Source: an uncultured bacterium (GTDB lineage: Bacteria; Omnitrophota; Gorgyraeia; Zapsychrales; Aceulaceae). From it: 64,000 bases of DNA. The notes beneath the pieces are model-generated. The model saw only the letters and a list, made by a program, of their open reading frames with translations. It did no database searches and was not told where the DNA came from. This document shows, piece by piece, positions 1 to 64,000 of the stretch. Positions within the stretch are counted from its first letter, which is position 1. The number at the start of each line of letters is the position of its first letter. The stretch is taken from contig CALGLP010000015.1 of the NCBI GenBank assembly GCA_937930175.1, forward strand, positions 68,174 to 132,173, in the 5' to 3' direction. The position numbers and the translations under genes are program-made.

Positions 1-570
1 ATCAGCCTGCTTAAAAGCCAATAACCCTTTTCGAAAAACCTGCGAAGGCATTTGTTTCTTATCATTGTTCCACTTCCAGAACATCCCCGCAATAATCTGC
101 AAAGGATGATCGCCTCCCTTTAAAAGCTCATCTAAAAGTTCCAAGGCCTCCACCTTACGATGACTGGCGATCACACGCATAAGATCAAAAGCATTATACC
201 GGGCCTTAGGGCTAAAGAAACAAGTACTGATCAGCTGGCCAAATTTCTTAGTAAGCAGATCCTTGTCATCAAGACTCTCGGCCTCAAGAATAATAATAAG
301 TTGATTCTTGGCTTGCTTATGGAGCTCGATGATCTTGTTTTTCTGCGCCGCAACAAGTTCATCGACCTGGCGGATCACAACAACACGCCTTTCTGACGCG
401 ACAGGCAAAGCGGTCAGGGCCTGGGCCAAGCTATCATTGTCAAGATGATGCCCATAAAGAACTTGATAATTAAACGAGAGAGATTCTTGGGAAGGAAGGG
501 CTTTAGCCTTAATTTCGGCTATCTTTTGTTCTTTGGCAAGATTGTCTTGGCCAAGGAGAAGGTAAATCAT
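1..570 (-). CDS. holA: DNA polymerase III subunit delta (HolA), N-terminal part. The gene continues past the window start
   Basis: The reverse-strand ATG at 568-570 directly follows the lptE stop (TAAATG). The translation MIYLLLGQDNLAKEQKIAEIKAKALPSQESLSFNYQVLYG... matches the HolA N-terminal pattern. The order lptE-holA also matches the known leuS-lptE-holA neighbourhood of proteobacteria. The ORF is absent from the ORF track because it has no stop inside the window. Confidence 0.6.
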   Translation of the reverse strand, partial: MIYLLLGQDNLAKEQKIAEIKAKALPSQESLSFNYQVLYGHHLDNDSLAQALTALPVASERRVVVIRQVDELVAAQKNKIIELHKQAKNQLIIILEAESLDDKDLLTKKFGQLISTCFFSPKARYNAFDLMRVIASHRKVEALELLDELLKGGDHPLQIIAGMFWKWNNDKKQMPSQVFRKGLLAFKQAD

Positions 571-1104
571 TTACCAATCTTCAACAGTTCTTTCAATAAT
601 ACGTTGGGCCAAATCTTTAACAGCCTCATCGATGGCCACGCTCTCGCTCTTGGCACTAGGTCCGTCAACGAGATAGGTTGATTCTCCGCCAAAGCTTGGT
701 TCTGTCCAAACAACCTCGTTCGTATGCGCATTAAGAAGCGTCATCGCCACAATAATCGTGATACGATACTCTCTGGCAACATCATAATCATCATAACGCA
801 AAACATCACGTCGATAATTGATCAACTCGCCTTTTAAAATGATATCGGCTTCCTCAGGCTTAGCAACCTTCAAGAACCCATCAGTAATAAAACGATTAAT
901 GGTTCCACTGGTCACCTTGACCTCCATCATAGGCACATAAAGATTTTTATTCCCTCCTTCGGTTCCGTAATCAACTTTATTCTGGAAAGGCGCAATATAA
1001 ATAGTCTTGATGCCATCCATAGTCGGTGACACAGTCCTTGTGGAATATCCACATCCACCAACGATCATCATGCCAATAAAAAGGAGACTAACGATTTTCT
1101 TCAT
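571..1104 (-). CDS. lptE: LPS-assembly lipoprotein LptE-like
   Basis: 177 aa with a signal peptide and lipobox (MIVGGCGY). The size, the β-rich composition and the position between bamD and holA all fit LptE. Its start overlaps the bamD stop (ATGA). Confidence 0.55.
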   Translation of the reverse strand: MKKIVSLLFIGMMIVGGCGYSTRTVSPTMDGIKTIYIAPFQNKVDYGTEGGNKNLYVPMMEVKVTSGTINRFITDGFLKVAKPEEADIILKGELINYRRDVLRYDDYDVAREYRITIIVAMTLLNAHTNEVVWTEPSFGGESTYLVDGPSAKSESVAIDEAVKDLAQRIIERTVEDW

Positions 1105-2051
1105 TTACCCTTTTTCTCTAAGATCCTCAACTGTTCAAGAGCTAAGGCCGCCCAAGAACTATCAGGAAAATCCATAATAATACTGTTATAATAAACTTTA
1201 GCTGCTTCATATTTTTTATTTTTCGCATAAAATTTCGCAACCAAAAAATTATTCTCCGCTTCTTTATTATTAAGGCTCGCGATCTCCTGCTTGGCCTTGG
1301 CGGAGAGTTCAGCGTCAGGATAATCCTTCACAAAAGCCTCAAAGGCCTCAGTCGCCGCTTTGGTCACTTTTTGATCATACTGAGCACTTGAAGAACGCGC
1401 CGCATCCACAACTGCAATCTGATATTTGGCTGCCTTAACCCATTCGCTCTGGGGATAATCATTGACGACCTTATCAAACTCATCACGGGCTTCTTGGTAC
1501 ATATTCTTTTCCGCTAAGTAAAGCCCGATCTTATACTGAGAAACAGCAGCATATTTTCCATACGGCGCATTCTTAATGACCGTACGAAAAACATCCACCA
1601 CATCATAGTCTCCCCCCGTCAAGGTTGTTATAAATTGATTCTTTTTTGGATTCTGAAGCATGCGTTCGCCAATTTTATACTGGCGCTCAACGACTTCCGG
1701 AGCAAGATCACTAAAAGGGTATTTTTCAATGACCTTCTGATATTCTTGAAAAGCCCGATACTCCTTGCCTAAATCTTCATAACAACGAGCAATCCCAAGC
1801 TGAGCCATAGGCGCTTCTTTGGCCTTGGGATAATGCTTGATAAGTTTTTCATATTCAAGAATGGCTTTAGGGTAATCTTTTTGCTGGTAGTATTGCTGGG
1901 CAAACGCCAACTGCTCTTGGGGCGTGCCTTTAACGGCATACTTAGGATTTTCCCATTTATTGGTCTCCGGCGTCCAAACCCAAAAGGCAAGGCAGGGGGT
2001 AGCGCAGGACATCACTATAATACTGATAATAATAAAGATGCTTTTTCTCAT
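1101..2051 (-). CDS. bamD: Outer membrane protein assembly factor BamD (TPR lipoprotein)
   Basis: TPR-like repeats throughout (YYQQKDYPKAILEYEKLIKHYP..., FYAKNKKYEAAKVYYNSII). Signal peptide with Cys (IVMSCATPC). ATG chosen at 2051; the ORF-track start at 2135 is GTG and would absorb a conserved intergenic motif. Confidence 0.65.
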   Translation of the reverse strand: MRKSIFIIISIIVMSCATPCLAFWVWTPETNKWENPKYAVKGTPQEQLAFAQQYYQQKDYPKAILEYEKLIKHYPKAKEAPMAQLGIARCYEDLGKEYRAFQEYQKVIEKYPFSDLAPEVVERQYKIGERMLQNPKKNQFITTLTGGDYDVVDVFRTVIKNAPYGKYAAVSQYKIGLYLAEKNMYQEARDEFDKVVNDYPQSEWVKAAKYQIAVVDAARSSSAQYDQKVTKAATEAFEAFVKDYPDAELSAKAKQEIASLNNKEAENNFLVAKFYAKNKKYEAAKVYYNSIIMDFPDSSWAALALEQLRILEKKGK

Positions 2052-2092
2052 GCCGTCCACTTTATCATAGTTAAATTTGGTTGTCAAATCTA

Positions 2093-2153
2093 CCTCGCGC
2101 GAATTCGCGTGAGGTAGATTTGCCCCAGGGAGCACAACGACCGCGAAGCTCCC
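2093..2153 (-). repeat. Intergenic element copy 1: a GC hairpin (CCTCGCGCGAATTCGCGTGAGG) next to the conserved motif CCCAGGGAGCnCnAnCGACCGCG
   Basis: It shares the motif and the hairpin-plus-motif arrangement with 17593..17648, although the two hairpin sequences differ. It lies between the DUF3465-like gene and bamD. Confidence 0.5.
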
Positions 2154-2297
2154 TTAATAAACATAAAAACACGCGAGGAGCTAATGAGCCATCCACTAGT
2201 TCGTTTGGCGGGCTCATTTGTCCTAAGGAATCCGTTCCCTTTAATCTCGGATGACTGTAGGACTTCCTTAAAATACTCTTATATTTTCTACGCTTCC

Positions 2298-2750
2298 TTA
2301 TTCGTATCGTACACCTTTGTGCTCAAGCCATCCACCAAACCGTCGATACTCCGGATCGTGGTGCGTCCAGTGGACAACGCCACCTTGACGATTCCACTCA
2401 TACTCCCCAGAAAAATAAACCTCATCCCCAACGGCTAGTTGATTGATCCGAGGCGCGATATCCATATTGTGCGCGATAAGAATTGTTTGACCCTGCGCTA
2501 ACTGTAGAACAAATTGCTGGTGACGACTTCCCTTGAGGTCGTCAGGTAAGATTTTGACAACCTGGCCTTTAGATTCAACAACAAGATTTGACTGATGATT
2601 ACGAAAAGCTGTCGCGATCTTCTGCGCATCATCGCGATGCGCCACAGCTGTGTCAATTGGCGTCGGCGCTAACACGCGGCCATCACAGCCATAACATAAG
2701 CAAAGCACTAAAAAAAGATAAAAGAACTTAGCGTATTTTTGCATCTTCAT
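2298..2750 (-). CDS. Small lipoprotein, DUF3465-like
   Basis: Signal peptide plus lipobox (LCLCYGCDG). The C-terminal motif GGVVHWTHHDPEY resembles the DUF3465 family. ATG at 2750 (MKMQKY...). Confidence 0.4.
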   Translation of the reverse strand: MKMQKYAKFFYLFLVLCLCYGCDGRVLAPTPIDTAVAHRDDAQKIATAFRNHQSNLVVESKGQVVKILPDDLKGSRHQQFVLQLAQGQTILIAHNMDIAPRINQLAVGDEVYFSGEYEWNRQGGVVHWTHHDPEYRRFGGWLEHKGVRYE

Positions 2751-2811
2751 CAATACTTAGGCAACGAATTCCCTCTCCCTAATCCAGGCGCATATACGCG
2801 CTTAAGGATTA

Positions 2812-5800
2812 TTATTGGATGGCTAAACTGCACCCTGCGTTCACCTTAATGTGATATCCCTCGCCTGGCTTAAAATTCCCGATCTGATTAACCCAAGTGC
2901 CGTTGACCAACGAAATTGTATGATTATGTTGATCGATCACTTGAATTAATTGACCAGCATCAATAAGCGGTTGTAAAACTGTTATGGCCTCCTGCTCCTG
3001 TATTGCAGGGAATCCCATGATATTCCATCCTTGATTCAACAGCAATGTCTGAGGGTAGGCAAGTGCTGAGCCTGCGATATCTAAGCTTGCCGGCGTGCTC
3101 AACTTAATTTTATAGCCTTCGCTAGGGTTCATTTGACCAATAGTGTTGAGGTTATATGCTGGCCACAAGATTCCTCCATGATCATCCTGAACCATTTGCA
3201 CGATCCCCTGGCTGATCAATGGCTCTAAGATAGAGGCCATATTCGCATTCGCGGGCATGATGCTAAACGCCATGATATTCCAGCCGCTGTCCAACGCAAT
3301 ATATTGACTGGGGGTCATTGCAATCCCCACAAAATTCTGGATCTTATTTTCTTGAATATTCGTATACGTCATTTCTGGCGGCCCAAAGAGATACCAATAA
3401 GCATGCGGGGTCAAGGTGACATTGTCTCCGGCATTGACGATGAAGGTATGGGCCGGCCACTGAGAAACATCGACCGTAGTCACGGAACCATTGATATTAA
3501 CGTCAAGTGTTGCCCCCGGAATCAACTCGCCATAATTATCACTAATATCCGTATAGATATGATATGTCACAGGTGGTATAGTAAACGGCTCTCCGATGGT
3601 AAAGGTTGACCCAGCAAAACTTGTATCAACCGCCTGAACGCCCCAATAGTAAAGAGTGCCTGGAACAAGATCCTTCACCAAACAGCTGGTGGTGTCCGGC
3701 AAGACATTTCCCCGCTGAGGCCCAATTTGAGCGACCCTTCTAAAGCCACTGCCAAGATCAGACATGGGCGATACCCTATCAACAGAGCCTGGTGCAGTTC
3801 CGATGTAAATATTATACGAAAGTCCTTCTGATGGCGTTTGCCCATCCATGGATTTCTGCCAGCTCAAAGTCACGTTGTTAGACAAGGAGCTTGTTGTCAA
3901 ACTACAAGGAGCTGATGGAAGCGTGTTCGCGGAAATATTAGAAACATTGCGATAGATCCGCGTCAAACGCGTAAGACCAAAATCCATAAAGACTAAACCG
4001 CTCATCGCCAAATCCAGGCGTCCATCTTGATTAAAATCACCCCAAACAAACGCATAATCGTCTACGTCCTGTATAGGCAGGTCACAACCAATATCGACGA
4101 ACAAGCCGTTCTCTTGATTCCTGAAAATATACTGAGCCACTTCCAAATCAAGCCGTCCGTCATTATCAAAATCTCCCCAAGAAAGGCTTCCAACCTTGTC
4201 ACCACATTCCGTGTAAGCATAAAGCGTAAAGACACCTTCTCCGTTATTTTTATAGATATAGAGAGCGGTGCCAGACGATTGATAAGTTGTCGTTCCGCTC
4301 ATCGCCAAGTCCAGGAGACCGTCATTATTAAAATCTCCCACAGCAAAACTTCCCATCGAAACTCCTGTCAAGCCAGCGTTCATATCCGTAAAAGTACTAT
4401 CGCCATTATTACGATAAATCCTTGTTAGACGGCCTTCGGAAGGATTATTCCCGCTCATAACAATGTCCAGGTATCCGTCATTGTCAAAATCCCCTAACCC
4501 AAAAGAAGCCTGCCAAAGCACAGGAAAACTAACGTTCGCATCTGTAAACGTTCCATTCCCATTGTTAAGAAAGATGCGGACAGCGTCATCCGCTGAACTG
4601 CTAGACGATTTGACAAGCAGCGCGACATCTAAATATCCGTCATTATTAAAATCCCCTGCAGCGACCAAGCCTCCACCTGAGAAATCTTCTGTTCCAGGCA
4701 ATCCGGCCGCAATATCTGTAAAAGTTCCATCGGTATTATTTCGGAAAATAGCCGTTCCACTCTTTGGTGTTTGATTGGGATAATAAAACCGGATAACGAG
4801 ATCCAGCCATCCATCATTATTAAAATCCCCCCACACCAAACCATTCTCTATCGCCCCTGGCAAATCAGCTTCAATATCCGTAAAAGTGCCATCAGCATCA
4901 TTACGATAAACCTTGGTGAATCTTTCATCGTCTGAATTTTTACCGCTTACAGCCAGATCCAGAAAGCCATCATTATTAAAATCACCCCAAGCCAAAGAGC
5001 TCTGAGAAGCCCCTTCAAGCCCTGCGTCAATATTGACAAATGAAAACGTTTTGCTGACGGAAATCTGAAAAATGATCTGCACCTGATACCCTTGAGCTGT
5101 GTTCACGCTTAGCGCAAGGGGGATCGCTTCCCCGGGTTGAGCATCCGCAGACACCGTGATCTCAAAGATATCGGGTAAGATCGCAAAACCTACTGATCCC
5201 GTGGCAATAGCGCCATAATACGCCTGGCTTGCCAAGACGGAAACATGCGGGCTCTGCGAAGTCAAGACCGCGCTAACATCCGTCAGCGGATCAACGGAAA
5301 GCGAACTATTACGCAGCCCAAAATTGATCTTCACAGACTCTCCGGGATTGATCGCCCCATTATTATTCCCCCCAACACTATCATCAACGACAAAACTCTG
5401 AAAATGCAAGCTATAATATGGCGCCGGCTGTGACACAAGGGTCGCTAAGGCATTCACGCGGCCGTAGCCAAAATAAATATCTTTACCCGCCTCTCCAATA
5501 TCATCAACGCCCTGGCGTAAAATGCTGCGCAGCTCCAAATTGCTAAGCTCAGGCCGATGCGATAGCGCAAGCGCGGCAACGCCAGCGACATGCGGACAGG
5601 CCATAGATGTTCCACTCAGATAAAAATACTCTCCCCCCACAATACGGCTTGGGTAATTGATCGCGAAAAATGAATCTTCCGCCAACAGCGAAAGCACGCC
5701 AACTCCCGGCGCTGAAACTTCGATCTTGTCCCCATAATTCGAAAAAGATCCCTTTTGATCATCCGAATCTGTAGCGGCAACGGCAATGACACTTTCATAA

Positions 5801-7140
5801 CATGCTGGATAAGCGGGAATGACGCCAAGATCCCAATTGCTATTTCCCGACGAGGCGAGCACTAAGCAACCCATATTATAATAGGCATAATCAACAGCAT
5901 CTTTGATCATCTGAGAATAAACCGATCCTCCCCAGGAATTGCTTAAAATATCTGCACCCTTATTAGCCGCGTAGTATATAGAAGGCGCTAGGGTCTCATC
6001 GCTTCCTTTTCCACTATCCGAAAACCCCTTCACCGCCATGATCTTGGCCTCGGGCGCGACCCCAATAACACCGAGATTATTGTTGCCAACTGCCGCGATG
6101 GTCCCCGCGCAGTGCGTTCCATGACCATACCCGTCCATGGGATCATCATCATTGTAATAAAAATCATACCCATAATTTCCATTACTATCCTGCCACATGT
6201 TTCCCATAATATCCGAGTGGCTATAATCAACGCCTGTATCGATAACCGCGACAACAACCCCGCTGCCCCGCACCACATCCCAGGCCGGTTGAGCATTCAG
6301 TTTATCAAATTTAAGCGCGTAGAGATCATCGTAGGTCTGCCCCCATGATCCGCTGGTGTAAAAATAAGGGTCATTGGGATAAGAATTATTAACCGTATAA
6401 ACATAATTTGGCTCAGCATATTCGATGTTGGGATCAGATGACAAATCTTTCGCAAGCTCTTCCACAGGCTTGTCTGTGCGCACATTCTTGAAAATGTAGA
6501 CATTGGCAAAATCAAAGGCTTTTAGGTTTCGCGCTGGTATTGTTCTTTTTTGGGACAGCTGATCAAAAATGGCACTCGTGATATCGTCCTCTGATTCTTT
6601 CTGGCTTCGCATGGCTTCGTGCAACATTTTAAAAACCGGCTCAACCGTTGTTTCATCGCTAATCAAAGCGATCATCGAGGAAGGCAAGTCACCAGAAGAA
6701 CGCATGGCCATAGCTTTAAAACGAAAATCTTGTTGAGCCTGGCTAGCATTCTTGAATGATTCCGCAATCGTTAAGTTAATTTTAGCGGCTTGACCCAAGT
6801 CACCTTTGGCCTCAAGCATTTCCTTTTCTTTGGTTAACGATCCAAAGGTTTTAAACTTAACAACGATCTCTCCGGGAACATATCCGAGATCGCGCGCAGG
6901 ATCTGACGCCCCGCTAACGGACAGGACATCTTTGCTGCCGAATTCGAGAGAGGAAGGCAACTTATCCCATGCCTTGCCCGATGTTTTTTCCTGATCAACA
7001 AAAACAAACGCTTTCGAAGACTTACCGCTGAGCCCAAAAACTTTCTGGTTTCTGGCTGAGGCTGTTGCCAGAAAAAATAAGATCGTAAAGCTAAAAAATA
7101 CACCTACCATTAAACAACTACCCAGAAATTTATTTTTCAT
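2812..7140 (-). CDS. Secreted subtilisin-like serine peptidase (S8) with a seven-blade FG-GAP/integrin-alpha propeller and C-terminal β-domains
   Basis: S8 catalytic triad motifs are present: AVIDTGVDYSHSD (Asp), HGTHCAGTIAA (His) and GTSMACPHVAGVAALA (Ser). Seven repeats of (W/L/V/A)GDFNNDG(x)LD(L/I) follow. Signal peptide (MKNKFLGSCLMVGVFFSF). RBS AGGAGAAAA sits upstream of the ATG at 7140; the ORF-track start is TTG at 7176. Confidence 0.85.
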   Translation of the reverse strand: MKNKFLGSCLMVGVFFSFTILFFLATASARNQKVFGLSGKSSKAFVFVDQEKTSGKAWDKLPSSLEFGSKDVLSVSGASDPARDLGYVPGEIVVKFKTFGSLTKEKEMLEAKGDLGQAAKINLTIAESFKNASQAQQDFRFKAMAMRSSGDLPSSMIALISDETTVEPVFKMLHEAMRSQKESEDDITSAIFDQLSQKRTIPARNLKAFDFANVYIFKNVRTDKPVEELAKDLSSDPNIEYAEPNYVYTVNNSYPNDPYFYTSGSWGQTYDDLYALKFDKLNAQPAWDVVRGSGVVVAVIDTGVDYSHSDIMGNMWQDSNGNYGYDFYYNDDDPMDGYGHGTHCAGTIAAVGNNNLGVIGVAPEAKIMAVKGFSDSGKGSDETLAPSIYYAANKGADILSNSWGGSVYSQMIKDAVDYAYYNMGCLVLASSGNSNWDLGVIPAYPACYESVIAVAATDSDDQKGSFSNYGDKIEVSAPGVGVLSLLAEDSFFAINYPSRIVGGEYFYLSGTSMACPHVAGVAALALSHRPELSNLELRSILRQGVDDIGEAGKDIYFGYGRVNALATLVSQPAPYYSLHFQSFVVDDSVGGNNNGAINPGESVKINFGLRNSSLSVDPLTDVSAVLTSQSPHVSVLASQAYYGAIATGSVGFAILPDIFEITVSADAQPGEAIPLALSVNTAQGYQVQIIFQISVSKTFSFVNIDAGLEGASQSSLAWGDFNNDGFLDLAVSGKNSDDERFTKVYRNDADGTFTDIEADLPGAIENGLVWGDFNNDGWLDLVIRFYYPNQTPKSGTAIFRNNTDGTFTDIAAGLPGTEDFSGGGLVAAGDFNNDGYLDVALLVKSSSSSADDAVRIFLNNGNGTFTDANVSFPVLWQASFGLGDFDNDGYLDIVMSGNNPSEGRLTRIYRNNGDSTFTDMNAGLTGVSMGSFAVGDFNNDGLLDLAMSGTTTYQSSGTALYIYKNNGEGVFTLYAYTECGDKVGSLSWGDFDNDGRLDLEVAQYIFRNQENGLFVDIGCDLPIQDVDDYAFVWGDFNQDGRLDLAMSGLVFMDFGLTRLTRIYRNVSNISANTLPSAPCSLTTSSLSNNVTLSWQKSMDGQTPSEGLSYNIYIGTAPGSVDRVSPMSDLGSGFRRVAQIGPQRGNVLPDTTSCLVKDLVPGTLYYWGVQAVDTSFAGSTFTIGEPFTIPPVTYHIYTDISDNYGELIPGATLDVNINGSVTTVDVSQWPAHTFIVNAGDNVTLTPHAYWYLFGPPEMTYTNIQENKIQNFVGIAMTPSQYIALDSGWNIMAFSIMPANANMASILEPLISQGIVQMVQDDHGGILWPAYNLNTIGQMNPSEGYKIKLSTPASLDIAGSALAYPQTLLLNQGWNIMGFPAIQEQEAITVLQPLIDAGQLIQVIDQHNHTISLVNGTWVNQIGNFKPGEGYHIKVNAGCSLAIQ

Positions 7141-7256
7141 TTTTCTCCTATAGGAATAATTTTTATTAATCACCAAGTCCTCATTCCAGAATCTAAGATA
7201 ATAACAGCATCAAAGCGCGTCCATTGCTGGAGCAAGCCAACCACTCTTTAAAAAGA

Positions 7257-7943
7257 TTACCGGACAAGCTCTCCGGGAACAGCTTCATCATCGATCTTAA
7301 GATATTTTTCGATTTCCTGCTCGATAAACAAGGCCTCGGCCTTAGACATCAGGCCGGACACCAATTCAATCACTTTACCCTCACGTGTCAAAACCTGAAC
7401 AGAATACGAATAGGAATATCCATTCTTATGATGATGAACCACTTCCTTAGAAAATAGCTGTTTCAAATCGCGTTTAGCAAGAGTCTTGGCTCCAGCCCAA
7501 GGCAAAGGCTTGTGGCTAATCGTCAAAGAATCATAGGCGAACGATAGATACGTTTTATTGAAGAATCCAGCCAAAACCGCATACAACAACCCCACGCCCA
7601 CAGCCCCATGCAGCGACCCAAACAGTGCCATGTTGTAAACCTTTTGCTTCATCGCGGTATAAAACCAGAAGCTCATAAAACCGTTCCACAACAAACAAAA
7701 AAAGGTCAAACCAAAGACAGAAGGATGAAACCATCTGCGCACAATGATAAAGCTATTGGCATCACGGGTTAATGTAAAGTTATTTGGCTTGCTGACAGGG
7801 CTCCTGTCTTTTGTTGAAACTGCGGGGAGCTGGCCTGAACAATCAAAAATGTTGTTGCACCCCGAGCATTTGGCAATCTTTCCCGTCAAATCAACATCAC
7901 CTGCGGGGACCTCGTTATTACACGCTGGACAATGTATTTTCAT
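7257..7943 (-). CDS. Zinc-ribbon (CPAC...CSGC) membrane protein, hypothetical
   Basis: N-terminal MKIHCPACNNEV...KCSGCNN zinc ribbon followed by hydrophobic helices. GGAGG RBS 6 nt upstream of the ATG at 7943. Confidence 0.45.
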   Translation of the reverse strand: MKIHCPACNNEVPAGDVDLTGKIAKCSGCNNIFDCSGQLPAVSTKDRSPVSKPNNFTLTRDANSFIIVRRWFHPSVFGLTFFCLLWNGFMSFWFYTAMKQKVYNMALFGSLHGAVGVGLLYAVLAGFFNKTYLSFAYDSLTISHKPLPWAGAKTLAKRDLKQLFSKEVVHHHKNGYSYSYSVQVLTREGKVIELVSGLMSKAEALFIEQEIEKYLKIDDEAVPGELVR

Positions 7944-7966
7944 AATCCTCCTAAAAATCCTTTTTC

Positions 7967-9136
7967 TTAATCCCTTGAAAAAGCCAAATACCCGAGAATG
8001 ACAGGAAACGTTACAATGCCTACGATCGGTATAACCATCAGAATCCCTAACCACCAAGGCTTATTCACAGCAACAGCAACCTTACACCAGACAGAACCAT
8101 AAAACCAAAACCACCATAAAAATATAAATATATTCAAAACTGGCACAACAGAAAGCAATAAAAGCAATAAATTCCAAAGACTCACCTCTGCAATCATAAG
8201 AGGCAAAGCGAGCAGATTTACAATCGGAATCCATGCTATCCAAGCCAGCTCCTTATATGTTCTTTTCGCCAACAGGTATAGACAAAATGAGTAATAAAAA
8301 TAGCTGAGAATAGATAAAAACCAAAAAAAGTATTTATATTTGATCTGCAGAATCGCCAACACTAACAAGAAATTCATAAATTCTTTTATAGGGCCTTTCT
8401 TTCTAAGCGGACAAGTGGACGCGGCACCCTCTTCAGTCTCGGATGCATCCTGAAGACCAGCTTGAAAAGCCTCCACGAGTTTTAACATGTTCTCATCTGT
8501 AAAAACGGATCCCATTACTTTCAACATCACGGAAATACGCTTTGGAGAATTTTTCGATACGCCTGCAGCATCAAGCTCAGCTACTTCTTTTTTCATTTCC
8601 TGAACAACTGCTTGAGCTGCAGCCCGTTCTTCAGGGCTTAACTCCTCTTCAGGCCTGTATTTACCTGCAATAGCTCTAAGAATTTTCTCTGTCTTTTCTT
8701 GCTCCTGAGGGCTTAATTCTTTTGCAAAATCAACGGAAGGCTCAGACGAAACTGTTTCCCCTGCAGTAGAGCGAAACTCCAGACTCTTCTCAGGGGTAAC
8801 GATAAGCTTATCCGCATTATGTTCTTGAAGCGCAGTTGATATCGACAGAGGCGCTGACGCCTTGCTTGCTTGGGCTTTCGCCTCAGCCTGCTTCTTGATG
8901 GCTATTTCCACAGGATCTCCGTCAATGCTCTCAACATCATCAAGATCATAGGTCACGGAGGCCCCAAAAACTTTTATTGTTATCTCCTTATCTGTTTGCT
9001 CAACCAATTTTCCTTGCCGCTCAACTCCTGACTTGAGCATGATTGTTTTCAAAGTTTTGGGAGCAGCAGAGTTTTGACCAAAACATAGCGAACCCGCAAC
9101 GAAGACAGCAAACAACGCAAGCCATATCTTTTTCAT
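7967..9136 (-). CDS. Hypothetical protein: signal peptide, charged/coiled central region and an aromatic-rich polytopic C-terminal membrane domain
   Basis: MKKIWLALFAVFVAGSLCFGQ signal. C-terminal segments rich in W/F/L such as LWWFWFYGSVW. No recognised catalytic motif. Confidence 0.4.
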   Translation of the reverse strand: MKKIWLALFAVFVAGSLCFGQNSAAPKTLKTIMLKSGVERQGKLVEQTDKEITIKVFGASVTYDLDDVESIDGDPVEIAIKKQAEAKAQASKASAPLSISTALQEHNADKLIVTPEKSLEFRSTAGETVSSEPSVDFAKELSPQEQEKTEKILRAIAGKYRPEEELSPEERAAAQAVVQEMKKEVAELDAAGVSKNSPKRISVMLKVMGSVFTDENMLKLVEAFQAGLQDASETEEGAASTCPLRKKGPIKEFMNFLLVLAILQIKYKYFFWFLSILSYFYYSFCLYLLAKRTYKELAWIAWIPIVNLLALPLMIAEVSLWNLLLLLLSVVPVLNIFIFLWWFWFYGSVWCKVAVAVNKPWWLGILMVIPIVGIVTFPVILGYLAFSRD

Positions 9137-9218
9137 CTCTTTCCCCTTTTTTGTAAACTTTCTAAATTTTTACTACATTTTTATTTTAACAAAGTAATCA
9201 TAAACTTTTAGAGAATAA

Positions 9219-9869
9219 TTACAATTTATTAATAACAGCAAATACGATCCTGAGACCTAAAAAAATAAGAATTCCGCCAGAAACATATTGCACAATATGT
9301 TTCATTTTTTCGTTTCTCGATAGAACTTCCGTCACCTTTCCTGACACGGCAACCAAAATAGCCAAGGGCGACAAAACGGTTCCCAAACCAAAGACGAGTA
9401 AAAACATCATGGCGTCCAACGGGCTTTTGGCGATTAAGACAACATAGTTAAGCATTGCAAAAAGTGGCAGGCAAGGCGAAAGGCCGACCAAGAAGCCAGC
9501 AACTCCGACGTTGTGGATGTTTCCTTTGTTCAAGAAAGCGCATGTTTTTCCAAAAAAACTTTTTGCGCCCAAACATGTTGCGATCCCCAGCAAAACAATG
9601 AAGATGCCTAAGGCAAAATAAACACCTTGCGTATATCGTGAAATGGTTTCGCTTTGCAAGTAAGCAGCACCCAAGGCGCAAACAAAACCCCAAAACACAT
9701 AACTCACAAGCCTTCCCAAGGAAAAGACGCTATAGGAATAAAGCGACGGGCCAAATCCTTTCTTTTGGGCTGCTGTATAGATTATGAGAAACGGCGCGCA
9801 AAAGCTAAGACACGGGCCTGAGCCTAAGACAATTCCGCTTAAGAATAAATAAGATAGATTTTCAATCAT
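9219..9869 (-). CDS. CcdA/DsbD-like thiol-disulfide membrane transporter family protein (cytochrome c biogenesis transmembrane region type)
   Basis: About 6 TM helices with Cys pairs in TM1 (GSGPCLSFCAPF) and TM4 (GLSPCLPLF), resembling the SPCxxP motif of CcdA/DsbD_2 proteins. Confidence 0.4.
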   Translation of the reverse strand: MIENLSYLFLSGIVLGSGPCLSFCAPFLIIYTAAQKKGFGPSLYSYSVFSLGRLVSYVFWGFVCALGAAYLQSETISRYTQGVYFALGIFIVLLGIATCLGAKSFFGKTCAFLNKGNIHNVGVAGFLVGLSPCLPLFAMLNYVVLIAKSPLDAMMFLLVFGLGTVLSPLAILVAVSGKVTEVLSRNEKMKHIVQYVSGGILIFLGLRIVFAVINKL

Positions 9870-9979
9870 AGATTATGTAGGATAGTAAAAGCCGTATCTA
9901 GCATCGAGTATTTAGTCGCTAGCAAAGCAAACACTCAAGACTATATACCCTATACTACCGACTATTAATTTGATTTTCT

Positions 9980-12088
9980 ATGATTATATTCATCCTTTTA
10001 GGTTTTGTCAGTTCTATTTTCCAATTAACACTCCTTCGGGAATTTACCTTCTCGATTGCCAAAAACGAGCTCTCGCTTATCATTGCGATCGGCATTTGGA
10101 TCACGAGCTCATCCCTGGCAAGCTTTGTACGGACCAAAAAATCGCTCATCTCCAATCTCGGACTCGCTGTACTCCTGAGCCTAGGCTTTGGCGCGTGCGT
10201 TTTTCTAGCGCACGGGATCAAAAGTCTTTTTGCCTTTACTTATTATGAAAGTGTCAGCGTTGTGTTTGCGTTGGGCGCCGGATTACTTGTCATGGCGCCC
10301 ATAGGATTTTTAACCGGCTATGCCTTTTCCCAATTTAACAGTGACGCTATCAGCAAAGAAGCCGACACAACAAATCACCTAAGTCACCCCTTTGCCTACG
10401 AAGCCCTTGGCATCTTGATTGGGGGCATTCTTTTCACTTTTATTTTGTCACGCTATGACAATCCTTTAACTTTTTGTAGCTTACCTCTTTTATTAATTCC
10501 AGTAATTACAGCCAACCCCAAACAAAAGTTATTAACCGCGGTCCTTCTCATGGCTTTATCCTTTTCCTTTAGCAATAACTACATACCTTTAATCAAGCAA
10601 GAATTCCAAAATGCCCGTATTGTTGCTCGCCAGGGCTCTGTCGCCGGCCCACTCCTTGCAACAGAAAAGAATAATGCACGCAGCCTTTTCTTAAATGGCG
10701 CACTTGTAGCCACCAGCGAAGACAAAGAAACCCAAGAAGCCTTCATTCACACCCTATTCTCAACCAAAGAAAAAATCAACACCGTGCTCTGGATTGGCCC
10801 ATGCTTTTCTTCACAGCTTAGAGAAATTGAAAAATACCAAATTGAGTCGATAACATGTGTTGATCTTAACCCACGGCCTAAAGATCTTCCTTCATTTTAT
10901 GCATCCTCGCAAAACGTTCATTTTCTTAATGAAGACCCTAGGCGCTTTCTTGAGAAAAATAAAAACACCTACGACCTGATTATCATGAATATCCCAGCAC
11001 CTTCAGCCCTAGGATTGAACCGCCTGTTCACTCTTGAATTCTTTAAGGCAATCAAAAACCGCTTATCCCCAGAAGGCATTTTTGCTTTTTCGATTCCCTC
11101 CAAAAGAGATATTTTAAGCCCTTCGATCCAAAGCTTTAACTCCTGCATCATCAATACCACAAGACAAGTTTTCGCAAACATCTTGATCATTCCATCGGAT
11201 ACCATGATGCTCATCGCCTCTTCACACCCCATTACAGCCCAAGACGTGATCAAAAACTTTGAGAACAACAATAGAAAGGCTCGCTTTTTTACTTCCTTCC
11301 ACCTCAAAGACTCCCTTGATAAAGAAAAACAAAATTATGTTTTGCACATGATCGACGCCTCAATCCCTATCAACACAGATCTCAGGCCCTACGGCTTTGT
11401 TTATTATTTGTTGCTTGAGCAAACCAAATTCTTTCCACACCTTTCCTCGTCCCTTCCGCTCAAACCATTTAAAAAATATATTCTCGTCGGATTTCTCTTT
11501 GCGCTGACAACGATTGGTTTCTTTTTTTATAAACAAAAAGGGGCTTCGCTAGCCTTAAATGCTGGCATCTTTGGCTTTCTCTCGATTGGCACGAGCGCCT
11601 TGATTTATTTTCTTTTTCAACTAATTTCGGGCACCTTATTTTGGAAATTGGGAATGATCGTTGGGCTTTTTATGGGCGGAGTTGGGTTGGGCGTCTTGCT
11701 CCCTGAAGTCATTTTAAAGAAAAAAGAAATAACTTCAAAACATCTTGGCTGGCTCTTTCTCTTGTGGTTTGGCCTTTGCCTAGAAATGTTTTGCTGGGCC
11801 AACCTTCGCTGGTCTGGATTGATAGGCGAAATGATCTGGGGCAGCTTATCTTTTGAGTGCGGGATCTTAACAGGCGCAGGATATACCTTCCTTAGTCGAC
11901 TCTGGCAAAAAGAAACAAATACTCAACCAACAAGCATCGCCCCCCTAATTTATGCCTCTGACCTTGCCGGGGCAGCCCTCGGGACATTTCTTTTTTCTCT
12001 CTTCTTTATTCCTTTTTTAGGAATCAATCTGTGTTTTCTTATTTTGATCAGCGTGGTCTTTGTTGCAGGACTAAAAACTTGTGCCTAA
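9980..12088 (+). CDS. Polytopic membrane protein with a spermidine-synthase-like (PABS-fold) domain that looks non-canonical
   Basis: N-terminal multi-TM region, then VLWIGPCFSS...VDLNPR...YDLIIMNIPAPSALGLNRLFTLEFFKAIKNRLSPEGIFAF. This parallels the SpeE core (GGGDGG...DVIIVDSSDP...LFTxEFY) but with the glycine motif and catalytic Asp positions substituted. Further TM helices follow at the C-terminus. Confidence 0.5.
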   Translation: MIIFILLGFVSSIFQLTLLREFTFSIAKNELSLIIAIGIWITSSSLASFVRTKKSLISNLGLAVLLSLGFGACVFLAHGIKSLFAFTYYESVSVVFALGAGLLVMAPIGFLTGYAFSQFNSDAISKEADTTNHLSHPFAYEALGILIGGILFTFILSRYDNPLTFCSLPLLLIPVITANPKQKLLTAVLLMALSFSFSNNYIPLIKQEFQNARIVARQGSVAGPLLATEKNNARSLFLNGALVATSEDKETQEAFIHTLFSTKEKINTVLWIGPCFSSQLREIEKYQIESITCVDLNPRPKDLPSFYASSQNVHFLNEDPRRFLEKNKNTYDLIIMNIPAPSALGLNRLFTLEFFKAIKNRLSPEGIFAFSIPSKRDILSPSIQSFNSCIINTTRQVFANILIIPSDTMMLIASSHPITAQDVIKNFENNNRKARFFTSFHLKDSLDKEKQNYVLHMIDASIPINTDLRPYGFVYYLLLEQTKFFPHLSSSLPLKPFKKYILVGFLFALTTIGFFFYKQKGASLALNAGIFGFLSIGTSALIYFLFQLISGTLFWKLGMIVGLFMGGVGLGVLLPEVILKKKEITSKHLGWLFLLWFGLCLEMFCWANLRWSGLIGEMIWGSLSFECGILTGAGYTFLSRLWQKETNTQPTSIAPLIYASDLAGAALGTFLFSLFFIPFLGINLCFLILISVVFVAGLKTCA

Positions 12089-14361
12089 TGCCAAATGCCA
12101 GGAACCAAGTGTTGACAGACAGGACAATGGCCATCGGTGATATGATTTTCTAAAACAGTGTAACCGACCCGCTTGATCAAGAGCTTACCGCACACAGGAC
12201 AAAAAATACTTTCCCCTTCTGTATCAGGAACATTGCCAATATAGACAAACTCAAGCCCTGCCTTTTTTGCAATTGTATAGGCGCGTTTTAACGTTGCCAC
12301 AGGTGTCGGCGATAAATCAACAAGTTTATACATTGGATAAAAACGGGAAAAATGAATAGGCGTCTGCGCCCCCAAATTATCCTTAACCCACAAGCAAAGA
12401 TTAGCGATCATTTCATCGCTATCATTGGCACCGGGAATAAGGAGATTGGTAATCTCAACCCAAACACCTTCTTCTTTTAAAATCTTCAATGTATTTAACA
12501 CTGTTTCTAGGTGACCACCTGTCAAGCTTGTATAAAACTTTTCATCAAAACCTTTCAGATCGATATTCGCGGCTAAAAGATACTGGGAAAGCTCGCGCAA
12601 AGGAGCATCGTTGATAAATCCAGCCGAATGCATGACACACGCAACACCTTCCTGACGGGCCACTCTAGCGATATCCAGCATATATTCATAAAAAATCGTG
12701 GGCTCGGTATACGTAAAAGCAATCGTTTTTGCGCCTGCGGCTTTGGCTCTGACCACAATGTCTTGCGGTGTAACATACTCGCCATTCACCTCGTCCGCGT
12801 CAAGTTGAGAGATCTCCCAATTCTGACAAAATTTGCATCGCAGATTACATCCAGCTGTGGCCAGAGAAAATGATTTTGTGCCAGGAAAAACATGAGCAAA
12901 AGGTTTCTTTTCAATAGGATCCACGTGCAGCGCCACAGGCTGGCCATAGGTCAAAGCGTAAAGCTTCCCGTTGATATTTTTACGTGCGCGGCAAAAACCA
13001 AATTCCTTTTTGTTGATCACGCAACGATGTGGACAAAGCTCACATTGCACCAAACCATTGGCTAATGATTTGAAAAAACTAGCCAGGTGAAAAGAGACTT
13101 CGGTGCTCACCGCGTGCGCCGATGCCTGCCCTTCGCTTGCAGGCTTGGCTTTTGCCAAAACAAACACGCTGGTAAAGATCAGAACAATCACAACAATAGC
13201 AATCTGCAGCTTGCTTGCCTTGCCGCCTTTGCTTAGAAAGCTTTCAAGTATTGTTCCCGTAGGGCAAATAAATTGACACCAAAACCGAGGAGAAAATACC
13301 GAAACAAATAAAAAAAGAATAAATATTCCAAGCGTCACCCAAGGAACATGGGTCATGGTGAAAGCAAAAAAGGGCTCAAAGAAATGAAGCCTAACCCCCA
13401 CTCCGCCAAGGATCAGCCCAACAATAACAAAAAGATAGCCAACCTTAAGCCAGCGCAAAGCCTGAGCCTGGCAAGAAGTAACAACAATTTTCTTCTTTTG
13501 CAATTGCCCCAGGATTTCTTGAAAAGATCCGTAGGGACAAACATGCGTACAATAAAAATTTTTATTTCGCCATAATGCCATAACTACCGTGATAACAAAA
13601 ATCCAAAACGTTATATCACGCCAAGGAATGCCCTGAGAAATCCATCCGTCCAACAGCGACAGCGTAAGCATTTGGGCTGTCAAAAATCCGAGAATCATCA
13701 CATTGCTGATCAAGAGAACAAGACGCCAGGACCTCGGAGTACTCGTGCGAAAAAAGGTCAACAAGGAAAACATCAAGGCCGCAAGGGCTAAAAGATATTT
13801 CCAAGAAAAAACCAAGCCTGGCGCCGACAAAGAAGCAAAAGCATCATCCCTTGAAAGCAAAGCAAGGCGCTTTTGGAAAGCGTTGATAATCGCTTGTGTT
13901 GTGCGCGTCGCGCCGGTGACAGCGTCCACTTTTTTACCTAACGCTTGCGTAACATCAAGTCCATTCCACGATGCAAAAAACTTCTTTCCCTCTAAAAAAT
14001 CAACAACATCCGGGGTCTCATGATGATCGGCCAAAGACACCCCCACAATGCGCCCATCAAGGCTTGCGCCGATGCCAAGATGGACAGCTCCCCCATAGCC
14101 TTGTTCTTGCACAAAGGGATTTGTAAAAATAATTCTCCCTAAGGAGTTTTTTTCTGCATCAAAAACTATAGACCAGCCTTGCTCGTTTACGCAAGGCTGA
14201 AAAGACGCCGCTTGTGGAAAAATCCTTTGAACCGGAGGAAGCAGATGCGCAGAATCATCTGAAGACGCTTTGGATAAAGGTAAAACCGCTTGCTGATGAG
14301 AAATAAAAATAAGCGCGACAACAATAAAAAAAATACCCAAAGATAAAAACCTTTTATGCAT
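12085..14361 (-). CDS. Fusion protein: a periplasmic FMN-binding domain (NosR/NqrC/RnfG-type) and a NapH/NosR-like CX3CP membrane domain joined to a PflA-like (AmmeMemoRadiSam-type) radical SAM domain
   Basis: DAVTGATRTT matches the flavinylation motif D-x-x-(S/T)-G-A-T. Two TM-embedded CX3CP motifs are present (CTHVCPYG, CQFICPTG). The radical-SAM cluster motif CNLRCKFC (CX3CX2C) follows. N-terminal CELCPHRC and C-terminal CPVCG...CPVCQH cysteine pairs are typical of AmmeMemoRadiSam/PflA-like activases. AGGAG RBS upstream of the ATG at 14361. Confidence 0.65.
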   Translation of the reverse strand: MHKRFLSLGIFFIVVALIFISHQQAVLPLSKASSDDSAHLLPPVQRIFPQAASFQPCVNEQGWSIVFDAEKNSLGRIIFTNPFVQEQGYGGAVHLGIGASLDGRIVGVSLADHHETPDVVDFLEGKKFFASWNGLDVTQALGKKVDAVTGATRTTQAIINAFQKRLALLSRDDAFASLSAPGLVFSWKYLLALAALMFSLLTFFRTSTPRSWRLVLLISNVMILGFLTAQMLTLSLLDGWISQGIPWRDITFWIFVITVVMALWRNKNFYCTHVCPYGSFQEILGQLQKKKIVVTSCQAQALRWLKVGYLFVIVGLILGGVGVRLHFFEPFFAFTMTHVPWVTLGIFILFLFVSVFSPRFWCQFICPTGTILESFLSKGGKASKLQIAIVVIVLIFTSVFVLAKAKPASEGQASAHAVSTEVSFHLASFFKSLANGLVQCELCPHRCVINKKEFGFCRARKNINGKLYALTYGQPVALHVDPIEKKPFAHVFPGTKSFSLATAGCNLRCKFCQNWEISQLDADEVNGEYVTPQDIVVRAKAAGAKTIAFTYTEPTIFYEYMLDIARVARQEGVACVMHSAGFINDAPLRELSQYLLAANIDLKGFDEKFYTSLTGGHLETVLNTLKILKEEGVWVEITNLLIPGANDSDEMIANLCLWVKDNLGAQTPIHFSRFYPMYKLVDLSPTPVATLKRAYTIAKKAGLEFVYIGNVPDTEGESIFCPVCGKLLIKRVGYTVLENHITDGHCPVCQHLVPGIWH

Positions 14362-14394
14362 TACACTCCTTTTCTTTGTTCTCTATTCTCTATT

Positions 14395-15900
14395 CTATCT
14401 GGAAGCCTTGCGTTTAGCAAATAAGGAAAACCCGAAATATGCTGCCAAGGCAAACCCATAATAAACCAAAACCACAACAAAAGGAACTTGAGGCAGTTTA
14501 AAATAAGCACCCGGAATAGCCACAAGAAGATAATTGATCTTAAAAAAGAGGAGGATCAAAAACTCATTACTAGCCCCTAAGATCGGCGCCAGACAAGGAA
14601 ACGGGATGCCGATGAGCGCCAAGCTTAATCCTGCAATGATCATCACCGTCGCCAAAGGAACAACAAACATGTTGGCCAAGACAGCAATCGGTGTGATGAT
14701 CTTAAAATAATAAGCGATCAAAGGCAAGAGCCCTACCCAAGCCGCTAAAGACACGGAAAAGGTAAGAATAAAAAAGTAAACCCACCCGATCACCCTCCAT
14801 TTCTGTGGAAAAAAAGATTCAATCTTAGGCGTAAGCCAAGCAATAAAAACAATGCTTAAAAAAGAAAGCTGAAAACTAATCCCAAAAAGCTGACACGGAT
14901 TAACAACAAGGATGCTGATGGCTGCCAAGGCTAGCGAATTATAAATATGGACTTCCCGCTCGAAAATATAGCCCAAAAGCAAAATAATCGCCATAATCGT
15001 GGCACGAACAACCGGCGCGTTAGAACCTGTCAAAAGACAATGAAGGATCAACAATGCGATTGCGAGAACGTAACGTGGACGTCGTGGAATTCTCATCACC
15101 TTAAGAACAAGCAAGATAATAAAAGCCACGATGCCCACATTAAAACCTGAAATCGCAATAATATGAACAACGCCTAAATTCACCATCACATCCATAACGT
15201 AATCAGGCAAATCTTGCCGATCCCCTAAAATAAAAGCATTCATAACCCCTGCACAAAAAGAAGACATGTTCCGTGCGATAACATGGCGTATTTTGTGTTT
15301 GATACGAAATGAGAAAGCCTTCAGGGGATTGCCGACTTCTTGCGCTAATCGCTTAAAAATACTTCCCTTTTTAATGCTTAAGATCGAATAAATCCCCTGA
15401 CGCGCTAAATATCTCCTGTAATCAAAATCTTTAGAAAACGAAAAGGGGCGATACACCTTGCCGACAAAAAGAAAACGGTCGCCGTAGACAAATGTCCCTT
15501 TAGCAAAAACCTTGGTCAGGACTTTGCCACACGTCGGTTTCCACACACCATTCACCTTGAGCTTCTCTGCCCTCAAAATAAAAGACGTATTTCTTTGCTG
15601 ATTGGCCGGATCGCTATCGATCACGCCGATCAGGAATACAGAATCCTCCTTAAACGGAATGCGCTTAGCGATATGATGACTAGGCAGGATTTGGGCGTTG
15701 CGTAATAAGGCCGCACCCAAGAAAAAGGCTGCAACAAGAAATACAATTCTAAAAAGAAAAAAGTGTCGGATGAGCAAGAGGCTTACGAACAAACATAAAA
15801 GTGCTGAGGAAGAAAAAAGAAGAAAAGAGGCCTGAAAAGATTCAGCCGCAAATATTCCTAAACAGAAACTTAGACAGATGCTAACAAATGGATACGTCAT
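14395..15900 (-). CDS. comEC: ComEC/Rec2 family competence channel protein, without a metallo-β-lactamase domain
   Basis: Polytopic membrane protein with a DUF4131-like N-terminus (DFDYRRYLARQGIY) and a competence domain (HIIAISGFNVGIVAF...LLLGYI). Directly downstream of comEA. Confidence 0.75.
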   Translation of the reverse strand: MTYPFVSICLSFCLGIFAAESFQASFLLFSSSALLCLFVSLLLIRHFFLFRIVFLVAAFFLGAALLRNAQILPSHHIAKRIPFKEDSVFLIGVIDSDPANQQRNTSFILRAEKLKVNGVWKPTCGKVLTKVFAKGTFVYGDRFLFVGKVYRPFSFSKDFDYRRYLARQGIYSILSIKKGSIFKRLAQEVGNPLKAFSFRIKHKIRHVIARNMSSFCAGVMNAFILGDRQDLPDYVMDVMVNLGVVHIIAISGFNVGIVAFIILLVLKVMRIPRRPRYVLAIALLILHCLLTGSNAPVVRATIMAIILLLGYIFEREVHIYNSLALAAISILVVNPCQLFGISFQLSFLSIVFIAWLTPKIESFFPQKWRVIGWVYFFILTFSVSLAAWVGLLPLIAYYFKIITPIAVLANMFVVPLATVMIIAGLSLALIGIPFPCLAPILGASNEFLILLFFKINYLLVAIPGAYFKLPQVPFVVVLVYYGFALAAYFGFSLFAKRKASR

Positions 15901-16243
15901 CAAGGCACAACAGTTAAGTATTTTTCAATGATGTCAAATTTAAACTTTCCAACTCCCTTGATATAACGGATATCACTTAGATCCTTCAACCTTCCCTTTT
16001 CTTCTCTCAAGCGAAGGATGCTCTGAGCTGTTTTATCGCCGACATAAGGAATGCCGACCAAATCTTCAAGGGTTGCTTTGTTCACATCAATCTTAAGATG
16101 CCCAGGAACTTCACTGCCTGCGCTGTTAAGAAATTTCTTTGTCGCAAAATTTGTTTTCAAAAGATAATTGGACAAAATACCAAGCAAAAGAACAGCGCCC
16201 AAACATACAAAAGCTAAGCGTTCTTCTTTCGTCAGCGATAACA
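15900..16243 (-). CDS. comEA: ComEA helix-hairpin-helix DNA-binding competence protein
   Basis: N-terminal TM anchor, then an HhH region: IDVNKATLEDLVGIPYVGDKTAQSIL...IKGVGKFKF. ATG at 16243; the ORF-track start at 16298 is TTG. Confidence 0.7.
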
Positions 16244-16317
16244 TAGATGTAAAATCTCTAAGGTTAAGGTAATTCGACTTCTTCAACAAAAAAGCCAACG
16301 CTTTAAAAAATCTTTTG

Positions 16318-17586
16318 CTAAACTACTTTTTCTCGTTCTTTGTCTGAAAAAAGGCTAATAACGCCATATTCTCCGTCATAACCAGGCGCGATGGACACCC
16401 GGCCTTCACGCATGCGATGAATGCCTTCGGCGAGCAATGCACCACCAATTTGCTTGATCGCATCTAAAGGGATGTCATTTAAAATGCTTATTTCATTTCC
16501 TAATTTTGACAATAGGCGATAAAAAAGTTCTTGGACTGGTTTCGAGGTGGGCCCAACACCCTTGCCCTCGGCAATAATTTCTTCAAGCGGAATCAGACTT
16601 TGAAAAGCCCGAGCGCGCGCACCCTTTTCCCCTTGCGGTCGATCTGCCAATTCTTCCACCCGCGCCATGACACCGACGGTCACAGGCTTGCCGCATTTAG
16701 GACACAATCCTTTGTTTTGAATTGTCTCTTGGGGCGTTAAACGCATACCGCAGTCACGATGTCCATCGTAATGGTACTTTCCTTCTTCAGGAAAAAATTC
16801 TAAGGTCCCTAAAAATCCTTTATCCTCTTTATTGGCAAGCGCAGAATAAATACCAGGATAAGAAAATGCTGTATCAAAAATATTAGCCTCACGCCCAAGT
16901 TTAGAAGCAGAATGAGCGTCCGAATTAGAAATCAGGACACAACTATCAAGCTGACTTAAACGCCAATTCATCAACGGATCCGACGAAAGTCCTGTCTCAA
17001 GGGCAAAAATATGTTTTGTGAGATCGCCGAAACAGTCTTCCATCTTGTCGAATCCACCCTTGGAGCCCAGCATCGAAAACCATGGGGTCCAGATATGCGC
17101 TGGCACCAGAAAAGATTGGGGATGCGACGCAAGGGTGATCTCAAGAAGATCTCGTGAATCAAGGCCGAGGATAGGGCGTCCATCCGAATAAATATTGCCA
17201 ATCTTTTTCATTGTTTTCTGCAGGCTCTGGGCCACCTCAAGGCTTGGCACAAAAACAACATTGTGCACCTTACGCACCTTGTCCAAACGCTTATAAATGC
17301 TTGCGATCTCAACCGAAAGAACAAAACGCACCTCCCCGCGACAAGCCGGAGAAACTTCCAGATCAATCTTTTTTGCGTATGCAGGTTTTAATTTGAAAAA
17401 ACCTTCTTCGGCAGGGACAAGTTTTTCTTTGATTTCTTTAAACCACGCGGGATGAAGAAAATCTCCTGTGGAAACAACTTGAAGGCCTTTGAGCTGAGCC
17501 CAGCGATAAAGCGCTTCAAGATTGAGATCTTTACTTGTTGCCCGGGAATATTTGGAATGGATGTGAAGATCCGCGTAGAATTTCAT
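16318..17586 (-). CDS. PHP (polymerase/histidinol-phosphatase) domain protein, TIGR00375-like
   Basis: N-terminal MKFYADLHIHSKYSRATS metal-binding motif of PHP domains. Further His/Asp residues occur along the 422-aa sequence. Confidence 0.55.
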   Translation of the reverse strand: MKFYADLHIHSKYSRATSKDLNLEALYRWAQLKGLQVVSTGDFLHPAWFKEIKEKLVPAEEGFFKLKPAYAKKIDLEVSPACRGEVRFVLSVEIASIYKRLDKVRKVHNVVFVPSLEVAQSLQKTMKKIGNIYSDGRPILGLDSRDLLEITLASHPQSFLVPAHIWTPWFSMLGSKGGFDKMEDCFGDLTKHIFALETGLSSDPLMNWRLSQLDSCVLISNSDAHSASKLGREANIFDTAFSYPGIYSALANKEDKGFLGTLEFFPEEGKYHYDGHRDCGMRLTPQETIQNKGLCPKCGKPVTVGVMARVEELADRPQGEKGARARAFQSLIPLEEIIAEGKGVGPTSKPVQELFYRLLSKLGNEISILNDIPLDAIKQIGGALLAEGIHRMREGRVSIAPGYDGEYGVISLFSDKEREKVV

Positions 17587-17592
17587 AAATGA

Positions 17593-17648
17593 GCCCCGCC
17601 CTGGCGGGGCGAATTTATCCCAGGGAGCGCTAGCGACCGCGGGATTTC
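17593..17648 (-). repeat. Intergenic element copy 2: a GC hairpin (GCCCCGCC..GGCGGGGC) next to the conserved motif CCCAGGGAGCGCTAGCGACCGCG
   Basis: Same motif and arrangement as 2093..2153. The hairpin ends 3 nt before the ATG of the PHP gene and covers its only G-rich SD-like sequence. It may also terminate the hemerythrin gene. Confidence 0.5.
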
Positions 17649-17713
17649 CTTTGTCTAAATTTATTCCACATATTCAAAGAATGTGTCGAAGACAATGGTT
17701 TCTATACTAGCGC

Positions 17714-18121
17714 CTAAGCAACACCCTTTTCATTAAAAAATGCGCGATATTTCATATCCACATAAAGAAGATGATGATGGATCCAGTTCACTAAAAATGA
17801 AATAAGCTCGATGGAAATCGCGCTCTTTCCACTCTCAAACTGCTGCTTAAATGCTAACACTTTCGCGGTACATTCCTCATGCTCGCGCTTATGCTCCTGA
17901 TATCCCGGAAAATCAAATTTGACCATCAATTCTTCCTCAGTCGAAAAATGAAACGTCACGTAGTCAACCATCCGCTCAAAGATGCTAGCCAAATTCTTTG
18001 AACTTTCTCCCTGTATAATGGAATCATAAAGAAGATTAACAGTCTCCACCAATTTTTTATGCTGCTCATCAACAATCTTAATGTTCACTTCAAAACTTGG
18101 TTCCCAAAGAAATGTAGGCAT
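17714..18121 (-). CDS. Bacteriohemerythrin-like protein
   Basis: Hemerythrin metal-ligand pattern: IVDEQHKKL...HF..EE...H..EH...WIHHHLLYVD (H-HxxxE-H-HxxxE-H-HxxxxD). Confidence 0.7.
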   Translation of the reverse strand: MPTFLWEPSFEVNIKIVDEQHKKLVETVNLLYDSIIQGESSKNLASIFERMVDYVTFHFSTEEELMVKFDFPGYQEHKREHEECTAKVLAFKQQFESGKSAISIELISFLVNWIHHHLLYVDMKYRAFFNEKGVA

Positions 18122-18215
18122 ATCTCACTTTCTATTTGCAACTTGATTGATCTTTAATTTCTTTTCTTGTAAAGCAATCCATCCTAAATTCTGACCATAC
18201 CTGCAACAATCAAGC

Positions 18216-18851
18216 CTACTCACGCTCCTTCACAATAAAATCCTGAAAATATTCTTGGCTTCTTAAAAACCTAAAAACCATGAGCAGCGGGACGCCAATT
18301 AACGATAACAAACTCACAAGAGGAAAGAACGGACAAAGACAAACAGCAATCAAGGGAAACAGAACGCAAAGCCCCGAGACCCTTCTGTTGGCCACGATCA
18401 CTTTTCTGTTAAGCGCTGGGTCCACCAAGCGATGATGATCAGTGGCATAAGCCCAATGGATATACAAAAAAATAGTGACGATAAGAATGTTCATTTCAAA
18501 AATAAAAACAGGAAAAATAAACTTTTCATGATTGCCCAGCATCAGAGTCGAGAACGGCAAAAAAGTAACAAACATCAGCCAGAGGAAGCTTAAAAAGACG
18601 GACACAGAGTCAGCATGCTTAATAAAATGCGACTGGCGATGATGCTCGAACCACAGCACCCCCAAAAGAAGAAAACAGATCACATACGCAAAGAAATCAT
18701 TGCCAAGACTTGCAAATAACTGATAAAAAGCATCTTCACTTACAACATCTTTTAAGTCAAAAGCCTCGCTAAAACTCAGCATCAAGACAGTCAGGACAAT
18801 CGCAAAGACACCGTCGACTAATGCCTCCAACCGGTTCGTCCTAAGCTTCAT
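18216..18851 (-). CDS. TMEM175/DUF1211 family membrane protein (putative K+ channel family)
   Basis: Signature RLEALVDGVFAIVLTVLML near the N-terminus, followed by about 6 TM helices. GGAAGGGGAG RBS upstream of the ATG at 18851. Confidence 0.55.
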   Translation of the reverse strand: MKLRTNRLEALVDGVFAIVLTVLMLSFSEAFDLKDVVSEDAFYQLFASLGNDFFAYVICFLLLGVLWFEHHRQSHFIKHADSVSVFLSFLWLMFVTFLPFSTLMLGNHEKFIFPVFIFEMNILIVTIFLYIHWAYATDHHRLVDPALNRKVIVANRRVSGLCVLFPLIAVCLCPFFPLVSLLSLIGVPLLMVFRFLRSQEYFQDFIVKERE

Positions 18852-18876
18852 CACAAACTCCCCTTCCTTGCCTTCT

Positions 18877-21354
18877 TTAAACAACAATATTCACAATCTT
18901 ATTCGGAACGACGATAAAACGTTTAATCTCTTTGCCCACAACATGGGCCTTGATCTTTTCATCAGCAAAAATAACAGCTCTCAGCTCTTCTTCAGGACAA
19001 TTAAGTGGGACATCAAATTTCCCACGCAGCTTACCATTAATCTGAACAACAATCGACGCCTTCTCCAGCTGCAAGGCTTTTTCATCACACACCGGCCAAG
19101 CGACATCGCTAATACTTTTATTTTTCTTACCCATCAGCTGCCACAGTTCCTCACACGTATGCGGCGTAATGACAGAAAGCAAAAGAACCAAGGTTTCCAG
19201 GGCGCGATTGAGCGTTGCTTGATGCACACCGGCCTTGGCTTTCTTTTCTTTCACATATTGCTCAATGCTGTTTAACAAAACCATGGCACTGCTGATCGCA
19301 GTATTAAATTTATATCCTCGCTCAATATTTTCTGTAAATTTTTTAATCGCGCTATGCCAATCACGTTCAAGCGCTTTATCCATGTCATCAAGCGGGGTCG
19401 CAGTTGCATGCATGACATAAGCGGTTTCCACAGCCGCCCAGACCCGCGACAAGAACCGCCAAGAACCGTCAATGGCATTGTCATTCCATTCCAGCTGATC
19501 TTCAGGAGGCGCGGCAAATAAAATAAAAAGCCGTAAGGTATCAGCCCCATACTTGCTAATCACCGCGTCAGGATCAACAGTATTGCCCTTGGACTTGGAC
19601 ATCACCTCGCCATCTTTTAAAACCATACCCTGCGTCAAGAGGCGCGTAAAGGGCTCGTCGAAATAGACGAGCCCAAGATCCTTGAAAAATTTCGTGAAAA
19701 ACCTTGAATATAAAAGATGCAAAATCGCATGCTCAATACCGCCGATATATTGATCAACCGGCATCCAATACGCGGCTTCATCTTTATTAAAAATCTCTTT
19801 AGCATTATGCGCAGACGCATACCGCAAAAAGTACCATGATGAATCAAAAAACGTTGCCATCGTGTCGGTTTCACGCCGCGCTTTCTTTCCACACTTAGGA
19901 CATTGAACATAAACAAATTTTTCACTTTTGGCCAACGGACTTCCGCCTTCACCGGTAATTTTGATGTCTTCGGGTAACACCACGGGCAAATCCTTTTCCG
20001 GCACGGGAACAATACCACAGGTATCGCAATAAATCACAGGAATAGGCGTCCCCCAATAACGCTGGCGCGAAATAAGCCAATCGCGAAGCCGCCAATGCGT
20101 GACGACCTTGCCACTCTTTTCTTGTTCCATCCACTGTGCAATTTTTGCTAACGATTCAACGTTGTTCATGCCATTAAACTGGCCAGAGTTCACAAGAGTC
20201 CCTTCGCCCGTATAGGCTTCTTTTAAATCTGCAACCGTCAGATCCAGGCGACATGGATCTTCAATAACAATACGCATAGGAAGAGCATGCTCCTTAGCAA
20301 ATAAGAAATCTCGCTGATCATGCGTGGGAACCGCCATGATAGCTCCAGTGCCGTATTCCATCAAAACATAATCTGCGATCCAGACGGGCACGCGTTCCTT
20401 ATTCACAGGATTAATCGCGTATTGGCCAGTAAAAATACCCTGCTTCTTTAAGCCTTCAGCTATGCGATCGGCCTTGCTCACCAAGCTTATTCTCTTAACA
20501 AAATCCATGACTTCTTTCTCATCGGGCGTAGCCTTAACAAGCTTCGCAACCAAAGGGTGTTCCGGCGCCAAAACAACATAAGTAGCCCCAAAAATCGTAT
20601 CTTGACGGGTTGTAAAAACAGGCAGAGTTTCGCCGGTTTTCTCGCATTTGAAGCAAATCTCGACGCCAAGACTCTTGCCAATCCAATTCTTTTGCATGGC
20701 TACAACGCGCTGCGGCCAATCTTTCAAAGTATCGAGATCTTCAAGAAGCTTTTCGCTATACTGTGTAATTTTGAGATACCATTGCTCGAGATCTTTTTGC
20801 ACCACGTCGGTCTTGCACCGCCAGCATCCGCCCTGAATGACTTCTTCATTGGCAAGCGTTGTGGCACAGCTTGGGCACCAGTTAACCGACGAGGCCTTTT
20901 TGTACGCGAGACCCTTTTCCATCATCTTTAAGAAAATCCACTGATTCCATTGATAATATTCTTGATCACAGGTAGCGATTTCCCTATCCCAATCATAGGA
21001 AAATCCCATCTTTTCAAAACCTTCATGCATTTCAGCAATGCACCGATAGGTCCACTTCGCAGGATCAGTCTTGTGCTTAATAGCAGCATTTTCGGCAGGC
21101 TGGCCAAAGGCATCGTAGCCGATAGGGTGCAATACATGAAAACCTTGCATCTTCTTCATGCGGGCAATCACATCGGCAATGGTATAGTTACGGACATGGC
21201 CCATATGAATTTTTCCCGATGGATACGGAAACATCTCCAAGACATAGTATTTAGGCTTCAGAGGATCAGCCTTGGCACCAAAAACCTTGCCCTCTTTCCA
21301 GGCCTTCTGCCATTTGGCTTCCATGTGTTTGATACGTTCAATGTCATAACTCAT
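18877..21354 (-). CDS. leuS: Leucine--tRNA ligase
   Basis: Class I signatures [11 protein letters not shown] (HIGH) and VMSKSKGN (KMSKS). 825 aa, LeuS-type editing and anticodon regions. Confidence 0.95.
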
Positions 21355-21444
21355 AGTTAATTATTTTATACTAATAAATTGATATTGAAAGATTTTTTTC
21401 ATCAGAAGACCTAAAAGCTGCCTATTTCTAGCTGATAAATAATA

Positions 21445-21473
21445 TTGTGCACCCTGGAGTTGTTTGTTATAAT
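21445..21473 (+). promoter_or_regulatory. Sigma70-like promoter candidate for the transporter operon
   Basis: TTGTGC, a 17-nt spacer, then TATAAT, about 65 nt upstream of the ATG at 21540. A GGGAGG RBS lies at 21528. Confidence 0.45.
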
Positions 21474-21539
21474 CAAAACTTCTCAGGCGTAAAGTAAACA
21501 TCGCGCACTCTTAACAACTAAGGACAAGGGAGGTAGTTC

Positions 21540-23282
21540 ATGGGAAACGCAACCCACCACGCAACGGCACCTGAAGATCGCATTCCTTTCTTTCAGAAAT
21601 TTATCTACGGCATGGGATCCTTGGCCAACGATAGCCAAGCTGCCTGGATCGGTCAAATGGTCGCTATTTTAATTCTCGGATTAGGCATAAGCCCCCATTT
21701 GGTAGGACTCATCGGATTTATTCCCCGTATTTTTGATGCTATTCTAGACCCTATTATTGGCTACAGCTCAGACAACGCACGCACCCAATATGGTCGTCGC
21801 AAGCCATTTATCTTTTTTGGAGCAATCTTTGCTGGAATTTGTTACATGCTCATGTTCCACCTTTACAAGGAGAATAGTCCTACATTCAACGGATGGTACT
21901 TTCTAATACTTCAAGTCATCTTTTTTGGTGCTTTTACTTGCTATTCGATCCCCTGGATCGCCTTAGGATATGAAATGACACCAGATTATCATGAGCGAAC
22001 AAGCCTACAAAGCTGGAGCAGAGCCTTTGCTCAGATCCCCTGGCTTATCGCGCCTTGGTGCTGGGCCATCATGTTTAACAAAAACTGGTTTAGCAATCCT
22101 GAAACCGGAGAAGCAGATGCCGTTTTGGGATCACGAGTTGTCGCGATCATTATTGGGCTTATCATCATATTGGCAGGCGTCCTTCCGGCCATTTTTATTA
22201 AAGAACGTTTTGCTGATCTTCCAAAACCAAATAAAATTACAGGTAACTTTCTCAAAAATTTAAAAGCACATAATTCAAGATTCGTTACTAAACTCCTTGC
22301 TGCATTTTGCCTTGTATCTTTCGGATTTTCTTTTTATATTAATTGGGCAAATTACCCTTGGTATTCTTTGGAAATAAGAATCGCGGCCATTCTTTTGGGA
22401 GGCGCCTTGCTAACAGGTACCTTCCTTCTACTTTATGCCAATCCTGTGCTTAAAAAGCTCTTTGACAGCATTGCCATCACTTTTAAGATTAAGGTGTTTG
22501 TTAAGATCTGCGCGGTGACCTTCCTGATCTTTAATGGATTTATGCTCAGCTCCACTTTTATTCTTTGGGTCATTTTCTTCTACGTCTTTAAGAATGCGCC
22601 AGACACAGGATTGGCTTACGCGGCAGGAGGAAAACTCCTTGGCGTCTATGGAACTTTTAGCGCTATTTGCACTGTTGGTGTTGTTTCTTTTATTCCTTGG
22701 CTTTCGAGGAAATTAGGAAAACGAAACGCCTTTTTTGTCACCATCCCCATCTCAATCATCGGTTATGGAATGAAATGGTTCGGATACACTCAGGTCCATC
22801 CTGCCAATAGCGAACTATGGCAGATGTTAAACGGCAGCGGTTTTGTTAATTTTGTACAGGTTTGTGTATTTGTAGCCCGGGAACATTATTTGCTATTAGC
22901 CTGTGCGCCGTTTATTGTCTTTGGTTTAGGGTCCCTCTTCACCATTATCCTATCTATGGTCGCCGATGTTTGTGACATTGACGAGCTTGCGACCGGTGAG
23001 CGTCGAGAAGGAACGTTCAGCGCCGTATACTGGTGGATGGTCAAAATGGGACTCGCTATCGCCGGGCTTCTAGGTGGAGCCATGCTAACGTGGACCGGCT
23101 TTAATCAAGCAGCGGGTCTCGCCCAAAAAGCAGATACTTTACTATGGATGCGCATTTTTGATATCTCCATTCCCATTGCAACCTCCCTCATCGCTATTTT
23201 TATTATCAAGACCATTGATTTGACAGAAGACAAGGCCTATGATATTCGTAAACAGTTAGAAAACAGACGAGGAAAGGTATAG
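21540..23282 (+). CDS. Glycoside-pentoside-hexuronide (GPH)/MFS_2 family sugar:cation symporter
   Basis: 12-TM protein carrying the GPH family motif DNARTQYGRRKPF in loop 2-3. An extended central loop gives 580 aa. Confidence 0.6.
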   Translation: MGNATHHATAPEDRIPFFQKFIYGMGSLANDSQAAWIGQMVAILILGLGISPHLVGLIGFIPRIFDAILDPIIGYSSDNARTQYGRRKPFIFFGAIFAGICYMLMFHLYKENSPTFNGWYFLILQVIFFGAFTCYSIPWIALGYEMTPDYHERTSLQSWSRAFAQIPWLIAPWCWAIMFNKNWFSNPETGEADAVLGSRVVAIIIGLIIILAGVLPAIFIKERFADLPKPNKITGNFLKNLKAHNSRFVTKLLAAFCLVSFGFSFYINWANYPWYSLEIRIAAILLGGALLTGTFLLLYANPVLKKLFDSIAITFKIKVFVKICAVTFLIFNGFMLSSTFILWVIFFYVFKNAPDTGLAYAAGGKLLGVYGTFSAICTVGVVSFIPWLSRKLGKRNAFFVTIPISIIGYGMKWFGYTQVHPANSELWQMLNGSGFVNFVQVCVFVAREHYLLLACAPFIVFGLGSLFTIILSMVADVCDIDELATGERREGTFSAVYWWMVKMGLAIAGLLGGAMLTWTGFNQAAGLAQKADTLLWMRIFDISIPIATSLIAIFIIKTIDLTEDKAYDIRKQLENRRGKV

Positions 23283-23289
23283 TCAAAGC

Positions 23290-24243
23290 GTGGATCAAAA
23301 CGTAGAAAAACAAACCAATCATAAAAATATGAACTCAAAACCAATGATCATTTTCCCATACTTGGGATATGAAAATAATAAAAAATGCGAGTGGTATTTC
23401 TGGTGGACCGTTGATCGCTGCAAAGAGATTGATCCCAAGCCGATCGTTGTCTTACCTCGAGATACGATCCTGCGCCAAGATGCTGTTTCGTTTATCAATG
23501 ATGAACGATACAAAACCCTTGAAGTGATCCAAACCTGGTCCGTTGATTCCTGCCAGACCTGGCTTGCCGGCTGGGGCCACATCCTTGATCATTACCCTCA
23601 AGCCGAACGCATTGTGCAAATACCCGGTGACATTGACTTTGTCGAAGAGGATGTCGAATTCTACGACAATCTCACCAACTTTATCAAAACGACAACATCC
23701 GATATTGCGATCGGTGATTTTAGGACAGGTGACCAATACAGCGCAAAAAGCTTAGTCGATACCTACGGTACCTATTCCCTGCTCGCCAACTGGTTCCCGG
23801 AGATCTCAAAAAGCATACGATCACTGCCGCTGAACCGACCAAGATCTGAATTTCTTAATATCAAAACAGCTGTGTTACGCGAGCTGGTTATCAACAACAG
23901 GACTTTTGCTTATGAGCAAACCTTAAATTTTCTTATCAAAAGTTGGAATTATGATGACGCCAAATGGAAATACAATATCTCTGTATCTCGCCTAGGGACC
24001 TTATCTGACAATAAATCTTTTAGAAATTACAGAGCCTCTGTTGACCAGATCGAAAGAATTGAACGCATGCTTTCCTTATTATGGCGAGAGATCAAACAAC
24101 CAAAGAAAAAAGACACCGTAAGCGACAAAGAGTTCGAGAAGCAATATACCCTCTATAGCAATGAATATGATAATCTCTTTACAAAATCAAGGGGCATTAT
24201 GGACACCGCCCGAACAACCCTCAGAGCCCTCCTGGGCGTATAA
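23290..24243 (+). CDS. Hypothetical protein, probably co-transcribed with the GPH transporter
   Basis: No recognised motif; it has a DxD-like IPGDIDF segment. The start is uncertain: GTG at 23290, or ATG at 23329 or 23344. None has a clear RBS. Confidence 0.4.
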   Translation: MDQNVEKQTNHKNMNSKPMIIFPYLGYENNKKCEWYFWWTVDRCKEIDPKPIVVLPRDTILRQDAVSFINDERYKTLEVIQTWSVDSCQTWLAGWGHILDHYPQAERIVQIPGDIDFVEEDVEFYDNLTNFIKTTTSDIAIGDFRTGDQYSAKSLVDTYGTYSLLANWFPEISKSIRSLPLNRPRSEFLNIKTAVLRELVINNRTFAYEQTLNFLIKSWNYDDAKWKYNISVSRLGTLSDNKSFRNYRASVDQIERIERMLSLLWREIKQPKKKDTVSDKEFEKQYTLYSNEYDNLFTKSRGIMDTARTTLRALLGV

Positions 24244-24299
24244 GCTCAGACTTCATTTTCTTTTTAAAAAACTTCTGCGGGAATACAACTAAAAAACCA

Positions 24300-24719
24300 C
24301 TAAAGAGAGCTTTTAAACTTAACCAAAAGTTCTTGAGCAACGGTTAAGTGCTGCTGGCTAATTTCACAGGTAAAATCTTTATCAAGAAACCCGGAAAAAC
24401 CTTCCAATTGGCATTTATCAATTTCATTGAGATTAAGAAAAGCCATGGTCCAATCCTTAAACCTACGCTCCTCAATGGGCTGGTCATGCATTAAAATAAC
24501 GCTCGCATGTCTCTTGTCTTGTTTAATGATCCTAAAAAGATCAAAAACAATATCTTTCTCACCCTCAAGAACTTGAAAAAAATGTTTTTTATAATACACC
24601 AGAATCCCTGTCACCCTTAACGCAGCATTACTTTGGCGACTTTGGTTCAAGAGGCTGATAAGTTCCTCCTTAGCATACGGAGCTGTTTCTACGCTAACAT
24701 ATAGGAGCTGATGGAGCAT
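24300..24719 (-). CDS. BLUF domain (blue-light FAD sensor) protein, stand-alone
   Basis: LHQLLYVSVETAPYAKEELISLLNQSRQSNAALRVTGILVYYKKHFFQVLEGEKDIVFDLFRIIKQDKRH matches the BLUF pattern Y-x-L-x-Y-x-S...N...ITG-L...F-Q-x-LEG...D-x-RH, including the conserved Tyr and Gln. Confidence 0.75.
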   Translation of the reverse strand: MLHQLLYVSVETAPYAKEELISLLNQSRQSNAALRVTGILVYYKKHFFQVLEGEKDIVFDLFRIIKQDKRHASVILMHDQPIEERRFKDWTMAFLNLNEIDKCQLEGFSGFLDKDFTCEISQQHLTVAQELLVKFKSSL

Positions 24720-24814
24720 AATCCCTCTCTTTCTTAAGCCTAGCTCAATCATTGTGCCTTAACGCAGCCTCTTTTTCAAGGAGTAAATCTAAGAGATCAA
24801 AGACTAGAAATCCT

Positions 24815-24851
24815 TCCTTAAAAGAAGAACCCCGTGATTTTATTCACGGGG
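24815..24851 (-). terminator. Rho-independent terminator downstream of speD
   Basis: CCCCGTGA-TTTTAT-TCACGGGG hairpin followed on the minus strand by TTCTTCTTTT. Confidence 0.6.
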
Positions 24852-24888
24852 TTTATCAAAAAATAAAATCCGACAAGGTAATGGCGAA

Positions 24889-25347
24889 TTACATCTTTCG
24901 GCTTAAAACCACCTCCGGCTCTTCATCCAAAACTTTATTCACGGTCATGGTCATATAATTGCTATCGGTCTTGTAATAATCCATGCCACGCTCAATGTAT
25001 TGATCGTCAATCTTTACAGGAGCAAAGAACTTGCGACACATATCGCGCGCCACATCAGAATTAAAAGCTTTACAACAATAAACATCAACAGAAATATAAT
25101 TCTTAGGTGTGAGCGTGTGGATCACTATAGAGCTTTCAATCAAAGGAGCCCAGCCAGAAAGTCCGGCCTTATCAGGAAAACGAGTCGCATCACTTCGAAA
25201 GATACTCGGCGGAGATTGCTTCTCCATGCCCAATTTCTCAACAATCTCATCTAGAAATTGATAACACAACGAAAGGTCATCGCAAGCACCCTCCTTGCAT
25301 CCATAGAGATCTAAAAGTAGCTGATATCCAAAAACTTGGTTCGTCAT
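24889..25347 (-). CDS. speD: S-adenosylmethionine decarboxylase proenzyme (pyruvoyl-dependent, SpeH type)
   Basis: LLLDLYGC...GLSGWAPLIESSIVIHTLTPKNYISVDVYCC. The ES|S processing site and surrounding pattern fit small bacterial/archaeal AdoMetDC. Confidence 0.75.
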   Translation of the reverse strand: MTNQVFGYQLLLDLYGCKEGACDDLSLCYQFLDEIVEKLGMEKQSPPSIFRSDATRFPDKAGLSGWAPLIESSIVIHTLTPKNYISVDVYCCKAFNSDVARDMCRKFFAPVKIDDQYIERGMDYYKTDSNYMTMTVNKVLDEEPEVVLSRKM

Positions 25348-25429
25348 CTTCCTTGTCCTTCCTTTCTTGTGTCTTCAATTACTTATGTTATAAAAACGTC
25401 AGAAAAAAGCAAGAAAAAATCCTTTTTTC

Positions 25430-25822
25430 TTAAGAAATTTTTTTTCGCTTGGCATGAGTTCTTCTCACCGTCGCCTTGCCCCATGTCTTTTCGAAAATAC
25501 GGCATAAATGCCGATAATACGGCGCCGTTCTTCCTTTTTCTAAAGGGAACTCTCTGCAAAAATGGGGACGGACAGAATAGATCACGCAACGATTCTTGTT
25601 ATCCTGAAAAACACAGGTCCCGCCCCGACGGATCGTTATAAAATGATGCGTTCCGTCAAACTCCTCATGGTGTTCGACCACGCGAAACCATGGCTTTTTC
25701 ACTTGAGGATGAAAATCCAAAATCCTTGTGAGTTCTTTCTGATCAAGTTCAACACCCAAATAACAACATGATCCCTGTTGGCATACCTTACAATGATTCA
25801 GATCAGGCAATGATTGTTTCAT
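25430..25822 (-). CDS. YkgJ-family Cys-cluster protein (putative Zn/Fe-chelating domain, CxxCxxxxCC)
   Basis: N-terminal CKVCQQGSCC motif plus additional Cys/His residues. About 130 aa. Confidence 0.55.
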   Translation of the reverse strand: MKQSLPDLNHCKVCQQGSCCYLGVELDQKELTRILDFHPQVKKPWFRVVEHHEEFDGTHHFITIRRGGTCVFQDNKNRCVIYSVRPHFCREFPLEKGRTAPYYRHLCRIFEKTWGKATVRRTHAKRKKIS

Positions 25823-25855
25823 GATCCCTGCACGCTCAAGACCTTTCCTTTGCTG

Positions 25856-26488
25856 TCATGAATTATTCATTTTAAAAAGTTTGCTGTATTTGTCAATCTC
25901 TTTTTTAACATCAGGCTTTGTCACCGTAGCAGAAATAGCACAAAGGCAATCTGCCCCGGCGGCAATGACCTCGCCAGCATTCTCCAGATGAATGCCTCCA
26001 ATAGCCACCAAAGGAAGAGTACAAACCTTTTTGATCTGATAAATCAAATCCGTTCCGCAAGGTGGATCAGCATCCGGTTTTGTTGACGTTGCGAAGATAG
26101 GGCCCACGCCAATATAATCCGCACCTCTATCCTGCGCTTGTAGAGCCTCGCGAAGCGTGCAAACACTAACGCCAATAATCTTTTCTTTCCCCAACGCCTT
26201 TCGTGCATGAAAATACGCAATATCGGTTTGGCCAATATGAAGTCCATCAGCATCGACCTCAATCGCAAGATCAAGTGAATCATTAACAATCAAGGGAATA
26301 GTTGTGCACAAGGCGCGGAGAAGCAAAGCCTCTTGAAGCATCACAGAAAAAGAGCTATTCTTTTCTCGATACTGAACAGCACAAACAGAAGCTTGAAGTG
26401 CAGCACGCACATCTTGGACATTGCCCTGTTTACTCAATGCACGATCGGTAATAAAATAAAATCCCTTACCGAGACTTTTTTTCATCAT
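25856..26488 (-). CDS. thiE: Thiamine-phosphate synthase
   Basis: FYFITD start, with GADYIGVGPIFATSTKPDA and LPLVAIGGI motifs typical of ThiE. Confidence 0.85.
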   Translation of the reverse strand: MMKKSLGKGFYFITDRALSKQGNVQDVRAALQASVCAVQYREKNSSFSVMLQEALLLRALCTTIPLIVNDSLDLAIEVDADGLHIGQTDIAYFHARKALGKEKIIGVSVCTLREALQAQDRGADYIGVGPIFATSTKPDADPPCGTDLIYQIKKVCTLPLVAIGGIHLENAGEVIAAGADCLCAISATVTKPDVKKEIDKYSKLFKMNNS

Positions 26489-28355
26489 TTCTCTTTTTGA
26501 GATAAACCATTAAAATGGATATTGCCGCCGGTGTTACGCCAGAAATACGGTGGGCTTGGCCCAGGGTCGCAGGATGGAAAGCGGCAAGCTTATGCTGAAT
26601 TTCTTTTGATACCCCGGGAATCAACATATAATCAAAATCATCAGGTATTTTAATATGCTCTAAATATTTAAACTTTTCAACATCTTTCATCTGACGTGCA
26701 ATAAAACCCTCGTATTTAATTTCATACTCAATCTGCTCAGCAACCTCTCTGGTGTAATCACACCCTAGATCACTAAAGCGCGTGATCGCATCAAAAGAAA
26801 TCTCTGGGCGCTTTAAAAGATCGCCAAGCGTCGTAATATTATGCAAGGGCGCGCTCTTGTGATCAATAAGCACTTGATCGAGGGCCATCCCAGGACGAAT
26901 ACGTGTCTCTTTTAAATGCGCAATCGTCTTTTCAATAAGGGCATATTTTTGCTTAATCTGCTGATACCGCCCTGGTGTTATCAATCCAAGCCGATAGGCA
27001 TGTTCGCACATGCGCTCATCCGCGTTATCTTCGCGAACAATCAAACGATATTCCACGCGCGAAGTAAACATCCGATACGGCTCTTCGGTCCCCTTGGTCA
27101 CGAGATCGTCAATCAACACCCCGATATATGACTCATCACGTCTTAAAATAAAAGGCTCTTTACCTTGGACCTTTAATGCCGCATTGATGCCCGCCACAAT
27201 CCCTTGCCCAGCGGCCTCTTCATAGCCAGTCGTGCCATTCATTTGGCCCGCAAAAAAGAGTCCCTGGATCCGCTTGCTCTCCAAGGTCGCCTTGAGCTCG
27301 GTCGATGCGATCACATCATGTTCAATCGAATATCCAAAACGCACAATCCTTGCCTGTTCCAAGCCAGCAATGGAATGCACCATCGCTTCCTGAACATCCT
27401 CCGGAAGCCCCGTCGAGATCCCATTAGGATAATAAAGATCGGTGTCTAAACCTTCTGGCTCAAGAAACACATGATGCTGCTTCTTGCTTGCAAATTTAAC
27501 AAGCTTATCTTCAATGGACGGACAATAACGCACACCTGTTGATTTTATCTTTCCAGAGTACATCGGTGATAAATGCAAATTGGCTCGAATAATCTCATGC
27601 GTGTGTTCATTCGTGGTCGTTATAAAACAAGGTAAAAGTTTTTGATCCGAAGGAATTTCTTTTGTCAGAAAAGAGAATGGAACAGGCCGCTCGTCTGAAT
27701 CTTGCCGGATCATCGAGGAAAAATCAATCGTCTTGCCATCAATCCGTGGAGGAGTGCCGGTCTTAAAGCTCATCAGATGAAATCCAAGATCTTTTAATGA
27801 TTGCGGCAAGCGCGTGGAACTCGGCTCATTGATACGTCCCGCAGGAAAGGTCTTCGTGCCCACATGAACTTTTCCGTTTAAAAAAGTTCCCGTCGCAATC
27901 ACGATCGTTTTGGCATAAAACTCTTCGTCGTCTTCCGTGCGGATCCCACGAACCTCAAATCCCTCTACAAGAATATCAGAAGCCTTAGCCTCTTTAAAAT
28001 CCAAATGCTCTTGGCGAGCAATCACCTCCTGCATATATAAGCAATACCGCTTGCGATCCGACTGGCACCGCGAAGAGCGCACGGCTGCACCCTTGGAGGC
28101 ATTAAGTTGCCGAAACTGAATACCGGTGGCGTCGGCTGCTTTTGCGATTTCTCCACCTAAGGCATCAACCTCTTTAACCAGTTGTCCTTTGCCTACGCCG
28201 CCAATAGCAGGATTGCAGCTCATTTCGCCGATTGTTTCAATCGACATATTCATTAAAAGCGTTGCGCAACCCATACGACTAGACGCAAGCGCGGCTTCAA
28301 TGCCGGCATGGCCAGCACCAATAACGATGCAATCATAACACTTATTGGTTATCAT
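26466..28355 (-). CDS. mnmG: tRNA uridine 5-carboxymethylaminomethyl modification enzyme MnmG (GidA)
   Basis: N-terminal FAD-binding DCIVIGAGHAGIEAA. 629 aa. A conserved C-terminal MnmE-interaction helical domain. Confidence 0.95.
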   Translation of the reverse strand: MITNKCYDCIVIGAGHAGIEAALASSRMGCATLLMNMSIETIGEMSCNPAIGGVGKGQLVKEVDALGGEIAKAADATGIQFRQLNASKGAAVRSSRCQSDRKRYCLYMQEVIARQEHLDFKEAKASDILVEGFEVRGIRTEDDEEFYAKTIVIATGTFLNGKVHVGTKTFPAGRINEPSSTRLPQSLKDLGFHLMSFKTGTPPRIDGKTIDFSSMIRQDSDERPVPFSFLTKEIPSDQKLLPCFITTTNEHTHEIIRANLHLSPMYSGKIKSTGVRYCPSIEDKLVKFASKKQHHVFLEPEGLDTDLYYPNGISTGLPEDVQEAMVHSIAGLEQARIVRFGYSIEHDVIASTELKATLESKRIQGLFFAGQMNGTTGYEEAAGQGIVAGINAALKVQGKEPFILRRDESYIGVLIDDLVTKGTEEPYRMFTSRVEYRLIVREDNADERMCEHAYRLGLITPGRYQQIKQKYALIEKTIAHLKETRIRPGMALDQVLIDHKSAPLHNITTLGDLLKRPEISFDAITRFSDLGCDYTREVAEQIEYEIKYEGFIARQMKDVEKFKYLEHIKIPDDFDYMLIPGVSKEIQHKLAAFHPATLGQAHRISGVTPAAISILMVYLKKRNDEKKSR

Positions 28356-28364
28356 GATTTATTA

Positions 28365-28538
28365 TTATTTTTTTCTAAGAGAAAAATACGTATTGATAAG
28401 AGTAAAGATGGCTAACAACAGGACAATAATATTGAGGTCAAGATACTGAAAACTTGTGAAGGTAATGACGAGAATACCGACAAGTGTTAGTGTCCATAAA
28501 ATATACAACATAACCGCAACAAGCTTATCCATCTCCAT
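28365..28538 (-). CDS. Small membrane protein candidate (57 aa), absent from the ORF track
   Basis: AAGGAG RBS 7 nt upstream of the ATG. Translation: MEMDKLVAVMLYILWTLTLVGILVITFTSFQYLDLNIIVLLLAIFTLINTYFSLRKK, two predicted TM helices. Lies immediately upstream of mnmG. Confidence 0.3.
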   Translation of the reverse strand: MEMDKLVAVMLYILWTLTLVGILVITFTSFQYLDLNIIVLLLAIFTLINTYFSLRKK

Positions 28539-28653
28539 TCTCCTTTAGAAGAAATATCGCACATTTTCTTACCCATAAGAATAACTTCTTAATGAAAGAA
28601 TGTCAATATGTTGTCGTGTTGAGACAAATAGTAAAGGAGTAAGAATAAAAAGA

Positions 28654-29661
28654 TTATACGCCTGGAACGGCGCAAGATTCTCGCACAACAAGTTCTGGGA
28701 CGAGGATTTGCTGAACAGCAGAGTGGCGACGCCCACCAACAATAGCGTTAAGTTGACGAACAGCTTCTTCAGCCATCTTAAACAAAGGCTGACGAATCGT
28801 TGTAAGGCTCACAGAGCTATAAAGACCTGCAGGATTATCATCAAAACCAACCACAGATAAATCTTTAGGAACTTTCAAACCTCTTTCCATAGCAAAATTG
28901 ATAATCTCCAGAGCCATATCATCACTGGCTGCGAAAATCGCGGTAGGACGATCCTTGCCCAGAGAGAGAAACTTCTCCAATCCCTGTCTGGCTGAGCGAC
29001 GGGAATAATCTCCCTCATAAACATAAGATTCATTGAATGGAAGCTTTTTCTGACCTAATCCACTTTTATATCCTTCAAATCGATGCTGCCCGCTTTGAGT
29101 TTGCAAGCCTCCCGTCACAGTGGCAATCTTAACATGCCCCAAACCCGCCAGATGCGCCACAGCCATCTCAGCGCCTTTCGCATTATCGATGGCAATAAAA
29201 TTAACCTTAAGATCATCCACGCGATTATTAATAACCATGCATGGAATCCCTTCTGCAAGAGTAGCCTCAATCTGTTTGCGATTTTCTATAATATCGGCAA
29301 AGATAATGCCTCCCGCATTGCTAATATTAAGAGGAGCATATCCTTTAGTAATATGAAAAATAAGGTCAAGGTGCAAGGCCTCACAAGCATGCCCAACACC
29401 ACGGATAATCTCAATGGCATAAAACGAATGGAAGATACCCGGATACCCGGGCATGACAAGACCTACGGCCGTATTAAGCCCTTTGGCAAGACGCTGAGCG
29501 CTGACATTGGGTTTAAAATTAAGGTGGGCAATAGCTTCTTCAACTTGCGCACGATTCTTGTCAGAAACAGAAGCAACATTATTAATAACACGCGAAACAG
29601 TGGTGATCGACACCCCTGCGCGCTTGGCTACATCGTTAATACTTGCTTTTTTTGTACTCAC
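28654..29661 (-). CDS. LacI-family transcriptional regulator
   Basis: N-terminal HTH (ASINDVAKRAGVSITTVSRVINN) plus a periplasmic-binding-protein-like sugar-binding core. GTG start at 29661. Confidence 0.9.
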   Translation of the reverse strand: MSTKKASINDVAKRAGVSITTVSRVINNVASVSDKNRAQVEEAIAHLNFKPNVSAQRLAKGLNTAVGLVMPGYPGIFHSFYAIEIIRGVGHACEALHLDLIFHITKGYAPLNISNAGGIIFADIIENRKQIEATLAEGIPCMVINNRVDDLKVNFIAIDNAKGAEMAVAHLAGLGHVKIATVTGGLQTQSGQHRFEGYKSGLGQKKLPFNESYVYEGDYSRRSARQGLEKFLSLGKDRPTAIFAASDDMALEIINFAMERGLKVPKDLSVVGFDDNPAGLYSSVSLTTIRQPLFKMAEEAVRQLNAIVGGRRHSAVQQILVPELVVRESCAVPGV

Positions 29662-29670
29662 AGAAAGGTC

Positions 29671-30945
29671 TTATTTTATGGTATCGCCAGCCTGAAAAGG
29701 CATCGATTGTTTCTTAATATCAGCGGCTGATATATCGGTTCGCACTTGGATAATCTCAATTTCACCCACATAGGCATCGCCACGATAAACACTTAAAAGA
29801 TCTCCAATGTTAATGCCGGATTTCTGTCCCAAGCTCACAATCACAAAATTATTTTCCTGATTAACACTGATAATTTCCCCGGATACGTTAATTCCCGGCG
29901 AATCAATCTTTGCAGCCGATGGTGAACCATTAACGATAATCGGAGGCAACATGACCTCTTGCTGGGTCTTCGATGCAGGATCGAGCCGCTCGTTAATATC
30001 CTCTTTAAGCTTTAAGACATCGTCGAGACGATTCTGGATCACAGTCTCAGACTGTGCAAGCTTTTTTTCAATTTCAGCTTTATCTTCTTGAAGCCTCGAA
30101 ATACTTTTTTCAAGAACAATCTTCATCGCGCCCAACTCTTTGACTTGGCCACGAAGAGCAAGATTTTCTTCCTTGATTTTATCAAATTGCTCATTCACAA
30201 ATTTCTTATCATTTTTCTCACGAACAAGATCAATAGAAATATTATCCGCCACATCACCTTTAAGCTTGATTTGTCGCGTGAGCTCTTCTTTTTCTTGCCT
30301 GAGATAACTAATCTCTAGCTCAAGATCTGAATTCTTTTTCTTGAGCTCCTCAATATCCATCGCACTTTGATTAAGCTCATCTTCAAGCTTTCCAATGCGT
30401 AAATTTAACTCCGCTTTCTCTTTAAGGACATCGGACCAATGACTTTCAAGTTGCTTGTTAGGATCAAGCTCAGAGCTTGGGGCAATGACCATTTGACTCG
30501 AAGCACGTTTTTGTTCTTCCGCTAATTGCTTTGCTTCCGCCAAAGCCCTCTCGACCTCCTGAAGCTTTGCCATCGCATCATCACGTTCTTTGCCAACCTT
30601 ACCATAGCGCTCTTTCCACTCGTCTCGCTCATCATTTAATTTCTCGATACGAGACTCAAAATCATTAATCTTTGATGTCAAGTCCTCAATCTCAGATTCT
30701 AACTTGTTTTTCTGACCCATCGCATCGCTGGCTTTCTTCTTAAGCTCATCGCTTTCCGTCAAAAGTTGCTTCTGTTTTTCTCCAAAAGCCGCAAGGTCTT
30801 TCTCATAGCCGGTCACCTTGCCCTGAAGTTGCGCATTATTCTGCTCAAGGCTTGTCTTCTGACTAAACGTCGACAAAGCAACTGCAATGCTCACGACTAA
30901 AAGCAAACCTAAGATCACAATAACTTGTTTCGCGCCTTTGGACAT
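29671..30945 (-). CDS. Membrane-anchored long coiled-coil protein with a C-terminal β-domain, hypothetical
   Basis: N-terminal TM (VIVILGLLLVVSIAVAL) followed by about 300 aa of heptad-rich E/K/L sequence. C-terminal GINIGDLLSVYRGDAYVGEIEIIQV β-segment. Confidence 0.5.
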   Translation of the reverse strand: MSKGAKQVIVILGLLLVVSIAVALSTFSQKTSLEQNNAQLQGKVTGYEKDLAAFGEKQKQLLTESDELKKKASDAMGQKNKLESEIEDLTSKINDFESRIEKLNDERDEWKERYGKVGKERDDAMAKLQEVERALAEAKQLAEEQKRASSQMVIAPSSELDPNKQLESHWSDVLKEKAELNLRIGKLEDELNQSAMDIEELKKKNSDLELEISYLRQEKEELTRQIKLKGDVADNISIDLVREKNDKKFVNEQFDKIKEENLALRGQVKELGAMKIVLEKSISRLQEDKAEIEKKLAQSETVIQNRLDDVLKLKEDINERLDPASKTQQEVMLPPIIVNGSPSAAKIDSPGINVSGEIISVNQENNFVIVSLGQKSGINIGDLLSVYRGDAYVGEIEIIQVRTDISAADIKKQSMPFQAGDTIK

Positions 30946-31069
30946 GTTTCCCCTCTTTGTTAAAGATACGTTAAGAAATAATTTGAAAGACGATATCTAA
31001 TTTAATGGTAATATATCAAACTATTCATGCGAACTCAAGCAAAAGAAAAGATTTTTTTAAACAATATAA

Positions 31070-31105
31070 TAGAAAAAATAGGGGGGCAGAAACTTTCTGC
31101 CCCCC
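31070..31105 (-). terminator. Rho-independent terminator downstream of the lipoprotein gene
   Basis: GGGGGGCAG-AAACTTT-CTGCCCCCC hairpin followed on the minus strand by TATTTTTTCT. Confidence 0.7.
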
Positions 31106-31134
31106 TAGAATCCATGACTAAAATAATAACGAAT

Positions 31135-31767
31135 TTATTCGTATCTTAAATCATCTAAATAAAAAATACAATTATCCGGATTCACTTCAACATTCGTTGT
31201 CCAACAAAATCCCCCGCTAATATACGTAAGATCTTTGCCACGTAAATCGATAACATATTGCTTCCATTCAGGAGTTAAAATCACAGGACCAATAAACGCC
31301 GTATCCGTATCTGGATAATCCCCCGTAATCCCACCCATTTTAAATTCTTCAATGCGCTCGCCGCCTTTTTCTCCGCGCGCCCAAAACGTAAGCTTTGTGG
31401 CTCCAGTGAGATTGAACCCACCTTTACGACTACCCCAGTTGTGCGCTGGATTGAGCCAGTACATCCCTGCCCAACGAGCTCCCTCAGTCGAACAAGCAAC
31501 ATCATAAGAGACCTTCAAGCAGGTTGACCCATCATGACAATTCTCCTGCCAACGATCATTAAGCGTCAGGCATTGTCCATCTGGCATAAATCCTGAGGGA
31601 ACATAATGATTGTCTCGTGATCCAATGTTAGTATAAATCGGAAAAGGAATGAAAGGATTTTCTTGTTTCTTGCTAATAGATGCCTTTTCTTTAGAGCTTG
31701 CATTCTGACCGCATCCTAAACAAAAAATAAGACCAAAAATAAAAAACCCTCTTATGACTTTATCCAT
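31135..31767 (-). CDS. Secreted lipoprotein, hypothetical, last gene of the glycan locus
   Basis: Lipobox LGCGQ. Trp/Gly-rich β-type sequence (WAGMYWLNPAHNWGSRKGGFNLTG) reminiscent of carbohydrate-binding β-sandwich modules. No catalytic motif. Confidence 0.45.
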   Translation of the reverse strand: MDKVIRGFFIFGLIFCLGCGQNASSKEKASISKKQENPFIPFPIYTNIGSRDNHYVPSGFMPDGQCLTLNDRWQENCHDGSTCLKVSYDVACSTEGARWAGMYWLNPAHNWGSRKGGFNLTGATKLTFWARGEKGGERIEEFKMGGITGDYPDTDTAFIGPVILTPEWKQYVIDLRGKDLTYISGGFCWTTNVEVNPDNCIFYLDDLRYE

Positions 31768-31834
31768 AAAGTCCCTTTCCTTTTTATCATTTCATCGTGG
31801 TGGAAGATTAAAAATAAGCCCAGAAAAAGCGAGC

Positions 31835-33085
31835 TTATTGCATATCTTTAATTTCTTGCAATCGTTGATCCGCGCCCTCAGATGGCTTCCAAAACCAACC
31901 TTGAGGATCCCAAGATTGAGCAAAATAATATTCTTTCACCACTTTATTAAATGCGGCCGTCGCTTCCGCAAGCTTATTTGCTTTTTTATAGGCATCACCT
32001 TGAATAAAAAGACAAGTCCCAACATCGTTAAGAGCCCAATAAGAAAAAATCTTATCATTATTTTCCCAAGGATATTCCGTTAAAGAATCTTGCATTTCTT
32101 TGGCCTTCGCACCATAAAGCGAAATACATTTATTGGTATAGGTCAAGACACCTTCCAGATCATTCTTGTTGTAAGCATCCCAGGCCTTCGTTGTAAGGGT
32201 TGATGATTTCATATCTCCAAAATCAACATCAATTCCTTTTTTAATAGCATCCAATCGTTCCGCAGCAGCTTCCGCAGGCTTCCAAAACCATCCGCCCACA
32301 TCCCAACATTGACCAAACTTATAATTATTAATGAGCTCCTGGTAGGCTATCTTCGCCTCTTCCATCATCTTGGTTTTGCGATAAATCTCACCTTGGATAA
32401 AAAGACATGTCGCAACATCATTAAGCGCCCAATTTTTAAAAACTTCTTCTTTAGCTCCTTGAGCATAATCTGTCAGGCCAGCTTGCATTTCTTTAGCCTT
32501 GGCACTATAAAGCGAAATACATTTGTTGGTATACGTCAAGACCGATTGAAGATCATTCTTTCCAAAAGCTTCCCAGGCCTTGGTCGTAATCGCTGAGGAT
32601 GACATATCACCAAAATCAATATCAATCCCTTTTTCCATCGCATCCAATTTCTCTGCAGCGGCTTCCGCAGGCTTCCAAAACCATCCACCCACATCCCAAC
32701 ATTGCGCAAATTTATAATTGGCAACAACCTCTTGATACGCGGCCTTGGCTTCATCGATCATCTTCGCTTTACGATAAGCTTCTCCTTGAATAAAAAAACA
32801 TGTCCCCACATCATTCAAAGCCCAATTCTTAAAAATCTCTTCTTTAGGTCCCTGTACATAGTCAGTCAAGGCTGCCTGCATTTTCTTAGCCTGCTCGCCA
32901 TAAAGATCTTTACATTTATTAGTATATGCAAGAACCGCTTCAATATCTCCAGCCTTAAGAGCCTCCCAAGCCTTGGATGCCAGCGTCGTTGAGCGATAAT
33001 CGCCAAAATTGTACGCCGAGGCAACCATGGGGCAAACCACGCCAACACCTAGAATCAACAAAGCTGCAATTACCATTCTTCTCAT
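31835..33085 (-). CDS. Secreted protein made of three tandem copies of an unrecognised ~135-aa module
   Basis: Signal peptide. Each copy carries KAWEA...YTNKC...NDVGTC(F/L)FIQGEAY(R/K)K...(Y/F)KF(A)Q(C/S)WD(V/P)(G/Q)GWFWKP(A/S)E(A/G)A. The repeat is also visible at the DNA level, giving mirror antisense ORFs. AGGAGG RBS. Confidence 0.7.
   Translation of the reverse strand: MRRMVIAALLILGVGVVCPMVASAYNFGDYRSTTLASKAWEALKAGDIEAVLAYTNKCKDLYGEQAKKMQAALTDYVQGPKEEIFKNWALNDVGTCFFIQGEAYRKAKMIDEAKAAYQEVVANYKFAQCWDVGGWFWKPAEAAAEKLDAMEKGIDIDFGDMSSSAITTKAWEAFGKNDLQSVLTYTNKCISLYSAKAKEMQAGLTDYAQGAKEEVFKNWALNDVATCLFIQGEIYRKTKMMEEAKIAYQELINNYKFGQCWDVGGWFWKPAEAAAERLDAIKKGIDVDFGDMKSSTLTTKAWDAYNKNDLEGVLTYTNKCISLYGAKAKEMQDSLTEYPWENNDKIFSYWALNDVGTCLFIQGDAYKKANKLAEATAAFNKVVKEYYFAQSWDPQGWFWKPSEGADQRLQEIKDMQ
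31930..33080 (-). repeat. Three tandem ~400-bp intragenic repeats, about 70-75% identical, encoding the module
   Basis: Direct sequence comparison of 31935-32330, 32340-32740 and 32740-33080. Confidence 0.7.
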
Positions 33086-33185
33086 ACCTATAACCTCCTA
33101 TGATTTTTAAAAAGATTGAAATGGACTTTTTGACTGAATTCAAAAAAAGTATAGCACATGTTTCCAGTCTTTGCCGGAAAATCTT

Positions 33186-35498
33186 TTAGTTCCAAACACC
33201 CTTATAATACTGATAACTTTTTCTAAGTTGTCGCAAAAAAGGACTGTTTTGGCCGTTTCCTTGGCCAATCAGACCAAACCATTCCTCGTACATAAAGCCA
33301 TCCGGAAAAGGCCCTTGGGCTCCCGCGGTCTTATCATGAAAAGCTGGCTCATAATTCTTCCACCATTCATCCAACCACTGAAACACCACTCCGCCCAAAG
33401 CATTACCAGTGCCTTCCGTCGTTCCCGCAGCATTAAAAACCATATCATCCCACGAACCCTTATGATAATCCGCCTGGGCCTGTTCTGCGCCTTCGCGCTC
33501 AAGATGATTGGCAAACGCCGGACATCCGTATTCGGTAATAAACGCAGGCTTGCCCGTGGCATCAAAAACCTGTTCCCAAAATGACCCAAAACCATAATCA
33601 CCGCGATAAGCGTTTGATCCAAAAATATCCACAGACGGACAATTTTCAGCAAAAAGATCTAAAAACAGCGTATCCCCGTTGCAGATCGCCACAGGATGAT
33701 TTTTATCAATGGACTTCATCATCTGCGCGACCTCTTCAACAAATTTATAATAACTTTCTGGCTTCTTGTCCGCGTTGCACCCTAGCCCATAGTTGTTCTC
33801 ATTTCCTAAGAGCCAAAACAAAATATACGGTTCATCCTTAAATTCTTCAACCATCTTGCGAACCGACTCCGTCATATTCTTTTTATGTTCAGGATTGTCA
33901 TAATCTGTCCCCTCAAACCAGCTTGCCCCGGATCCAAAAGCATACTTCCCCAAAAAATCCCCCATAATGATCATAATGCCATAATCATGGTAAAGCTTCC
34001 TCAAGATCTCTTTGTTAGGCTTATGCGGTTGCTGATACACACGTATAGAATTAACACCCATTTCTTTAAGAAGTTGAAAATCTCCAACAACTGGCTCATC
34101 CGCATCTTGCTGATCATTTAAATTCTTATCAACCCAAGAATCAAAAGGACCGTCCGGAAGCCCGTTCTTGTTCGAATCTTCCGTCTGCCAATCAGCCAAG
34201 GTACCATTGTCAGGGCTTTGCCCAACCTTGGTCGCATTATACGTCACAGCTTTGATCATCGCTGGGTTCCCATCCACCTGAAGCTGCCAATGTCCAGTCT
34301 TTTTAGACTGAACCAAACGGACATGACTTCCACCAACACTATGTTTAACATCTGTTATTTTTTTCTGAGAAGCCTTGCGAGAAAAATAGGCAACAATCTT
34401 TTCCTGAAACTTTTCCCAAGATGTTTTTTTATAAAGCTTGCCTGGCCAGGTCAACACAATATCATTGGCAACATCATTATCAAACCCATTAATGACTTGA
34501 ATTTTAGCGCCAACATATTTCAAATCAAGCTCAGGATGAAGAGCCACCAGATGCCGGATCTTGGCCACCGCCGCTTGACCAGGATACCAGGGTGTATTCC
34601 AATACGTACGTCCCACAGATTGCGGAAAGTGGATCTGAATCGCGCGATAGCATTTAATCGCCTCATACCACATCTTCGCGCGCTCAAACAAAAGCCCCAT
34701 ATAAAAAAGCTTAACTCCCCAAGCCTCAGGAGAGGAGGCCCATTTATAAATGGCTTTCTGCAGATCATCCGTATGCACAAAATCCCAATGACTACTGGTC
34801 AACTTCCCTTCCTTTAAAAGTTGCTTATAAATAGGATCCTTAAGAAGGGCGCTAGTATTGGGATAAATACCTTCTCCCACTGCCTTCATGAGCCCTTCTG
34901 GATCATCAATAACATAAGAATAATTCTTCGTGCCAACATCAATAAAGCGGCCATACTGCTCATAACGAACAATATCCTCGGTCCCAGGGAAACTTAACGT
35001 GGGAAGGGTTTGGGGCCCACGATCAACCTTGACAACCTGCTTTTCTTGATATTTGCCATCGAACTTGTCAATACTTGCCTGGGCTTTTTCTGCCGGCGTC
35101 CAATACCAACCACGAGGGTCCCACGCCTGCGCCCAATAAAATTCTGCAATGATCTTTGAAAAAAGCTCCCGAGACTTCTCTATTTCACCTTTTTTCATTA
35201 ACGCTTCCGCATGAATAAACAGTGCTGTCCCAACATCATTAAGTTCGGGATACTGCCCTTCGGTTCCTTTGCTGGGAAGACTCGTCAACGACGCTTGTTG
35301 CCTTTTTGCCTCCTCACTATATTGCGCCACGCACTCATTAGTCAAACGTTCAACTTCTTCAAAATTATTACTCGATGACGCTTCCCAGGCTTTGCGCACA
35401 TACTCCGCCGAAGAAAGTGTTTGCGCAAAAACTTGTGATGATAAAAACCCACTAGCAGCCAACAAACAAAACCCTACCAAGAAAGTATATTTTTTCAT
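33186..35498 (-). CDS. Clan GH-A glycoside hydrolase (GH5/GH2-like TIM barrel) with one N-terminal copy of the same module
   Basis: GVNSIRVY and LLGNENNYG (acid/base NE) plus AFITEYGCP (nucleophile E) indicate a retaining (β/α)8 GH-A enzyme. N-terminal AEYVRKAWEA...NDVGTALFIHAEAL...FYWAQAWDPRGWYWTPAEKA matches the repeat module. Its start overlaps the permease stop (TAATG). Confidence 0.65.
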   Translation of the reverse strand: MKKYTFLVGFCLLAASGFLSSQVFAQTLSSAEYVRKAWEASSSNNFEEVERLTNECVAQYSEEAKRQQASLTSLPSKGTEGQYPELNDVGTALFIHAEALMKKGEIEKSRELFSKIIAEFYWAQAWDPRGWYWTPAEKAQASIDKFDGKYQEKQVVKVDRGPQTLPTLSFPGTEDIVRYEQYGRFIDVGTKNYSYVIDDPEGLMKAVGEGIYPNTSALLKDPIYKQLLKEGKLTSSHWDFVHTDDLQKAIYKWASSPEAWGVKLFYMGLLFERAKMWYEAIKCYRAIQIHFPQSVGRTYWNTPWYPGQAAVAKIRHLVALHPELDLKYVGAKIQVINGFDNDVANDIVLTWPGKLYKKTSWEKFQEKIVAYFSRKASQKKITDVKHSVGGSHVRLVQSKKTGHWQLQVDGNPAMIKAVTYNATKVGQSPDNGTLADWQTEDSNKNGLPDGPFDSWVDKNLNDQQDADEPVVGDFQLLKEMGVNSIRVYQQPHKPNKEILRKLYHDYGIMIIMGDFLGKYAFGSGASWFEGTDYDNPEHKKNMTESVRKMVEEFKDEPYILFWLLGNENNYGLGCNADKKPESYYKFVEEVAQMMKSIDKNHPVAICNGDTLFLDLFAENCPSVDIFGSNAYRGDYGFGSFWEQVFDATGKPAFITEYGCPAFANHLEREGAEQAQADYHKGSWDDMVFNAAGTTEGTGNALGGVVFQWLDEWWKNYEPAFHDKTAGAQGPFPDGFMYEEWFGLIGQGNGQNSPFLRQLRKSYQYYKGVWN

Positions 35499-36343
35499 TA
35501 TCCCGCCACCGCCCCTGCGCAAAGGCCCTTAATAATATGTTTTTGCATAAAAAGATAAACCAGCACCACCGGTGCCACGGTAATCGAAAGACCTGCCATC
35601 AATAACGGATAGTCAACGCTATGCGATCCCTGAAAAACCATCAACCCACGCTGAAGGGGCATCAAAGATTGATCGTTAAGCAACAACATCGCAAGCACAT
35701 ATTCGTTCCAAACATTTAAAGTATTAAAAATAATGATCACGGCAATCGCTGGACGCGCCAAAGGCAAGGCCACGTGCAACCAAATACCAATACGTGAACA
35801 CCCATCCATACGTGCCGCATCTTCAAGCGCAGAAGGCATTTTATCAAAAAATGTTTTTAACATGTAGATGCTTAGCGAAAGCCCAACATTGATCATGCAA
35901 AGAATATAGCCGATGCGGGTGTTTGCCAAATGAAGCTTGGTCATCAAGACATACAACGGAACAAAACTCCCCGGAAGAGGGATCATCATCGCGGCCAAAA
36001 AAATATAAAAGAAAAAATTCTTCCCTGGAAACTTTAAGCGCGAAAAAGCATACGCAGCCAAAGACGCAATAAGGACAATGCCAAACACAACACACACTGT
36101 ATAAAGAACGCTATTCAAGAAATATGTCGCAAAGCCTCCGGCAGTCCAAGCCAGGTAAAAATTCTTAAAATGTAATGATTGCGGAATAAAAGACTTGTCA
36201 GTAAAAATCGTTTCATTGGTCATCAACGCTGAGCGCACCATCCACAACAAAGGAAACAAACACGTTGCCGCAACCGCCATGAGAAAAATATGCGTCAAAA
36301 TAGAGGTCAGTGTCTTTGCCGCTCGATATTTATTATGAAACAT
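35498..36343 (-). CDS. Carbohydrate ABC transporter permease (MalG-like)
   Basis: 6 TM helices. EAA-like loop (ALEDAARMDGCSRIGIWLHVALPLARPA). Confidence 0.85.
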   Translation of the reverse strand: MFHNKYRAAKTLTSILTHIFLMAVAATCLFPLLWMVRSALMTNETIFTDKSFIPQSLHFKNFYLAWTAGGFATYFLNSVLYTVCVVFGIVLIASLAAYAFSRLKFPGKNFFFYIFLAAMMIPLPGSFVPLYVLMTKLHLANTRIGYILCMINVGLSLSIYMLKTFFDKMPSALEDAARMDGCSRIGIWLHVALPLARPAIAVIIIFNTLNVWNEYVLAMLLLNDQSLMPLQRGLMVFQGSHSVDYPLLMAGLSITVAPVVLVYLFMQKHIIKGLCAGAVAG

Positions 36344-36360
36344 TATGAATTCTCAACCGC

Positions 36361-37290
36361 TTATTCTTGTTTAAACTTTCGTGAGATTTTATTAAGCGTA
36401 AATGAAAACACCATCAAAATAAGACCAAAAACAATGCCCAACGCACAGGCATAACCAAAACGGCTGGTTCCTGTCATCGAGGCCAAAATGCGCGTCACCG
36501 GGACTTCGGTATGATAAACTAGGCCTTGGCCCACCATGGACAAAACGAGAACAAAAACCTGCATCGAACCCAAAATCGTCAGGATCATGACCATGACAAA
36601 AACAGGGATCATCATGGGGATCGTCACATTCTTAAAAATACTAAAAGATCCAGCCCCATCCACACGCGCGGCTTCATAAAGTTGCCGGTCAATCGTTTGC
36701 AGCCCTGCCAATAAAATAATAAAACCCCAACCAAATCCTTTCCAGCTATGAACAATCGCAATACACGTGAGCGCGGTTTTAGGATCCGAAAGCCAGGCAT
36801 GAACAAGATGATTCATATGAATCTTCGTCAGAAAATAATTAAGAAGACCAACATGCTCACCATTTTGCATCCCCGCATACAAAATCCACTGCCAAATAAG
36901 CCCGACCACAACCTCTGACAAAACCGGAGGAAGATAAAAAACAACACGATAAAACTTACGTAAACGAATATCGCGATCACACGAAAGCGCCAGAGCGAAT
37001 GCCAAGGCATTCTGAAAGGTTAGGGCAATAAGCGTAATATACGCCGCATGCCACATGGACAGCCACCAGACGCCATCTTGCAAAATTTCCTGAAAATTAT
37101 CAAAACCAATAAACTGACTGTTAAGACTAATCCCATTCCATTCTCGAAGAGAAAGAATAAAAGTTTGAACAAAAGGATAAATATAAAAGACCGAAAAAAT
37201 AAGAACAGCAGGAAGGATAAAAAAATAGCCACCTAGAAGCTCTCTTAACCCCTCAAACGATATTTTTCTTGTGTTCGCGGTCATTTCCAT
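36361..37290 (-). CDS. Carbohydrate ABC transporter permease (MalF-like)
   Basis: 6 TM helices. EAA loop (LYEAARVDGAGSFSIFKNVTIPMMIP). Confidence 0.85.
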   Translation of the reverse strand: MEMTANTRKISFEGLRELLGGYFFILPAVLIFSVFYIYPFVQTFILSLREWNGISLNSQFIGFDNFQEILQDGVWWLSMWHAAYITLIALTFQNALAFALALSCDRDIRLRKFYRVVFYLPPVLSEVVVGLIWQWILYAGMQNGEHVGLLNYFLTKIHMNHLVHAWLSDPKTALTCIAIVHSWKGFGWGFIILLAGLQTIDRQLYEAARVDGAGSFSIFKNVTIPMMIPVFVMVMILTILGSMQVFVLVLSMVGQGLVYHTEVPVTRILASMTGTSRFGYACALGIVFGLILMVFSFTLNKISRKFKQE

Positions 37291-37299
37291 GAGCTCTTG

Positions 37300-38583
37300 C
37301 TATCGCTTCTTCTGCCTTTCCATTTCCTGTTGCTTAACTTTTTGGACCTCCGCAGCGATTTTCGCAGGCTCTGCCTCACCGATGAGGATTGCCTGAATAC
37401 CCTTATCAAAGGCCTCGACGACCAGGGGATCTTCATTATACTTCCAAATCGAAGGATGCGTTGTCAAATCCATCGCGCTTGCAAAATCCGCTAAGACTTT
37501 AGGAATAAGCGGCAAAGCCTCCTTATTTGCAGGCAGATTCTTGGTTTCCTGAGCAAGAAAAACTTGTTGCTCTTTAGCCGTTAACCACTTTAAGAAATCA
37601 ACAGCCAACTTTTTATTTCTTGAAATATCATTCACAACAAAGGACGATCCTGCCCCACCCCATATCAGCATAGGCCTTTCAGGATTAATCCGAGGCGGTA
37701 ACATCACGCCATAACGCAGAGCAGAGTTCATCTTATCGTAAACGTTAACACACCAAGAACCATTAAAAGCAAAGGCTGCACGCTCAAGAGCAAAATCCTG
37801 CTCAGCATATTTATTACCCTTAGTCACAATACCTTCGATCAAAACTTTTTTGTCCCGCAATGTTTTAAAAACATTAAAAACCTTAATCCAATCTTCATCT
37901 GTATAAGGAACTTCTCCCCGATAAGTAGCCATCACCTTGTCTTCGCCCATCACATTAAACGCATAATTTGAGGCAAAGCAATCAATCATCCAAATCTCTC
38001 CCCACCCAGAAACAAAACCGCTGATACCAACACGATTTAAGGCTGCAATGGCATTTAAAAATTCGTCGAAAGTCGTTGGAAAAACTTTGATCCCGGCTTT
38101 GGCCAAGAGATCCTGATTATAAAGCATCTGGATGTTCGTCACATCAATGGGAACGCCATAAAGACCAGGTTTAATTTTATAGATATTATCAACTTCAAAA
38201 CGATTCACATCCAAGGCCTTCTCAAATAAACTCTTTTCCCAGGCTGCGTCGTCTTTCTGGAATTCCTGCGTTAAATCAGCAATAAAACCGCTCTCGATAA
38301 AAGAAACGAGCTTCTTTTTTTCACCTAAAACTCCAAAAATCTCTGGGAGGACTCTCGCCTGAGCTGCGGCAATAATTTTTCGAGAATAAATGTCTGAAGG
38401 CGCATACAATTCAAAGACAACATCAATCCCTGTTTGTTTTTTGTATTGTTGGGCAAGCTTAACAAAGGCATCTTGTCGATCAGTCATCCAGTGCCAGACA
38501 GTAACTGTGTTAGATTGTTTTGCGGAAGAGCATCCTAAGGCAAAAAAAAGGAAGGAAAGGACAACAAAAAACATTTTTTTCAT
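37300..38583 (-). CDS. ABC transporter extracellular solute-binding protein (family 1, sugar), lipoprotein
   Basis: Lipobox (LGCSSA). About 427 aa with periplasmic-binding-protein composition. GGAGG RBS. First gene of the importer operon. Confidence 0.8.
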   Translation of the reverse strand: MKKMFFVVLSFLFFALGCSSAKQSNTVTVWHWMTDRQDAFVKLAQQYKKQTGIDVVFELYAPSDIYSRKIIAAAQARVLPEIFGVLGEKKKLVSFIESGFIADLTQEFQKDDAAWEKSLFEKALDVNRFEVDNIYKIKPGLYGVPIDVTNIQMLYNQDLLAKAGIKVFPTTFDEFLNAIAALNRVGISGFVSGWGEIWMIDCFASNYAFNVMGEDKVMATYRGEVPYTDEDWIKVFNVFKTLRDKKVLIEGIVTKGNKYAEQDFALERAAFAFNGSWCVNVYDKMNSALRYGVMLPPRINPERPMLIWGGAGSSFVVNDISRNKKLAVDFLKWLTAKEQQVFLAQETKNLPANKEALPLIPKVLADFASAMDLTTHPSIWKYNEDPLVVEAFDKGIQAILIGEAEPAKIAAEVQKVKQQEMERQKKR

Positions 38584-38684
38584 TAAGCATAGCCTCCGGA
38601 GTAATCACCAAGATTCAAAGAAATGATAAAAAATGGAGCCGCACGACTAAACTCATCCGCCTTGCTAAGAAAAGGGGGAACATC

Positions 38685-38716
38685 CCTGCCTGCCGGCAGG
38701 CAGGCGCCGAAGCGCC
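38685..38716. promoter_or_regulatory. Twin GC-rich palindromes in the divergent promoter region
   Basis: CCTGCCTGCCGGCAGGCAGG is a perfect 20-nt palindrome. It overlaps GGCGC-CGAA-GCGCC. The pair sits 100-130 nt upstream of the SBP gene in an otherwise AT-rich 415-bp spacer. Confidence 0.4.
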
Positions 38717-38998
38717 GGTAACCCCATTTTGACATCCATCAACCCCGCCCAAAGCCAGGTTGATATTCTGCGTAGGCAGATGATTTTGAAAACGCAGTAT
38801 AGCATAAAGGCTTTTCCTTGTCAAAATTCTAAAAAACGATTCAAAAACCCTTATTTTTACTTTTTTCTCTTTGTCTTTGTCTTTTTTAAGAAATAAATAC
38901 TGCGGGTTGCCTTGCTTTTTGGCGCTTGAGCATGCTATACTTAATTTAATTCTCATATATAATAAAATATTACCATAATATATCCGCGTAAAAAATTT

Positions 38999-41899
38999 AT
39001 GTTAAACAATAAACACCAAAAAACAAAAAGATCCCTTCTTTTTTTAATCTTAGCTTTTCTTTTATCTATAGCATCTTTTAGTTTTGCCTCCTCGCCAGAA
39101 CTCAATATGGAGCTCGGGATCTTCCTTTACCAACAAGGTCACTACAATGAAGCTCTCCACGAATTTCAAGCCGCGCTTGAATGTGACCCTGGCAACCCTC
39201 AAGCGCTAAAATACATTCAGAAAACAGAGCGATCTTTACGCCCCACGGAAACAAAGGCTGCCAAGCAACCCTCTAAAAAACATATCCAAAAAACAAATCA
39301 ATCTCAAGCCGTCACTAACGCTCTTGACCAGCTGGAACAAAGTTATGCCGCTCAAAAACAGAATCGGCTAGCTACCTCAGAAAAGGCATCACAAAAAAAG
39401 AATACTAAAGCGGCCATTTCACCAACAACTCAAAGTCAAGAAACCAAAACCGTAACGACCCAAAATCTTGAAAAAACACCTAAAGAAACCTTGTCCGAAA
39501 AGCCTCTCTTGTTCGCATCTGACGAAAAGGATCCTCAAGGACAACCCCCTGCCGTCTCTATTCATGGTCATCTCCGTATGGGTTTTGGGTATGAAACAAG
39601 CGACGGTGGAGATTTTATTTGGGAACGCGCCAATTTTAATCTCAATGAAAAAAATTATCGTATAATCTCAGGGAGCGGGTTAAATAATCGCGAAAATACC
39701 TTTGATCCTGCGATCTATGATCGCCTAGAATTCTATATTGATGCAAAACCTCCTGAAACTCCTTTTTCTTTTCATACTAACATCGCCTTCGATCCCTGGA
39801 GCTATGTTGGAAAATCAGATAAAATACGCGTCCAAGGAACTGACGATTGGGCTGAAATACAACTTTTTTATAGTGGCAATACCGCCTACACCATGGGCCA
39901 ATATGTTAACACCTCGCTTAAAGGAGACATCATCGCCTTACCCGAGCTCAAAGTCGTTAACGGTCACGTTGCGGCAACAACACTCTACGGGAGAACCTAC
40001 GACCCTTGGCTGCCCAATGAGTTTGCTCTGCCCGACACTAAGATTAATACATGGTTTCAACCAATTCGAGAACTCTGGATGGATTATGAACCCAATGAAA
40101 CAATCAAGCTCCAGATCTTCCCTCTCGGCCTAGAAGACAAAGCCCTGACCACCGATGACCCTTTACGCTTATCCAACAATAAAACATGGTGGGAAGAAAG
40201 TCCATGGCTTGCCAGTTGGAAAAAAGGACAGTACAATCCCGATGTCACCGATGTGTGGGGATTTCCCACAACGCCTGATTTCACCAAAGGCGAATGGGAT
40301 GACACCCTAGCGTTTGCCACCCGAGATAGCGAAGCGAGACGATTAACAGCCCTGCGCGGGATCTCCGCAACATTCAACAAAGATGACACCGAAATAGAAG
40401 CAACCATTGCTTCTCCAAAAACCCTTTGGCAAGATTATGATAACGTAGATGCCCTAGCCACAAGTGCGCGCGCTAAACAACATCTTTCAGATCAATTTTA
40501 TATTGGAACGCTTGCTAATGCCCACCTGGGATTCTTCAAGCAAGACATTGACAGCTACAATCTTGTCACGGCTTATGACGCGGGGTTCATGCTTAGCCCT
40601 GGATCAAAATTATCAGCCGAATATGCTTTTTCCTTTACCAAACAAGACTTAAGCAATAATACCTACGAATCGCAAATGAGAGGCTCTGGATACGACATGC
40701 AATGGATCAGTACATCCTCTGCTTTAGCTAGGGCTGATCAAGACTATTTCAGCATTCAACCCAGCCAAGACGAATCAACCTTTTACAAAACAATCTTGCG
40801 CATGTCACGCATGGACCAAGGCTTTCGCTCAAGCCTTTCCACGTATCTCGAGACTCGTGATGATGAATACTGGAGCCGCCACATCACCTTTCGCGAACCT
40901 ATGCAATTTGCTGACGGGTTTGGCTATGAGGACATCGATCCCTTCCGCATCGGCAACGGCATCGACTACGACCGCTATGTAATAAATTGGCGATCTGACT
41001 TTTCCTTCTGGAATGAAGAAATCAAGGCCCTAACAGACATTCGCAATGTTCATCAGGCCTCAACCGACAAATACGTGGAAACGGTTGCCCGAACAGAATG
41101 GGGCTGGAACCCCATGGATCGCCTAGAAACAAAAGCCTTGCTTTTAGCGCACCACCTTCCTTCAACAACAGAAGGTTATGACCCCTTCATCGCTGATGCC
41201 TACGGCAACCCCATTGACAATGACGCTATTATAGGCGGAGAAGATGCTAGCTTGTACACAGGTTCTTTAGGTTTAAAATACTGGCTCACCCAATGGCTAG
41301 CCTGGGAGGGGACCTGGGAGAGGACAAATGATTTTACCGTCGCAACGAACAACTACCCTCGAGGCATCTTTAATGAATTAAGTGTCGCAACCTACGAATC
41401 CTACGGCAATATTTATCGTAAGGATTATGCTTTTCTTTACAGCCAGGGATACTTTCCTCTGCCTCCTTATGAATATCACAACATTTTCCGCACAGGCCTC
41501 ACGTTTAAACCAAGCGAGAAATGGAATGTCTATCTTGATTACACGCGCAATCCTTATGAATTCGCAGGCCCCATGGATGACAACCTCAATCACGTTGGAC
41601 TTGCTGTCGCTTATATGCCAACATCAAAACTTCATATGTACATGAAATATACCTGGAGCCGCTGCCATAGCATTAATGATCTGCTCAATAACAATGGTCA
41701 GGTCAAATTTGAAAGCCACCACAATGTCTTTTTTGAAACCCAATACCTCTTTAAAGATGACAGCCGCATAACAGGCTCTTTTGGCGTAGGACCATCTCTC
41801 TATTCCGGCTATGCCGCTTCCACGCCGTTTGCAGGCAGCACAACGCCAACCCTGGATACGCAAAAAATTATCCGGATCTTCTATACAAAAAACTTTTAG
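38999..41899 (+). CDS. Large putative outer-membrane β-barrel protein with an N-terminal TPR and a Q/K/T-rich linker
   Basis: Signal peptide (LLFLILAFLLSIASFSFA) and one TPR (YQQGHYNEALHEFQAALECDPGNPQA). Then about 780 aa rich in Y/W/G/N/D with alternating β-strand patterns. C-terminal ...IRIFYTKNF ends in Phe, the β-barrel assembly signal. Confidence 0.5.
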   Translation: MLNNKHQKTKRSLLFLILAFLLSIASFSFASSPELNMELGIFLYQQGHYNEALHEFQAALECDPGNPQALKYIQKTERSLRPTETKAAKQPSKKHIQKTNQSQAVTNALDQLEQSYAAQKQNRLATSEKASQKKNTKAAISPTTQSQETKTVTTQNLEKTPKETLSEKPLLFASDEKDPQGQPPAVSIHGHLRMGFGYETSDGGDFIWERANFNLNEKNYRIISGSGLNNRENTFDPAIYDRLEFYIDAKPPETPFSFHTNIAFDPWSYVGKSDKIRVQGTDDWAEIQLFYSGNTAYTMGQYVNTSLKGDIIALPELKVVNGHVAATTLYGRTYDPWLPNEFALPDTKINTWFQPIRELWMDYEPNETIKLQIFPLGLEDKALTTDDPLRLSNNKTWWEESPWLASWKKGQYNPDVTDVWGFPTTPDFTKGEWDDTLAFATRDSEARRLTALRGISATFNKDDTEIEATIASPKTLWQDYDNVDALATSARAKQHLSDQFYIGTLANAHLGFFKQDIDSYNLVTAYDAGFMLSPGSKLSAEYAFSFTKQDLSNNTYESQMRGSGYDMQWISTSSALARADQDYFSIQPSQDESTFYKTILRMSRMDQGFRSSLSTYLETRDDEYWSRHITFREPMQFADGFGYEDIDPFRIGNGIDYDRYVINWRSDFSFWNEEIKALTDIRNVHQASTDKYVETVARTEWGWNPMDRLETKALLLAHHLPSTTEGYDPFIADAYGNPIDNDAIIGGEDASLYTGSLGLKYWLTQWLAWEGTWERTNDFTVATNNYPRGIFNELSVATYESYGNIYRKDYAFLYSQGYFPLPPYEYHNIFRTGLTFKPSEKWNVYLDYTRNPYEFAGPMDDNLNHVGLAVAYMPTSKLHMYMKYTWSRCHSINDLLNNNGQVKFESHHNVFFETQYLFKDDSRITGSFGVGPSLYSGYAASTPFAGSTTPTLDTQKIIRIFYTKNF

Positions 41900-41914
41900 A
41901 AAATCTTTTTTGAA

Positions 41915-44332
41915 TTAACCTAGAATAACACGAACCTGATGGGTCTTGCCATCGTTAAAGACAGGCAAGAGATTGCCGTCAAGGGCACGGCCATCAAGAA
42001 AGACTTCCTTGACACCGTGTTCTTTGCCATGAGGATTTTCAATCGTAATGGCATAAACACTTCCTCGAAATGGCCGACGGACAAAACACGTCTTCCAGGC
42101 GCGAGGAATGGAGGGATCGATACGAAGACCGTTATATTCTCGGCGCGCACCTAAAAGCCATTCGGTGGCGCACATAAAATTCCAACCCGCTGTCCCCGTA
42201 ATCCATGTAAACGCTCCTTCACCATAGCGATAAGGATTTTGAGGGCCAACCAAATACTCCGCATAGGCATAGGGTTCAGCCTTGTAAAGGTCCATATCTT
42301 TTTGCGCGTTAGGCATAATCTTCTTCATTGCTTCATAGGCTTTATCGCCATGCCCAATGGTCGCGTAAGCCACCGCCATAAATGTAGCCGCGTGACAAAA
42401 AACCGCCGCATTCTCCTTGGTCCCTTCCGAAAACATACTGATGCGTCCCAAGCGCTTAACCCAAGACGAAAAAGCTGGATAAAAAAGCGCGAGCCCATGC
42501 TGACCGTTAAGATAACGATCAACATTCTTCAAAATCGTTTTGAGGCGTTGATCTCTCGCCACACCAGAAAGGATCGCCCAGGCCTGAGTATTGAGGAAAA
42601 TCTTTCCCTCTTTATCTTTGTGGCTGCCGTACACTTGCCCTTGATCATCAAAACCACGCGAATACCACGCCCCATCCCATCCCTTATCATTGATACGCTT
42701 ATCCATCACATCCGCCATTTGAGAATATTTTCGTGCCTTTTCTTTTTCACCAATAAATTCACAAAGGTCAACGAGCATCTTAAGCGATCGCACCAGAGCC
42801 TGCGCCAACCACACGCTATCACCCTTATGCTTAATACCAGCAGCGTCAATAGCATCGTTCCAATCCGCATGGCCAATCAACGGAAATCCCCGCGCGCCCG
42901 TATCCGAAAAACAAAACGTCAAATTCTTTTCCAAGTGTTCCAGGAGCGTTCCTGTGCCATCTTCTTGAGCTGGACCTTTCCAATTCTTATTTTCATGCCA
43001 GCCATCAATCCATCGGTCTTTAATGTAGGCGATCTTTTCCTGCAGGATACCGGTATCTCCCGTCTCCTTGATATACGCACACACTGTTGCGGTAAGCCAC
43101 ACCTGATGATCTTTGTTGGGTAAAAATTTATGTGGACCAACGGTGTCTGACCAGCCCGGAGCGCAAGTCCCATCTCGACGGATAAGAGAGGCCAATTTTA
43201 AGATTTTTTGGCGTGTTAAATCAGGATTAATTGATGCGATCGATTCAGAATCTTGGCACGAGTCTCGATATCCGCGGCCGCCAGATCCTTCATGAAAGAA
43301 GCTGGGAGAGCGGGACCAGGTATTGCAAACATACATTTGGTATTTCAACCAAACATTGACGATCGTATTAAAATCTGCATCCGGTGTCTTAACCTCAATA
43401 TTCCCTAAAATTCTTTTTCGCCATAAAGCCTTGGTTGCTTCAAACTCTTTTTTAGCCTTCGCGATATTTTTATATTTTGCCAAAAGAGTTTTGATGGAGC
43501 CAACCTTTTCGGTCTGCCCCAAAACAACTGTAAATTCAACGCTTTGCCCTGGCTTAAGATGAACCACATGCTTAAAAGAGCCAATCCCGTCTTCGCCAGA
43601 ACACAGCGGAAAATCTTTAAAATGACCGTCGACAACAGCCTCAGGCTTTTCTTCCGAATTATAGCGTCCTAAAAAACTTCGTTTATGCGTGCACGCTCCC
43701 TTAGGCTCAAGGGAGGAGGCAAAAAAGATCAAACTCGCAAAGGGCTGAATATTCATTCCTTGCCACTGCGCTGTCTTTTTAGCAAAAATAGCTTTTTGTT
43801 TCTTATCAAACCAGATGCGGTTATAAAGATTCATGATATTGCGATAGCGCAACTCTTCATGATAATCCCCAATCAAAAATTCAACATACGGAAAAATTTC
43901 TACCGTCTTGGCCTTGTTCGTCGTGTTCGTCACAGTGGCAAGCCAGACTTCACAATCATCATGCTCGGGAACAAAATAACTGACGTCTGATTTGACGCCA
44001 TAATACGTTGACTGAATCGTTGTGTACCCTAATCCGTGGTGGCAGGCATAGGCAGAGGGTTTTTTGCGCATCGGCTGATACGTCGCGGACCAGGCCTTCT
44101 TGCCCTCGCGCATAAAAAGATATTTTCCAGGCCGATCAAGATGATAATTTTCAGGAAGCCAGCGCGTCACGCGATTGGTTCGGCAATCTTTATAAAAACT
44201 GTATCCGCCGGCACACTGGGAAATAATCGAGCAATACCGATCGTTAGTTAAATAATTGATCCACGGATAAGGGGTTTGAGGAGACGTAATGATGTATTCT
44301 GAGCTGTCCGGAGAAAAATGGCCATATGACAT
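41915..44332 (-). CDS. GH94-family glycoside phosphorylase (cellobiose/cellodextrin/laminaribiose phosphorylase-like)
   Basis: The N-terminus MSYGHFSPDSSEYIITSPQTPYPWINYL matches the conserved GH94 start M-x-F-G-x-F-D...EY-x-I-x-x-P-x-TP-x-PW-x-NYL. 805 aa, with an (α/α)6 catalytic region. Confidence 0.7.
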   Translation of the reverse strand: MSYGHFSPDSSEYIITSPQTPYPWINYLTNDRYCSIISQCAGGYSFYKDCRTNRVTRWLPENYHLDRPGKYLFMREGKKAWSATYQPMRKKPSAYACHHGLGYTTIQSTYYGVKSDVSYFVPEHDDCEVWLATVTNTTNKAKTVEIFPYVEFLIGDYHEELRYRNIMNLYNRIWFDKKQKAIFAKKTAQWQGMNIQPFASLIFFASSLEPKGACTHKRSFLGRYNSEEKPEAVVDGHFKDFPLCSGEDGIGSFKHVVHLKPGQSVEFTVVLGQTEKVGSIKTLLAKYKNIAKAKKEFEATKALWRKRILGNIEVKTPDADFNTIVNVWLKYQMYVCNTWSRSPSFFHEGSGGRGYRDSCQDSESIASINPDLTRQKILKLASLIRRDGTCAPGWSDTVGPHKFLPNKDHQVWLTATVCAYIKETGDTGILQEKIAYIKDRWIDGWHENKNWKGPAQEDGTGTLLEHLEKNLTFCFSDTGARGFPLIGHADWNDAIDAAGIKHKGDSVWLAQALVRSLKMLVDLCEFIGEKEKARKYSQMADVMDKRINDKGWDGAWYSRGFDDQGQVYGSHKDKEGKIFLNTQAWAILSGVARDQRLKTILKNVDRYLNGQHGLALFYPAFSSWVKRLGRISMFSEGTKENAAVFCHAATFMAVAYATIGHGDKAYEAMKKIMPNAQKDMDLYKAEPYAYAEYLVGPQNPYRYGEGAFTWITGTAGWNFMCATEWLLGARREYNGLRIDPSIPRAWKTCFVRRPFRGSVYAITIENPHGKEHGVKEVFLDGRALDGNLLPVFNDGKTHQVRVILG

Positions 44333-44458
44333 AAGCTATCCTTAGAAAGTTTTAGGTTGGTTAAATAGGTAAATCGAGAAAGGAGTTTAACACGCAGGAT
44401 TTTGAAAATCAAGATTTTATTTGTGGTTTTTCTTGAAAGAATCGGGAGAGGCTTGAGA

Positions 44459-44779
44459 CTAAAACCCTCCAATCTGTTTAGCCTGCAGAAGATCAACTCT
44501 ATCAAATTTGATGCCCGCATGCCAGGCCTTGGAGCCATCTTGACCTGTCCAAACAACATGGCCATCCATACTCAAGGGAGTCAAACGCTGAGAAATAAAG
44601 GACACTGTCAATCGATCAAAAAGAGAAAGTCGTTGCGTAGTTAAAATCTTGATTCCTTCAGGAGAGAAATTCTTGATAAGAATATCATGATGTTCAGGGA
44701 TGTCTTGTTTCTTAAGCCTTCCCGGGAAACGAACTTCAACACGATCAAAAAGACGTTGACTCTCCGCCTTCTGCGTCAA
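44459..44779 (-). CDS. PilZ domain protein (c-di-GMP binding), single-domain
   Basis: RLFDR (RxxxR) and NFSPEGIKI (D/NxSxxG) motifs. TTG start with a GAGAAAG RBS; the start is uncertain. Confidence 0.6.
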   Translation of the reverse strand: MTQKAESQRLFDRVEVRFPGRLKKQDIPEHHDILIKNFSPEGIKILTTQRLSLFDRLTVSFISQRLTPLSMDGHVVWTGQDGSKAWHAGIKFDRVDLLQAKQIGGF

Positions 44780-44813
44780 ATGATCTTTCTCTTTCCCCGT
44801 GGCTTTGAATACT

Positions 44814-45128
44814 TTAGGACTTAAAATGCTGTTCGATCCGTGACTGAGCGTCTACGGAAATATCAGAAAAATTCATACCAATGCGAAAACTTGGCGTATG
44901 AGGGATCTTTTCAACCCACTTCACGCGACCTTGAACGAGAACTGGATGCTCTTCGCGCGACAAAGCAAGCTCAACCATAAGCTTGCTATTAATCGGAATA
45001 AAACGAGCAGAAATAAATCCTACTCCTGTACGGCTAATGTCAATCGTACGGCTGCTGCTTAAAGTCTCTCGGCGCTCATCCATAAGCGGAACGCAGCATT
45101 CATGTCTTGTATTTTCGCGTTTATTCAT
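44814..45128 (-). CDS. PilZ domain protein (c-di-GMP binding), single-domain
   Basis: RENTR (RxxxR) and DISRTGVGF (DxSxxG) motifs. Confidence 0.65.
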   Translation of the reverse strand: MNKRENTRHECCVPLMDERRETLSSSRTIDISRTGVGFISARFIPINSKLMVELALSREEHPVLVQGRVKWVEKIPHTPSFRIGMNFSDISVDAQSRIEQHFKS

Positions 45129-45302
45129 ATAAAAAGTGTTTTTAAGACCCTACCCCTTAGAATGGAATCCCCTAACTACGTTAAATATAACACATCTTTT
45201 CTTGATAATCAAGGCGTTCAGAGAAAAAATTTAAAGGATTTTTGGATTGAAGGACCCAATAAGATATGATATATTTATGCATTATTAAAAAACCCTCAAG
45301 GA

Positions 45303-45548
45303 ATGATCATGACCAGCGAAACAAAGCCATCTGAAGAAAAGAAAAAACCCCTGCCTCCCGGTATTGAACAAATCGGACTCAAACAATACAAAGAATTACA
45401 CAAACGAGAGCTTGAAAAACGGCACAGCGATAAAAAAACATCCAAAACTGTTGATAACATCACGCAAATCATCATGATAATTGTGGCGCTTCCCCTTTTG
45501 GGATTAATCATTTACTTTGCCTTCTGTTTCTTATTGCCACCAAAATAA
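45303..45548 (+). CDS. Small tail-anchored membrane protein, hypothetical
   Basis: AAGGAA RBS. Charged N-terminus, then a C-terminal TM (IIMIIVALPLLGLIIYFAFCFLL). Confidence 0.4.
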   Translation: MIMTSETKPSEEKKKPLPPGIEQIGLKQYKELHKRELEKRHSDKKTSKTVDNITQIIMIIVALPLLGLIIYFAFCFLLPPK

Positions 45549-45577
45549 AAAAACCTTACGCTTCACCCCTCCCAACC

Positions 45578-45898
45578 CTACAAAACAGGTTGATAAAGCA
45601 ATAAAAACATCTGATCCGCAAGATCATCTCTCCCCATGCGCCGCAAGATTGCGATTTCTTTTTGAACCTTTTCTTTTTCTTTGGTCGAAATATAAACTGT
45701 ACCTAAATACCAGTGATGTTCTGCAACATTGGGCTCAAGCGCGATCATCTCCTGATAAAGCTGCTCAGCTTTCTTGAAATTCCCATTGTTCACGGCCATC
45801 GCCGCCTGAGTTGCCAAAAATCCAGATTTGATCTTACTGCAAGAACAAAGAGAAAAACTCATCGCGACAACAAGAAAAATAAATGCAAAACGTTTCAT
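45578..45898 (-). CDS. TPR-like small lipoprotein
   Basis: Lipobox FSLCSCS. Contains a TPR (AEQLYQEMIALEPNVAEHHWYLGTVY). Confidence 0.5.
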   Translation of the reverse strand: MKRFAFIFLVVAMSFSLCSCSKIKSGFLATQAAMAVNNGNFKKAEQLYQEMIALEPNVAEHHWYLGTVYISTKEKEKVQKEIAILRRMGRDDLADQMFLLLYQPVL

Positions 45899-46065
45899 TT
45901 TTTGTCCTTTCGTTCATTGCTTAAATATCATTATAGCGAATCCCCCCAACTTGACAATACGTTTCAAGCGCACATTTCAAATGCCAGCAGGATGATTAAA
46001 ATATCTTCCTCCCGCGCTTGATTCAAGGCCAGGCTTACGTTATAGTGAACATAAAGGAGGCTTTC

Positions 46066-46803
46066 ATGGAACTCTTTAATCAAGCAGATATCGTCGCTCT
46101 TCTTATTATCCTTTATTTTACGTGTTTTGGCTGGGTCTTAGGGATCATGCCTTTTTTGCTAGGCTTTGCCTCGTTCTTTGTAAGTAGCCACGTTGCATTT
46201 TCCTATTTTCAAGGAACTCAAAACATTCTTGAAAGCTTAAAAATCTTTCTTGCCTTATCCGCGGCCACGCTCATTCTTGCCTGGATAGGGTTGGCCTTGT
46301 GGAATAAAATCGTCGTTAAGTCAAAGCTCTGTCATCCTTTAAGCCGATGCCTGGGAGCCACCGTTGGTTTTTGCTGGGCTTTTTCCCTATCAGCCTCCAT
46401 CATGCTGGCCTTCGTTCTCATTCCTAGCGATCAGCCTTTTTTTCAGAAAACAAAAAAACTGTCTGAAACGTCTTACCTTTACACGTTCGTTGAAAGCCGT
46501 TTTTTATCAAACTATCCTCTTTATCAAACGCTTAAAAAACTTTATGAACAGCCCCCGTCGAACCTCGAATCGCAAGCCGCAACCATCAACATCGAAGAAA
46601 TCATCTCCCCAGAAAATATTGAGGCTATTCAACAAAACAAAAACATCCAAGCTATTATTGCAGACGAGCAGATCAAAGACATGATTGAGAACAAAGACTT
46701 CGGAGGCTTGCTCTCAAACCCCAAGATCAAAGACTTGCTTCAGGACAAAGAATTTATGGATAAGCTCTTGAAGGTGTATAGCGGGATGGCAACCAAACGG
46801 TAG
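46066..46803 (+). CDS. CvpA-family membrane protein
   Basis: GGAGG RBS. N-terminal MELFNQADIVALLIILYFTCFGWVLG plus 3-4 TM helices typical of CvpA. Extended C-terminal soluble tail. Confidence 0.45.
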   Translation: MELFNQADIVALLIILYFTCFGWVLGIMPFLLGFASFFVSSHVAFSYFQGTQNILESLKIFLALSAATLILAWIGLALWNKIVVKSKLCHPLSRCLGATVGFCWAFSLSASIMLAFVLIPSDQPFFQKTKKLSETSYLYTFVESRFLSNYPLYQTLKKLYEQPPSNLESQAATINIEEIISPENIEAIQQNKNIQAIIADEQIKDMIENKDFGGLLSNPKIKDLLQDKEFMDKLLKVYSGMATKR

Positions 46804-46807
46804 CGGT

Positions 46808-48208
46808 TTATTTTCCAATACAGAATGAAGAAAAGATTTTATCTAAAAGATCTTGGTTGATATTTTTACCCGTGATTTGATCAAGATGGTCAATCGCAAT
46901 CTTAAGCTCTTCCGATATAAATTCAAAGGATAGTTTTTCTAAGAAATATTTTTCCGCCCTGATCACGGCGCTCAAGCATTGATCCAAGGATTCGATTTGC
47001 CGAAGATTGCTCACGATCAGGCGGCCGGGTTCAAAGGGATGGCCTGCGAGAACCGCGGCAACCATGTGACTCTTAAGCTCCTCAATATGGTGCTGATAAA
47101 GCGCTGAAATGGACACGTGCTCGCCGACGGGAAGAAAGGCTCGCAACTCACGGGGATCAGCGACGATGCCACGATCGCTTTTATTAAAAACAAGAAGAAC
47201 TTTTTTCCCTTGCAAATCCTTAGCGATCTTTTGATCTTGGGCATCTAGAGGCCGTGATCCGTCCATCAACAAAAGAATCAGATCCGCGTGTTCGATGTTG
47301 TCATGGCTTCGACGCACAGCTTCTTGTTCGATCTCATCACGCGGTTCTAAAAGCCCCGCAGTATCAATAAGCTGGACTGGAAGATCCTCAATCTGCGTCC
47401 ACTCTTCGATCGTGTCACGGGTCGTGCCTTCGACCGCGCTCACGATCGCGCGAGGTTGACGCAACAGCGTATTAAGTAAAGACGACTTACCAACATTGGG
47501 TTTCCCGCAGATCACAATCCGAACCCCCTCTTTAAGGATCTTCCCTTGGTAACGAGAGGCCAGAAGGCGTTCAACTCTTTGCTTGGCGTCAAGAACTTTT
47601 TGACTCAGCTCCGTTTGCTGCGAAGCCACAAGGTCATCCTCGGGAAAATTAACGATCGCCTCTAACTCCGTGTACACCTCCATCAAGGCCTCCCGAATGG
47701 CCTCAAGCTCAAGAAGCAAATCACCTTTCAGCTGTTGCACGCCGACCTTTAAAAACGATTCGGTCTTTGCCTGAATAATATCTTGTACAGCCTCAGCCTG
47801 CGTTAGATCCATGCGCCCATTTAAAAAAGCCCTTTGGGTAAATTCTCCGGGGCCAGCAAGGCGCGCCCCCTGTTGCAGGGCTAACTCCAAAATCTTGCGC
47901 ACAACGATCAAGCCGCCATGGCAACTGATCTCAACAACATCTTCACAGGTGTAACTTTGCGGCGCCTTCATCACCGTCAGAAGAACCTCATCGATAATCT
48001 CCTCGCGCTCGCCCTGGCGATGGACAATTCTCCCATAATGAACACTGTGTGTTTGAAAGTCTGAAGGTCGACACGCTCGGGCACTGACAAAAAGAGCATC
48101 GGCAATCGCCAAAGCCTTTTTCCCGCTCACGCGTACAAGACCGATACCTCCCTGACCTACGGGAGTAGCAATAGCGGCAATCGTGTCCTCTAAATTTTGG
48201 ATCGACAT
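46808..48208 (-). CDS. mnmE: tRNA modification GTPase MnmE (TrmE)
   Basis: G-domain (GKPNVGKSSLLN, DTAG) and the C-terminal CIGK motif. Confidence 0.95.
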   Translation of the reverse strand: MSIQNLEDTIAAIATPVGQGGIGLVRVSGKKALAIADALFVSARACRPSDFQTHSVHYGRIVHRQGEREEIIDEVLLTVMKAPQSYTCEDVVEISCHGGLIVVRKILELALQQGARLAGPGEFTQRAFLNGRMDLTQAEAVQDIIQAKTESFLKVGVQQLKGDLLLELEAIREALMEVYTELEAIVNFPEDDLVASQQTELSQKVLDAKQRVERLLASRYQGKILKEGVRIVICGKPNVGKSSLLNTLLRQPRAIVSAVEGTTRDTIEEWTQIEDLPVQLIDTAGLLEPRDEIEQEAVRRSHDNIEHADLILLLMDGSRPLDAQDQKIAKDLQGKKVLLVFNKSDRGIVADPRELRAFLPVGEHVSISALYQHHIEELKSHMVAAVLAGHPFEPGRLIVSNLRQIESLDQCLSAVIRAEKYFLEKLSFEFISEELKIAIDHLDQITGKNINQDLLDKIFSSFCIGK

Positions 48209-49548
48209 AAAGCGCGTATTTCTCCTGCTAAAAAGACAGATCCGGCAACAAGGATAACATCCTTAGCGCGCGCGATCGCACGTGCCGCGCGAAGGCCTTC
48301 CCTTGCGTTATTGGTGACACACATTTTTTTAACTCCTAAAAAACAATGGCTCTTGCTTGAAAAATCAAAGGACCTAGGATGTTTTGACCTTGTCAAAATA
48401 ATGTCTCGGCTGATCACGCCCAGCCGCCGCAACATCCCTCTCACATCCTTATCGCTTGAGGCGCCAAAAAGGACAAGGATTCTCTTGCGAGGAAAAATCT
48501 CTTGAACAGTCTGCGCTAATTTTGCAACAGAATCTTCGTTGTGCGCACTGTCCACAACAACAAAAGGGTTACTCCCGACGATTTCAAACCGTACTGGCCA
48601 ACGCGCCCGTGCAATGCCCTTGGCCACAACGTCTTGAATCGTGGACTTCTTCCCCTTTAAGAAATATTCTACCACAGCCGCGGCCAAACTGGCATTAACA
48701 ACCTGGTGCTCACCGACAAGCCGACTTCGCAGCTTAGGCCAGCGGTGATCAAGGCCTTGCAAAGAGAACAAAACGCCAAAGCGATCCTGAGAAATCCTCT
48801 GGTAACGCACATCGCGTCCAACAGTCAAAACCTTAAGCTGAAATTTTTTGGCTTGCGCTTCAATGGCCAAACGCGCTGGAGGCCTTTGCGGCGCAGAGAA
48901 AACAGCGCGCGTGCTGGATTTAATAATAGCTGCTTTTTCTTGCGCGATCTGTTTTAAGGTTGTTCCCAGAACCTGCGTGTGGTCATAACTCATCGAGGTA
49001 AAAACACAAATCTCAGAACCCGCGGTGTTGGTGGCATCCAAGCGACCCCCAAGACCTGCCTCCGCCACCACAACATCAACTTTTTGTTTTGCAAAAAAGG
49101 CCAACGCGAGCGCCGTGTACACTTCAAAAAAAGTCAACGGCCCCAAAGATTTTTCCCGCCGAACTTTTTCGATCGCGGGCTTGATCTCCTTTAAAATTCC
49201 GCTAAGCTGGTGCCCAGAAAGGCTTCCGCAAAAAATATTCTTTTCCTCTCCCGGGGAGGACCTCGGGTTCAGAACCCGAATTCGCTCCCTCAAGCTGTAC
49301 ACGTGCGGCGAGGTGTACAGGCCGACCTTGAAGCCCGCCTCCTGCAACATGGTCGCAATAAAAACCGCGGTGGATCCCTTGCCCTTGGTGCCAACAACGT
49401 GGATCAGGGGATATTTTTTCTGGGGGTCACTGCACGCGGCAAGCAAACGTTTGATACGCTTAAGATGAAAGATAGTGCCGGCATTGACGATGGGCTGCGT
49501 TTCAAAATTAAGAAAGGACGTAAGATAATGTTCGCTGAGGCTGCGCAT
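48190..49548 (-). CDS. folC: Bifunctional folylpolyglutamate synthase / dihydrofolate synthase
   Basis: P-loop HVVGTKGKGST and the Mur-ligase family layout. Confidence 0.85.
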   Translation of the reverse strand: MRSLSEHYLTSFLNFETQPIVNAGTIFHLKRIKRLLAACSDPQKKYPLIHVVGTKGKGSTAVFIATMLQEAGFKVGLYTSPHVYSLRERIRVLNPRSSPGEEKNIFCGSLSGHQLSGILKEIKPAIEKVRREKSLGPLTFFEVYTALALAFFAKQKVDVVVAEAGLGGRLDATNTAGSEICVFTSMSYDHTQVLGTTLKQIAQEKAAIIKSSTRAVFSAPQRPPARLAIEAQAKKFQLKVLTVGRDVRYQRISQDRFGVLFSLQGLDHRWPKLRSRLVGEHQVVNASLAAAVVEYFLKGKKSTIQDVVAKGIARARWPVRFEIVGSNPFVVVDSAHNEDSVAKLAQTVQEIFPRKRILVLFGASSDKDVRGMLRRLGVISRDIILTRSKHPRSFDFSSKSHCFLGVKKMCVTNNAREGLRAARAIARAKDVILVAGSVFLAGEIRALCRSKI

Positions 49549-49552
49549 TAAA

Positions 49553-51109
49553 TTAATGCTTGAAATGGCGAGCGCCTGTCAAAACCATCGCGAGCTTTCG
49601 ACGGTTGGCTTCTGTGATCACGTCTTCGTCGGCGATCGACCCGCCGGTCTGAATGATCGCCTTGATGCCTGCCTTGGCCGCGAGCACAACATTGTCCACT
49701 TTGGGCAAGAACGCATCTGAGGCTAAAAAAGACCCCTTGGCTTCTTTCCCGGCTTTTTCAATAGCGATCTGGACACTTCCCACGCGACTGGTCTGACCAC
49801 AACCGATGCCCACCACATGACGACCCTTGACAAGGACAATGGCATTCGATTTGACACACTTCACAACCTTCCAGGCAAACAACAGCGACTCCAGCTGTGC
49901 GCGGGTCGGTTTTTGCTTGGTGACAACTTTGAGATCCCCAAGGCCAATATTTAAAGAATCCTCCTGCTGAAACAGCAGGCCGCCTTTCACTTTCTTAAAA
50001 TCAAAATCATTCTTTTTAATATCAGCAAAATTAAACTGGATCACACGTAGGTTCTTCTTTTCTTTCAGCTGCTTGAGCGCCCCGGTCTCATACCCAGGAG
50101 CAAGGACACATTCCATAAACCCGCTTTTGACGATCGCCGTCGCTGTTTTCCCATCGACCTTGCGATTCAGGGCAATGATACCACCAAACGCCGAAAGCTT
50201 ATCCGCGCCATGGGCAAAACGATACGCCGTCGCTAAATCTTTATCTTCGGCAAGGCCGGTTGGATTGTTATGCTTGATCACCACCGCTGCAGGATTGTCA
50301 AAATCTTTAACGCAATCAATGCCATTGTTAAGATCCAGAATATTATTGTAGGAAAGTTCTTTGCCGTTTAATTGCTTCATGTTGGCTAAGCCCGTAGCCT
50401 CTGCGGCATCGCGATAAAAGGCCGCCTTCTGATGAGGATTCTCGCCGTAACGAAGGTCTTGGACTTTCAAAAAATGCAAAGAAAGATTTCTCGCAAGCGC
50501 AGAAGGATCATCACCCTGCAACCGACTATTAAGAAAATTAAAAATCATATTGTCGTAGCGCGAGGTGTGCTCAAAGGCTTCCACGCCCAAAGAAAACAAA
50601 AGCCGATCTGGCAAAATTCCGCTGTTATTATTGAGTTCTTTAAGAATGGCTTGATAGCGCTCCGGATTGCAGACCACGGCGACATGTTTAAAATTTTTCG
50701 CCGCGGACCGTAACATGGACGGACCGCCAATATCGATATTTTCGATCGCTTCATCCAGATGTACGTTTTTCTTCTGGATCACCTTGGCAAACGGATAAAG
50801 ATTAACGACCACCATGTCAATCAGGCCAATTTTCTGATCTGCAAGCTCTTGAAGATGCTTGGGGTTGTCGCGTACGGCCAATAAACCGCCATGGATCGCC
50901 GGATGAAGGGTCTTGACGCGCCCATCAAGCATCTCTGGAAAGCCCGTGTAAGCGCAAACCTCTTTCACAGAAAATCCTGCAGCTTTTAACGCCTTGGCTG
51001 TACCGCCAGTCGAAAGGATCTCGACGCCAAAGGCCTGCAGCCCTTGAACAAAATCCAAAAGTCCCGTCTTATCAGAAACGCTAATCAACACTCGTTTAAC
51101 TTTAAGCAT
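49553..51109 (-). CDS. purH: Bifunctional AICAR transformylase / IMP cyclohydrolase
   Basis: MGS-like N-domain (RVLISVSDKTGL) and the AICARFT core. 518 aa. Confidence 0.95.
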   Translation of the reverse strand: MLKVKRVLISVSDKTGLLDFVQGLQAFGVEILSTGGTAKALKAAGFSVKEVCAYTGFPEMLDGRVKTLHPAIHGGLLAVRDNPKHLQELADQKIGLIDMVVVNLYPFAKVIQKKNVHLDEAIENIDIGGPSMLRSAAKNFKHVAVVCNPERYQAILKELNNNSGILPDRLLFSLGVEAFEHTSRYDNMIFNFLNSRLQGDDPSALARNLSLHFLKVQDLRYGENPHQKAAFYRDAAEATGLANMKQLNGKELSYNNILDLNNGIDCVKDFDNPAAVVIKHNNPTGLAEDKDLATAYRFAHGADKLSAFGGIIALNRKVDGKTATAIVKSGFMECVLAPGYETGALKQLKEKKNLRVIQFNFADIKKNDFDFKKVKGGLLFQQEDSLNIGLGDLKVVTKQKPTRAQLESLLFAWKVVKCVKSNAIVLVKGRHVVGIGCGQTSRVGSVQIAIEKAGKEAKGSFLASDAFLPKVDNVVLAAKAGIKAIIQTGGSIADEDVITEANRRKLAMVLTGARHFKH

Positions 51110-51114
51110 AATCG

Positions 51115-51633
51115 TCAGGCCTTTAATTGTTGAATAATCGCTTGCACAAAACGCGGCAAGTCATCGGGCTTGCGCGAGGTGATCAAATGCTTGTCCACCA
51201 CAACATCCTTGTCTTCAAAAAGCGCTCCAGCCGCCACGAGATCATCCTTGATCGCAAAAAAACTTGTGGCCTTGCGGCCTTTCAAGATCCCCGCCGACAC
51301 CAAAAGCCATCCGCCATGACAAATGGACGCAACAACCTTGCCCCTCGCATCCAACTCGCGAACAAATTGAATAATTTTCTTATGCCGCCTCAAGAAATCT
51401 GGGGCCCAGCCACCGGGAATCACAACCGCGTCAAAATCTTTGGCTTTCACATTCTGGATCGAAGCATGGACGTCGATCGGATACCCTTCTTTGCTCCCAT
51501 ATTGTTTTCTCGTCCCTGTGCCAATCACAGAAACGCGAAAACCTTCCTCTTGAAGCCGATACAAAGGATACCAGACTTCTAAAACTTGATAATAATCTTC
51601 GACAAGAATCGCGATACGCTTAGGAGAGGCCAT
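51115..51633 (-). CDS. DJ-1/PfpI family protein
   Basis: KRIAILVEDYY...VVIPGGWAP...ASICHGGWLL, the nucleophile-elbow Cys motif. AGAAGGA RBS before the ATG at 51633. Confidence 0.8.
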   Translation of the reverse strand: MASPKRIAILVEDYYQVLEVWYPLYRLQEEGFRVSVIGTGTRKQYGSKEGYPIDVHASIQNVKAKDFDAVVIPGGWAPDFLRRHKKIIQFVRELDARGKVVASICHGGWLLVSAGILKGRKATSFFAIKDDLVAAGALFEDKDVVVDKHLITSRKPDDLPRFVQAIIQQLKA

Positions 51634-51701
51634 AGAACCCAAATCCTTCTCTTAAGAGGAAACGCTAACGCTTCCCCTCAAGAGAATTTAATAGATCATG
51701 A

Positions 51702-51875
51702 TTAGAACTTCGGTGAAAACTGCTTACTTCTTGACTTCTTGCGTCTTTTAATCTCTGAAGGCTTTGAATAGTAGCGCTTTTCTTTTAGCTGCATGAGAAA
51801 ACCTTCTCTCTGGCACTGTCGCTTAAACGTCTTCAACGCTTTTTCAAAGCTGTCCGTCACTTTGACTTCCGCCAT
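51702..51875 (-). CDS. rpsU: 30S ribosomal protein S21, absent from the ORF track because it is under 60 aa
   Basis: AGGTGA RBS. Translation: MAEVKVTDSFEKALKTFKRQCQREGFLMQLKEKRYYSKPSEIKRRKKSRSKQFSPKF, a close pattern match to bacterial S21 (MPxVxVxENESxEKALRRFKRxCEKAGxL...RYEKPS). Confidence 0.8.
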   Translation of the reverse strand: MAEVKVTDSFEKALKTFKRQCQREGFLMQLKEKRYYSKPSEIKRRKKSRSKQFSPKF

Positions 51876-51935
51876 AATAAATTCACCTCTTTCTCGCTCT
51901 TAAAAACCAATTAAAGAGATATCTAAAAAAAATAA

Positions 51936-52238
51936 TTAAATCGCGTTTGCGCCTTCTTCTCCCGTGCGAATGCGGTAAATACGCTCGAGTTCCAAGATCG
52001 CGATCTTGCCATCGCCACTCGACGCTGTCTTGGCCACATCCCGGATCAGAGCCACGGTCTTATCGATCTGAAATTCATCGCTATAGATCTCGATCTTGAC
52101 CTTATCCCTTAACCCATGGCGGTGGCGTCCAAAACCCTGCACCTGCGTGACGGTCATCCCGCCAATCCCTGAATCCGCCAAGGCTGCGTAAAGCTCTTGG
52201 AATTTTTCTTTGCGAACGATCGCTTCAATCTTTTTCAT
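51936..52238 (-). CDS. PII (GlnB)-like signal protein with a truncated T-loop
   Basis: MKKIEAIVRKEKFQELYAALADSGIGGMTVTQVQGFGRHRHGLRDKVKIEI...GDGKIAILELERIYRIRTGE aligns with GlnB but lacks about 12 residues of the T-loop (GHTELYRGAEYMVDF). AGGTG RBS before the ATG at 52238. Confidence 0.65.
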   Translation of the reverse strand: MKKIEAIVRKEKFQELYAALADSGIGGMTVTQVQGFGRHRHGLRDKVKIEIYSDEFQIDKTVALIRDVAKTASSGDGKIAILELERIYRIRTGEEGANAI

Positions 52239-52335
52239 CCAACACCTACTTTCCATCCCCAATACGTAGCAAGCGCAAATAATATCACAGCGCTTTAAAA
52301 TAGTCAATTGTTGATATCAAGGAAGGTTTAAAGCC

Positions 52336-53517
52336 TTAGGCCGGGTCGTAATGAACAAACTCTTTGCCAGCATAATTCTTAAGGACATAGGAGCCGTCTT
52401 GCTGTGTGACCACAACATTGGGCTCAATGGGGATCTTCCCACCGCCACCCGGGGCGTCCACAACAAAGGTAGGGACCGCATAGCCAGAGGTATGTCCACG
52501 GAGCTTCTCGATGATATTGAGGCCCACGGATAAGGGCGTTCGAAAATGCGCTGACCCCACGATCGGATCACACTGATAAATATAATAGGGACGAACACGT
52601 ATTTTCAAAAGATCATGCATGAGCTTCTTCATAATATACGGCTTGTCGTTAATGCCTTTAAGCAAAACCGTCTGGCTTCCCATCAAGATCCCATTATCCG
52701 CCAAAAGCTCACAGGCAAAACGCACGCGTTTGGTGATTTCTTTAGGATGGTTAAAATGAATGCTCATCCAGATCGGGCTGTATTTTTTGAGCATATTCAC
52801 AAGATCGGTTGTGATGCGCTGCGGCAAGGTCACAGGAACGCGCGTGCCAATACGCACCATTTCCACATGCGGGATGGCTTTGAGATTCTTAATAATATCC
52901 TCTAAGACATCATCGCCTAGGATCAAGGGATCCCCGCCGGAGATCAAGACATCACGAATTTTTTTATTCGAACGAATATATTCATACGCAGCTTCATATT
53001 GCGAGGTTTTTGGCTTGGATCGTCCTTTGCCAAAAATACGCGACCGCGTGCAATGACGACAATACATCGCGCACATTTCACTCACCAAAAATAACACACG
53101 ATCCGGATAACGATGCACAAGCCCATGGACCGGGGACATCGAATCTTCCCCGCACGGATCTTCCAATTCATGATCCGAACGCAAAAGCTCGCTTTCCAAC
53201 GGAACACATTGACGGCGGATAGGACACGCCGGGTCTTCAGGATCGATCAAACTTGCGAAATACGGCGGAATCGCCATATTAAGCTTTTCACCGCAACGAT
53301 CAATACCGCGAGTTTCTTCTTCGGTCAGGCTAATGATCTGCGATAAGGCTTCCTTGGTCTCAATACGATTGCGAAGTTGCCAGGTCCAATCTTCCCAGTC
53401 AAGCGGCGTAGCATTTTCAAAGAAATTAATAAAACGATTTTCTTTTGAAGAAAGATTAGGCTTGATAACAATCGTTTTTTCTTGAGCCTGTCCGGCAACT
53501 TGTTCCATGGGATTCAT
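52336..53517 (-). CDS. KamA-family radical SAM aminomutase (lysine 2,3-aminomutase-like)
   Basis: CAMYCRHCTR (CX3CX2C) in the KamA context. PLP-binding region and C-terminal CDPIVGSAHFR, characteristic of lysine/glutamate 2,3-aminomutases. Confidence 0.8.
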   Translation of the reverse strand: MNPMEQVAGQAQEKTIVIKPNLSSKENRFINFFENATPLDWEDWTWQLRNRIETKEALSQIISLTEEETRGIDRCGEKLNMAIPPYFASLIDPEDPACPIRRQCVPLESELLRSDHELEDPCGEDSMSPVHGLVHRYPDRVLFLVSEMCAMYCRHCTRSRIFGKGRSKPKTSQYEAAYEYIRSNKKIRDVLISGGDPLILGDDVLEDIIKNLKAIPHVEMVRIGTRVPVTLPQRITTDLVNMLKKYSPIWMSIHFNHPKEITKRVRFACELLADNGILMGSQTVLLKGINDKPYIMKKLMHDLLKIRVRPYYIYQCDPIVGSAHFRTPLSVGLNIIEKLRGHTSGYAVPTFVVDAPGGGGKIPIEPNVVVTQQDGSYVLKNYAGKEFVHYDPA

Positions 53518-53518
53518 T

Positions 53519-54528
53519 TTAGACTTCTACCTCATGTGTTTTTAAATGTAATCTTGCCAAGCCCTCGTCTAAGGCTCGCAACACCATCTCTTCAAAAGGC
53601 CGTCCCAGCGCTTGCGCCACATGAAAGAAGGTATCTTTTTTGGACAAATTGGGCAAGGGATTGATCTCAAGAACAAAAGGCCGTCCCTTTTCATCCACAC
53701 GAAAATCGACCCTGCCAAAATCACGACACCCGACTGACAGATAGGTCTGCACGGCAAGATCCTGAAGCTTTTTGGTTAACCCAACAGGAATTTGCGCAGG
53801 GCAAAGATATTTTACGCTCTCTTCTTTGACATGTTCAAAAGTATAAAACTCATTTCCTAAATCAACACGATTGCCAATCGCATACTGGATCACCGGCATG
53901 GCGTCAGGTTCCTCGTTGCCAAAAACAACCACGGTAAACTCGCTGCCCTTAATAAATTCTTCAACCAAAGCTGGCTGATGATACTGCCCGACCACCAAAT
54001 CAACTTGACGCGCGAGCCCTTCATAATCTTCCACGCGCGAGAATTTGCTAATTCCTTTGGACGTCCCTTCGTAACAAGGCTTGACCATCAGCGGAAATCC
54101 CACGCTGTTACACTCTTCCAGATGTTCAGACGAGGTCGTTGTAAAATATTTAGGCGTTGGAATCCCATCAGCCACAAAACATTTCTTCGCCATTAATTTG
54201 TCTAGCGTAATCCCAAGCGTCAAGGCATCGGAACCAATAAACGGAATCCCATGCATTTCTAAAAGCAGTGGCACCTGCGACTCGCGATTACGGCCAGAAC
54301 GCCCTTCGGCAATATTAAACACAACGTCCACGCCAAGCTTGTGGATCTTGGATAAGAGCTGATGCGCGTTGCCGATGAGCTTGACCTCATGCCCTGCCGA
54401 CTCAAAGATCTTTTTGAGATCTCCGACGGTCTCCTTGGAATCAAGCTCCGCGTTGGCATCCAAAGGATCGCCAGCTAAAAGCGGCCGCTCTTCTTTTAAA
54501 TCGTAGGTTAATCCAATGATAAGTCCCA
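53519..54528 (-). CDS. ATP-grasp ligase of the D-Ala-D-Ala ligase family
   Basis: Ddl-like N-domain, central ATP-grasp (GFPLMVKPCYEGTSKGIS) and C-terminal FRVD...VLEINPLPNL. Its stop lies 1 nt from the kamA-like start. Confidence 0.7.
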
Positions 54529-54861
54529 TAGGCAAAAAATAAAGGACTATAGATCCCCTCTATAGTCCTTTGTCCTTTTCATGTTCTCTGTATGGCTCCG
54601 TTAAAAAAATGTTACAAGATTGATTGAATACGCTTATGAATTTCATTTTTTTATTATTTTTACTATATTTTTTTTAACACACATAAAATCCCATGTCAAT
54701 CATTTTTAAATAGAATGTCATGATAACAAATCAAAAGAATATACCAATAGATATTCTTTTTTTCAAGAAGGTTTTTTTCAACGCGTTGCCTCGCATGAAA
54801 TGTTACCATGTCCGCTGAGATTGTCTTTCTTTGGCAACAGTCTTGAAGAATCACCCAGGGC

Positions 54862-55068
54862 TGAACGGCGTGCTGGCATTGTCCTCTCGCGAATTTTCTA
54901 GCCCTCAGATTTCCTTCATTCCTTTTTAGTCAGATCTGGGGGCTAGGACTGACTCGATTTTCCTTAGTCTAAAATTAGATGAAATCGAGACGTCTCACTT
55001 TCAGCAAATCTTATATTAAGGATGAGTGAGGCGTTTGAACGAAGGATAATGCCAGCACGCCTCATACA
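54862..55068 (+). ncRNA. Candidate structured small RNA of unknown class (about 195 nt), inside a 575-bp ORF-free gap
   Basis: An 18-bp closing helix pairs 54867-54884 with 55044-55061. It encloses three hairpins: 54898-54910/54934-54946, 54953-54960/54982-54989 and 54991-54999/55025-55033. Three of the four helices carry a G·U wobble that is only valid on the plus-strand transcript. No ORF of at least 20 codons is present. Confidence 0.45.
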
Positions 55069-55110
55069 AACAAGGACTTGTTCAGTAACCTTTATTAATA
55101 AGTCAACGGG

Positions 55111-55779
55111 TTAGCGCTTTTGATCCACGCCCCGACACGGGCAGAGGGCGCGAATCACGCATTGCGAGCAAAAAGGCGAGATCGGTTTGCACACATTCTG
55201 CCCCCATAAAACAAGGAGCACATTATATTCAATCCAGAAACGTTGAGGGAGTTTTTTACGCAGTGCCATCTCTGTTTCATCCGGGGTTTTGGTTTTTACG
55301 TAGCCCAAGCGATTAGAAATGCGATGCACGTGCGTATCGACACAGATCCCAAGCTTGCCAAATCCTTCGGTCAGCACAAGATTGGCGGTCTTGCGTCCCA
55401 CGCCCTGCAATGTGAGAAGCGTATCAATATCATCAGGAACCTTAGACTGAAATTGATTCATCAAGACGCGACAAACACTTTTGATGCTCCGAGCCTTGGT
55501 GCGATAAAATCCAACGGGAAAGATTGCGCGCTCGATCTTAGCAAGGCTCAACGTTAAGAAATCCTGCGGACGGCTTGCAAGTGCAAAAAGTCTTTCCGAA
55601 GCAGGAAGGGTTGTTGTATCCTTGGTGCGCTGGCTAAGCATGCACGAGATCAAAACAAGAAAAGGATCATGCCAGCGCTTGCTGATCATAGTTACGGAGG
55701 GATCATCAAATTTCTTCACGGCCTTGCGAAGAATGTTGACAATCTTTTCAATGCGTTTGTTATCGGCTGATAAAAGCAT
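55111..55779 (-). CDS. nth: Endonuclease III (DNA glycosylase/AP lyase)
   Basis: HhH-GPD (LQGVGRKTANLVL, DTHVHRISNRLG) and the [4Fe-4S] loop CKPISPFCSQCVIRALCPC. Confidence 0.9.
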   Translation of the reverse strand: MLLSADNKRIEKIVNILRKAVKKFDDPSVTMISKRWHDPFLVLISCMLSQRTKDTTTLPASERLFALASRPQDFLTLSLAKIERAIFPVGFYRTKARSIKSVCRVLMNQFQSKVPDDIDTLLTLQGVGRKTANLVLTEGFGKLGICVDTHVHRISNRLGYVKTKTPDETEMALRKKLPQRFWIEYNVLLVLWGQNVCKPISPFCSQCVIRALCPCRGVDQKR

Positions 55780-55796
55780 AATGGTATCTTATAAAA

Positions 55797-56025
55797 AGTA
55801 GCAAGTAGAAAGTAGATAGAGTAGATAAAGTAGAGAGAAACTAAAAAACAAAGAGAAAAAAGCAAAGAGAAAAAAGAAACAAGAAAATAATATTTAAATA
55901 AGGCGGATAAATCTCTTATCTATATCTTTTTTCTATTCTTTGTCTTTCGTCTTTAACCTCCTATCTCTTTCTACTTTCTACTCTCCCTACTCTCTCCTTT
56001 ATCTACTCTATACCCTTCTCTCTAA
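55797..56025. repeat. Quasi-palindromic intergenic element built from GTAGA/TCTAC short repeats
   Basis: The 5' arm tagagtagataaagtagagag (55817-55837) pairs with the 3' arm ctctctcctttatctactcta (55990-56010) over about 21 bp. The about 150-bp core is purine-rich and mirrors into a pyrimidine-rich half. Each arm holds 4-5 copies of AGTAGA or TCTACT. Confidence 0.55.
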
Positions 56026-56715
56026 TTCTTTCGGAATTCCAATATCCGCCACAACAACTTTACCAGTATAACGAGGCCCGCTATTTTTAGAAAATCCTGT
56101 TTTCATCACCGCAAAGGTCACGGTGCACGCGGCCTTTACGCAAACACCAAGGATTTTTCCGCTCGTGGCATCAAGGCCTGAAGGCACATCAAGAGCCAAA
56201 ACATATTTTTTAGATCGGTTGATCGCCTCAATAATCAACTTGAAGGGTTCCTCGATCTGCCGCGCGAGGCCAATACCAAAGATCGCATCAACGATAACAT
56301 CCGCTCGCCTTAAACACTGAGAAACTTCCGCGTTCACTGCGCGGATAAATTTTACAGGACATCGCAATTTCTTTAAAATTTGATAATTGATCGATGGGTC
56401 TTGTTTTAAGTTTCGCAAATCTCCAATCAAAAAAACTTTGACTTTAATGCTTTGATTAAAAAGATAACGCGCAACAACCAGCCCATCGCCACCATTATTG
56501 CCACTGCCGCAAAAAATACACACGGACTTTTGCTTTTTATGCTTGAGAACTTCTAAAACTTCTTGCGCCGCGGCACGGCCTGCGCTTTCCATGAGGACAA
56601 TCGATGGAATGCCAAGCGTATGGATGGCAAGATGATCAAGCCGCTTGGCTTGAGCAACGGTGAATGCTTTTCGTTTTTTATTCTGATCCCGAGTTGTGGG
56701 ACGGCTCGCCATCAT
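56008..56715 (-). CDS. NAD(P)H-hydrate epimerase (YjeF N-terminal domain only)
   Basis: GSGNNGGDGLVVARYL signature of YjeF_N. No fused carbohydrate-kinase (YjeF_C) domain. ATG at 56715; the ORF-track start is TTG. Confidence 0.75.
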   Translation of the reverse strand: MMASRPTTRDQNKKRKAFTVAQAKRLDHLAIHTLGIPSIVLMESAGRAAAQEVLEVLKHKKQKSVCIFCGSGNNGGDGLVVARYLFNQSIKVKVFLIGDLRNLKQDPSINYQILKKLRCPVKFIRAVNAEVSQCLRRADVIVDAIFGIGLARQIEEPFKLIIEAINRSKKYVLALDVPSGLDATSGKILGVCVKAACTVTFAVMKTGFSKNSGPRYTGKVVVADIGIPKELERRV

Positions 56716-56748
56716 AGTCGACTTCAATTCTTTTTCAACACACGCTTC

Positions 56749-57975
56749 TCATGCTCCCAAAAGATCGCTCCAGGGATAATGATGAACATCCGAGCCGATT
56801 TTAAACTTTTCCTTGGCCCCAGAGATCAAGGCTGTGCCCTCAACCAAAGAACCTAAATCATTTCTTGCCTTAATTAATGACGCGGCATGCTTGGGAAGCA
56901 TCGTAGCTCCGCTTTTGATCTCAAAAAGATAAAGCTTTGAATTCATCTCAATGGCAAGGTCCACCTCAAACCCGTCGCGTGTTTTAAAATAATACAACGA
57001 TGGCATCTCGCCAGAATGCAAGAATCGTTTCCAGAAATCAATAATAATAAAGGTCTCGAAAAGATGCGCAAAATGCGGACTGCCCAAAAGAGCGCTAGGG
57101 TCACGTAACCCTAAAAGATAGCACGCCAAAGCCGTATCTGAAAAATAAAGCTTGGGGCTTTTAATAAGCCGCTTACCAATATTTTTGTAAAACGGCTGCA
57201 GTAAAAAGATTTGATATCCGGCCTCGAGTAAGGATAGCCATCGCTTGGCCGTAGGGACAGAAACCCCTACTTCTCGCGAAAGCTCAGAAATGTTAAGGAT
57301 CTGCCCTGTGCGGATAGCGCAAAGACGCAAGAACCTCTCAAATTGCCCCAGATCTCCAACCTGAGAAAGATTACGGATGTCTCGCTCCAGATAAGTCGAA
57401 ATATATGATCCGCACCAAAGGTTTTTATCGATAGCGGCATGCGTGGCAATTTCAGGATAACTGCCCCGCAGAATAAGATCAGCAAGATTAACTTGCGCAG
57501 ACGCGAGCTTTCTGCTTTCAAACGCTTTTCCTAACAAAGAAGAAGCATCCCGCGCTTCTTCTCCTTTGCCAATGCGCTCAGCAAACGAAAAAGGTAAAAG
57601 CGAAAGAATAGCAGCCCTGCCAGCCAGAGATTCGCTTACGCTCTGCATCAGGATAAAATTCTGTGAACCTGTCAAAACCCATTGACCAGGTTTTCGCACA
57701 TCATCAATCCTTGATTTAATATAGGACAAGAGCTCTGGAACATATTGAATTTCATCAATGATGATCGGCGGTTGATATTGATCAAGAAATCCTCTGGGGT
57801 CATCCTTGCAGCGGGAGCGGGTGTCTGGATCTTCCATGCTGACATAGCTGTGCGTATCTTTAAGCAAGTTCTTTAAGAGCGTTGTTTTGCCCGATTGACG
57901 CGGACCGGTTACAACAAGAGCCGGAAATGTCTTGAGCGCTTTGTGGATGGACAATGTGAGAGTTCGATATTTCAT
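56749..57975 (-). CDS. AAA+ ATPase with a DUF4143 C-terminal domain (COG1373-type)
   Basis: Walker A (VTGPRQSGKTTLL) and Walker B (PIIIDEIQY). C-terminal DUF4143-like region. Confidence 0.75.
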   Translation of the reverse strand: MKYRTLTLSIHKALKTFPALVVTGPRQSGKTTLLKNLLKDTHSYVSMEDPDTRSRCKDDPRGFLDQYQPPIIIDEIQYVPELLSYIKSRIDDVRKPGQWVLTGSQNFILMQSVSESLAGRAAILSLLPFSFAERIGKGEEARDASSLLGKAFESRKLASAQVNLADLILRGSYPEIATHAAIDKNLWCGSYISTYLERDIRNLSQVGDLGQFERFLRLCAIRTGQILNISELSREVGVSVPTAKRWLSLLEAGYQIFLLQPFYKNIGKRLIKSPKLYFSDTALACYLLGLRDPSALLGSPHFAHLFETFIIIDFWKRFLHSGEMPSLYYFKTRDGFEVDLAIEMNSKLYLFEIKSGATMLPKHAASLIKARNDLGSLVEGTALISGAKEKFKIGSDVHHYPWSDLLGA

Positions 57976-58035
57976 GGCTTTATCTTACCCTTCATATTGA
58001 ATATGTCAAGTTAAATCTGCAGGGCGCTCGAGATT

Positions 58036-58087
58036 GAAAAGATAACACAAAACAGCGCAGATTTAAAGTTGTACTTTAAATCTGCGC
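58036..58087 (-). terminator. Rho-independent terminator downstream of the giant gene
   Basis: Perfect 14-bp stem GCGCAGATTTAAAG-ttgta-CTTTAAATCTGCGC followed on the minus strand by TGTTTTGTGTTATCTTTT. A partial third copy of TTAAATCTGC lies at 58011. Confidence 0.7.
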
Positions 58088-58131
58088 TATAATCACCTTT
58101 TTAAAATTTTTTCTAACACCCTTGACTTGGC

Positions 58132-61100
58132 TTACCCGCTTGTCGCTGCGCCGCCTCCCTCAATCTGGCTAAGGATCGCCGCGGGATTAAACGTCGTGAC
58201 ATTAATAATAAACGGCGTAAAGCCGTCGATATTCTGAAACTCTAACGACTGCTGATTGAGCGGCAACACCATGCCGTTGCCGTCGCGCTTGATCTGCAAA
58301 GCCGAGCTTGTGGCGCCTAAGTCGATACCACCGACAGGCCGTATTGGCCGCTTTTCTGCCCGCAAACCTACAATATCTCTAAAATATCTCTCTTGAGTAG
58401 GATTAAAATCGCTTATATTAATTTCGTTGTTTTCGTCTTGAAAAAAGCTACGCTTTACCCTTGTTCCATCAATCACCTCGTCGGATTTCTTTGTTAAAAG
58501 TTCAATTAATACCTCAGCAGCAATAGTTGCAACATCATACCTAGTCCCATCTTTCTTGCCGCCTATAAAACTTTGATCAAATGAAAATTCAGCGAATCCA
58601 TCTGAACCGATTGTGACAGATCGATTGCCAGGACCAATCGCAGAGGGCAGGATGTCTGGAGACTTCTTAAATTTTTCCCAGACAACCTGTCTACTTCTAA
58701 GAACTTCTTTTACTGTCACTGTAACTCCTTTTGATAAATTATTCAAAGCTTTGAGACTGTCAGCGACATCTCCCTTTACATACCCCCAACCAGATTCCTT
58801 GGCGAGGTCTTTTAGTTTGCCCTCATTATCCGCCTTTATGTTATTAAGCGTATCGATGGTTTTGCGCAAAAGATCAGTCAGGCCTTGATAATCCACGATT
58901 TGGGCAAGAACAGGCTCTATCTTTTTCAATATCGCCTCATCATCCAACGGAGTGCCATTAATCGCCCCATTAATCCTCTCGATAAAAAACATCTGTGACT
59001 TGAGCTTCTGCTTCGCCTGATCCAGAGTCACAATCGCCGAGCCGGCAACCTTGCCTTTATCCGTCGTGCCTGTATCCCCAGGATCGAAAGTTTGCCAATC
59101 GCTGCTGATATCAGCGGTGAGCACCGAGGCGACGGCCTTTCCGGCCGCGGCGATCATCTCCTCAACTTGCCTTAAAGCCTCTTTCCATTGCTGCGTTAAT
59201 CTTTCGAATTTCTCTTTGTCTCTCGAAGAATATGCCTCGATCTCTCCAATAATGCGATCAGGGCCCTGGCCCTCGCCAAGCATCAAACGACACAATGTTT
59301 TTGCACTTGATAAGGGATACTTGTAGAAATCTGAAACTTTCAAAATAATGGTTTTCGAACCATCTTGGTCGATATCAAATCTGTCATAGACAAGGCCGTC
59401 ACTGCCGTCTTCCTCTTCTGCTTTGTTGATCCTGTCTTTAATAACTTCCGGGAGCTTATTGATAGCAGACTCTACTTCGCGGTCATATCGTTTTTCGAAA
59501 TCTCTAAAAGATTCTTTTGGGTCCGTTATTTGCATCTTAATCTCGCCATAAAAACCTTCGGCAACCGTGACTTTCGGATGCTCTGTCATGCCTTTGGTCA
59601 AGACATCGAACATTCTGACTAAATAATACGAAAAATCATACGGATGATCTTCTTGCAACACCAACACGGCCTTCCCGCCGCGGTCCTGTATCACCGCGTG
59701 ATATGTGCCATTGTCTGTCGGGATCTCGAACACCGAGGCGACGGCGCCATCAGGCTGGGTCGGCATAACAGGGGCTTCGTTGGGAGTGCCGGTGGTGGTA
59801 TCTTCCGCAGCGGGACCAGCGGCGCCATTTATCCCGTCGAATAATCCAGACAGCAACGTAGAAACATCTTTTGCTGCATCTGTTTTGTTGGCCAGATTTT
59901 CCTGTATAGAGTCTCTTGCCTGCTCGGTCTTACTAATGGCGTAGTCGAGAAAGACTAACATTTTTTCTATGCCTTCGCTGCTAAAAATGATCCTACCTTC
60001 AGCATTCATCGCTTTAACCGCCGGTAACAAGCCTTCAAGTCGCTTTTTAGCTTCCGTAAATCTCGCCAAAACACGTTTTACTCCTTCCAGCATCTCCTCG
60101 AGCCCTAGGCTATCCCTTTGTTGTTCCATTTGCCTGCCAATAGCCTGCGCTTCAGCAATAATATCGACTATCGCATCAGATTCATATCCTGCAAGAGCCT
60201 CAGCAATGTCATTCTGCCTTTCCTTTATATTCTTCTTCTTAATTTCTATGAATTCTTGATTGTCCTTTCGTGTTTGCTCGTCAACATTCGCTATGGCCTG
60301 TTGCAGACCTCCAAGCCCCTCCAGGACTTGACGCAACAAATCGATTGCTTCTGCAGCATCCTCTGAATCAAGAGCCTTGCCATACAATGCCCCTAACCGA
60401 TCACCCTCATCTTGTATTCCTTGCTGGAATTTATTCACTGCCCCCGAGCTCTGGACTCCCTGTTTACCTGCTTCGTTGGGAGCGCCGGCGATGGTGCCGG
60501 CTGTAGCAGAGCCGACGTCACCTGTAGCGTCAATTGGCAATCGATATGTTATGGTAATAGGCTTTCGTCCGACCGAGATTTTATACTGAAAATACGTAAA
60601 CGCAATTCGATCCTCTTTTTTATCAACTTTTATTTCAAACAAAGTCGTTCCGGCATCCTTAACCTTAACCTCTGTGATGTTACCATCCCTATCAATGCGA
60701 GCCGTTCCCTGCACCCTTACGTCTACTTCTAAATCTCCGTCACCAGCTATTCTATACCAATGAACAGATGAACGATGCGAAGTTTTTCTAACATTAAAAT
60801 GATCCTTATGTGCCGATAATTTCAAATTTTTCCCTTTATAATAAAAGGTTCTTTTTAATTTACGAATTACATCGAGAATCCGATCTGTTTCTTCTTCTGA
60901 TCCTATACGAGAAATCTGTTCATAAAAATTATCAAACAACGAAAAAATAGATTTATTAAATGGCGAAACGGGTTGTATATCAATTTCTGAGCTAGGAGCA
61001 TCAATAGGCTCAAAAGTGGTTAATGCATAAACCTGGCTGATAGGTGTTTCTCTTTCATCTATAAAATACGTAAGCGTAATCTGATCATTCTTTCTGTCAA

Positions 61101-62667
61101 TAGTCATTTTGAGTTCGTTTACTCCCTCATCCTTAATCGTAACCTCTTCAATGTTGCCCTCCCTATCAAGAGAAACCTCTGCGTGGCCATAATGTCCTTG
61201 CCATCGAACAGATACACTTCGAGAACTTTTTTTAACTTTAAAATCTTTCGACTCCAACCATCCTTCACTTTTATAAAAAGCTCCTTTAAATCCTTCAATC
61301 ATATTTAAAGCCCTCCACCCTACATCTCCTTGTGGGCGAATAAACCTGTCCGCAAAATTATCAAACAACGAAAAAATAGATTTATTAAATGGCGAAACGG
61401 GTTGCATATCAATTTCTGAGCTAGGAGCATCAATAGGCTCAAAAGCGGCGTCAATCAGGCCCGCATCCGTCCCAACACCTGCGCTGACGTTCAACATCTT
61501 GCCTTTTTTGTCAGATGACATAAAAAGATTGTTAAACTGCTTTTTTCCTTTGGTAAGGAGCTTGCTCATCTTCTCGCGAATAACCTTCACAATAAGATTC
61601 GAACACGCAACCCCTCCCGAGAAGTACTTGCGTGGGATGTTTTTACCAGAGACAGCATCCTTTTCAACCTTGATCATGTTAAAGACACCCTTTTTGAAAG
61701 ACTCAAGGTATTGCTGATAGATCTGCTCTTTGATGGTTTTGTCATCAACATCGACACCCTTAGTCTTGTTTTTATCCACATAGACCTGACCTAAAAGACT
61801 TTCCTTAAGGGCTTTCTTGTACCAAGTCGCAAGAATCATCGAGTTAAAGATCTGTCGCAAATTAGCAAAGAGTTTGCCACCGTTGACTTCTTTCTCTATT
61901 TCAGGAACAAGGACGTCACGGACAACGCCAGAAGAAATGGCAGCGAGCTTCTTCATTTCTTCATCTTGGATCTGGCTAACACCCAAATCCTCTCGCTTGG
62001 CATTGCTTTGAAGGGATAGATAGTCTTCTTCCAGCATCACCTTTAAATGTCTTTCTCCAACAAAGGCGATATTGCCTTCTTCATAAACAACAGCTTCATC
62101 TGGAGTAATCCATATCTTGTTAAAGGTATTGGCTGGGATCTGGGTGGTGCCATACATCTCATAAGCCTTTTTATAAACACGCTCCCAGAACTTTTTGCCT
62201 AAATCGCTATTGGGATCCACCAGAGTGGCAGTTAACTGCTTTAAAACATAATCTTGCGCTAACAGGTCACGGCCCATCTCGGTCTCTCCTAAGGAGTCAG
62301 CAATGATACGCTCTTTCTCATAAGGAGACAGGTTGACCCAAAATTGTTCTTCAGGAATGGTCAGGGAAGCGAGAAAATACTTAATAAGCTTGGTGGCTTC
62401 GGCTTCAAAGGCTTTGCCTTCAAGGCCTGTTTCCCCGGTGTCCACAATAAAATCAAAACGCAAGGGGTTATTAGGCTGGATTTGAATACCTCTTAGGAGG
62501 GCCGGATGAAACGAGGAACTTAACAGAACCATACTCCCCGGCTGGGGTAATCCCAACACCCCTTGCGCTAATGCTTGGCTTGGGATCGCGGAAACAACAA
62601 AAAATGACAACAGGGTGAATGCCGCGACGTGCTTAAAGGCATGGCTTTTTGTAAAGATGTTCCTCAT
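58132..62667 (-). CDS. Giant secreted protein (1511 aa) of unknown function with internal repeats
   Basis: AGGAGG RBS 8 nt before the ATG at 62667. Signal peptide (MRNIFTKSHAFKHVAAFTLLSFFVVSAIPSQALA). Two copies of a roughly 150-aa unit start FEPIDAPSSEID(M/I)QPVSPFNKSIFSLFDNF. Long helical, Ala/Glu/Lys-rich central region. No catalytic motif recognised. Confidence 0.7.
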   Translation of the reverse strand: MRNIFTKSHAFKHVAAFTLLSFFVVSAIPSQALAQGVLGLPQPGSMVLLSSSFHPALLRGIQIQPNNPLRFDFIVDTGETGLEGKAFEAEATKLIKYFLASLTIPEEQFWVNLSPYEKERIIADSLGETEMGRDLLAQDYVLKQLTATLVDPNSDLGKKFWERVYKKAYEMYGTTQIPANTFNKIWITPDEAVVYEEGNIAFVGERHLKVMLEEDYLSLQSNAKREDLGVSQIQDEEMKKLAAISSGVVRDVLVPEIEKEVNGGKLFANLRQIFNSMILATWYKKALKESLLGQVYVDKNKTKGVDVDDKTIKEQIYQQYLESFKKGVFNMIKVEKDAVSGKNIPRKYFSGGVACSNLIVKVIREKMSKLLTKGKKQFNNLFMSSDKKGKMLNVSAGVGTDAGLIDAAFEPIDAPSSEIDMQPVSPFNKSIFSLFDNFADRFIRPQGDVGWRALNMIEGFKGAFYKSEGWLESKDFKVKKSSRSVSVRWQGHYGHAEVSLDREGNIEEVTIKDEGVNELKMTIDRKNDQITLTYFIDERETPISQVYALTTFEPIDAPSSEIDIQPVSPFNKSIFSLFDNFYEQISRIGSEEETDRILDVIRKLKRTFYYKGKNLKLSAHKDHFNVRKTSHRSSVHWYRIAGDGDLEVDVRVQGTARIDRDGNITEVKVKDAGTTLFEIKVDKKEDRIAFTYFQYKISVGRKPITITYRLPIDATGDVGSATAGTIAGAPNEAGKQGVQSSGAVNKFQQGIQDEGDRLGALYGKALDSEDAAEAIDLLRQVLEGLGGLQQAIANVDEQTRKDNQEFIEIKKKNIKERQNDIAEALAGYESDAIVDIIAEAQAIGRQMEQQRDSLGLEEMLEGVKRVLARFTEAKKRLEGLLPAVKAMNAEGRIIFSSEGIEKMLVFLDYAISKTEQARDSIQENLANKTDAAKDVSTLLSGLFDGINGAAGPAAEDTTTGTPNEAPVMPTQPDGAVASVFEIPTDNGTYHAVIQDRGGKAVLVLQEDHPYDFSYYLVRMFDVLTKGMTEHPKVTVAEGFYGEIKMQITDPKESFRDFEKRYDREVESAINKLPEVIKDRINKAEEEDGSDGLVYDRFDIDQDGSKTIILKVSDFYKYPLSSAKTLCRLMLGEGQGPDRIIGEIEAYSSRDKEKFERLTQQWKEALRQVEEMIAAAGKAVASVLTADISSDWQTFDPGDTGTTDKGKVAGSAIVTLDQAKQKLKSQMFFIERINGAINGTPLDDEAILKKIEPVLAQIVDYQGLTDLLRKTIDTLNNIKADNEGKLKDLAKESGWGYVKGDVADSLKALNNLSKGVTVTVKEVLRSRQVVWEKFKKSPDILPSAIGPGNRSVTIGSDGFAEFSFDQSFIGGKKDGTRYDVATIAAEVLIELLTKKSDEVIDGTRVKRSFFQDENNEINISDFNPTQERYFRDIVGLRAEKRPIRPVGGIDLGATSSALQIKRDGNGMVLPLNQQSLEFQNIDGFTPFIINVTTFNPAAILSQIEGGGAATSG
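60925..61444 (-). repeat. Two 92-bp near-identical direct repeats (60925-61016 and 61353-61444) inside the giant gene
   Basis: aaaattatcaaacaacgaaaaaatagatttattaaatggcgaaacgggttg(t/c)atatcaatttctgagctaggagcatcaataggctcaaaag occurs twice, 428 bp apart, with 1-2 mismatches. Confidence 0.8.
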
Positions 62668-62876
62668 TTCGCTATCCTCCTTTTTGTTCCTTGGCCTCCC
62701 CCATCCACTATGGAGCGGGAAACGCAAGGAAAATCAAATCCATACTAAAAGTATGGCATACGAGGGGAGAATTTCAAGGGGATAGGGGGTTTTTGGGGAA
62801 AGCGCTTTCATCGACGAGAAAGTCAAAATAGATGAAAAAATAGGAAATAATTAGGCCGGGAAATGGCTAAACAACA

Positions 62877-63806
62877 CTACAGGCCCTGGGCATAGCCCAA
62901 GTCTTGAAGAAGGGAGAGATTATCCCGCCAGTTTTTCTCGACCTTGACATGCATCTCAAGAAAAATACGGCGGTCCAAAAGCGATTCGATCTCAGCGCGC
63001 GCAGCAACGCCGACTTCCTTTAAAATATGCCCTTTTTTGCCAATGACAATCTCCTTCTGAGACTCATGTTCAACAAAAATCGAGGCAAAAATATAGGTGA
63101 GCTTGTTTCTTCGGCGCTTGATCTGGTCCACATTGACCGCTAAGGCATAGGGCACTTCCTGGCGCATCAGACCCAAAAGTTTCTCACGGATAATATCCGC
63201 GATCATGATCTTTTCTGGCACATCCGAAACCACATCCTGAGGATATAAAGCTTCCCCTAAAGGAAGGCGCTCAAAGATAAGATCGATCAGCTTTGGCACA
63301 TTGGTTTCCCGAGTCGCGGACACAGGCAAGAGCACAAATTTTTTGGCATCCTGAAAGGTATCCCCGAGCTTTTCTTGATAAAAGGAAAGATATTCGGGAA
63401 CGCAGGTCCCCTTCATGTCAATTTTATTTAAAACCAAGATCAAGGGCGCCTTGAGATGGGAAACTTTTTCAATGATCATCTGCTCTTCTTCGCCTAAGGT
63501 CTTGTTGGCATCAACGACATGAATGACGCAATCGGCCTCGTCAATAGTACCAAAGGAAGATTGCTTCATCATTTCATCGAGCTTGTCCTTGCCGCGCACC
63601 AAACCTGGCGTATCAATAAAGACGATCTGGCCACGCGGTTCGCTGTAAATCCCGCGGATCTGACTGCGTGTGGTTTGAGGAATATTGGACACAATCGCCA
63701 CCTTTTCCCCAACCATGGCATTAAGAAGAGTGGACTTGCCAACATTGGGCCGGCCCACAATCGACACGCATCCGCTGCGGAAATCTTTATTTTCCTTTTT
63801 CTTCAT
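62877..63806 (-). CDS. era: GTPase Era
   Basis: G1 (GRPNVGKST), G3 (DTPG), G4 (NKID) and the C-terminal KH domain. Confidence 0.95.
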   Translation of the reverse strand: MKKKENKDFRSGCVSIVGRPNVGKSTLLNAMVGEKVAIVSNIPQTTRSQIRGIYSEPRGQIVFIDTPGLVRGKDKLDEMMKQSSFGTIDEADCVIHVVDANKTLGEEEQMIIEKVSHLKAPLILVLNKIDMKGTCVPEYLSFYQEKLGDTFQDAKKFVLLPVSATRETNVPKLIDLIFERLPLGEALYPQDVVSDVPEKIMIADIIREKLLGLMRQEVPYALAVNVDQIKRRRNKLTYIFASIFVEHESQKEIVIGKKGHILKEVGVAARAEIESLLDRRIFLEMHVKVEKNWRDNLSLLQDLGYAQGL

Positions 63807-63999
63807 GCGACCCCCGATGATAAATGAGCGTAAACACCGCCACCGCGGAGAAAAGAATAAGATTCATGATATTAAAAACTCTCCACACAAGATCTTTGGA
63901 TGTAAATCCCGACGGCGCCATGATAAGAAGGCACACCCATACCCCCAAAGCCCACCAAAGGCTGATATCTTTGGAAGATTTTCTTTGGACCATGCGCAC
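63787..63999 (-). CDS. Small membrane protein, possibly N-terminally truncated by the window edge. Overlaps the era start by 20 nt
   Basis: Two hydrophobic helices (LWWALGVWVCLLIMAP, IMNLILFSAVAVFTLIY). The first ATG is at 63997-63999, 1 nt from the window end, so the real start may be outside. Confidence 0.3.
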   Translation of the reverse strand: MRMVQRKSSKDISLWWALGVWVCLLIMAPSGFTSKDLVWRVFNIMNLILFSAVAVFTLIYHRGSHEEKGK

Positions 64000-64000
64000 A

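Follow-up and report, generated by a model that had tools for sequence, protein, structure and literature searches.

Does the Omnitrophota gene described here join a flavin domain, an iron-sulfur membrane module and a radical-SAM (rSAM) enzyme in one polypeptide, and on which side of the membrane would that enzyme be supplied with electrons? The window, i.e., the whole stretch of DNA analyzed, comprises 64 kb, and the locus includes the following features:

12085..14361, minus strand: fusion gene, 758 aa, seven transmembrane segments (TM) (ORF, Pfam/NCBIfam matches, three assemblies, ten homologues)
14290..14349, minus strand: TM1, aa 5-24, N-in signal anchor after MHKR (hydropathy 2.9)
13867..14100, minus strand: FMN_bind domain, aa 88-165, predicted outside the cytoplasmic membrane (PF04205, 46.8 bits; between TM1 and TM2)
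13897..13926, minus strand: flavinylation motif DAVTGATRTT, aa 146-155 (translation; consensus [S/T]G[A/S]TX[S/T], PMC5928378)
13255..13806, minus strand: NapH/RdhC-like core, TM2-TM6 (aa 186-358) plus two CX3CP motifs (two Fer4_5 matches)
13534..13551, minus strand: CX3CP motif 1, CTHVCP, aa 271-276, cytoplasmic face after TM4 (translation)
13261..13278, minus strand: CX3CP motif 2, CQFICP, aa 362-367, cytoplasmic face after TM6 (translation)
13150..13209, minus strand: TM7, aa 385-404, LQIAIVVIVLIFTSVFVLAK (hydropathy 3.2; in every homologue)
13081..13149, minus strand: variable linker from TM7 to the rSAM domain, aa 405-427 (poorly conserved and of varying length in the alignment; pLDDT <50)
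12088..13080, minus strand: AmmeMemoRadiSam-family rSAM domain, aa 428-758 (TIGR04337, 381.5 bits; 63% identical to the L089 enzyme)
12826..12849, minus strand: rSAM cluster motif CNLRCKFC, aa 505-512, invariant (translation)
9980..12088, plus strand: SpeE-like partner, 702-aa polytopic protein with a central Spermine_synth-fold domain (PF01564, 42.3 bits)
9219..9869, minus strand: DsbD_2/CcdA-like 6-TM thiol-disulfide membrane protein (PF13386, 70.5 bits)

The fusion gene is a single unbroken reading frame whose product comprises an FMN_bind domain, a NapH/RdhC-type membrane core with two CX3CP motifs, TM7 and a TIGR04337 rSAM domain. Pfam matches include (i) FMN_bind at aa 88-165 (46.8 bits), (ii) two copies of Fer4_5 (46.3 bits), and (iii) Radical_SAM at aa 502-655 (80.5 bits), and the NCBIfam model TIGR04337 covers aa 428-757 (381.5 bits, cut-off 220). 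The profiles reproduce the three-part composition, family assignments and domain order of the original prediction, with every motif that it quoted in place. GC content is level along the whole gene, junction included, and an identical copy of the protein occurs in three independent assemblies (NCBI GCA_036722365.1, ENA ERZ724084 and Logan ERR7850083). The same fusion, whose presence in related genomes had been raised, is found in about 12 homologues at 46-71% identity, ten of which, aligned at full length, keep the domain order and every motif residue without interruption down to 46% identity. The claimed rarity also holds: in a set of 1.84 billion representatives, only two clusters at 50% identity carry the full fusion. 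The gene is confirmed as a real single gene joining flavin domain, Fe-S membrane module and rSAM enzyme; one related genome (L079) displays a split arrangement, the rSAM part being a separate ORF without a signal.

The AF2 model of the fusion protein (pLDDT 59) is too poor for use. The alignment of ten homologues discloses invariant residues in each part, comprising D146, A151 and T152 of the flavinylation motif, C271, C275 and P276 of the first CX3CP motif, C362, C366 and P367 of the second, and EPF in the TM5-TM6 outer loop of the core. Thr152 is predicted to be the phosphoester-FMN site; the annotated genes of the window include no ApbE gene, which counts against the reading favored below. 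The rSAM domain is bounded by an N-terminal CxxCxxxC...C and two C-terminal CPxC motifs, seen in the translation as CELCPHRC at aa 440-447 and CPVC at aa 721 and aa 746, and all 11 of its motif cysteines are invariant. Its core is PFL-AE-like, the nearest solved structure being 3c8f (PFL-AE, E = 1e-7); the protein stays below the glycyl-radical activase family cut-offs (57 versus 232 bits).

Hydropathy highlights seven, not six, strongly hydrophobic segments, the same seven in every full-length homologue; the original prediction had missed aa 385-404. This segment, TM7, separates the second CX3CP motif from the rSAM domain and is the most hydrophobic of all. The sidedness calls rely on hydropathy, charge bias and purpose-written motif scans. 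Two to four K/R precede TM1 in every homologue, and in all homologues the loops TM2-3, TM4-5 and TM6-7 are K/R-rich (the last with 4-8 K/R in the full-length proteins) and the loops TM3-4 and TM5-6 K/R-poor, a positive-inside pattern that is RdhC-like through TM6. Since RdhC/PceC displays six TMs, with the FMN domain experimentally outside and the C-terminus inside (PMC5928378), one added TM would bring the C-terminal rSAM domain outside, to the same side as the FMN domain. In the alignment, TM7 falls on the h-region of Sec-type signal peptides, among them those of L089, L055 and L058, and is predicted to be the counterpart of the stand-alone relatives' signal peptide, returning the chain across the membrane. 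Sequence evidence from the fusion protein and hundreds of relatives thus leads to the prediction that the rSAM domain resides outside the cytoplasm, beside the FMN domain. The positive-inside call is weaker for TM7 alone because 2-4 K/R immediately trail it in the homologues. The motif scan found no twin-arginine motif before TM7 in any Omnitrophota fusion, which, together with its very hydrophobic character, suggests that the rSAM domain would be threaded unfolded by Sec.

No route is known by which a Sec-threaded domain would acquire three Cys-ligated metal sites, a point that counts against an outward location.

The signal survey covered 82 rSAM ORFs from 80 species-level genomes in more than 15 phyla and disclosed RRxFL Tat signals (50), KR variants (8), Sec signals or anchors (17) and no signal (5). 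The TIGR04337 model begins only past the 42-56-aa N-terminal extension of these relatives, and P0043 attains the TIGR01409 (TAT_signal_seq) cut-off. A neighbor-joining tree built from 155 rSAM domains nests the fusion clade in a group of about 50 members, nearly all of them extended at the N-terminus by a Tat, Sec or TM segment; this group is separate from the extension-less and AMMECR1/Memo-fused forms. The closest stand-alone relative, L089, is 63% identical to aa 414-758, its signal peptide aligning on TM7. The signal-less exceptions L054 and L090 count against the exported reading, and P0020, with a single N-terminal TM and more K after than before it, against the outward one. As judged from these predicted signals, the exported branch is widespread, its rSAM enzyme carrying a Tat or Sec signal; no description of it, and no report of an rSAM enzyme outside the cytoplasm, was found in the literature searched. 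The cytoplasmic rSAM domain of the original prediction is not supported, since the conserved TM7, its signal-peptide homology, and the Tat/Sec signals carried by relatives and partners all point to the outer side. The soluble, cytoplasmic rSAM partner that it ascribed to the known system is true of one family branch only.

Independent fusions in the same rSAM clade involve only FMN_bind, only DsbD_2, or DsbD_2, FMN_bind and NapH together. P0025 and P0026 comprise a signal anchor, FMN_bind and rSAM, with no TM separating the last two; P0024 passes from DsbD_2 (N-out, C-out) directly into rSAM; and P0019 runs from DsbD_2 into FMN_bind (no TM between), then five TMs, one further TM, preceded only by an RK pair, and rSAM. 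By their predicted topology, these proteins obey the same parity as the 7-TM protein, and they support the earlier proposal that the membrane redox module feeds the rSAM domain.

The CcdA/DsbD-like gene noted nearby proves a real partner. DsbD_2 is fused to rSAM in P0019, P0024 and P0031, neighbors 10 of 14 Sec/anchor-type loci versus 4 of 60 Tat-type loci (p = 1e-6), and keeps its position in L001-L005, L089 and L094; the window's protein displays cysteines in TM1 (GPCLSFC) and TM4 (SPCLP). DUF362 neighbors, many with RR signals, accompany 21 of 60 Tat-type versus 0 of 14 Sec-type loci (p = 0.007). The SpeE-like gene, convergent with the fusion gene and overlapping it at the stop codons, adjoins the fusion in L001-L005 and, across many phyla, an exported-type rSAM gene in 39 of 80 loci; in 31 homologues, its soluble domain is predicted to lie outside. 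The ~500-aa neighbors of relatives are TIGR04336+TIGR04335 (B+A) Memo-AMMECR1 fusions with Sec or lipoprotein signals; in L092, the one locus whose rSAM lacks a signal, B+A lacks one as well. The absence of AMMECR1/Memo genes, as first stated, holds for the 64-kb window (tblastn; Pfam of called genes) but is local only: L089 and L094 display a B+A/DsbD_2/SpeE-like/rSAM cluster in the window's gene order, with the secreted Memo-AMMECR1 fusion directly after DsbD_2. No reductive dehalogenase or NosZ gene was found near the fusion. As a whole, the first interpretation is partly supported.

On balance, and with confidence only a little above even, we favor a hard-wired transmembrane electron supply, from Fe-S through covalent FMN to rSAM, for an extracytoplasmic rSAM enzyme. 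The chain would start inside, cross at TM1 and place FMN_bind outside, with FMN covalently bound to Thr152 by an ApbE-type transferase; a five-helix RdhC/NosR/NapH-type core would follow, its cytoplasmic-face CX3CP pair presumably holding an iron-sulfur center, and then TM7, with the TIGR04337 domain outside on a flexible tether beside the FMN domain. The CX3CP center would receive electrons from the quinol pool or from a donor in the cytoplasm; these would cross the membrane to the covalent FMN, which would take flavodoxin's role in cytoplasmic rSAM enzymes, and would then arrive at the auxiliary and radical-SAM [4Fe-4S] clusters. The fusion would be a hard-wired version of the exported AmmeMemoRadiSam branch, in which the rSAM enzyme carries a Tat/Sec signal, Memo-AMMECR1 a Sec/lipoprotein signal, and a ~700-aa membrane protein is predicted to present its SpeE-like domain outward; reducing power appears to be provided by DUF362 in Tat-type loci and DsbD_2 in Sec-type loci. 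In the Omnitrophota lineage, the signal peptide may have become TM7 of a complete electron conduit, with the SpeE-like and DsbD_2 partners retained.

We know of no rSAM enzyme shown to work outside the cytoplasm; all characterized ones are, as far as we know, cytoplasmic, as are the machineries for SAM synthesis and Fe-S assembly, which counts against the outward reading. A possible but doubtful alternative keeps the FMN periplasmic and the rSAM domain cytoplasmic, electrons arriving from the periplasm or quinol via the CX3CP center, with either TM7 not spanning the membrane or another segment doing so, and TM7 serving only as an extra anchor. The K/R right after TM7, the lack of RR before it and the signal-less ORF of L079 are consistent with this arrangement, which would set the rSAM domain next to CX3CP motifs that are cytoplasmic in NapH/RdhC (PMC5928378). 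It needs no extra helix, yet TM7 is present in all ~12 members as their most hydrophobic segment and corresponds by positional homology to the signal peptides found on the nearest stand-alone enzymes; moreover, Tat and Sec signals dominate the clade, the partner B+A proteins are secreted, and P0025/P0026 join FMN_bind to rSAM with no membrane segment between.

Covalent FMN of NqrC/RnfG-type domains is, to our knowledge, not known at flavodoxin-like low potentials, in line with an improbable reading of the fusion as membrane tether or co-regulation only, the FMN/NapH part serving another extracytoplasmic partner and rSAM being reduced by another route, e.g., via DsbD_2, retained next door, or a soluble carrier. 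NosR and RdhC modules do serve extracytoplasmic redox partners, and flavinylated NapH-like modules pair with many oxidoreductases (PMC8238504). Against a mere anchor, the clade is repeatedly and independently fused to three different electron-transfer modules and its stand-alone forms associate with DUF362 or DsbD_2, which together favor a functional redox link; the fusion neighborhood has no further candidate oxidoreductase that is conserved.

Artificial joining of two genes near 13.1-13.3 kb, one RdhC-like and one rSAM, through a frameshift, a sequencing error or a chimeric assembly, a concern of the original prediction to which the split L079 arrangement lends some color, is rejected as exceedingly improbable by the continuous ORF, the even composition across the junction, the three assemblies and the ten uninterrupted homologues.

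Compared to known systems, the C-terminal 331 aa resemble the AmmeMemoRadiSam rSAM enzyme (TIGR04337, 381.5 bits versus cut-off 220), sharing the CX3CX2C motif, four motif cysteines at the N-terminus and a double CxxC at the C-terminus, and the closest stand-alone relatives are clustered with the B+A fusion of its two partner proteins, Memo (protein B, TIGR04336) and AMMECR1 (protein A, TIGR04335). No paper on the function of that system was found in the literature searched. Here, in contrast, the enzyme forms the C-terminal domain, predicted outward, of a 7-TM protein, with no A or B gene within 64 kb. Flavodoxin, an FMN protein, gives one electron to the [4Fe-4S] cluster of cytoplasmic rSAM enzymes such as pyruvate formate-lyase activase, and an FMN protein would do the same here; its carrier, however, is a NqrC/RnfG-type covalent-FMN domain with no flavodoxin fold, which belongs to the enzyme's own polypeptide and is predicted to work on the outer side of the membrane. 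In the Streptomyces Rieske protein, Sec inserts the earlier helices and Tat places the last helix and cofactor domain outside. Tat-integrated tail-anchored Fe-S proteins exist (PMC10924467), and such proteins share with the fusion a membrane core, a final helix, an Fe-S domain on the outer face (predicted for the fusion) and positive charges after the last helix, but the fusion lacks RR before TM7, which is strongly rather than moderately hydrophobic. RdhC/PceC and NosR (PMC5928378; 'NapH-like systems', PMC8238504) display the same order of N-terminal anchor, extracytoplasmic FMN_bind with [S/T]GAT, five further TMs and two CX3CP motifs, although the fusion protein falls far under the NosR (38 versus 1000 bits) and NapH (33 versus 213 bits) cut-offs. 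A TM7-equivalent helix is absent from RdhC, NosR and NapH: RdhC ends past the sixth TM and NosR runs on into a cytoplasmic polyferredoxin, whereas the fusion protein continues into a seventh TM and an rSAM domain.

The minus-strand ORF at 12085..14361 is unbroken over 758 codons, with an even base composition throughout, and encodes a protein in which Pfam detects FMN_bind (PF04205, aa 88-165, 46.8 bits), two copies of Fer4_5 (46.3 bits) and Radical_SAM (aa 502-655, 80.5 bits). In NCBIfam, aa 428-757 score 381.5 bits against TIGR04337, the AmmeMemoRadiSam radical-SAM enzyme (cut-off 220), covering model positions 2-333 of 349. These matches bear out the three-part composition of the original prediction, and every motif that it quoted is found in its place. 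The flavinylation motif TGATRT (aa 149-154) fits the consensus [S/T]G[A/S]TX[S/T] defined in PMC5928378, the FMN_bind domain being placed between TM1 and TM2. The radical-SAM domain (rSAM) comprises (i) the CX3CX2C motif C505/509/512, (ii) an N-terminal cluster C440/443/447/457, and (iii) a C-terminal paired CxxC C721/724/746/749. The architecture is common to ten full-length homologues (46-71% identity, some labelled Candidatus Omnitrophota), whose alignment shows no variation at Thr152, in either CX3CP motif, in an EPF motif or at any of the eleven rSAM cysteines.

Hydropathy analysis discloses seven strong hydrophobic segments in the fusion protein, not six. The last of them, TM7 (aa 385-404, LQIAIVVIVLIFTSVFVLAK), exceeds the other six in hydrophobicity, is found in all homologues, and is connected to rSAM by a variable linker of 20-45 residues. 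Every homologue has many K/R residues in the loops TM2-3, TM4-5 and TM6-7 and few in TM3-4 and TM5-6, and hydropathy combined with this bias counts six spans (TM2-TM7) between the FMN domain and rSAM in all full-length homologues. FMN_bind and NapH proteins without rSAM (P0015 and P0016) stop right after the second CX3CP motif. In PceC, six helices are predicted and the FMN domain is located outside by cell-surface shaving (PMC5928378), so that the C-terminus of the RdhC/PceC-type module would be cytoplasmic; with TM7 added, the parity of spans would set rSAM on the side of the FMN domain, that is, outside. Judging by hydropathy, by charge bias and by motif scans made for this analysis, we lean towards an rSAM domain located outside the cytoplasmic membrane, with its transmembrane electron supply on the same polypeptide.

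The original prediction had placed rSAM in the cytoplasm. The need of radical-SAM enzymes for SAM, a low-potential reductant and Fe-S assembly is the reason for regarding them as strictly cytoplasmic. Both SAM and the assembly of Fe-S clusters belong to the cytoplasm, and no radical-SAM enzyme is known to have been demonstrated at work elsewhere. Moreover, two to four K/R residues directly follow TM7, so the positive-inside call for this helix is not clean. For a cytoplasmic rSAM the additional helix would be needless, and the conserved TM7, by parity, and the export signals on relatives point to the domain being outside; we therefore consider the cytoplasmic location unlikely, albeit the most serious of the alternatives. 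Tat-dependent insertion of TM7 was also considered and is rejected for the Omnitrophota fusions, since neither the window protein nor its homologues in Omnitrophota have a twin-arginine motif ahead of TM7.

An exhaustive search finds N-terminal extensions on many of the closest rSAM relatives; among 155 rSAM domains, 25 display an RR Tat motif, five a KR/RK variant, and 23 a TM or signal-like segment. When the 155 domains are placed in a neighbour-joining tree, the fusion clade is nested in a group of about 50 members, nearly all with an N-terminal extension, set apart from the extension-less forms and from forms with a C-terminal AMMECR1 and Memo fusion. A species-level scan, taking one genome per species, yields 80 loci with 82 rSAM ORFs from more than 15 bacterial phyla, including Planctomycetota, Acidobacteriota/Aminicenantes, Calditrichota, Zixibacteria, Latescibacterota, KSB1, Thermodesulfobacteriota, Bacteroidota, Omnitrophota, Elusimicrobiota, Lentisphaerota, Nitrospirota, Chloroflexota, and others.

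N-terminal signals of the rSAM ORFs in the species-level scan
50/82: RRxFL-type Tat motif, then a hydrophobic stretch
8/82: KR variant
17/82: Sec-type signal peptide or anchor, mostly Omnitrophota
5/82: no extension
2/82: other extension, no recognisable signal

The extended relatives score 305-382 bits with TIGR04337, above its cut-off, and the match begins only past residue 37-57, and TIGR01409 (TAT_signal_seq) reaches its cut-off on protein P0043. The closest stand-alone enzyme, from the Omnitrophota locus L089 (365 aa, 63% identity to window aa 414-758), carries a signal peptide, MKIPIRLTFPIILFLVIYSFHAFS, that aligns exactly on TM7, suggesting that TM7 is the descendant or functional counterpart of an export signal.

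Several loci depart from these patterns. At L063:2208-3418 the signal anchor of rSAM lies in a separate frame, owing to a frameshift in the MAG, and the ORF is counted among the five extension-less ones. L054:3663-4637 and L090:7983-8990 are exceptions to the export pattern, encoding rSAM without a detectable signal although the adjoining fusion of Memo (protein B) and AMMECR1 (protein A), hereafter B+A, has one. The Omnitrophota locus L079:6473-8966 shows the architecture of the window protein interrupted: a 441-aa ORF comprising FMN_bind, NapH and TM7 and ending in AKYWKSSM is followed by an AT-rich gap of about 200 nt and a signal-less 322-aa rSAM ORF beginning MIECHLCP. The FMN motif at this locus is THAT instead of [ST]GAT, and the gene has either been split or is a copy in decay; like that of L063, its rSAM ORF belongs to the five extension-less ones.

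The rSAM clade also occurs in independent fusions. P0024 and P0031 comprise a DsbD_2 domain followed directly by rSAM; the six TMs of P0024 predict both termini outside, and the scan found only five in P0031. In P0019, DsbD_2 precedes FMN_bind with no helix between them, followed by five helices with two CX3CP motifs, one helix, and rSAM. P0025 and P0026 display a signal anchor, FMN_bind and rSAM, and the lack of a helix separating the last two domains argues that they act on one side of the membrane. The fusions in P0024, P0019, P0025 and P0026 are thus predicted to keep the parity of the window protein. In two further proteins, P0022 (919 aa) and P0030 (681 aa), rSAM follows a signal peptide plus either a beta-propeller (Reg_prop/PorZ-like) or a CBM_11 carbohydrate-binding domain, which hints at a cell-envelope or polysaccharide-linked substrate.

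In the window, the fusion gene lies on the minus strand next to the following genes, listed with others of the stretch.

Window genes other than the fusion gene
9980..12088, plus strand: 702-aa polytopic membrane protein with a Spermine_synth-fold domain (SpeE-like), convergent with the fusion gene
9219..9869, minus strand: DsbD_2
14395-16298, minus strand: comEA (HHH_3) and comEC (DUF4131 and Competence), immediately upstream of the fusion gene and co-directional with it, 33-nt gap
24889-25347, minus strand: S-adenosylmethionine decarboxylase (AdoMet_dc), about 10 kb from the SpeE-like gene, neighbours a CxxCxxCC protein, a TMP-TENI protein and GidA
52336-54535, minus strand: second radical-SAM gene, lysine-2,3-aminomutase type (Radical_SAM and LAM_C, 393 aa), paired with an ATP-grasp gene (D-Ala-D-Ala-ligase-like)
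2812-7176, minus strand: very large ORF, 1454 aa, Peptidase_S8 and FG-GAP repeats
58132-62727, minus strand: very large ORF, 1531 aa

The order fusion gene, SpeE-like gene, DsbD_2 is kept in homologues down to 54% identity. The convergent stop codons overlap (fusion TAG 12085-12087 on the minus strand, SpeE-like TAA 12086-12088), and the same 4-nt gene-end overlap recurs in L001, L004 and L005, loci of other fusion carriers; these three also keep the comEA/comEC arrangement, so co-transcription with the fusion gene is possible. A SpeE-like gene adjoins the exported-type rSAM in 39 of the 80 loci, across phyla, and the closest stand-alone relatives, L089 and L094, carry a four-gene cluster B+A / DsbD_2 / SpeE-like / rSAM, ordered as in the window. 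DsbD_2 and DUF362 neighbours are distributed unequally between the loci with Tat-type and Sec/anchor-type rSAM.

Neighbours of rSAM by type of export signal
DsbD_2: 4/60 Tat-type versus 10/14 Sec/anchor-type loci, Fisher p = 1e-6
DUF362: 21/60 Tat-type versus 0/14 Sec/anchor-type loci, Fisher p = 0.007

DUF362 lies directly upstream of rSAM in L017-L034, L037, L042, L043, L049 and L057, many of these proteins bearing RR Tat signals of their own. Two small proteins without Pfam matches beside rSAM in L010 and L013 were considered as DsbD_2-like and rejected, one being pentapeptide-repeat-like and the other an unrelated secreted protein. Across 31 SpeE-like homologues, the far-side short loops of the two flanking helices are K/R-rich (3.0 versus 1.4 K/R, 24:3; 3.8 versus 1.0, 30:1), from which the soluble domain is predicted to face outward. 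The SpeE-like protein (window 9980-12088, plus strand; also L010, L012 and the 31 homologues) would be a second SAM-type (SAM/dcSAM-binding) fold on an unexpected side of the membrane.

The genes of about 500 aa adjoining exported-type rSAM are fusions of TIGR04336 (Memo, B) and TIGR04335 (AMMECR1, A), nearly all with a Sec or lipoprotein signal peptide at the N-terminus; at L092, where rSAM is signal-less, B+A likewise lacks a signal. AMMECR1 and Memo lie beside rSAM in L089 and L094. The absence of both genes near the fusion, remarked on in the original prediction, holds throughout the 64-kb window (tblastn with P0014 domains; Pfam of called genes) and within 10 kb of the fusion gene in L001-L005. 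Some Omnitrophota (L095-L097) encode B+A elsewhere in the genome, so a copy in trans is possible for fusion carriers. Two homologues of the L089 B+A, P0298 and P0378, were rejected as the organism's own, as they belong to other samples.

The best-supported reading, built on predicted topology, is a protein that by itself would supply electrons across the membrane to its own outward-facing radical-SAM enzyme. Electrons from a donor at the cytoplasmic face, or from quinol, would pass (i) to a CX3CP-bound iron-sulfur centre, (ii) to the covalent FMN on the outer FMN_bind domain, and (iii) to the auxiliary and catalytic clusters of rSAM, with the FMN domain in the role of flavodoxin. A possible role of DsbD_2 is to hold the eleven ligand cysteines in the reduced state outside, and this could account for its association with Sec/anchor-type members. 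Enzymes exported by Tat could travel folded, with clusters and perhaps SAM already bound; for the Sec-type members and the TM7-tethered domain, we know of no route to their clusters. The membrane part might instead act as a tether, without direct electron transfer to rSAM. An AF2 model of the full protein on a ten-sequence alignment (mean pLDDT 59, pTM 0.39, with pLDDT under 50 in the linker and the N-terminal part of rSAM) is too poor to inform on domain packing, and a PDB sequence search matches only PFL-activase and RnfG, finding no solved NapH-like core or TIGR04337 member. Given the repeated independent fusions of the rSAM clade to electron-transfer modules (FMN_bind alone, DsbD_2 alone, or both with NapH), we judge a mere tether improbable. 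An artefact of frameshift or chimeric assembly, named in the original prediction as a possible refutation, is ruled out by the continuous ORF, the ten homologues, and the identical protein on contigs of three independent assemblies (GCA_036722365.1, NCBI; ERZ724084, ENA; ERR7850083, Logan). Genuine and conserved, the fusion protein is also rare: among 1.84 billion cluster representatives searched exhaustively with HMMER, only two 50%-identity clusters, P0005 and P0017, contain the complete fusion.

At the level of the system, we give an even chance to an exported AmmeMemoRadiSam branch in more than 15 bacterial phyla, comprising a Tat- or Sec-targeted rSAM, a secreted Memo-AMMECR1 and an outward SpeE-like protein, powered across the membrane by interchangeable DUF362, DsbD_2 or FMN_bind/NapH modules and performing radical-SAM chemistry outside the cytoplasm, with the window protein uniting conduit and enzyme in one polypeptide. 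If confirmed, this would be a new kind of location for radical-SAM chemistry: the window protein and its Tat/Sec-targeted relatives would be the first periplasmic radical-SAM enzymes, the flavinylated NapH-type conduit would solve the reductant problem as a stand-in for flavodoxin, and new questions would arise as to how SAM reaches the outside and how the clusters are put in place there, implying new routes for SAM to the periplasm and for Fe-S clusters in Sec-type members. The widely conserved AMMECR1/Memo/radical-SAM system, whose human homologues are AMMECR1 and MEMO1, would gain a predicted cellular location, new and putatively obligate partners (membrane SpeE-like, DsbD_2 and DUF362) and a handle for experiments. 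In the literature searched, no paper was found on exported, Tat-targeted or periplasmic radical-SAM enzymes, nor on AmmeMemoRadiSam function or TIGR04337 biochemistry; radical SAM is unmentioned in the main text of either of two flavinylation surveys (PMC8238504 and another). Public annotation labels these proteins 'AmmeMemoRadiSam system radical SAM enzyme' or 'pyruvate formate lyase activating enzyme'.

The constituent parts of the fusion protein belong to known families. The glycyl-radical activase PflA shares a related fold only (3c8f, E = 1e-7), its model TIGR02493 scoring 57 bits against a cut-off of 231.75. As regards Tat-exported proteins, the RR motif is absent ahead of TM7 in the window protein but present in 50 of 82 related stand-alone enzymes. 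The protein scores 38 bits against the NosR model NF046105 (cut-off 1000), 33 bits against the NapH model TIGR02163 (cut-off 213), and far below the cut-off of the RnfG model in NCBIfam; ApbE (PF02424) was not found among the called genes of the window. Up to TM6 the protein matches the RdhC/PceC/NosR type, with an N-terminal anchor, an FMN domain and five further helices, the two CX3CP motifs following TM4 and TM6; a seventh TM is added, whereas the CX2CX2CX3CP ferredoxin domain, the cytoplasmic polyferredoxin of NosR and NapH, is replaced by the radical-SAM domain. The flavinylated NapH-like module is described as a modular conduit for extracytosolic oxidoreductases (PMC8238504); what is new here is its proposed acceptor, by which the catalogue of extracytosolic flavinylated electron transfer would be extended to a new acceptor class.

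What the first reader, a model, noticed from the sequence alone, without database searches (positions are those of the whole stretch)
31835..35498. Unrecognised ~135-aa module: three copies in a secreted protein and one copy at the N-terminus of the adjacent GH-A glycosidase
The module has the consensus KAWEA-x10-YTNKC-x25-NDVGTCxFIQGEAYRK-x12-AYQE-x6-YKFAQCWDVGGWFWKPAEAA. It occurs three times in tandem in ORF 31835..33085, both as DNA and protein repeats, and once before the TIM-barrel of the hydrolase 33186..35498. Both genes sit in a sugar ABC-importer operon. A module shared between a catalytic protein and a stand-alone multi-copy secreted protein behaves like a carbohydrate-binding or substrate-targeting domain, but it matches no CBM family I know. 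The invariant WDxGGWFWKPxE aromatic cluster is a plausible ligand-binding site.
Basis: partly seen in the sequence, partly recalled or inferred. Interest (0 to 1): 0.55.

Follow-up and report, generated by a model that had tools for sequence, protein, structure and literature searches.

The report
TPR-like partner domain of GH158-type glucanases
The repeated ~131-residue unit is real and belongs to a large, unnamed family of exported TPR-like helical domains that, in Omnitrophota and related phyla, almost always accompany one clade of beta-glucan-cleaving enzymes (fused or next door); this makes it a good but unproven candidate for a new kind of sugar-recognition module.

Summary
Observation confirmed: ORF 31835..33085(-) is a signal peptide plus three tandem ~131-aa modules (domain E 1e-64 to 1e-68; DNA period 393). 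ORF 33186..35498(-) carries one copy (E 8e-45) upstream of a clan GH-A barrel.

The module is not fold-less. An AlphaFold model (pLDDT 95) is all-helical and TPR-like, with a Trp-rich beta-hairpin. Pfam TPR models match one 28-residue helix pair per module, just below threshold for a single module. The other ~100 residues match no family or solved structure.

The family is large: 1375 representatives at 50% identity, 1-7 copies per protein. It occurs mainly in Omnitrophota, Kiritimatiellota and Victivallales.

Its constant companion is a GH158-type beta-glucanase. The two are fused in the window and in a collinear operon found in up to 73 of 80 Omnitrophota loci. Elsewhere they are adjacent genes (27 of 38 loci of the close GH158 clade, against 0 of 35 distant ones).

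The module is also fused to a PF11790 glycosidase, a GT2 synthase, an anti-sigma factor and a Ser/Thr kinase.

Best reading (about 0.5): a non-catalytic beta-glucan recognition or targeting domain. Main rival (about 0.3): a TPR protein-docking domain.

The next gene encodes a CBM4/11/30-like lipoprotein.

The parts
31835..33085 (-). ORF A: exported 416-aa protein, a signal peptide plus three tandem modules and nothing else
   Evidence: Orthologs in 80/80 related loci usually have 2 modules.
33014..33085 (-). ORF A signal peptide (aa 1-24, cleavage ...VASA|YNFGD; no lipobox)
   Evidence: Read from the sequence. In single-module homologs the mature N-terminus starts at the DFGD motif.
32621..33013 (-). 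Module copy 1 (aa 25-155), N-type
   Evidence: HMM i-E 3.5e-68. AF2 model pLDDT 95.4. Tree.
32228..32620 (-). Module copy 2 (aa 156-286), N-type; the lineage-specific extra copy
   Evidence: HMM i-E 5e-64. Clusters with copy 1 and with the N-terminal modules of 2-module orthologs.
31838..32227 (-). Module copy 3 (aa 287-416), C-type
   Evidence: HMM i-E 4.6e-65. Clusters with the C-terminal modules of orthologs.
33186..35498 (-). ORF B: exported 770-aa glycosidase. Signal peptide, module, ~290-aa middle region, GH158-related clan GH-A barrel
   Evidence: Same architecture in 66 of 80 related loci.
35046..35423 (-). Module copy in ORF B (aa 26-151)
   Evidence: HMM i-E 7.9e-45. 36% identical to copy 1.
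34548..34718 (-). Possible degenerate half-module in ORF B (aa 261-317: TPR pair plus YWNTPWYPGQAA). Tentative.
   Evidence: Pfam TPR_6 stretch at aa 264-294. Family HMM i-E 7.3, not significant. The homologous region in L088 scores i-E 1.7e-4.
33189..34178 (-). Catalytic (beta/alpha)8 domain of ORF B (aa 441-770). Acid/base E567 (GNE), nucleophile E656 (TEY).
   Evidence: phmmer to GH158 structures 9oro 1.5e-14 and 6pal 2.6e-12. HHalign to a bona fide GH158 profile: probability 99.0, E 3.8e-18. Pfam GH2_C 3.7e-14.
31135..31767 (-). 210-aa lipoprotein, CBM-like beta-sandwich, last gene of the unit
   Evidence: No Pfam or NCBIfam hit. 1307 homologs. AF2 pLDDT 86.5. Foldseek hits CBM30, CBM11 and CBM4 at about 1e-6. 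Present in 74/80 loci.
35498..38583 (-). ABC sugar importer: SBP lipoprotein (37300..38583) and two permeases (36361..37290, 35498..36343). The last permease's stop overlaps the ORF B start.
   Evidence: Conserved upstream of the glycosidase in about 60/80 loci.
38796..38824 (-). Best promoter-like site (11/12, TG-extended) upstream of the SBP gene
   Evidence: Consensus match only.
31079..31107 (-). Terminator-like hairpin (13-bp stem, 8 GC pairs, T-run) right after the lipoprotein gene
41915..44332 (-). GH94 disaccharide phosphorylase. In 25 related loci it lies directly upstream of the SBP gene. In this window it is separated by an opposite-strand 966-aa ORF.
   Evidence: Pfam GH94 7e-107. 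Closest to cellobiose phosphorylase 3qde, 4e-151. Synteny.
28654..30945 (-). Downstream conserved pair: membrane-anchored coiled-coil protein (29671..30945) and LacI-family regulator (28654..29661)
   Evidence: Conserved in 64 and 59 of 80 loci.

Best explanation
The ~131-aa unit is a member of a large, so far unnamed family of Sec-exported helical domains derived from the TPR fold. It consists of two TPR-like helix pairs, a long connecting helix, a family-specific Trp-rich beta-hairpin (CWDxxGWFWKP) and a capping helix.

Shown: it is the dedicated accessory partner of GH158-type beta-glucanases in Omnitrophota, Kiritimatiellota and Victivallales. It is either fused to the enzyme (the window's ORF B) or encoded by an adjacent, sometimes overlapping, gene. 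In the Omnitrophota operon it is additionally present as a stand-alone 2-3-module exported protein (the window's ORF A).

Inferred: the module is a non-catalytic ligand-recognition domain for the enzyme's beta-glucan substrate or its oligosaccharide products.
- The conserved loop motifs (the N-terminal DFGDxxS, ALNDVGT at the start of helix 4, and the Trp hairpin) all lie at the N-terminal ends of the TPR 'A' helices. They would therefore form one composite surface.
- On the enzyme, the module would target or retain substrate.
- As a multi-copy free protein, it would capture glucan chains by avidity next to the CBM-like lipoprotein and hand products to the ABC importer. The GH94 phosphorylase would then split the imported disaccharide.
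- On anti-sigma factors and kinases, it would act as the extracytoplasmic sensor of the same ligand.
For: Reality and fold:
- HMM domain E-values of 1e-64 to 1e-68 (three copies) and 8e-45.
- AF2 model with pLDDT 95.4 and pTM 0.90: six helices plus a hairpin.
- Only weak, generic TPR matches in the PDB.

Family size:
- 857 hits.
- 1375 representatives at 50% identity, 1-7 copies per protein.
- At least 565 genomic stretches.

Partnership with GH158-type barrels:
- A collinear operon, SBP-permease-permease-[module+GH]-[module x2-3]-lipoprotein, in 80 loci that are nearly all Omnitrophota (up to 73/80 with the GH; 66/80 with the full module+GH architecture).
- In Victivallales a bona fide GH158 (9.5e-81 to PDB 9oro) lies directly upstream of a single-module gene, with a GH81 gene nearby.
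- In three Kiritimatiellota-type places the module gene overlaps the start of the gene for a ~440-aa barrel protein by 14 nt; two of those barrels were read and are 60-62% identical to that GH158.
- Reverse test: 27/38 loci of the close GH158 clade have a module gene within 3 kb, against 0/35 distant GH158 loci with full flanks.

Ligand rather than one fixed protein partner:
- The module is also fused to a different glycosidase family (PF11790, P0160), to a GT2 synthase together with a GH-A barrel (P0177), and to a lectin-like PF06439 domain (P0204).
- It forms the extracytoplasmic C-terminal domain of a FecR-type anti-sigma factor. That factor sits beside an ECF sigma factor and about 2 kb from another GH158 plus single-module pair.
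- It also forms the extracytoplasmic part of a Ser/Thr kinase. From my own knowledge, this is the distribution seen for CBMs, including the CBM-bearing RsgI anti-sigma factors of Clostridium thermocellum.
- The most conserved columns over 402 domain instances are WALNDVxT and AQCWDPxGWFWKPA: aromatic plus acidic/amide residues, as in sugar-binding sites.

Pathway coherence:
- A characterized GH158 of the clade nearest the module-linked enzymes acts on beta-1,3 and mixed-linkage glucans and releases a disaccharide (PMC13195107).
- The operon encodes an oligosaccharide ABC importer and, in 25 loci, a GH94 disaccharide phosphorylase.
Against: - No binding data exist.
- No known CBM family has a TPR or all-helical fold of this kind, and TPR domains usually bind proteins or peptides.
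- The operon already encodes a conventional CBM4/11/30-like beta-sandwich lipoprotein.
- Overlapping module and GH158 genes suggest fixed stoichiometry, as in protein complexes.
- I could not obtain model coordinates, so the claim that the conserved Trp, Asn and Asp residues are exposed and clustered is topological inference, not measurement.
- The Trp hairpin is degenerate in some fusions (P0177, P0148).
- One sampled single-module gene has no glycosidase nearby (P0059).
- About a quarter of close-clade GH158 loci lack the module within 3 kb.
- The GH94 resembles cellobiose phosphorylase more than laminaribiose phosphorylase, so the linkage type is uncertain.
Confidence: 0.5

Rival explanations
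1. Protein-docking or scaffold domain. As in most TPR proteins, the module binds a protein partner: the GH158-type barrel or its C-terminal domain, another module, or a cell-envelope protein. ORF A, with 2-3 modules, would then be an adaptor that assembles enzyme(s), and perhaps the CBM-like lipoprotein, into a complex near the ABC importer. It would not touch the glycan.
For: - TPR-like fold and TPR_6 sequence match.
- A fused-or-adjacent (Rosetta-stone) pattern with GH158-type enzymes, including 14-nt gene overlaps typical of co-translated subunits.
- A separate, conventional CBM-like protein is available for glycan binding.
- Weak resemblance to CpoB/YbgF and BamD TPRs, which are envelope protein binders.
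Against: - The module is fused to unrelated catalytic domains (PF11790, GT2) and to sensors. That is hard to reconcile with one specific protein partner.
- The lipoprotein is absent from the non-Omnitrophota contexts.
- 16 of 27 adjacent pairs are divergently transcribed rather than co-translated.
- The most conserved residues are loop Trp, Asp and Asn rather than the concave-groove residues used by peptide-binding TPRs (topology is inference).
Confidence: 0.3
2. Dedicated periplasmic maturation factor, chaperone or inhibitor of the GH158-type enzyme. The small exported TPR protein would stabilise, escort for secretion, or hold inactive the partner glucanase.
For: - Tight one-to-one gene pairing with GH158 in several lineages.
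- JGI names some members after YfgM, which from my own knowledge is a TPR-like periplasmic chaperone-type protein; the name match appears, and there is a weak Pfam TPR_21 hit.
Against: - A chaperone or inhibitor is not expected to be permanently fused to its client (ORF B), multiplied up to 7 times in one protein, or used as a sensor domain on anti-sigma factors and kinases.
- The YfgM and TPR_21 similarity is far below threshold.
Confidence: 0.1
3. Exopolysaccharide-handling TPR. Like the TPR parts of BcsC, PelB, AlgK and PgaA, the module would guide a self-made beta-glucan during synthesis or export, with the glycosidase as the processing enzyme.
For: - One protein fuses a GH-A barrel, two modules and a cellulose-synthase-like GT2 (P0177).
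- From my own knowledge, TPR plus glycosidase pairs are a recurrent feature of exopolysaccharide systems.
Against: - In the window and in 80 related loci the genes sit with an ABC importer, a LacI repressor and a GH94 phosphorylase. That is a catabolic layout.
- No synthase or outer-membrane export barrel is conserved in these loci.
- In P0177 the modules have lost the Trp hairpin.
Confidence: 0.05
4. Ordinary TPR protein with no functional link to the glycosidase. The shared module would reflect generic TPR similarity and chance adjacency.
For: TPR repeats are extremely common, and Pfam labels these proteins simply as TPR.
Against: - The 131-aa unit is conserved as a whole, with family-specific motifs outside the TPR pair.
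- E-values between copies are 1e-45 or better.
- Its association with GH158-type genes holds in both directions and across phyla.
Confidence: 0.02

Closest known systems
TPR_6-type tetratricopeptide repeats (Pfam PF13174; YbgF/CpoB and BamD-like periplasmic TPRs)
   Same: One helix pair per module (residues ~72-100) matches TPR_6, TPR_2 and TPR_8. The whole model is stacked antiparallel helices with a capping helix. The domain is exported to the cell envelope like CpoB and BamD.
   Different: Only about 28 of 131 residues are covered, and a single module scores below Pfam's threshold. The family-specific DFGD, ALNDVGT and CWDxxGWFWKP motifs and the beta-hairpin are absent from these families. 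NCBIfam YbgF and BamD models score far below cutoff (24 vs 90 bits, 15 vs 81 bits). The genomic partner is a glucanase, not Tol-Pal or Bam.
Carbohydrate-binding modules (CAZy CBMs), including CBM-bearing RsgI anti-sigma factors of Clostridium thermocellum (functional analogy, from my own knowledge)
   Same: A discrete non-catalytic module. It is appended to several different carbohydrate-active catalytic domains, occurs in tandem arrays and as a stand-alone exported protein, and forms the extracytoplasmic domain of an anti-sigma factor next to the cognate enzyme gene.
   Different: No sequence or fold similarity to any CBM. The fold is all-helical. Binding is undemonstrated.
SusD-like glycan-binding proteins
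   Same: From my own knowledge, SusD-like proteins show that a TPR-built helical scaffold can present a glycan-binding surface. Like them, the module is an accessory to glycan-utilisation loci.
   Different: No SusD Pfam match. The module is about 131 aa, against about 550 aa for SusD. There is no lipid anchor and no SusC partner. The locus uses an ABC importer.
GH158 endo-beta-1,3-glucanases (PDB 6pal BuGH158; 9oro processive GH158; PMC7157763, PMC13195107), for the catalytic domain of ORF B and for the module's partner enzymes
   Same: The partner enzymes in Victivallales and Kiritimatiellota are bona fide GH158 (9.5e-81 to 9oro). The ORF B barrel is homologous (HHalign probability 99%, E 3.8e-18) with both catalytic Glu aligned.
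   Different: ORF B is only about 27% identical over 219 columns. It lacks the C-terminal domain of GH158 structures and instead has a ~415-aa N-terminal extension after the signal peptide (module plus middle region). Published GH158 work does not mention any TPR accessory.
TPR domains of exopolysaccharide systems (BcsC, PelB, AlgK, PgaA)
   Same: From my own knowledge, these are periplasmic TPRs that work with a glycosidase or deacetylase on a polysaccharide. One family member is fused to a GT2 synthase.
   Different: The window's context is catabolic (importer, LacI, phosphorylase). There is no porin fusion and no specific sequence match.

Membership tests
TPR superfamily | Sequence match to a 34-residue TPR helix-turn-helix motif model | tested here: met
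   ORF A: TPR_6 57.1 bits vs cutoff 26.3, TPR_2 39.8 vs 27. 51/73 family members hit TPR_6 at E<=1e-3. Caveat: one motif per module, and a single module scores 15.5-24 bits, below cutoff.
TPR superfamily | Fold of stacked antiparallel helix pairs ending in a capping helix | tested here: met
   AF2 model (pLDDT 95.4) has helices 8-20, 24-47, 64-82, 86-99 and 115-127. All the best Foldseek PDB matches are TPR domains, but weak (best E 0.12, TM 0.63; none at E<=1e-3).
CAZy carbohydrate-binding module | Discrete, independently folding non-catalytic module found within carbohydrate-active enzymes | tested here: met
   N-terminal module of the GH158-related ORF B and its orthologs. Fusions to PF11790 (P0160), a GH-A barrel (P0185) and GH-A plus GT2 (P0177). 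Confident stand-alone fold.
CAZy carbohydrate-binding module | Sequence or fold similarity to an existing CBM family | tested here: not met
   No CBM family in Pfam or NCBIfam scans. No CBM in PDB sequence searches or the Foldseek search.
CAZy carbohydrate-binding module | Demonstrated carbohydrate-binding activity | not testable with these tools
   Needs binding assays. There is only indirect support from domain architectures and gene context.
YbgF/CpoB (tol-pal) and BamD families | Score above the curated NCBIfam cutoff for TIGR02795 or TIGR03302 | tested here: not met
   TIGR02795: 24.3 bits vs 90.1. TIGR03302: 14.6 bits vs 81.4.
SusD-like proteins | Match to SusD/RagB family models | tested here: not met
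   No SusD/RagB family among the Pfam hits at E<=1.
GH158 (catalytic domain of ORF B) | Significant similarity of the catalytic (beta/alpha)8 domain to GH158 members | tested here: met
   phmmer 1.5e-14 (9oro) and 2.6e-12 (6pal), over about 130 residues. Profile-profile probability 99.0, E 3.8e-18, 219 columns, 27% identity.
GH158 (catalytic domain of ORF B) | Clan GH-A catalytic pair: acid/base Glu in the NE motif and nucleophile Glu in the TE motif | tested here: met
   GNE567 and ITE656 align with the NE and TEF motifs of 9oro and of the GH158 profile.
GH158 (catalytic domain of ORF B) | C-terminal domain following the barrel, as in solved GH158 chains | tested here: not met
   Bona fide GH158 (L081) aligns to 9oro through residue 423, including the post-barrel domain. 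ORF B ends with the barrel, and the HHalign match stops at template column 289 of 437.
GH158 (catalytic domain of ORF B) | Assignment by CAZy and beta-1,3-glucanase activity | not testable with these tools
   No CAZy or dbCAN classifier was available and no enzymology could be done. ORF B may fall in a separate GH158-related (sub)family.

The most novel reading that the evidence does not exclude
The module founds an all-helical, TPR-fold carbohydrate-binding module family specific for beta-glucans (probably beta-1,3-linked). PVC-group bacteria and Omnitrophota would use it in three ways: appended to glucanases, as free multivalent glucan-capturing proteins, and as the ligand-sensing domain of anti-sigma factors and kinases that control glucan utilisation.
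Probability: 0.4. Interest if true: 0.7.

Novelty: new variant of a known kind. Interest (0 to 1): 0.5.

Why it matters
GH158 enzymes are emerging as important beta-1,3-glucan (laminarin, curdlan) degraders. Their accessory machinery is known only for Bacteroidota, where it is SusC/D plus surface glycan-binding proteins.

This work identifies what appears to be the counterpart in Omnitrophota, Kiritimatiellota and Victivallales. It is a conserved ~131-aa exported TPR-like domain family with over a thousand 50%-identity clusters and no family-level annotation. It is tied to one GH158 clade and is reused on regulators.

If it binds glucan, it would add a new fold class to carbohydrate-binding modules. 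It would also give a handle on glycan sensing in poorly studied, mostly uncultured phyla. If instead it docks proteins, it would define a new enzyme-assembly system.

Either way it gives a concrete annotation for many 'hypothetical/TPR' proteins, and it defines a testable, compact operon model for carbon acquisition in Omnitrophota.

Tried and rejected
- Model coordinates are not exposed. I therefore could not compute solvent exposure or clustering of the conserved Trp, Asn and Asp residues. The 'composite surface' is argued from TPR topology only.
- Sequence searches of the PDB with ORF A and with the family profile found nothing specific.
- I suspected a second, degenerate module in ORF B (aa 261-317). 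It is not significant in the window (i-E 7.3) and only marginal in a homolog, so it is kept as tentative.
- I considered that the substrate is strictly beta-1,3-glucan with laminaribiose as the imported product. However, the GH94 is much closer to cellobiose phosphorylases (4e-151) than to laminaribiose phosphorylase (6e-44), so linkage specificity is left open.
- Contexts of the kinase fusion (P0263) and the GT2 fusion (P0177) were on contigs too short to be informative.
- The 'beta-glucanase precursor' name on some single-module GenBank proteins could not be traced to any NCBIfam model or paper. I do not use it as evidence.
- Literature searches for GH158, Omnitrophota and TPR found no description of this module.
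- Chance adjacency and generic-TPR explanations were rejected on the two-way association statistics.

Full report

Yes. ORF A (31835..33085, minus strand, 416 aa) is a signal peptide followed by three head-to-tail copies of a ~131-aa unit and nothing else. ORF B (33186..35498, minus strand, 770 aa) carries one copy right after its signal peptide.

- A profile HMM of the family gives domain E-values of 3.5e-68, 5e-64 and 4.6e-65 in ORF A and 7.9e-45 in ORF B. It gives no hit in any other ORF of the window.
- The repeat is also visible in DNA: period 393, 2.4 copies, 76% matches, score 1031. Pairwise DNA identity is 63-72%.

One correction is needed. In ORF B the module (aa 26-151) is separated from the barrel (aa ~441-770) by about 290 residues. 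Within that stretch, aa 261-317 looks like a decayed half-copy. This is not significant in the window (i-E 7.3) and is marginal in a homolog (1.7e-4).

**2. What is the module?**

It is partly recognisable.

- Pfam TPR_6 and TPR_2 hit one helix pair per module. ORF A as a whole passes the threshold (57.1 vs 26.3 bits). A single module alone scores 15.5-24 bits, just under it, and only over residues ~72-100. Of 73 family members, 51 hit TPR_6.
- An AlphaFold2 model built on 73 homologs is very confident (pLDDT 95.4, pTM 0.90). It shows helices 8-20, 24-47, 57-61, 64-82, 86-99 and 115-127, plus a two-stranded hairpin exactly at CWDVGGWFW.
- Foldseek against the PDB returns only weak, generic TPR domains (best E 0.12; none at E<=1e-3).
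- PDB sequence searches return only consensus TPRs and CpoB at E>0.002.

So the unit is a TPR-derived domain. About 100 of its 131 residues, including its hallmark motifs, are not covered by any existing family model. NCBIfam has no model for it.

**3. How widespread is it?**

Very.

- The word-indexed search found 857 homologs. The best 120 are 119-229-aa proteins or gene fragments; the complete ones are mostly ~150-aa proteins with a signal peptide and one module.
- The exhaustive search of 50%-identity representatives found 1375 members (948 at E<=1e-10), with 1 to 7 copies per protein.
- The genome collection holds at least 565 encoding stretches.
- Named sources are Omnitrophota, Kiritimatiellota, Victivallales and one Desulfobacteraceae bin.
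- Over 402 domain instances, the most conserved columns are WALNDVxT, AQCWDPxGWFWKPA and KAW.

**4. Genomic company**

*The Omnitrophota operon.* The best 80 genomic loci are nearly all Omnitrophota, including Ca. Aceula species. They share one collinear arrangement: (GH94)-SBP-permease-permease-[module+middle+barrel glycosidase]-[module protein]-[210-aa lipoprotein]-[coiled-coil protein]-LacI. Of the 80 loci, 73 have the barrel, 74 the lipoprotein and about 60 the transporter. The shortfalls are mostly contig ends.

*The transcription unit in the window.*
- The ORF B start overlaps the permease stop (TAATG).
- The best promoter-like site precedes the SBP gene.
- A 13-bp GC-rich hairpin with a T-run follows the lipoprotein gene.

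The unit therefore appears to be SBP-P1-P2-ORF B-ORF A-lipoprotein.

*Copy number.* The module protein normally has two modules. Three occur only in the window, L001, L004 and L045. A neighbour-joining tree separates N-type from C-type modules. It shows that the extra copy is a duplication of the N-type module, apparently arising independently in three lineages.

**5. The enzyme partner**

*ORF B.* Its barrel hits GH158 structures best (9oro 1.5e-14, 6pal 2.6e-12). A profile of 25 orthologs aligns to a profile of bona fide GH158 with probability 99.0 and E 3.8e-18 over 219 columns. The clan GH-A catalytic motifs (GNE567, TE656) are in register. It is thus a distant GH158 relative that lacks the family's C-terminal domain.

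*Outside the Omnitrophota operon* the single-module gene sits beside true GH158 genes.
- In Victivallales it lies directly downstream of a GH158 (9.5e-81 to 9oro), with a GH81 gene nearby.
- In three Kiritimatiellota-type places it overlaps the start of the gene for a ~440-aa barrel protein by 14 nt; the two barrels that could be read are 60-62% identical to that GH158.
- In another contig the order is LacI, module, an ORF B-like glycosidase and a GH26-like gene.
- One sampled Omnitrophota single-module gene had no glycosidase nearby.

*The reverse test.* Among metagenome loci retrieved with a GH158 profile, 27 of 38 close-clade loci have a module gene within 3 kb: 9 upstream on the same strand, 2 downstream and 16 divergent. 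Among more distant GH158 loci with full flanks, 0 of 35 do.

The module and this GH158 clade are therefore a fused-or-adjacent pair.

**6. Other fusions**

The module also occurs with the following:
- a PF11790 glycosidase core (P0160; from my own knowledge this Pfam corresponds to GH128 beta-1,3-glucanases);
- a second GH-A barrel protein (P0185);
- a GH-A barrel plus a cellulose-synthase-like GT2 (P0177, with degenerate hairpins);
- a PF06439 lectin-like domain (P0204);
- CHB_HEX_C and RHS proteins;
- a Ser/Thr kinase, followed by a TM helix and two modules (P0263);
- a FecR-type anti-sigma factor, in which the module is the C-terminal extracytoplasmic domain (P0227).

That anti-sigma gene overlaps an ECF sigma gene. 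It lies about 2 kb from another GH158 (53% identical to the Victivallales one) followed by a single-module gene (E 2e-56).

**7. The neighbour**

The 210-aa lipoprotein encoded right after ORF A has no family annotation and 1307 unannotated homologs (those with a source name are Omnitrophota). Its model (pLDDT 86.5; >90 over most of residues 40-210) is a beta-sandwich. The best structural matches are CBM30, CBM11 (including a mixed-linkage-glucan complex) and CBM4, at about 1e-6. The operon therefore already encodes a conventional CBM-like protein.

**8. Mechanism**

*Shown:* an exported TPR-like domain family that partners a GH158 clade, within a beta-gluco-oligosaccharide import operon.

*Inferred, and my preferred reading (about 0.5):* the module recognises the glucan substrate or its products. 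The reasons are as follows.
- It is combined with several unrelated carbohydrate-active catalytic domains.
- It is multiplied in tandem.
- It is used as the outward-facing domain of an anti-sigma factor next to the cognate enzyme. This is the pattern of CBMs, including the CBM-bearing RsgI sensors (my own knowledge).
- Its invariant residues are loop Trp, Asp, Asn and Lys. By TPR topology these all sit at the N-terminal ends of the A helices, so they would form one surface.

*A coherent pathway:*
1. The exported GH158-type enzyme (a close characterized relative releases disaccharide from beta-1,3 and mixed-linkage glucans; PMC13195107) cuts the glucan.
2. The ABC transporter imports the product.
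3. The GH94 phosphorylase splits it.

*Main rival (about 0.3):* the module is a protein-docking TPR that assembles the enzyme, ORF A and perhaps the lipoprotein. This is favoured by the fold, by gene overlaps suggesting stoichiometric complexes, and by the presence of a separate CBM-like protein.

*Minor rivals:* a chaperone or inhibitor of the glucanase (about 0.1), an exopolysaccharide-handling TPR (about 0.05), and a generic unrelated TPR (about 0.02, effectively excluded).

The GH94 is closer to cellobiose than to laminaribiose phosphorylases, so the linkage type stays open.

**9. Comparison with the known, and novelty**

The module is a member of the TPR superfamily by fold and by one motif. 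It is not a member of the YbgF/CpoB, BamD, SusD or any CBM family (membership table). Published GH158 work and Omnitrophota genomics that I could search do not mention it.

I rate it a new variant of a known kind: a distinct, unnamed TPR-derived domain family with a specific enzymatic partner.

Interest is moderate (0.5). The association is robust and new, and the operon is a compact model for carbon acquisition in uncultured phyla. However, the key functional claim is untested. If glucan binding were shown, it would be a first TPR-fold CBM family and a new glycan-sensor domain (probability about 0.4, interest about 0.7).

Noticed in passing
window 31135-31767 (-): A 210-aa lipoprotein with no Pfam or NCBIfam match and 1307 unannotated homologs (those with a source name are Omnitrophota). 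Its AF2 model is a beta-sandwich whose best PDB matches are CBM30, CBM11 and CBM4 (about 1e-6). It is probably an unclassified glycan-binding lipoprotein family, and it is always encoded right after the module protein.
   Followed up: yes
L094 1628-7144: An ECF sigma factor overlaps a FecR-type anti-sigma factor whose C-terminal extracytoplasmic domain is the module. About 2 kb downstream lie a bona fide GH158 and a single-module gene. This looks like a dedicated sensor for the same system.
   Followed up: partly
window 32228-32620 (-); L001, L004, L045: The third module is a duplication of the N-type module. The tree suggests it arose independently in three lineages. Two modules (one N-type, one C-type) is the ancestral and usual state.
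   Followed up: yes
proteins P0056, P0059, P0068, P0103 (GenBank MBF0330465.1, MBL8013598.1, MCX7007743.1): Some ~150-aa single-module proteins are named 'beta-glucanase precursor' in GenBank although they have no catalytic domain. No NCBIfam model or paper explains the name. It may be guilt-by-adjacency or a legacy name transfer.
   Followed up: partly
window 38999-41899 (+): A 966-aa exported protein with one N-terminal TPR motif and otherwise no family match. It lies on the opposite strand between the SBP gene and GH94. Homologs occur in only 5 of 80 related loci, at varying positions (L001-L003 upstream; L060 and L064 between the lipoprotein and coiled-coil genes). It may be an outer-membrane component.
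   Followed up: no
window 29671-30945 (-): A 424-aa protein with an N-terminal membrane anchor, a long coiled coil and a small C-terminal domain. It is conserved between the lipoprotein gene and LacI in 64 of 80 loci but lies after the terminator-like hairpin. Its role relative to the operon is unknown.
   Followed up: no
window 41915-44332 (-): The GH94 phosphorylase is far closer to cellobiose and chitobiose phosphorylases (3qde 4e-151) than to laminaribiose phosphorylase (6ggy 6e-44). This fits poorly with a purely beta-1,3-glucan pathway.
   Followed up: partly
protein P0177 (locus L178 1930-5538): A single 1202-aa protein fuses an ORF B-like GH-A barrel, two modules with degenerate Trp hairpins, TM helices and a cellulose-synthase-like GT2. 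This hints at a biosynthetic use of the module in some organisms.
   Followed up: partly
window 58132-62727 (-): A 1531-aa ORF with no Pfam match at E<=1e-5.
   Followed up: no
window 2812-7176 (-): A 1454-aa protein combining an S8 subtilase, FG-GAP repeats and an fn3 domain. It is a large exported protease-like protein unrelated to the finding.
   Followed up: no

Follow-up and report, generated by a model that had tools for sequence, protein, structure and literature searches.

Results

The intergenic region between nth and the ATP-grasp gene

We have analysed a stretch of 64,000 nucleotides (hereafter the window), in which nth and a Ddl-like ATP-grasp gene, both on the minus strand, are separated by a non-coding gap. 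The ATP-grasp gene is followed downstream by a lysine-2,3-aminomutase-type radical SAM gene and then by a P-II gene. The features of this region are as follows.

55111-55779, minus strand: nth (endonuclease III)
54700-55110, no strand assigned: insertion-bearing stretch, from alignment with L208, L008, L009, L011 and L210
54733-54760, no strand assigned: A+T-only perfect 10-bp hairpin with a T-run after it on either strand, from an inverted-repeat search
54670-54699, minus strand: sigma-70-like promoter TTGACA-N17-TGTGTTAAAAAA, with the -35 box at 54699-54694
54530-54669, minus strand: A+T-rich ATP-grasp leader of about 135 nt, from a terminator scan
54582-54547, minus strand: mini-ORF after GGAG, MKRTKDYRGDL*
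54571-54541 and 54540-54534, minus strand: terminator-like hairpin and T-run, ending 4 nt before ATG 54529
54529, minus strand: start ATG of the Ddl-like ATP-grasp gene

Since the ATP-grasp gene starts at ATG 54529, the gap covers 54530-55110 (581 nt). The earlier note had described an ORF-free gap at 54536-55110 (575 bp). Its statement that the gap holds no ORF of 20 or more codons was mistaken, as the ORF list contains ten of 21-52 aa (for example 54696-54854 on the minus strand, 52 aa). The ORFs that cross the element described below cannot be conserved, because its internal sequence differs among homologous copies. Across the whole gap, contig DAIMJH010000005.1 of GCA_036722365.1 (Candidatus Omnitrophota) is 100% identical to the window.

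The promoter next to the ATP-grasp gene is 90-93% identical in L008 and L009 (blastn, gap positions 118-179), and the same leader layout is found in about 25 Omnitrophota loci (L008-L041, L050, L051 and L208 among the places seen). In the consensus, GGAGA is followed by a mini-ORF of 2-15 codons, often with an M-K or M-N start, and by a hairpin AGGRACC...GGTYCCTT with T6-8 that ends 3-25 nt before the ATG and leaves no room for a promoter after it. The leader stem covaries among these loci (GGGACC/GGTCCC, GGAACC/GGTTCC, GGGGCC/GGCCCC and GGACTATAG/CTATAGTCC). This is the layout of a putative attenuator or riboswitch expression platform; no Rfam family matched the leader. The A+T-only hairpin at 54733-54760, which sits between the insertion and the ATP-grasp promoter, may be the end of the nth transcript or a bidirectional terminator, judging from its inverted repeat and T-runs. 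Between a DUF4143/AAA_14 ATPase gene and a 1531-aa gene, at 58054-58088 of the window, we saw a further hairpin, whose stem of 16 perfect base pairs (AGCGCAGATTTAAAGT/ACTTTAAATCTGCGCT) is capped by a 3-nt loop.

Predicted fold of the element

The structured element in the gap, which we call E, is composed of a closing helix and three hairpins. Its parts are listed below.

54867-55061, plus strand: core of E, from the fold, z-score, helix list and covariance model R1
54867-54891, plus strand: 5' arm, the 25-nt signature GGCGTGCTGGCATTGTCCTCTCGCG, identical in L141 and with one change each in L211 and L220
54867-54885 with 55043-55061, plus strand: closing helix P1, 19 bp, with a G·U pair at 54881/55047
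C54886, plus strand: bulged C between P1 and P1b
54887-54889 with 55040-55042, plus strand: P1b, 3 bp
54896-54948, plus strand: hairpin H1, 17+2 bp
54953-54989, plus strand: hairpin H2, 9+5 bp
54990-55034, plus strand: hairpin H3, 11+5 bp
55062-55072, plus strand: 3' flank TCATACAAACA, shared with the paralogue of the same MAG, where it reads TCAAACAAACA

On the plus strand, 54867-55061 has a minimum free energy (MFE) of -92.7 kcal/mol (z -9.5), compared with -49.1 +/- 4.6 for dinucleotide shuffles, and none of 200 shuffles folded as well. The minus strand reaches -74.6 kcal/mol (z -6.5). By these energy calculations the flagged fold is real and very stable, far beyond chance. The closing helix enclosing three hairpins in a four-way junction, as proposed in the earlier note, is thus confirmed; the anatomy given there was right in kind, with helix lengths (18, 13, 8 and 9 bp) that were too short, the actual values being 19+3, 17+2, 9+5 and 11+5 bp. 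The strand bias that had been read from three G·U pairs is likewise borne out, with a larger count: the plus strand carries nine G·U pairs and zero A·C oppositions. R1 scores the element at 114 bits on the plus strand versus 34 bits on the minus strand. L002 carries a population SNP (55056 C>T) by which a G-C pair of the plus strand becomes G·U.

Long-range inverted repeats are few in the 64 kb, and the element is one of them. A sliding MFE scan with a step of 40 nt under-called it, since no window of that scan held both arms. Rfam 15 gave zero matches at the gathering threshold over the whole window. In E-value mode, which covered four regions, only noise lying outside the element appeared at E<=10, and L211, L141 and L021 returned nothing meaningful. 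Accordingly, the lack of resemblance to tmRNA, RNase P, SRP and 6S RNA noted earlier extends to every Rfam family. There were also zero matches in phage and plasmid collections (distant-mode blastn) and in viral contigs (pattern scans).

Absence of the element at the nth site of relatives

Eighty loci around nth homologues were fetched, about 60 of them labelled Omnitrophota or 'uncultured Planctomycetales' and the others belonging to different lineages. Neither blastn nor nhmmer found the element in any of the 80, and R1, applied to the window, about 60 nth loci and other fetched Omnitrophota loci (70 sources), found no copy at nth loci besides that of the window. Five relatives retain the nth context and are without the element, namely L210, L208, L008, L009 and L011, whose nth is 83%, 82%, 76-77% (L008 and L009) and 71% identical to that of the window. 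In L208, L008, L009 and L011, nth is followed by the ATP-grasp gene and then by the aminomutase gene; L210 is a short contig that extends from nth only to the promoter. The distance from the nth stop to the -35 box is 411 nt in the window versus 76-112 nt in these relatives, which corresponds to about 300-335 extra bases in the window. The exact ends of the insertion cannot be set because the flanking A+T-rich spacer is not alignable.

Judging from these alignments, the element is a lineage-specific insertion at nth. The syntenic relatives that do without it rule out an RNA gene conserved at this site, be it a housekeeping RNA or another. The earlier note had held that an RNA gene would be contradicted if relatives had no homologous intergenic segment; none was found at the syntenic site, but genome-wide this does not apply, as copies of the family exist elsewhere.

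On the other side of nth, between YjeF_N and nth, the window has a 228-nt gap (55780-56007) where relatives have 1-4 nt. In it, about 95 nt of polypurine sequence and a matching polypyrimidine tract enclose a short A+T loop, and the whole forms one long imperfect, H-DNA-like hairpin (-72.3 kcal/mol, z -5.3, minus strand). As this gap is also absent from relatives, structured insertions specific to the lineage lie to either side of nth. In L010, an unrelated long palindrome lies downstream of nth (about 4640-4730).

Copies of the element at a second locus

A metagenome scan with an 18-mer of the arm listed at least 120 matches, mostly chance single ones. Among these listed matches L141 was the only true relative, and no full-length parent element or IS carrying the arms was present. 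Together with the window copy, four distinct copies are known, the other three of which lie at one site, between dtd and a gene for a Hel308-like helicase.

L141, 1809-1921: 113 nt, between dtd and the Hel308-like helicase gene, one rod-like hairpin
L211, 2248-2359: 112 nt, on DAIMJH010000003.1 of GCA_036722365.1, dtd/helicase site
L220, 1303-1414, opposite strand: dtd/helicase site of a third species, 75 bits

GCA_036722365.1 therefore has two E loci, at nth (DAIMJH010000005.1) and at dtd/helicase (DAIMJH010000003.1). The helicase of the latter contig is 89% identical to its homologue in L141, and three further assemblies have the L211 sequence without a difference. L220 and L208, the latter of which is without the nth copy, were obtained from one JGI sample. 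In L212, a more distant relative, only 24 nt lie between dtd and the helicase gene, which represents an empty site. R1 detected no further copies in the 64-kb window and 22 kb around L211, nor any in a total of about 500 kb belonging to some 65 further Omnitrophota; in the roughly 86 kb of the window species (window and L221) there are two copies, one of which was found through homology. The E family is previously undescribed, has a low copy number in the sequence covered and was found in one clade of Candidatus Omnitrophota.

The copies measure 112-195 nt, have no ORF in common and neighbour nth, ATP-grasp, dtd, Hel308-like helicase and RecO genes. Near none of the four copies did we find a transposase, RAYT, integrase, reverse transcriptase or Y1/HUH gene. 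Inspection of the four copies revealed no direct repeat indicative of a target-site duplication, the insertion ends being uncertain, and no conserved promoter or terminator motif was seen around them.

The helicase gene has its own conserved promoter, TTGACA/TTGAAG-N17-(TG)TTACAA (L141 1945-1986, L211 2445-2500, L213 985-1021, L220 1585-1623). As it lies about 10 nt before the ATG and no Shine-Dalgarno sequence is present, the helicase mRNA would be near-leaderless; the ATP-grasp ATG is likewise without a Shine-Dalgarno sequence. We rejected the idea that the element is the helicase 5' UTR, since this promoter is located between the element and the ATG. In L213, an unrelated long palindrome (about 925-990) lies just upstream of the helicase promoter and overlaps it.

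The four copies share their ends and differ inside. The 5' arm has two variable positions over the four copies (92-100% identity), and the first 25 nt of the L141 copy equal window 54867-54891 exactly, with a complementary 3' arm. The 3' arm is far more variable, and most of its changes retain G·U pairing. Among the 22 closing pairs, 13 are invariant and six show one-sided wobble changes; there are no double changes, and four cells are unpaired among five sequences. The terminal inverted repeats measure 19-22 bp, and what they conserve is their sequence, beyond the capacity to pair. At the 3' end, L211 2331-2370 matches window 55033-55072 at 85% (blastn), including 11 nt of the 3' flank. The window copy has three internal hairpins and the other copies have one each, which resembles H1 in L220 (78% over 79 nt, arm included), H2 in L211 (with two compensatory pairs) and, weakly, H3 in L141. 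Either a three-hairpin ancestor suffered differing losses, or different variants were inserted at one hot spot.

These copies bear on the proposal that E is a structure evolved locally at the 3' end of the nth mRNA, as a terminator or stabiliser, or simply a chance palindrome, both of which we consider very improbable. E starts 50 nt past the nth stop, and its minus strand also folds strongly. However, of its two strands the one that folds better runs antisense to nth, neither strand has a U-tract after the helix, relatives do without it, and the homologous copies upstream of other genes largely refute a role specific to nth. Chance is excluded by the z-scores and by homology.

Module X, an adjoining structured element

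In L141 and L220, a structured module of about 130 nt, which we call X, adjoins the 5' end of E.

L141, 1660-1796, minus strand: X
L220, 1434-1564, plus strand: X
L021, 406-562, minus strand: X-like element (model R2, 36.8 bits), stand-alone, in a distant Omnitrophota locus
Window, 54819-54834, plus strand: possible remnant of the X outer arm, AGATTGTCTTTCTTTG against AGATTGTCTTCTTTG in L141, a weak match (15/16 in local alignment)

Within its closing helix, X has inner hairpins and a conserved helix with the strands AGGACG/CGUUCCU. Between L141 and L220 it is 87% identical over 176 nt, running into the arm of E, and of its 39 predicted pairs none is broken and two are compensatory. The X-like element of L021 has a different closing helix, of 21 bp, and its inner stems covary. 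L211 retains only the distal arm of X and the window at most the 16-nt trace. An outer repeat of L141, T1 (1630-1657), can pair at 23 of 28 positions with the 3' arm of E and so bounds an X+E composite. X favours folding on the strand opposite to E. Only about 12 nt separate the 5' ends of X and E, too little for a pair of ordinary promoters pointing away from each other and hard to square with two divergent RNA genes of the usual kind.

X and E are inverted as one block between L141 and L220. This matters for another explanation, in which E would be an inverton whose 19-bp inverted repeats are invertase sites flipping the 157-bp core. Inverted repeats do flank an intergenic segment, the orientation in L141 and L211 differs from that in L220, and short-read contigs break at 55074 and 54973. 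Against this, the inverted unit is the whole X+E block including the arms and not the core between them, the core contains no promoter, no invertase gene is nearby, the 55074 break lies outside the repeat and not at its inner edge, and neither the G·U bias nor the presence of three near-perfect hairpins inside the core is accounted for. All five assemblies covering the window element have the same orientation. We consider that flipping by an invertase is very unlikely.

As to the contig breaks, three independent short-read contigs (L003, L006 and L007) end exactly at 55074, a single base outside the shared 3' flank; another (L219) ends at 54973, in the H2 loop. They may reflect strain or population heterogeneity at the element. 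An origin from k-mer-length repeats was rejected, as the two known copies differ too much.

Strand bias and conservation

The strand preference seen in the window recurs in all copies. The sense and antisense MFE values of the four copies are -92.7/-74.6, -56.9/-52.5, -71.4/-57.4 and -57.3/-42.4 kcal/mol, and the better-folding strand always begins with GGCGUGCUGG, even in the inverted L220. Over the four copies, 22 G·U pairs stand against 3 A·C oppositions (binomial p 1.6e-4, a value to be read knowing that the copies are non-independent and that MFE prediction favours G·U). With DNA parameters, the same strand is favoured (-44.4 vs -37.7). Because the bias also appears under DNA parameters, it points to selection on one single strand and not specifically on RNA. 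Accordingly, of the plus-strand RNA convergent to nth that the earlier note proposed, the selection on one strand is upheld by the four copies, but RNA as the selected form is not.

Between the three species, the 4-fold sites of the flanking helicase and dtd genes are 43-52% identical, which is near saturation. Measured against these sites, the arms and X are conserved far above neutral expectation. This conservation fits a host-level function at least as well as a recent insertion. Covariation statistics are weak with four distinct E members.

These data are most relevant to the main rival of a modular insertion, according to which the copies would be stand-alone genes, few in number, for structured small RNAs read from the sense strand (plus in the window). 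The closing helix with its bulged C would then be a protein-binding platform, the hairpins would be exchangeable, as in the Y RNA/Ro system, and the nth copy would be a gene duplicate. On the one hand, all four copies fold better on the same strand whatever their neighbours, the G·U excess follows that strand, the L002 SNP keeps pairing on the plus strand only, and the 5' arm is nearly invariant next to genes whose synonymous sites are saturated. The compensatory pairs in H2 versus L211, the intact pairs of X with their two compensatory changes, and the retention of the dtd/helicase copy in three species also agree with an RNA. On the other hand, no conserved promoter or terminator and no Rfam match was found, and nearly all Omnitrophota sampled lack the element, as does the nth site in the closest relatives. 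Whole hairpins are lost or swapped from one orthologue to another, compensatory changes are missing from the closing helix, which includes the four unpaired cells, X folds better on the opposite strand without room for divergent promoters, and the strand bias holds with DNA parameters. We consider a small RNA family possible, but clearly short of an even chance.

A related and somewhat more tentative proposal covers both modules. E and, separately, X could be new classes of protein-bound structured RNAs restricted to Omnitrophota, which move or duplicate as small gene cassettes, so that RNA genes would behave in the way of mobile elements. It is equally tentative that such RNAs would consist of a sequence-conserved closing helix carrying interchangeable hairpins, kept by purifying selection despite saturated synonymous sites. 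While looking for known motifs we also rejected a sigma-54 promoter in the arms, as the GG-N10-GC spacing misfits, and a kink-turn or tandem G·A junction, which is not conserved in L141.

The persistence of the bias with DNA parameters would also suit a single-stranded DNA substrate of recombination or transposition (attC, IS200/IS605 or REPIN type), on one strand of which a distantly encoded tyrosine or HUH enzyme would act. Conserved ends, a variable and sometimes branched centre, a conserved bulged base in the closing helix and a unit that is inverted and relocated between relatives are in line with such a substrate. Nevertheless, we judge it improbable, since the arms contain no attC core sites (RYYYAAC/GTTRRRY) and are not palindromic themselves, unlike REP sequences, the copy number is low, and no cassette array, integrase or RAYT is found near any copy.

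Discussion

Comparison with known systems

Streptococcus pneumoniae and S. suis carry BOX elements, which have boxA and boxC ends, a variable number of boxB modules and terminal inverted repeats, measure 67-637 bp, occur in more than 100 copies per genome and produce target-site duplications (PMC3049150). A stem-loop is predicted when they are transcribed; they are intergenic, cluster with other repeats and vary in module number between strains (PMC3049150). E resembles BOX in its paired conserved end modules, its variable number of independently folding inner modules, its intergenic position, its similar size and its neighbourhood to another structured repeat family (X). In contrast to BOX, which repeats one module type in tandem, the three internal hairpins of E are mutually different, only two copies per genome are known, no target-site duplication was seen, and the conservation of E spans species whose synonymous sites are saturated. 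No relationship in sequence is known, the likeness being one of architecture; homology to boxA, boxB or boxC is unlikely considering the different phylum and G+C content. In this architectural sense, the pneumococcal BOX element fits as the nearest analogue of E.

REPINs, which consist of inverted REP arms, each a short palindrome, around a variable spacer and occur in tens to hundreds of copies beside a RAYT gene (PMC3116915), are a second analogue. E shares with them conserved inverted arms, a variable spacer, a long hairpin in ssDNA or mRNA, an intergenic location, vertical inheritance and long persistence. It differs in its 25-nt arm without an internal palindrome, in having no RAYT or HUH gene near its copies and in carrying up to three internal hairpins. 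Conserved inverted arms and a long hairpin are likewise known from REP/BIME, ERIC and Correia elements.

MITEs resemble E in being non-coding and below 300 bp, in their terminal inverted repeats, in presence or absence between relatives and in internal deletion derivatives with the same ends. However, several points argue against a classical MITE: the low copy number, the lack of a target-site duplication, of a cognate IS and of a nearby transposase, the better conservation of the 5' arm than of the 3' arm, and the above-neutral conservation. The strand-biased fold differs as well, and its G·U bias (22 vs 3) is not required by a double-stranded DNA transposon.

Three structured systems of other kinds have similar layouts. 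Y RNAs and bacterial YrlA, which act with Ro (Rsr), are about 100-200 nt long and have an end helix with a bulged nucleotide, a variable interior and several paralogues. E shares the conserved end helix with a bulge and the variable inner part, but has no Rfam Y_RNA match; to our knowledge, Y RNA genes do not behave as insertions that are present in one species and missing from its near relatives. In retron msr-msd ncRNAs of about 150-250 nt, a closing helix made of terminal inverted repeats surrounds two to three hairpins, a layout like that of E, but no reverse transcriptase lies beside any of the four copies. Integron attC sites are strand-specific folded sites with conserved ends, extrahelical bases and a variable, sometimes branched centre. 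E has these traits, but the R''/R' cores (RYYYAAC ... GTTRRRY) are absent, its arms reading GGCGTGC...GCACGCC, and it occurs as single elements between housekeeping genes, with neither a cassette array nor an integrase.

Proposed nature of the element

We propose that E is a new, BOX/MITE-like modular palindromic insertion element, of which the window copy is the largest known, and we consider the chance that this is correct to be about even. The gain at nth, the second locus, the turnover of modules, the inversion as a block, the lack of promoter and terminator motifs and the clustering with X fit such an element, as far as sequence comparison can tell. In other Omnitrophota, unrelated palindromes occupy equivalent sites (L010 and L213), as does 55780-56007 in the window.

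If E is such an insertion element, either E alone or an X+E composite with outer inverted repeats would be copied into permissive intergenic sites, and a trans-acting enzyme recognising the conserved arms may carry out the copying. After insertion, a single-stranded form, RNA if transcribed or otherwise ssDNA, would take up the cloverleaf. Given its place after the nth stop and ahead of the promoter that serves the next operon, E could affect the stability or termination of the nth 3' end or give rise to a plus-strand antisense transcript. Any effect of this kind would not come from a dedicated housekeeping RNA.

Implications

In summary, in this study, we described two new families of structured elements, E and X, with the covariance models R1 and R2. 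For the annotation of the locus, the 581-nt gap is to be read as a conserved regulatory leader to which an insertion has been added. The combination of a G·U bias with a very low folding energy, as in E, calls for caution against taking such features as proof of an RNA gene. Omnitrophota are uncultured, and their non-coding repertoire is almost unknown. If E is mobile DNA, it would be, as far as is known, the first BOX-like modular repeat outside Streptococcus, and it could mark assembly breaks and differences between strains in these MAGs. If it is an RNA, the invariant 25-nt arm would be a handle for finding its protein partner.
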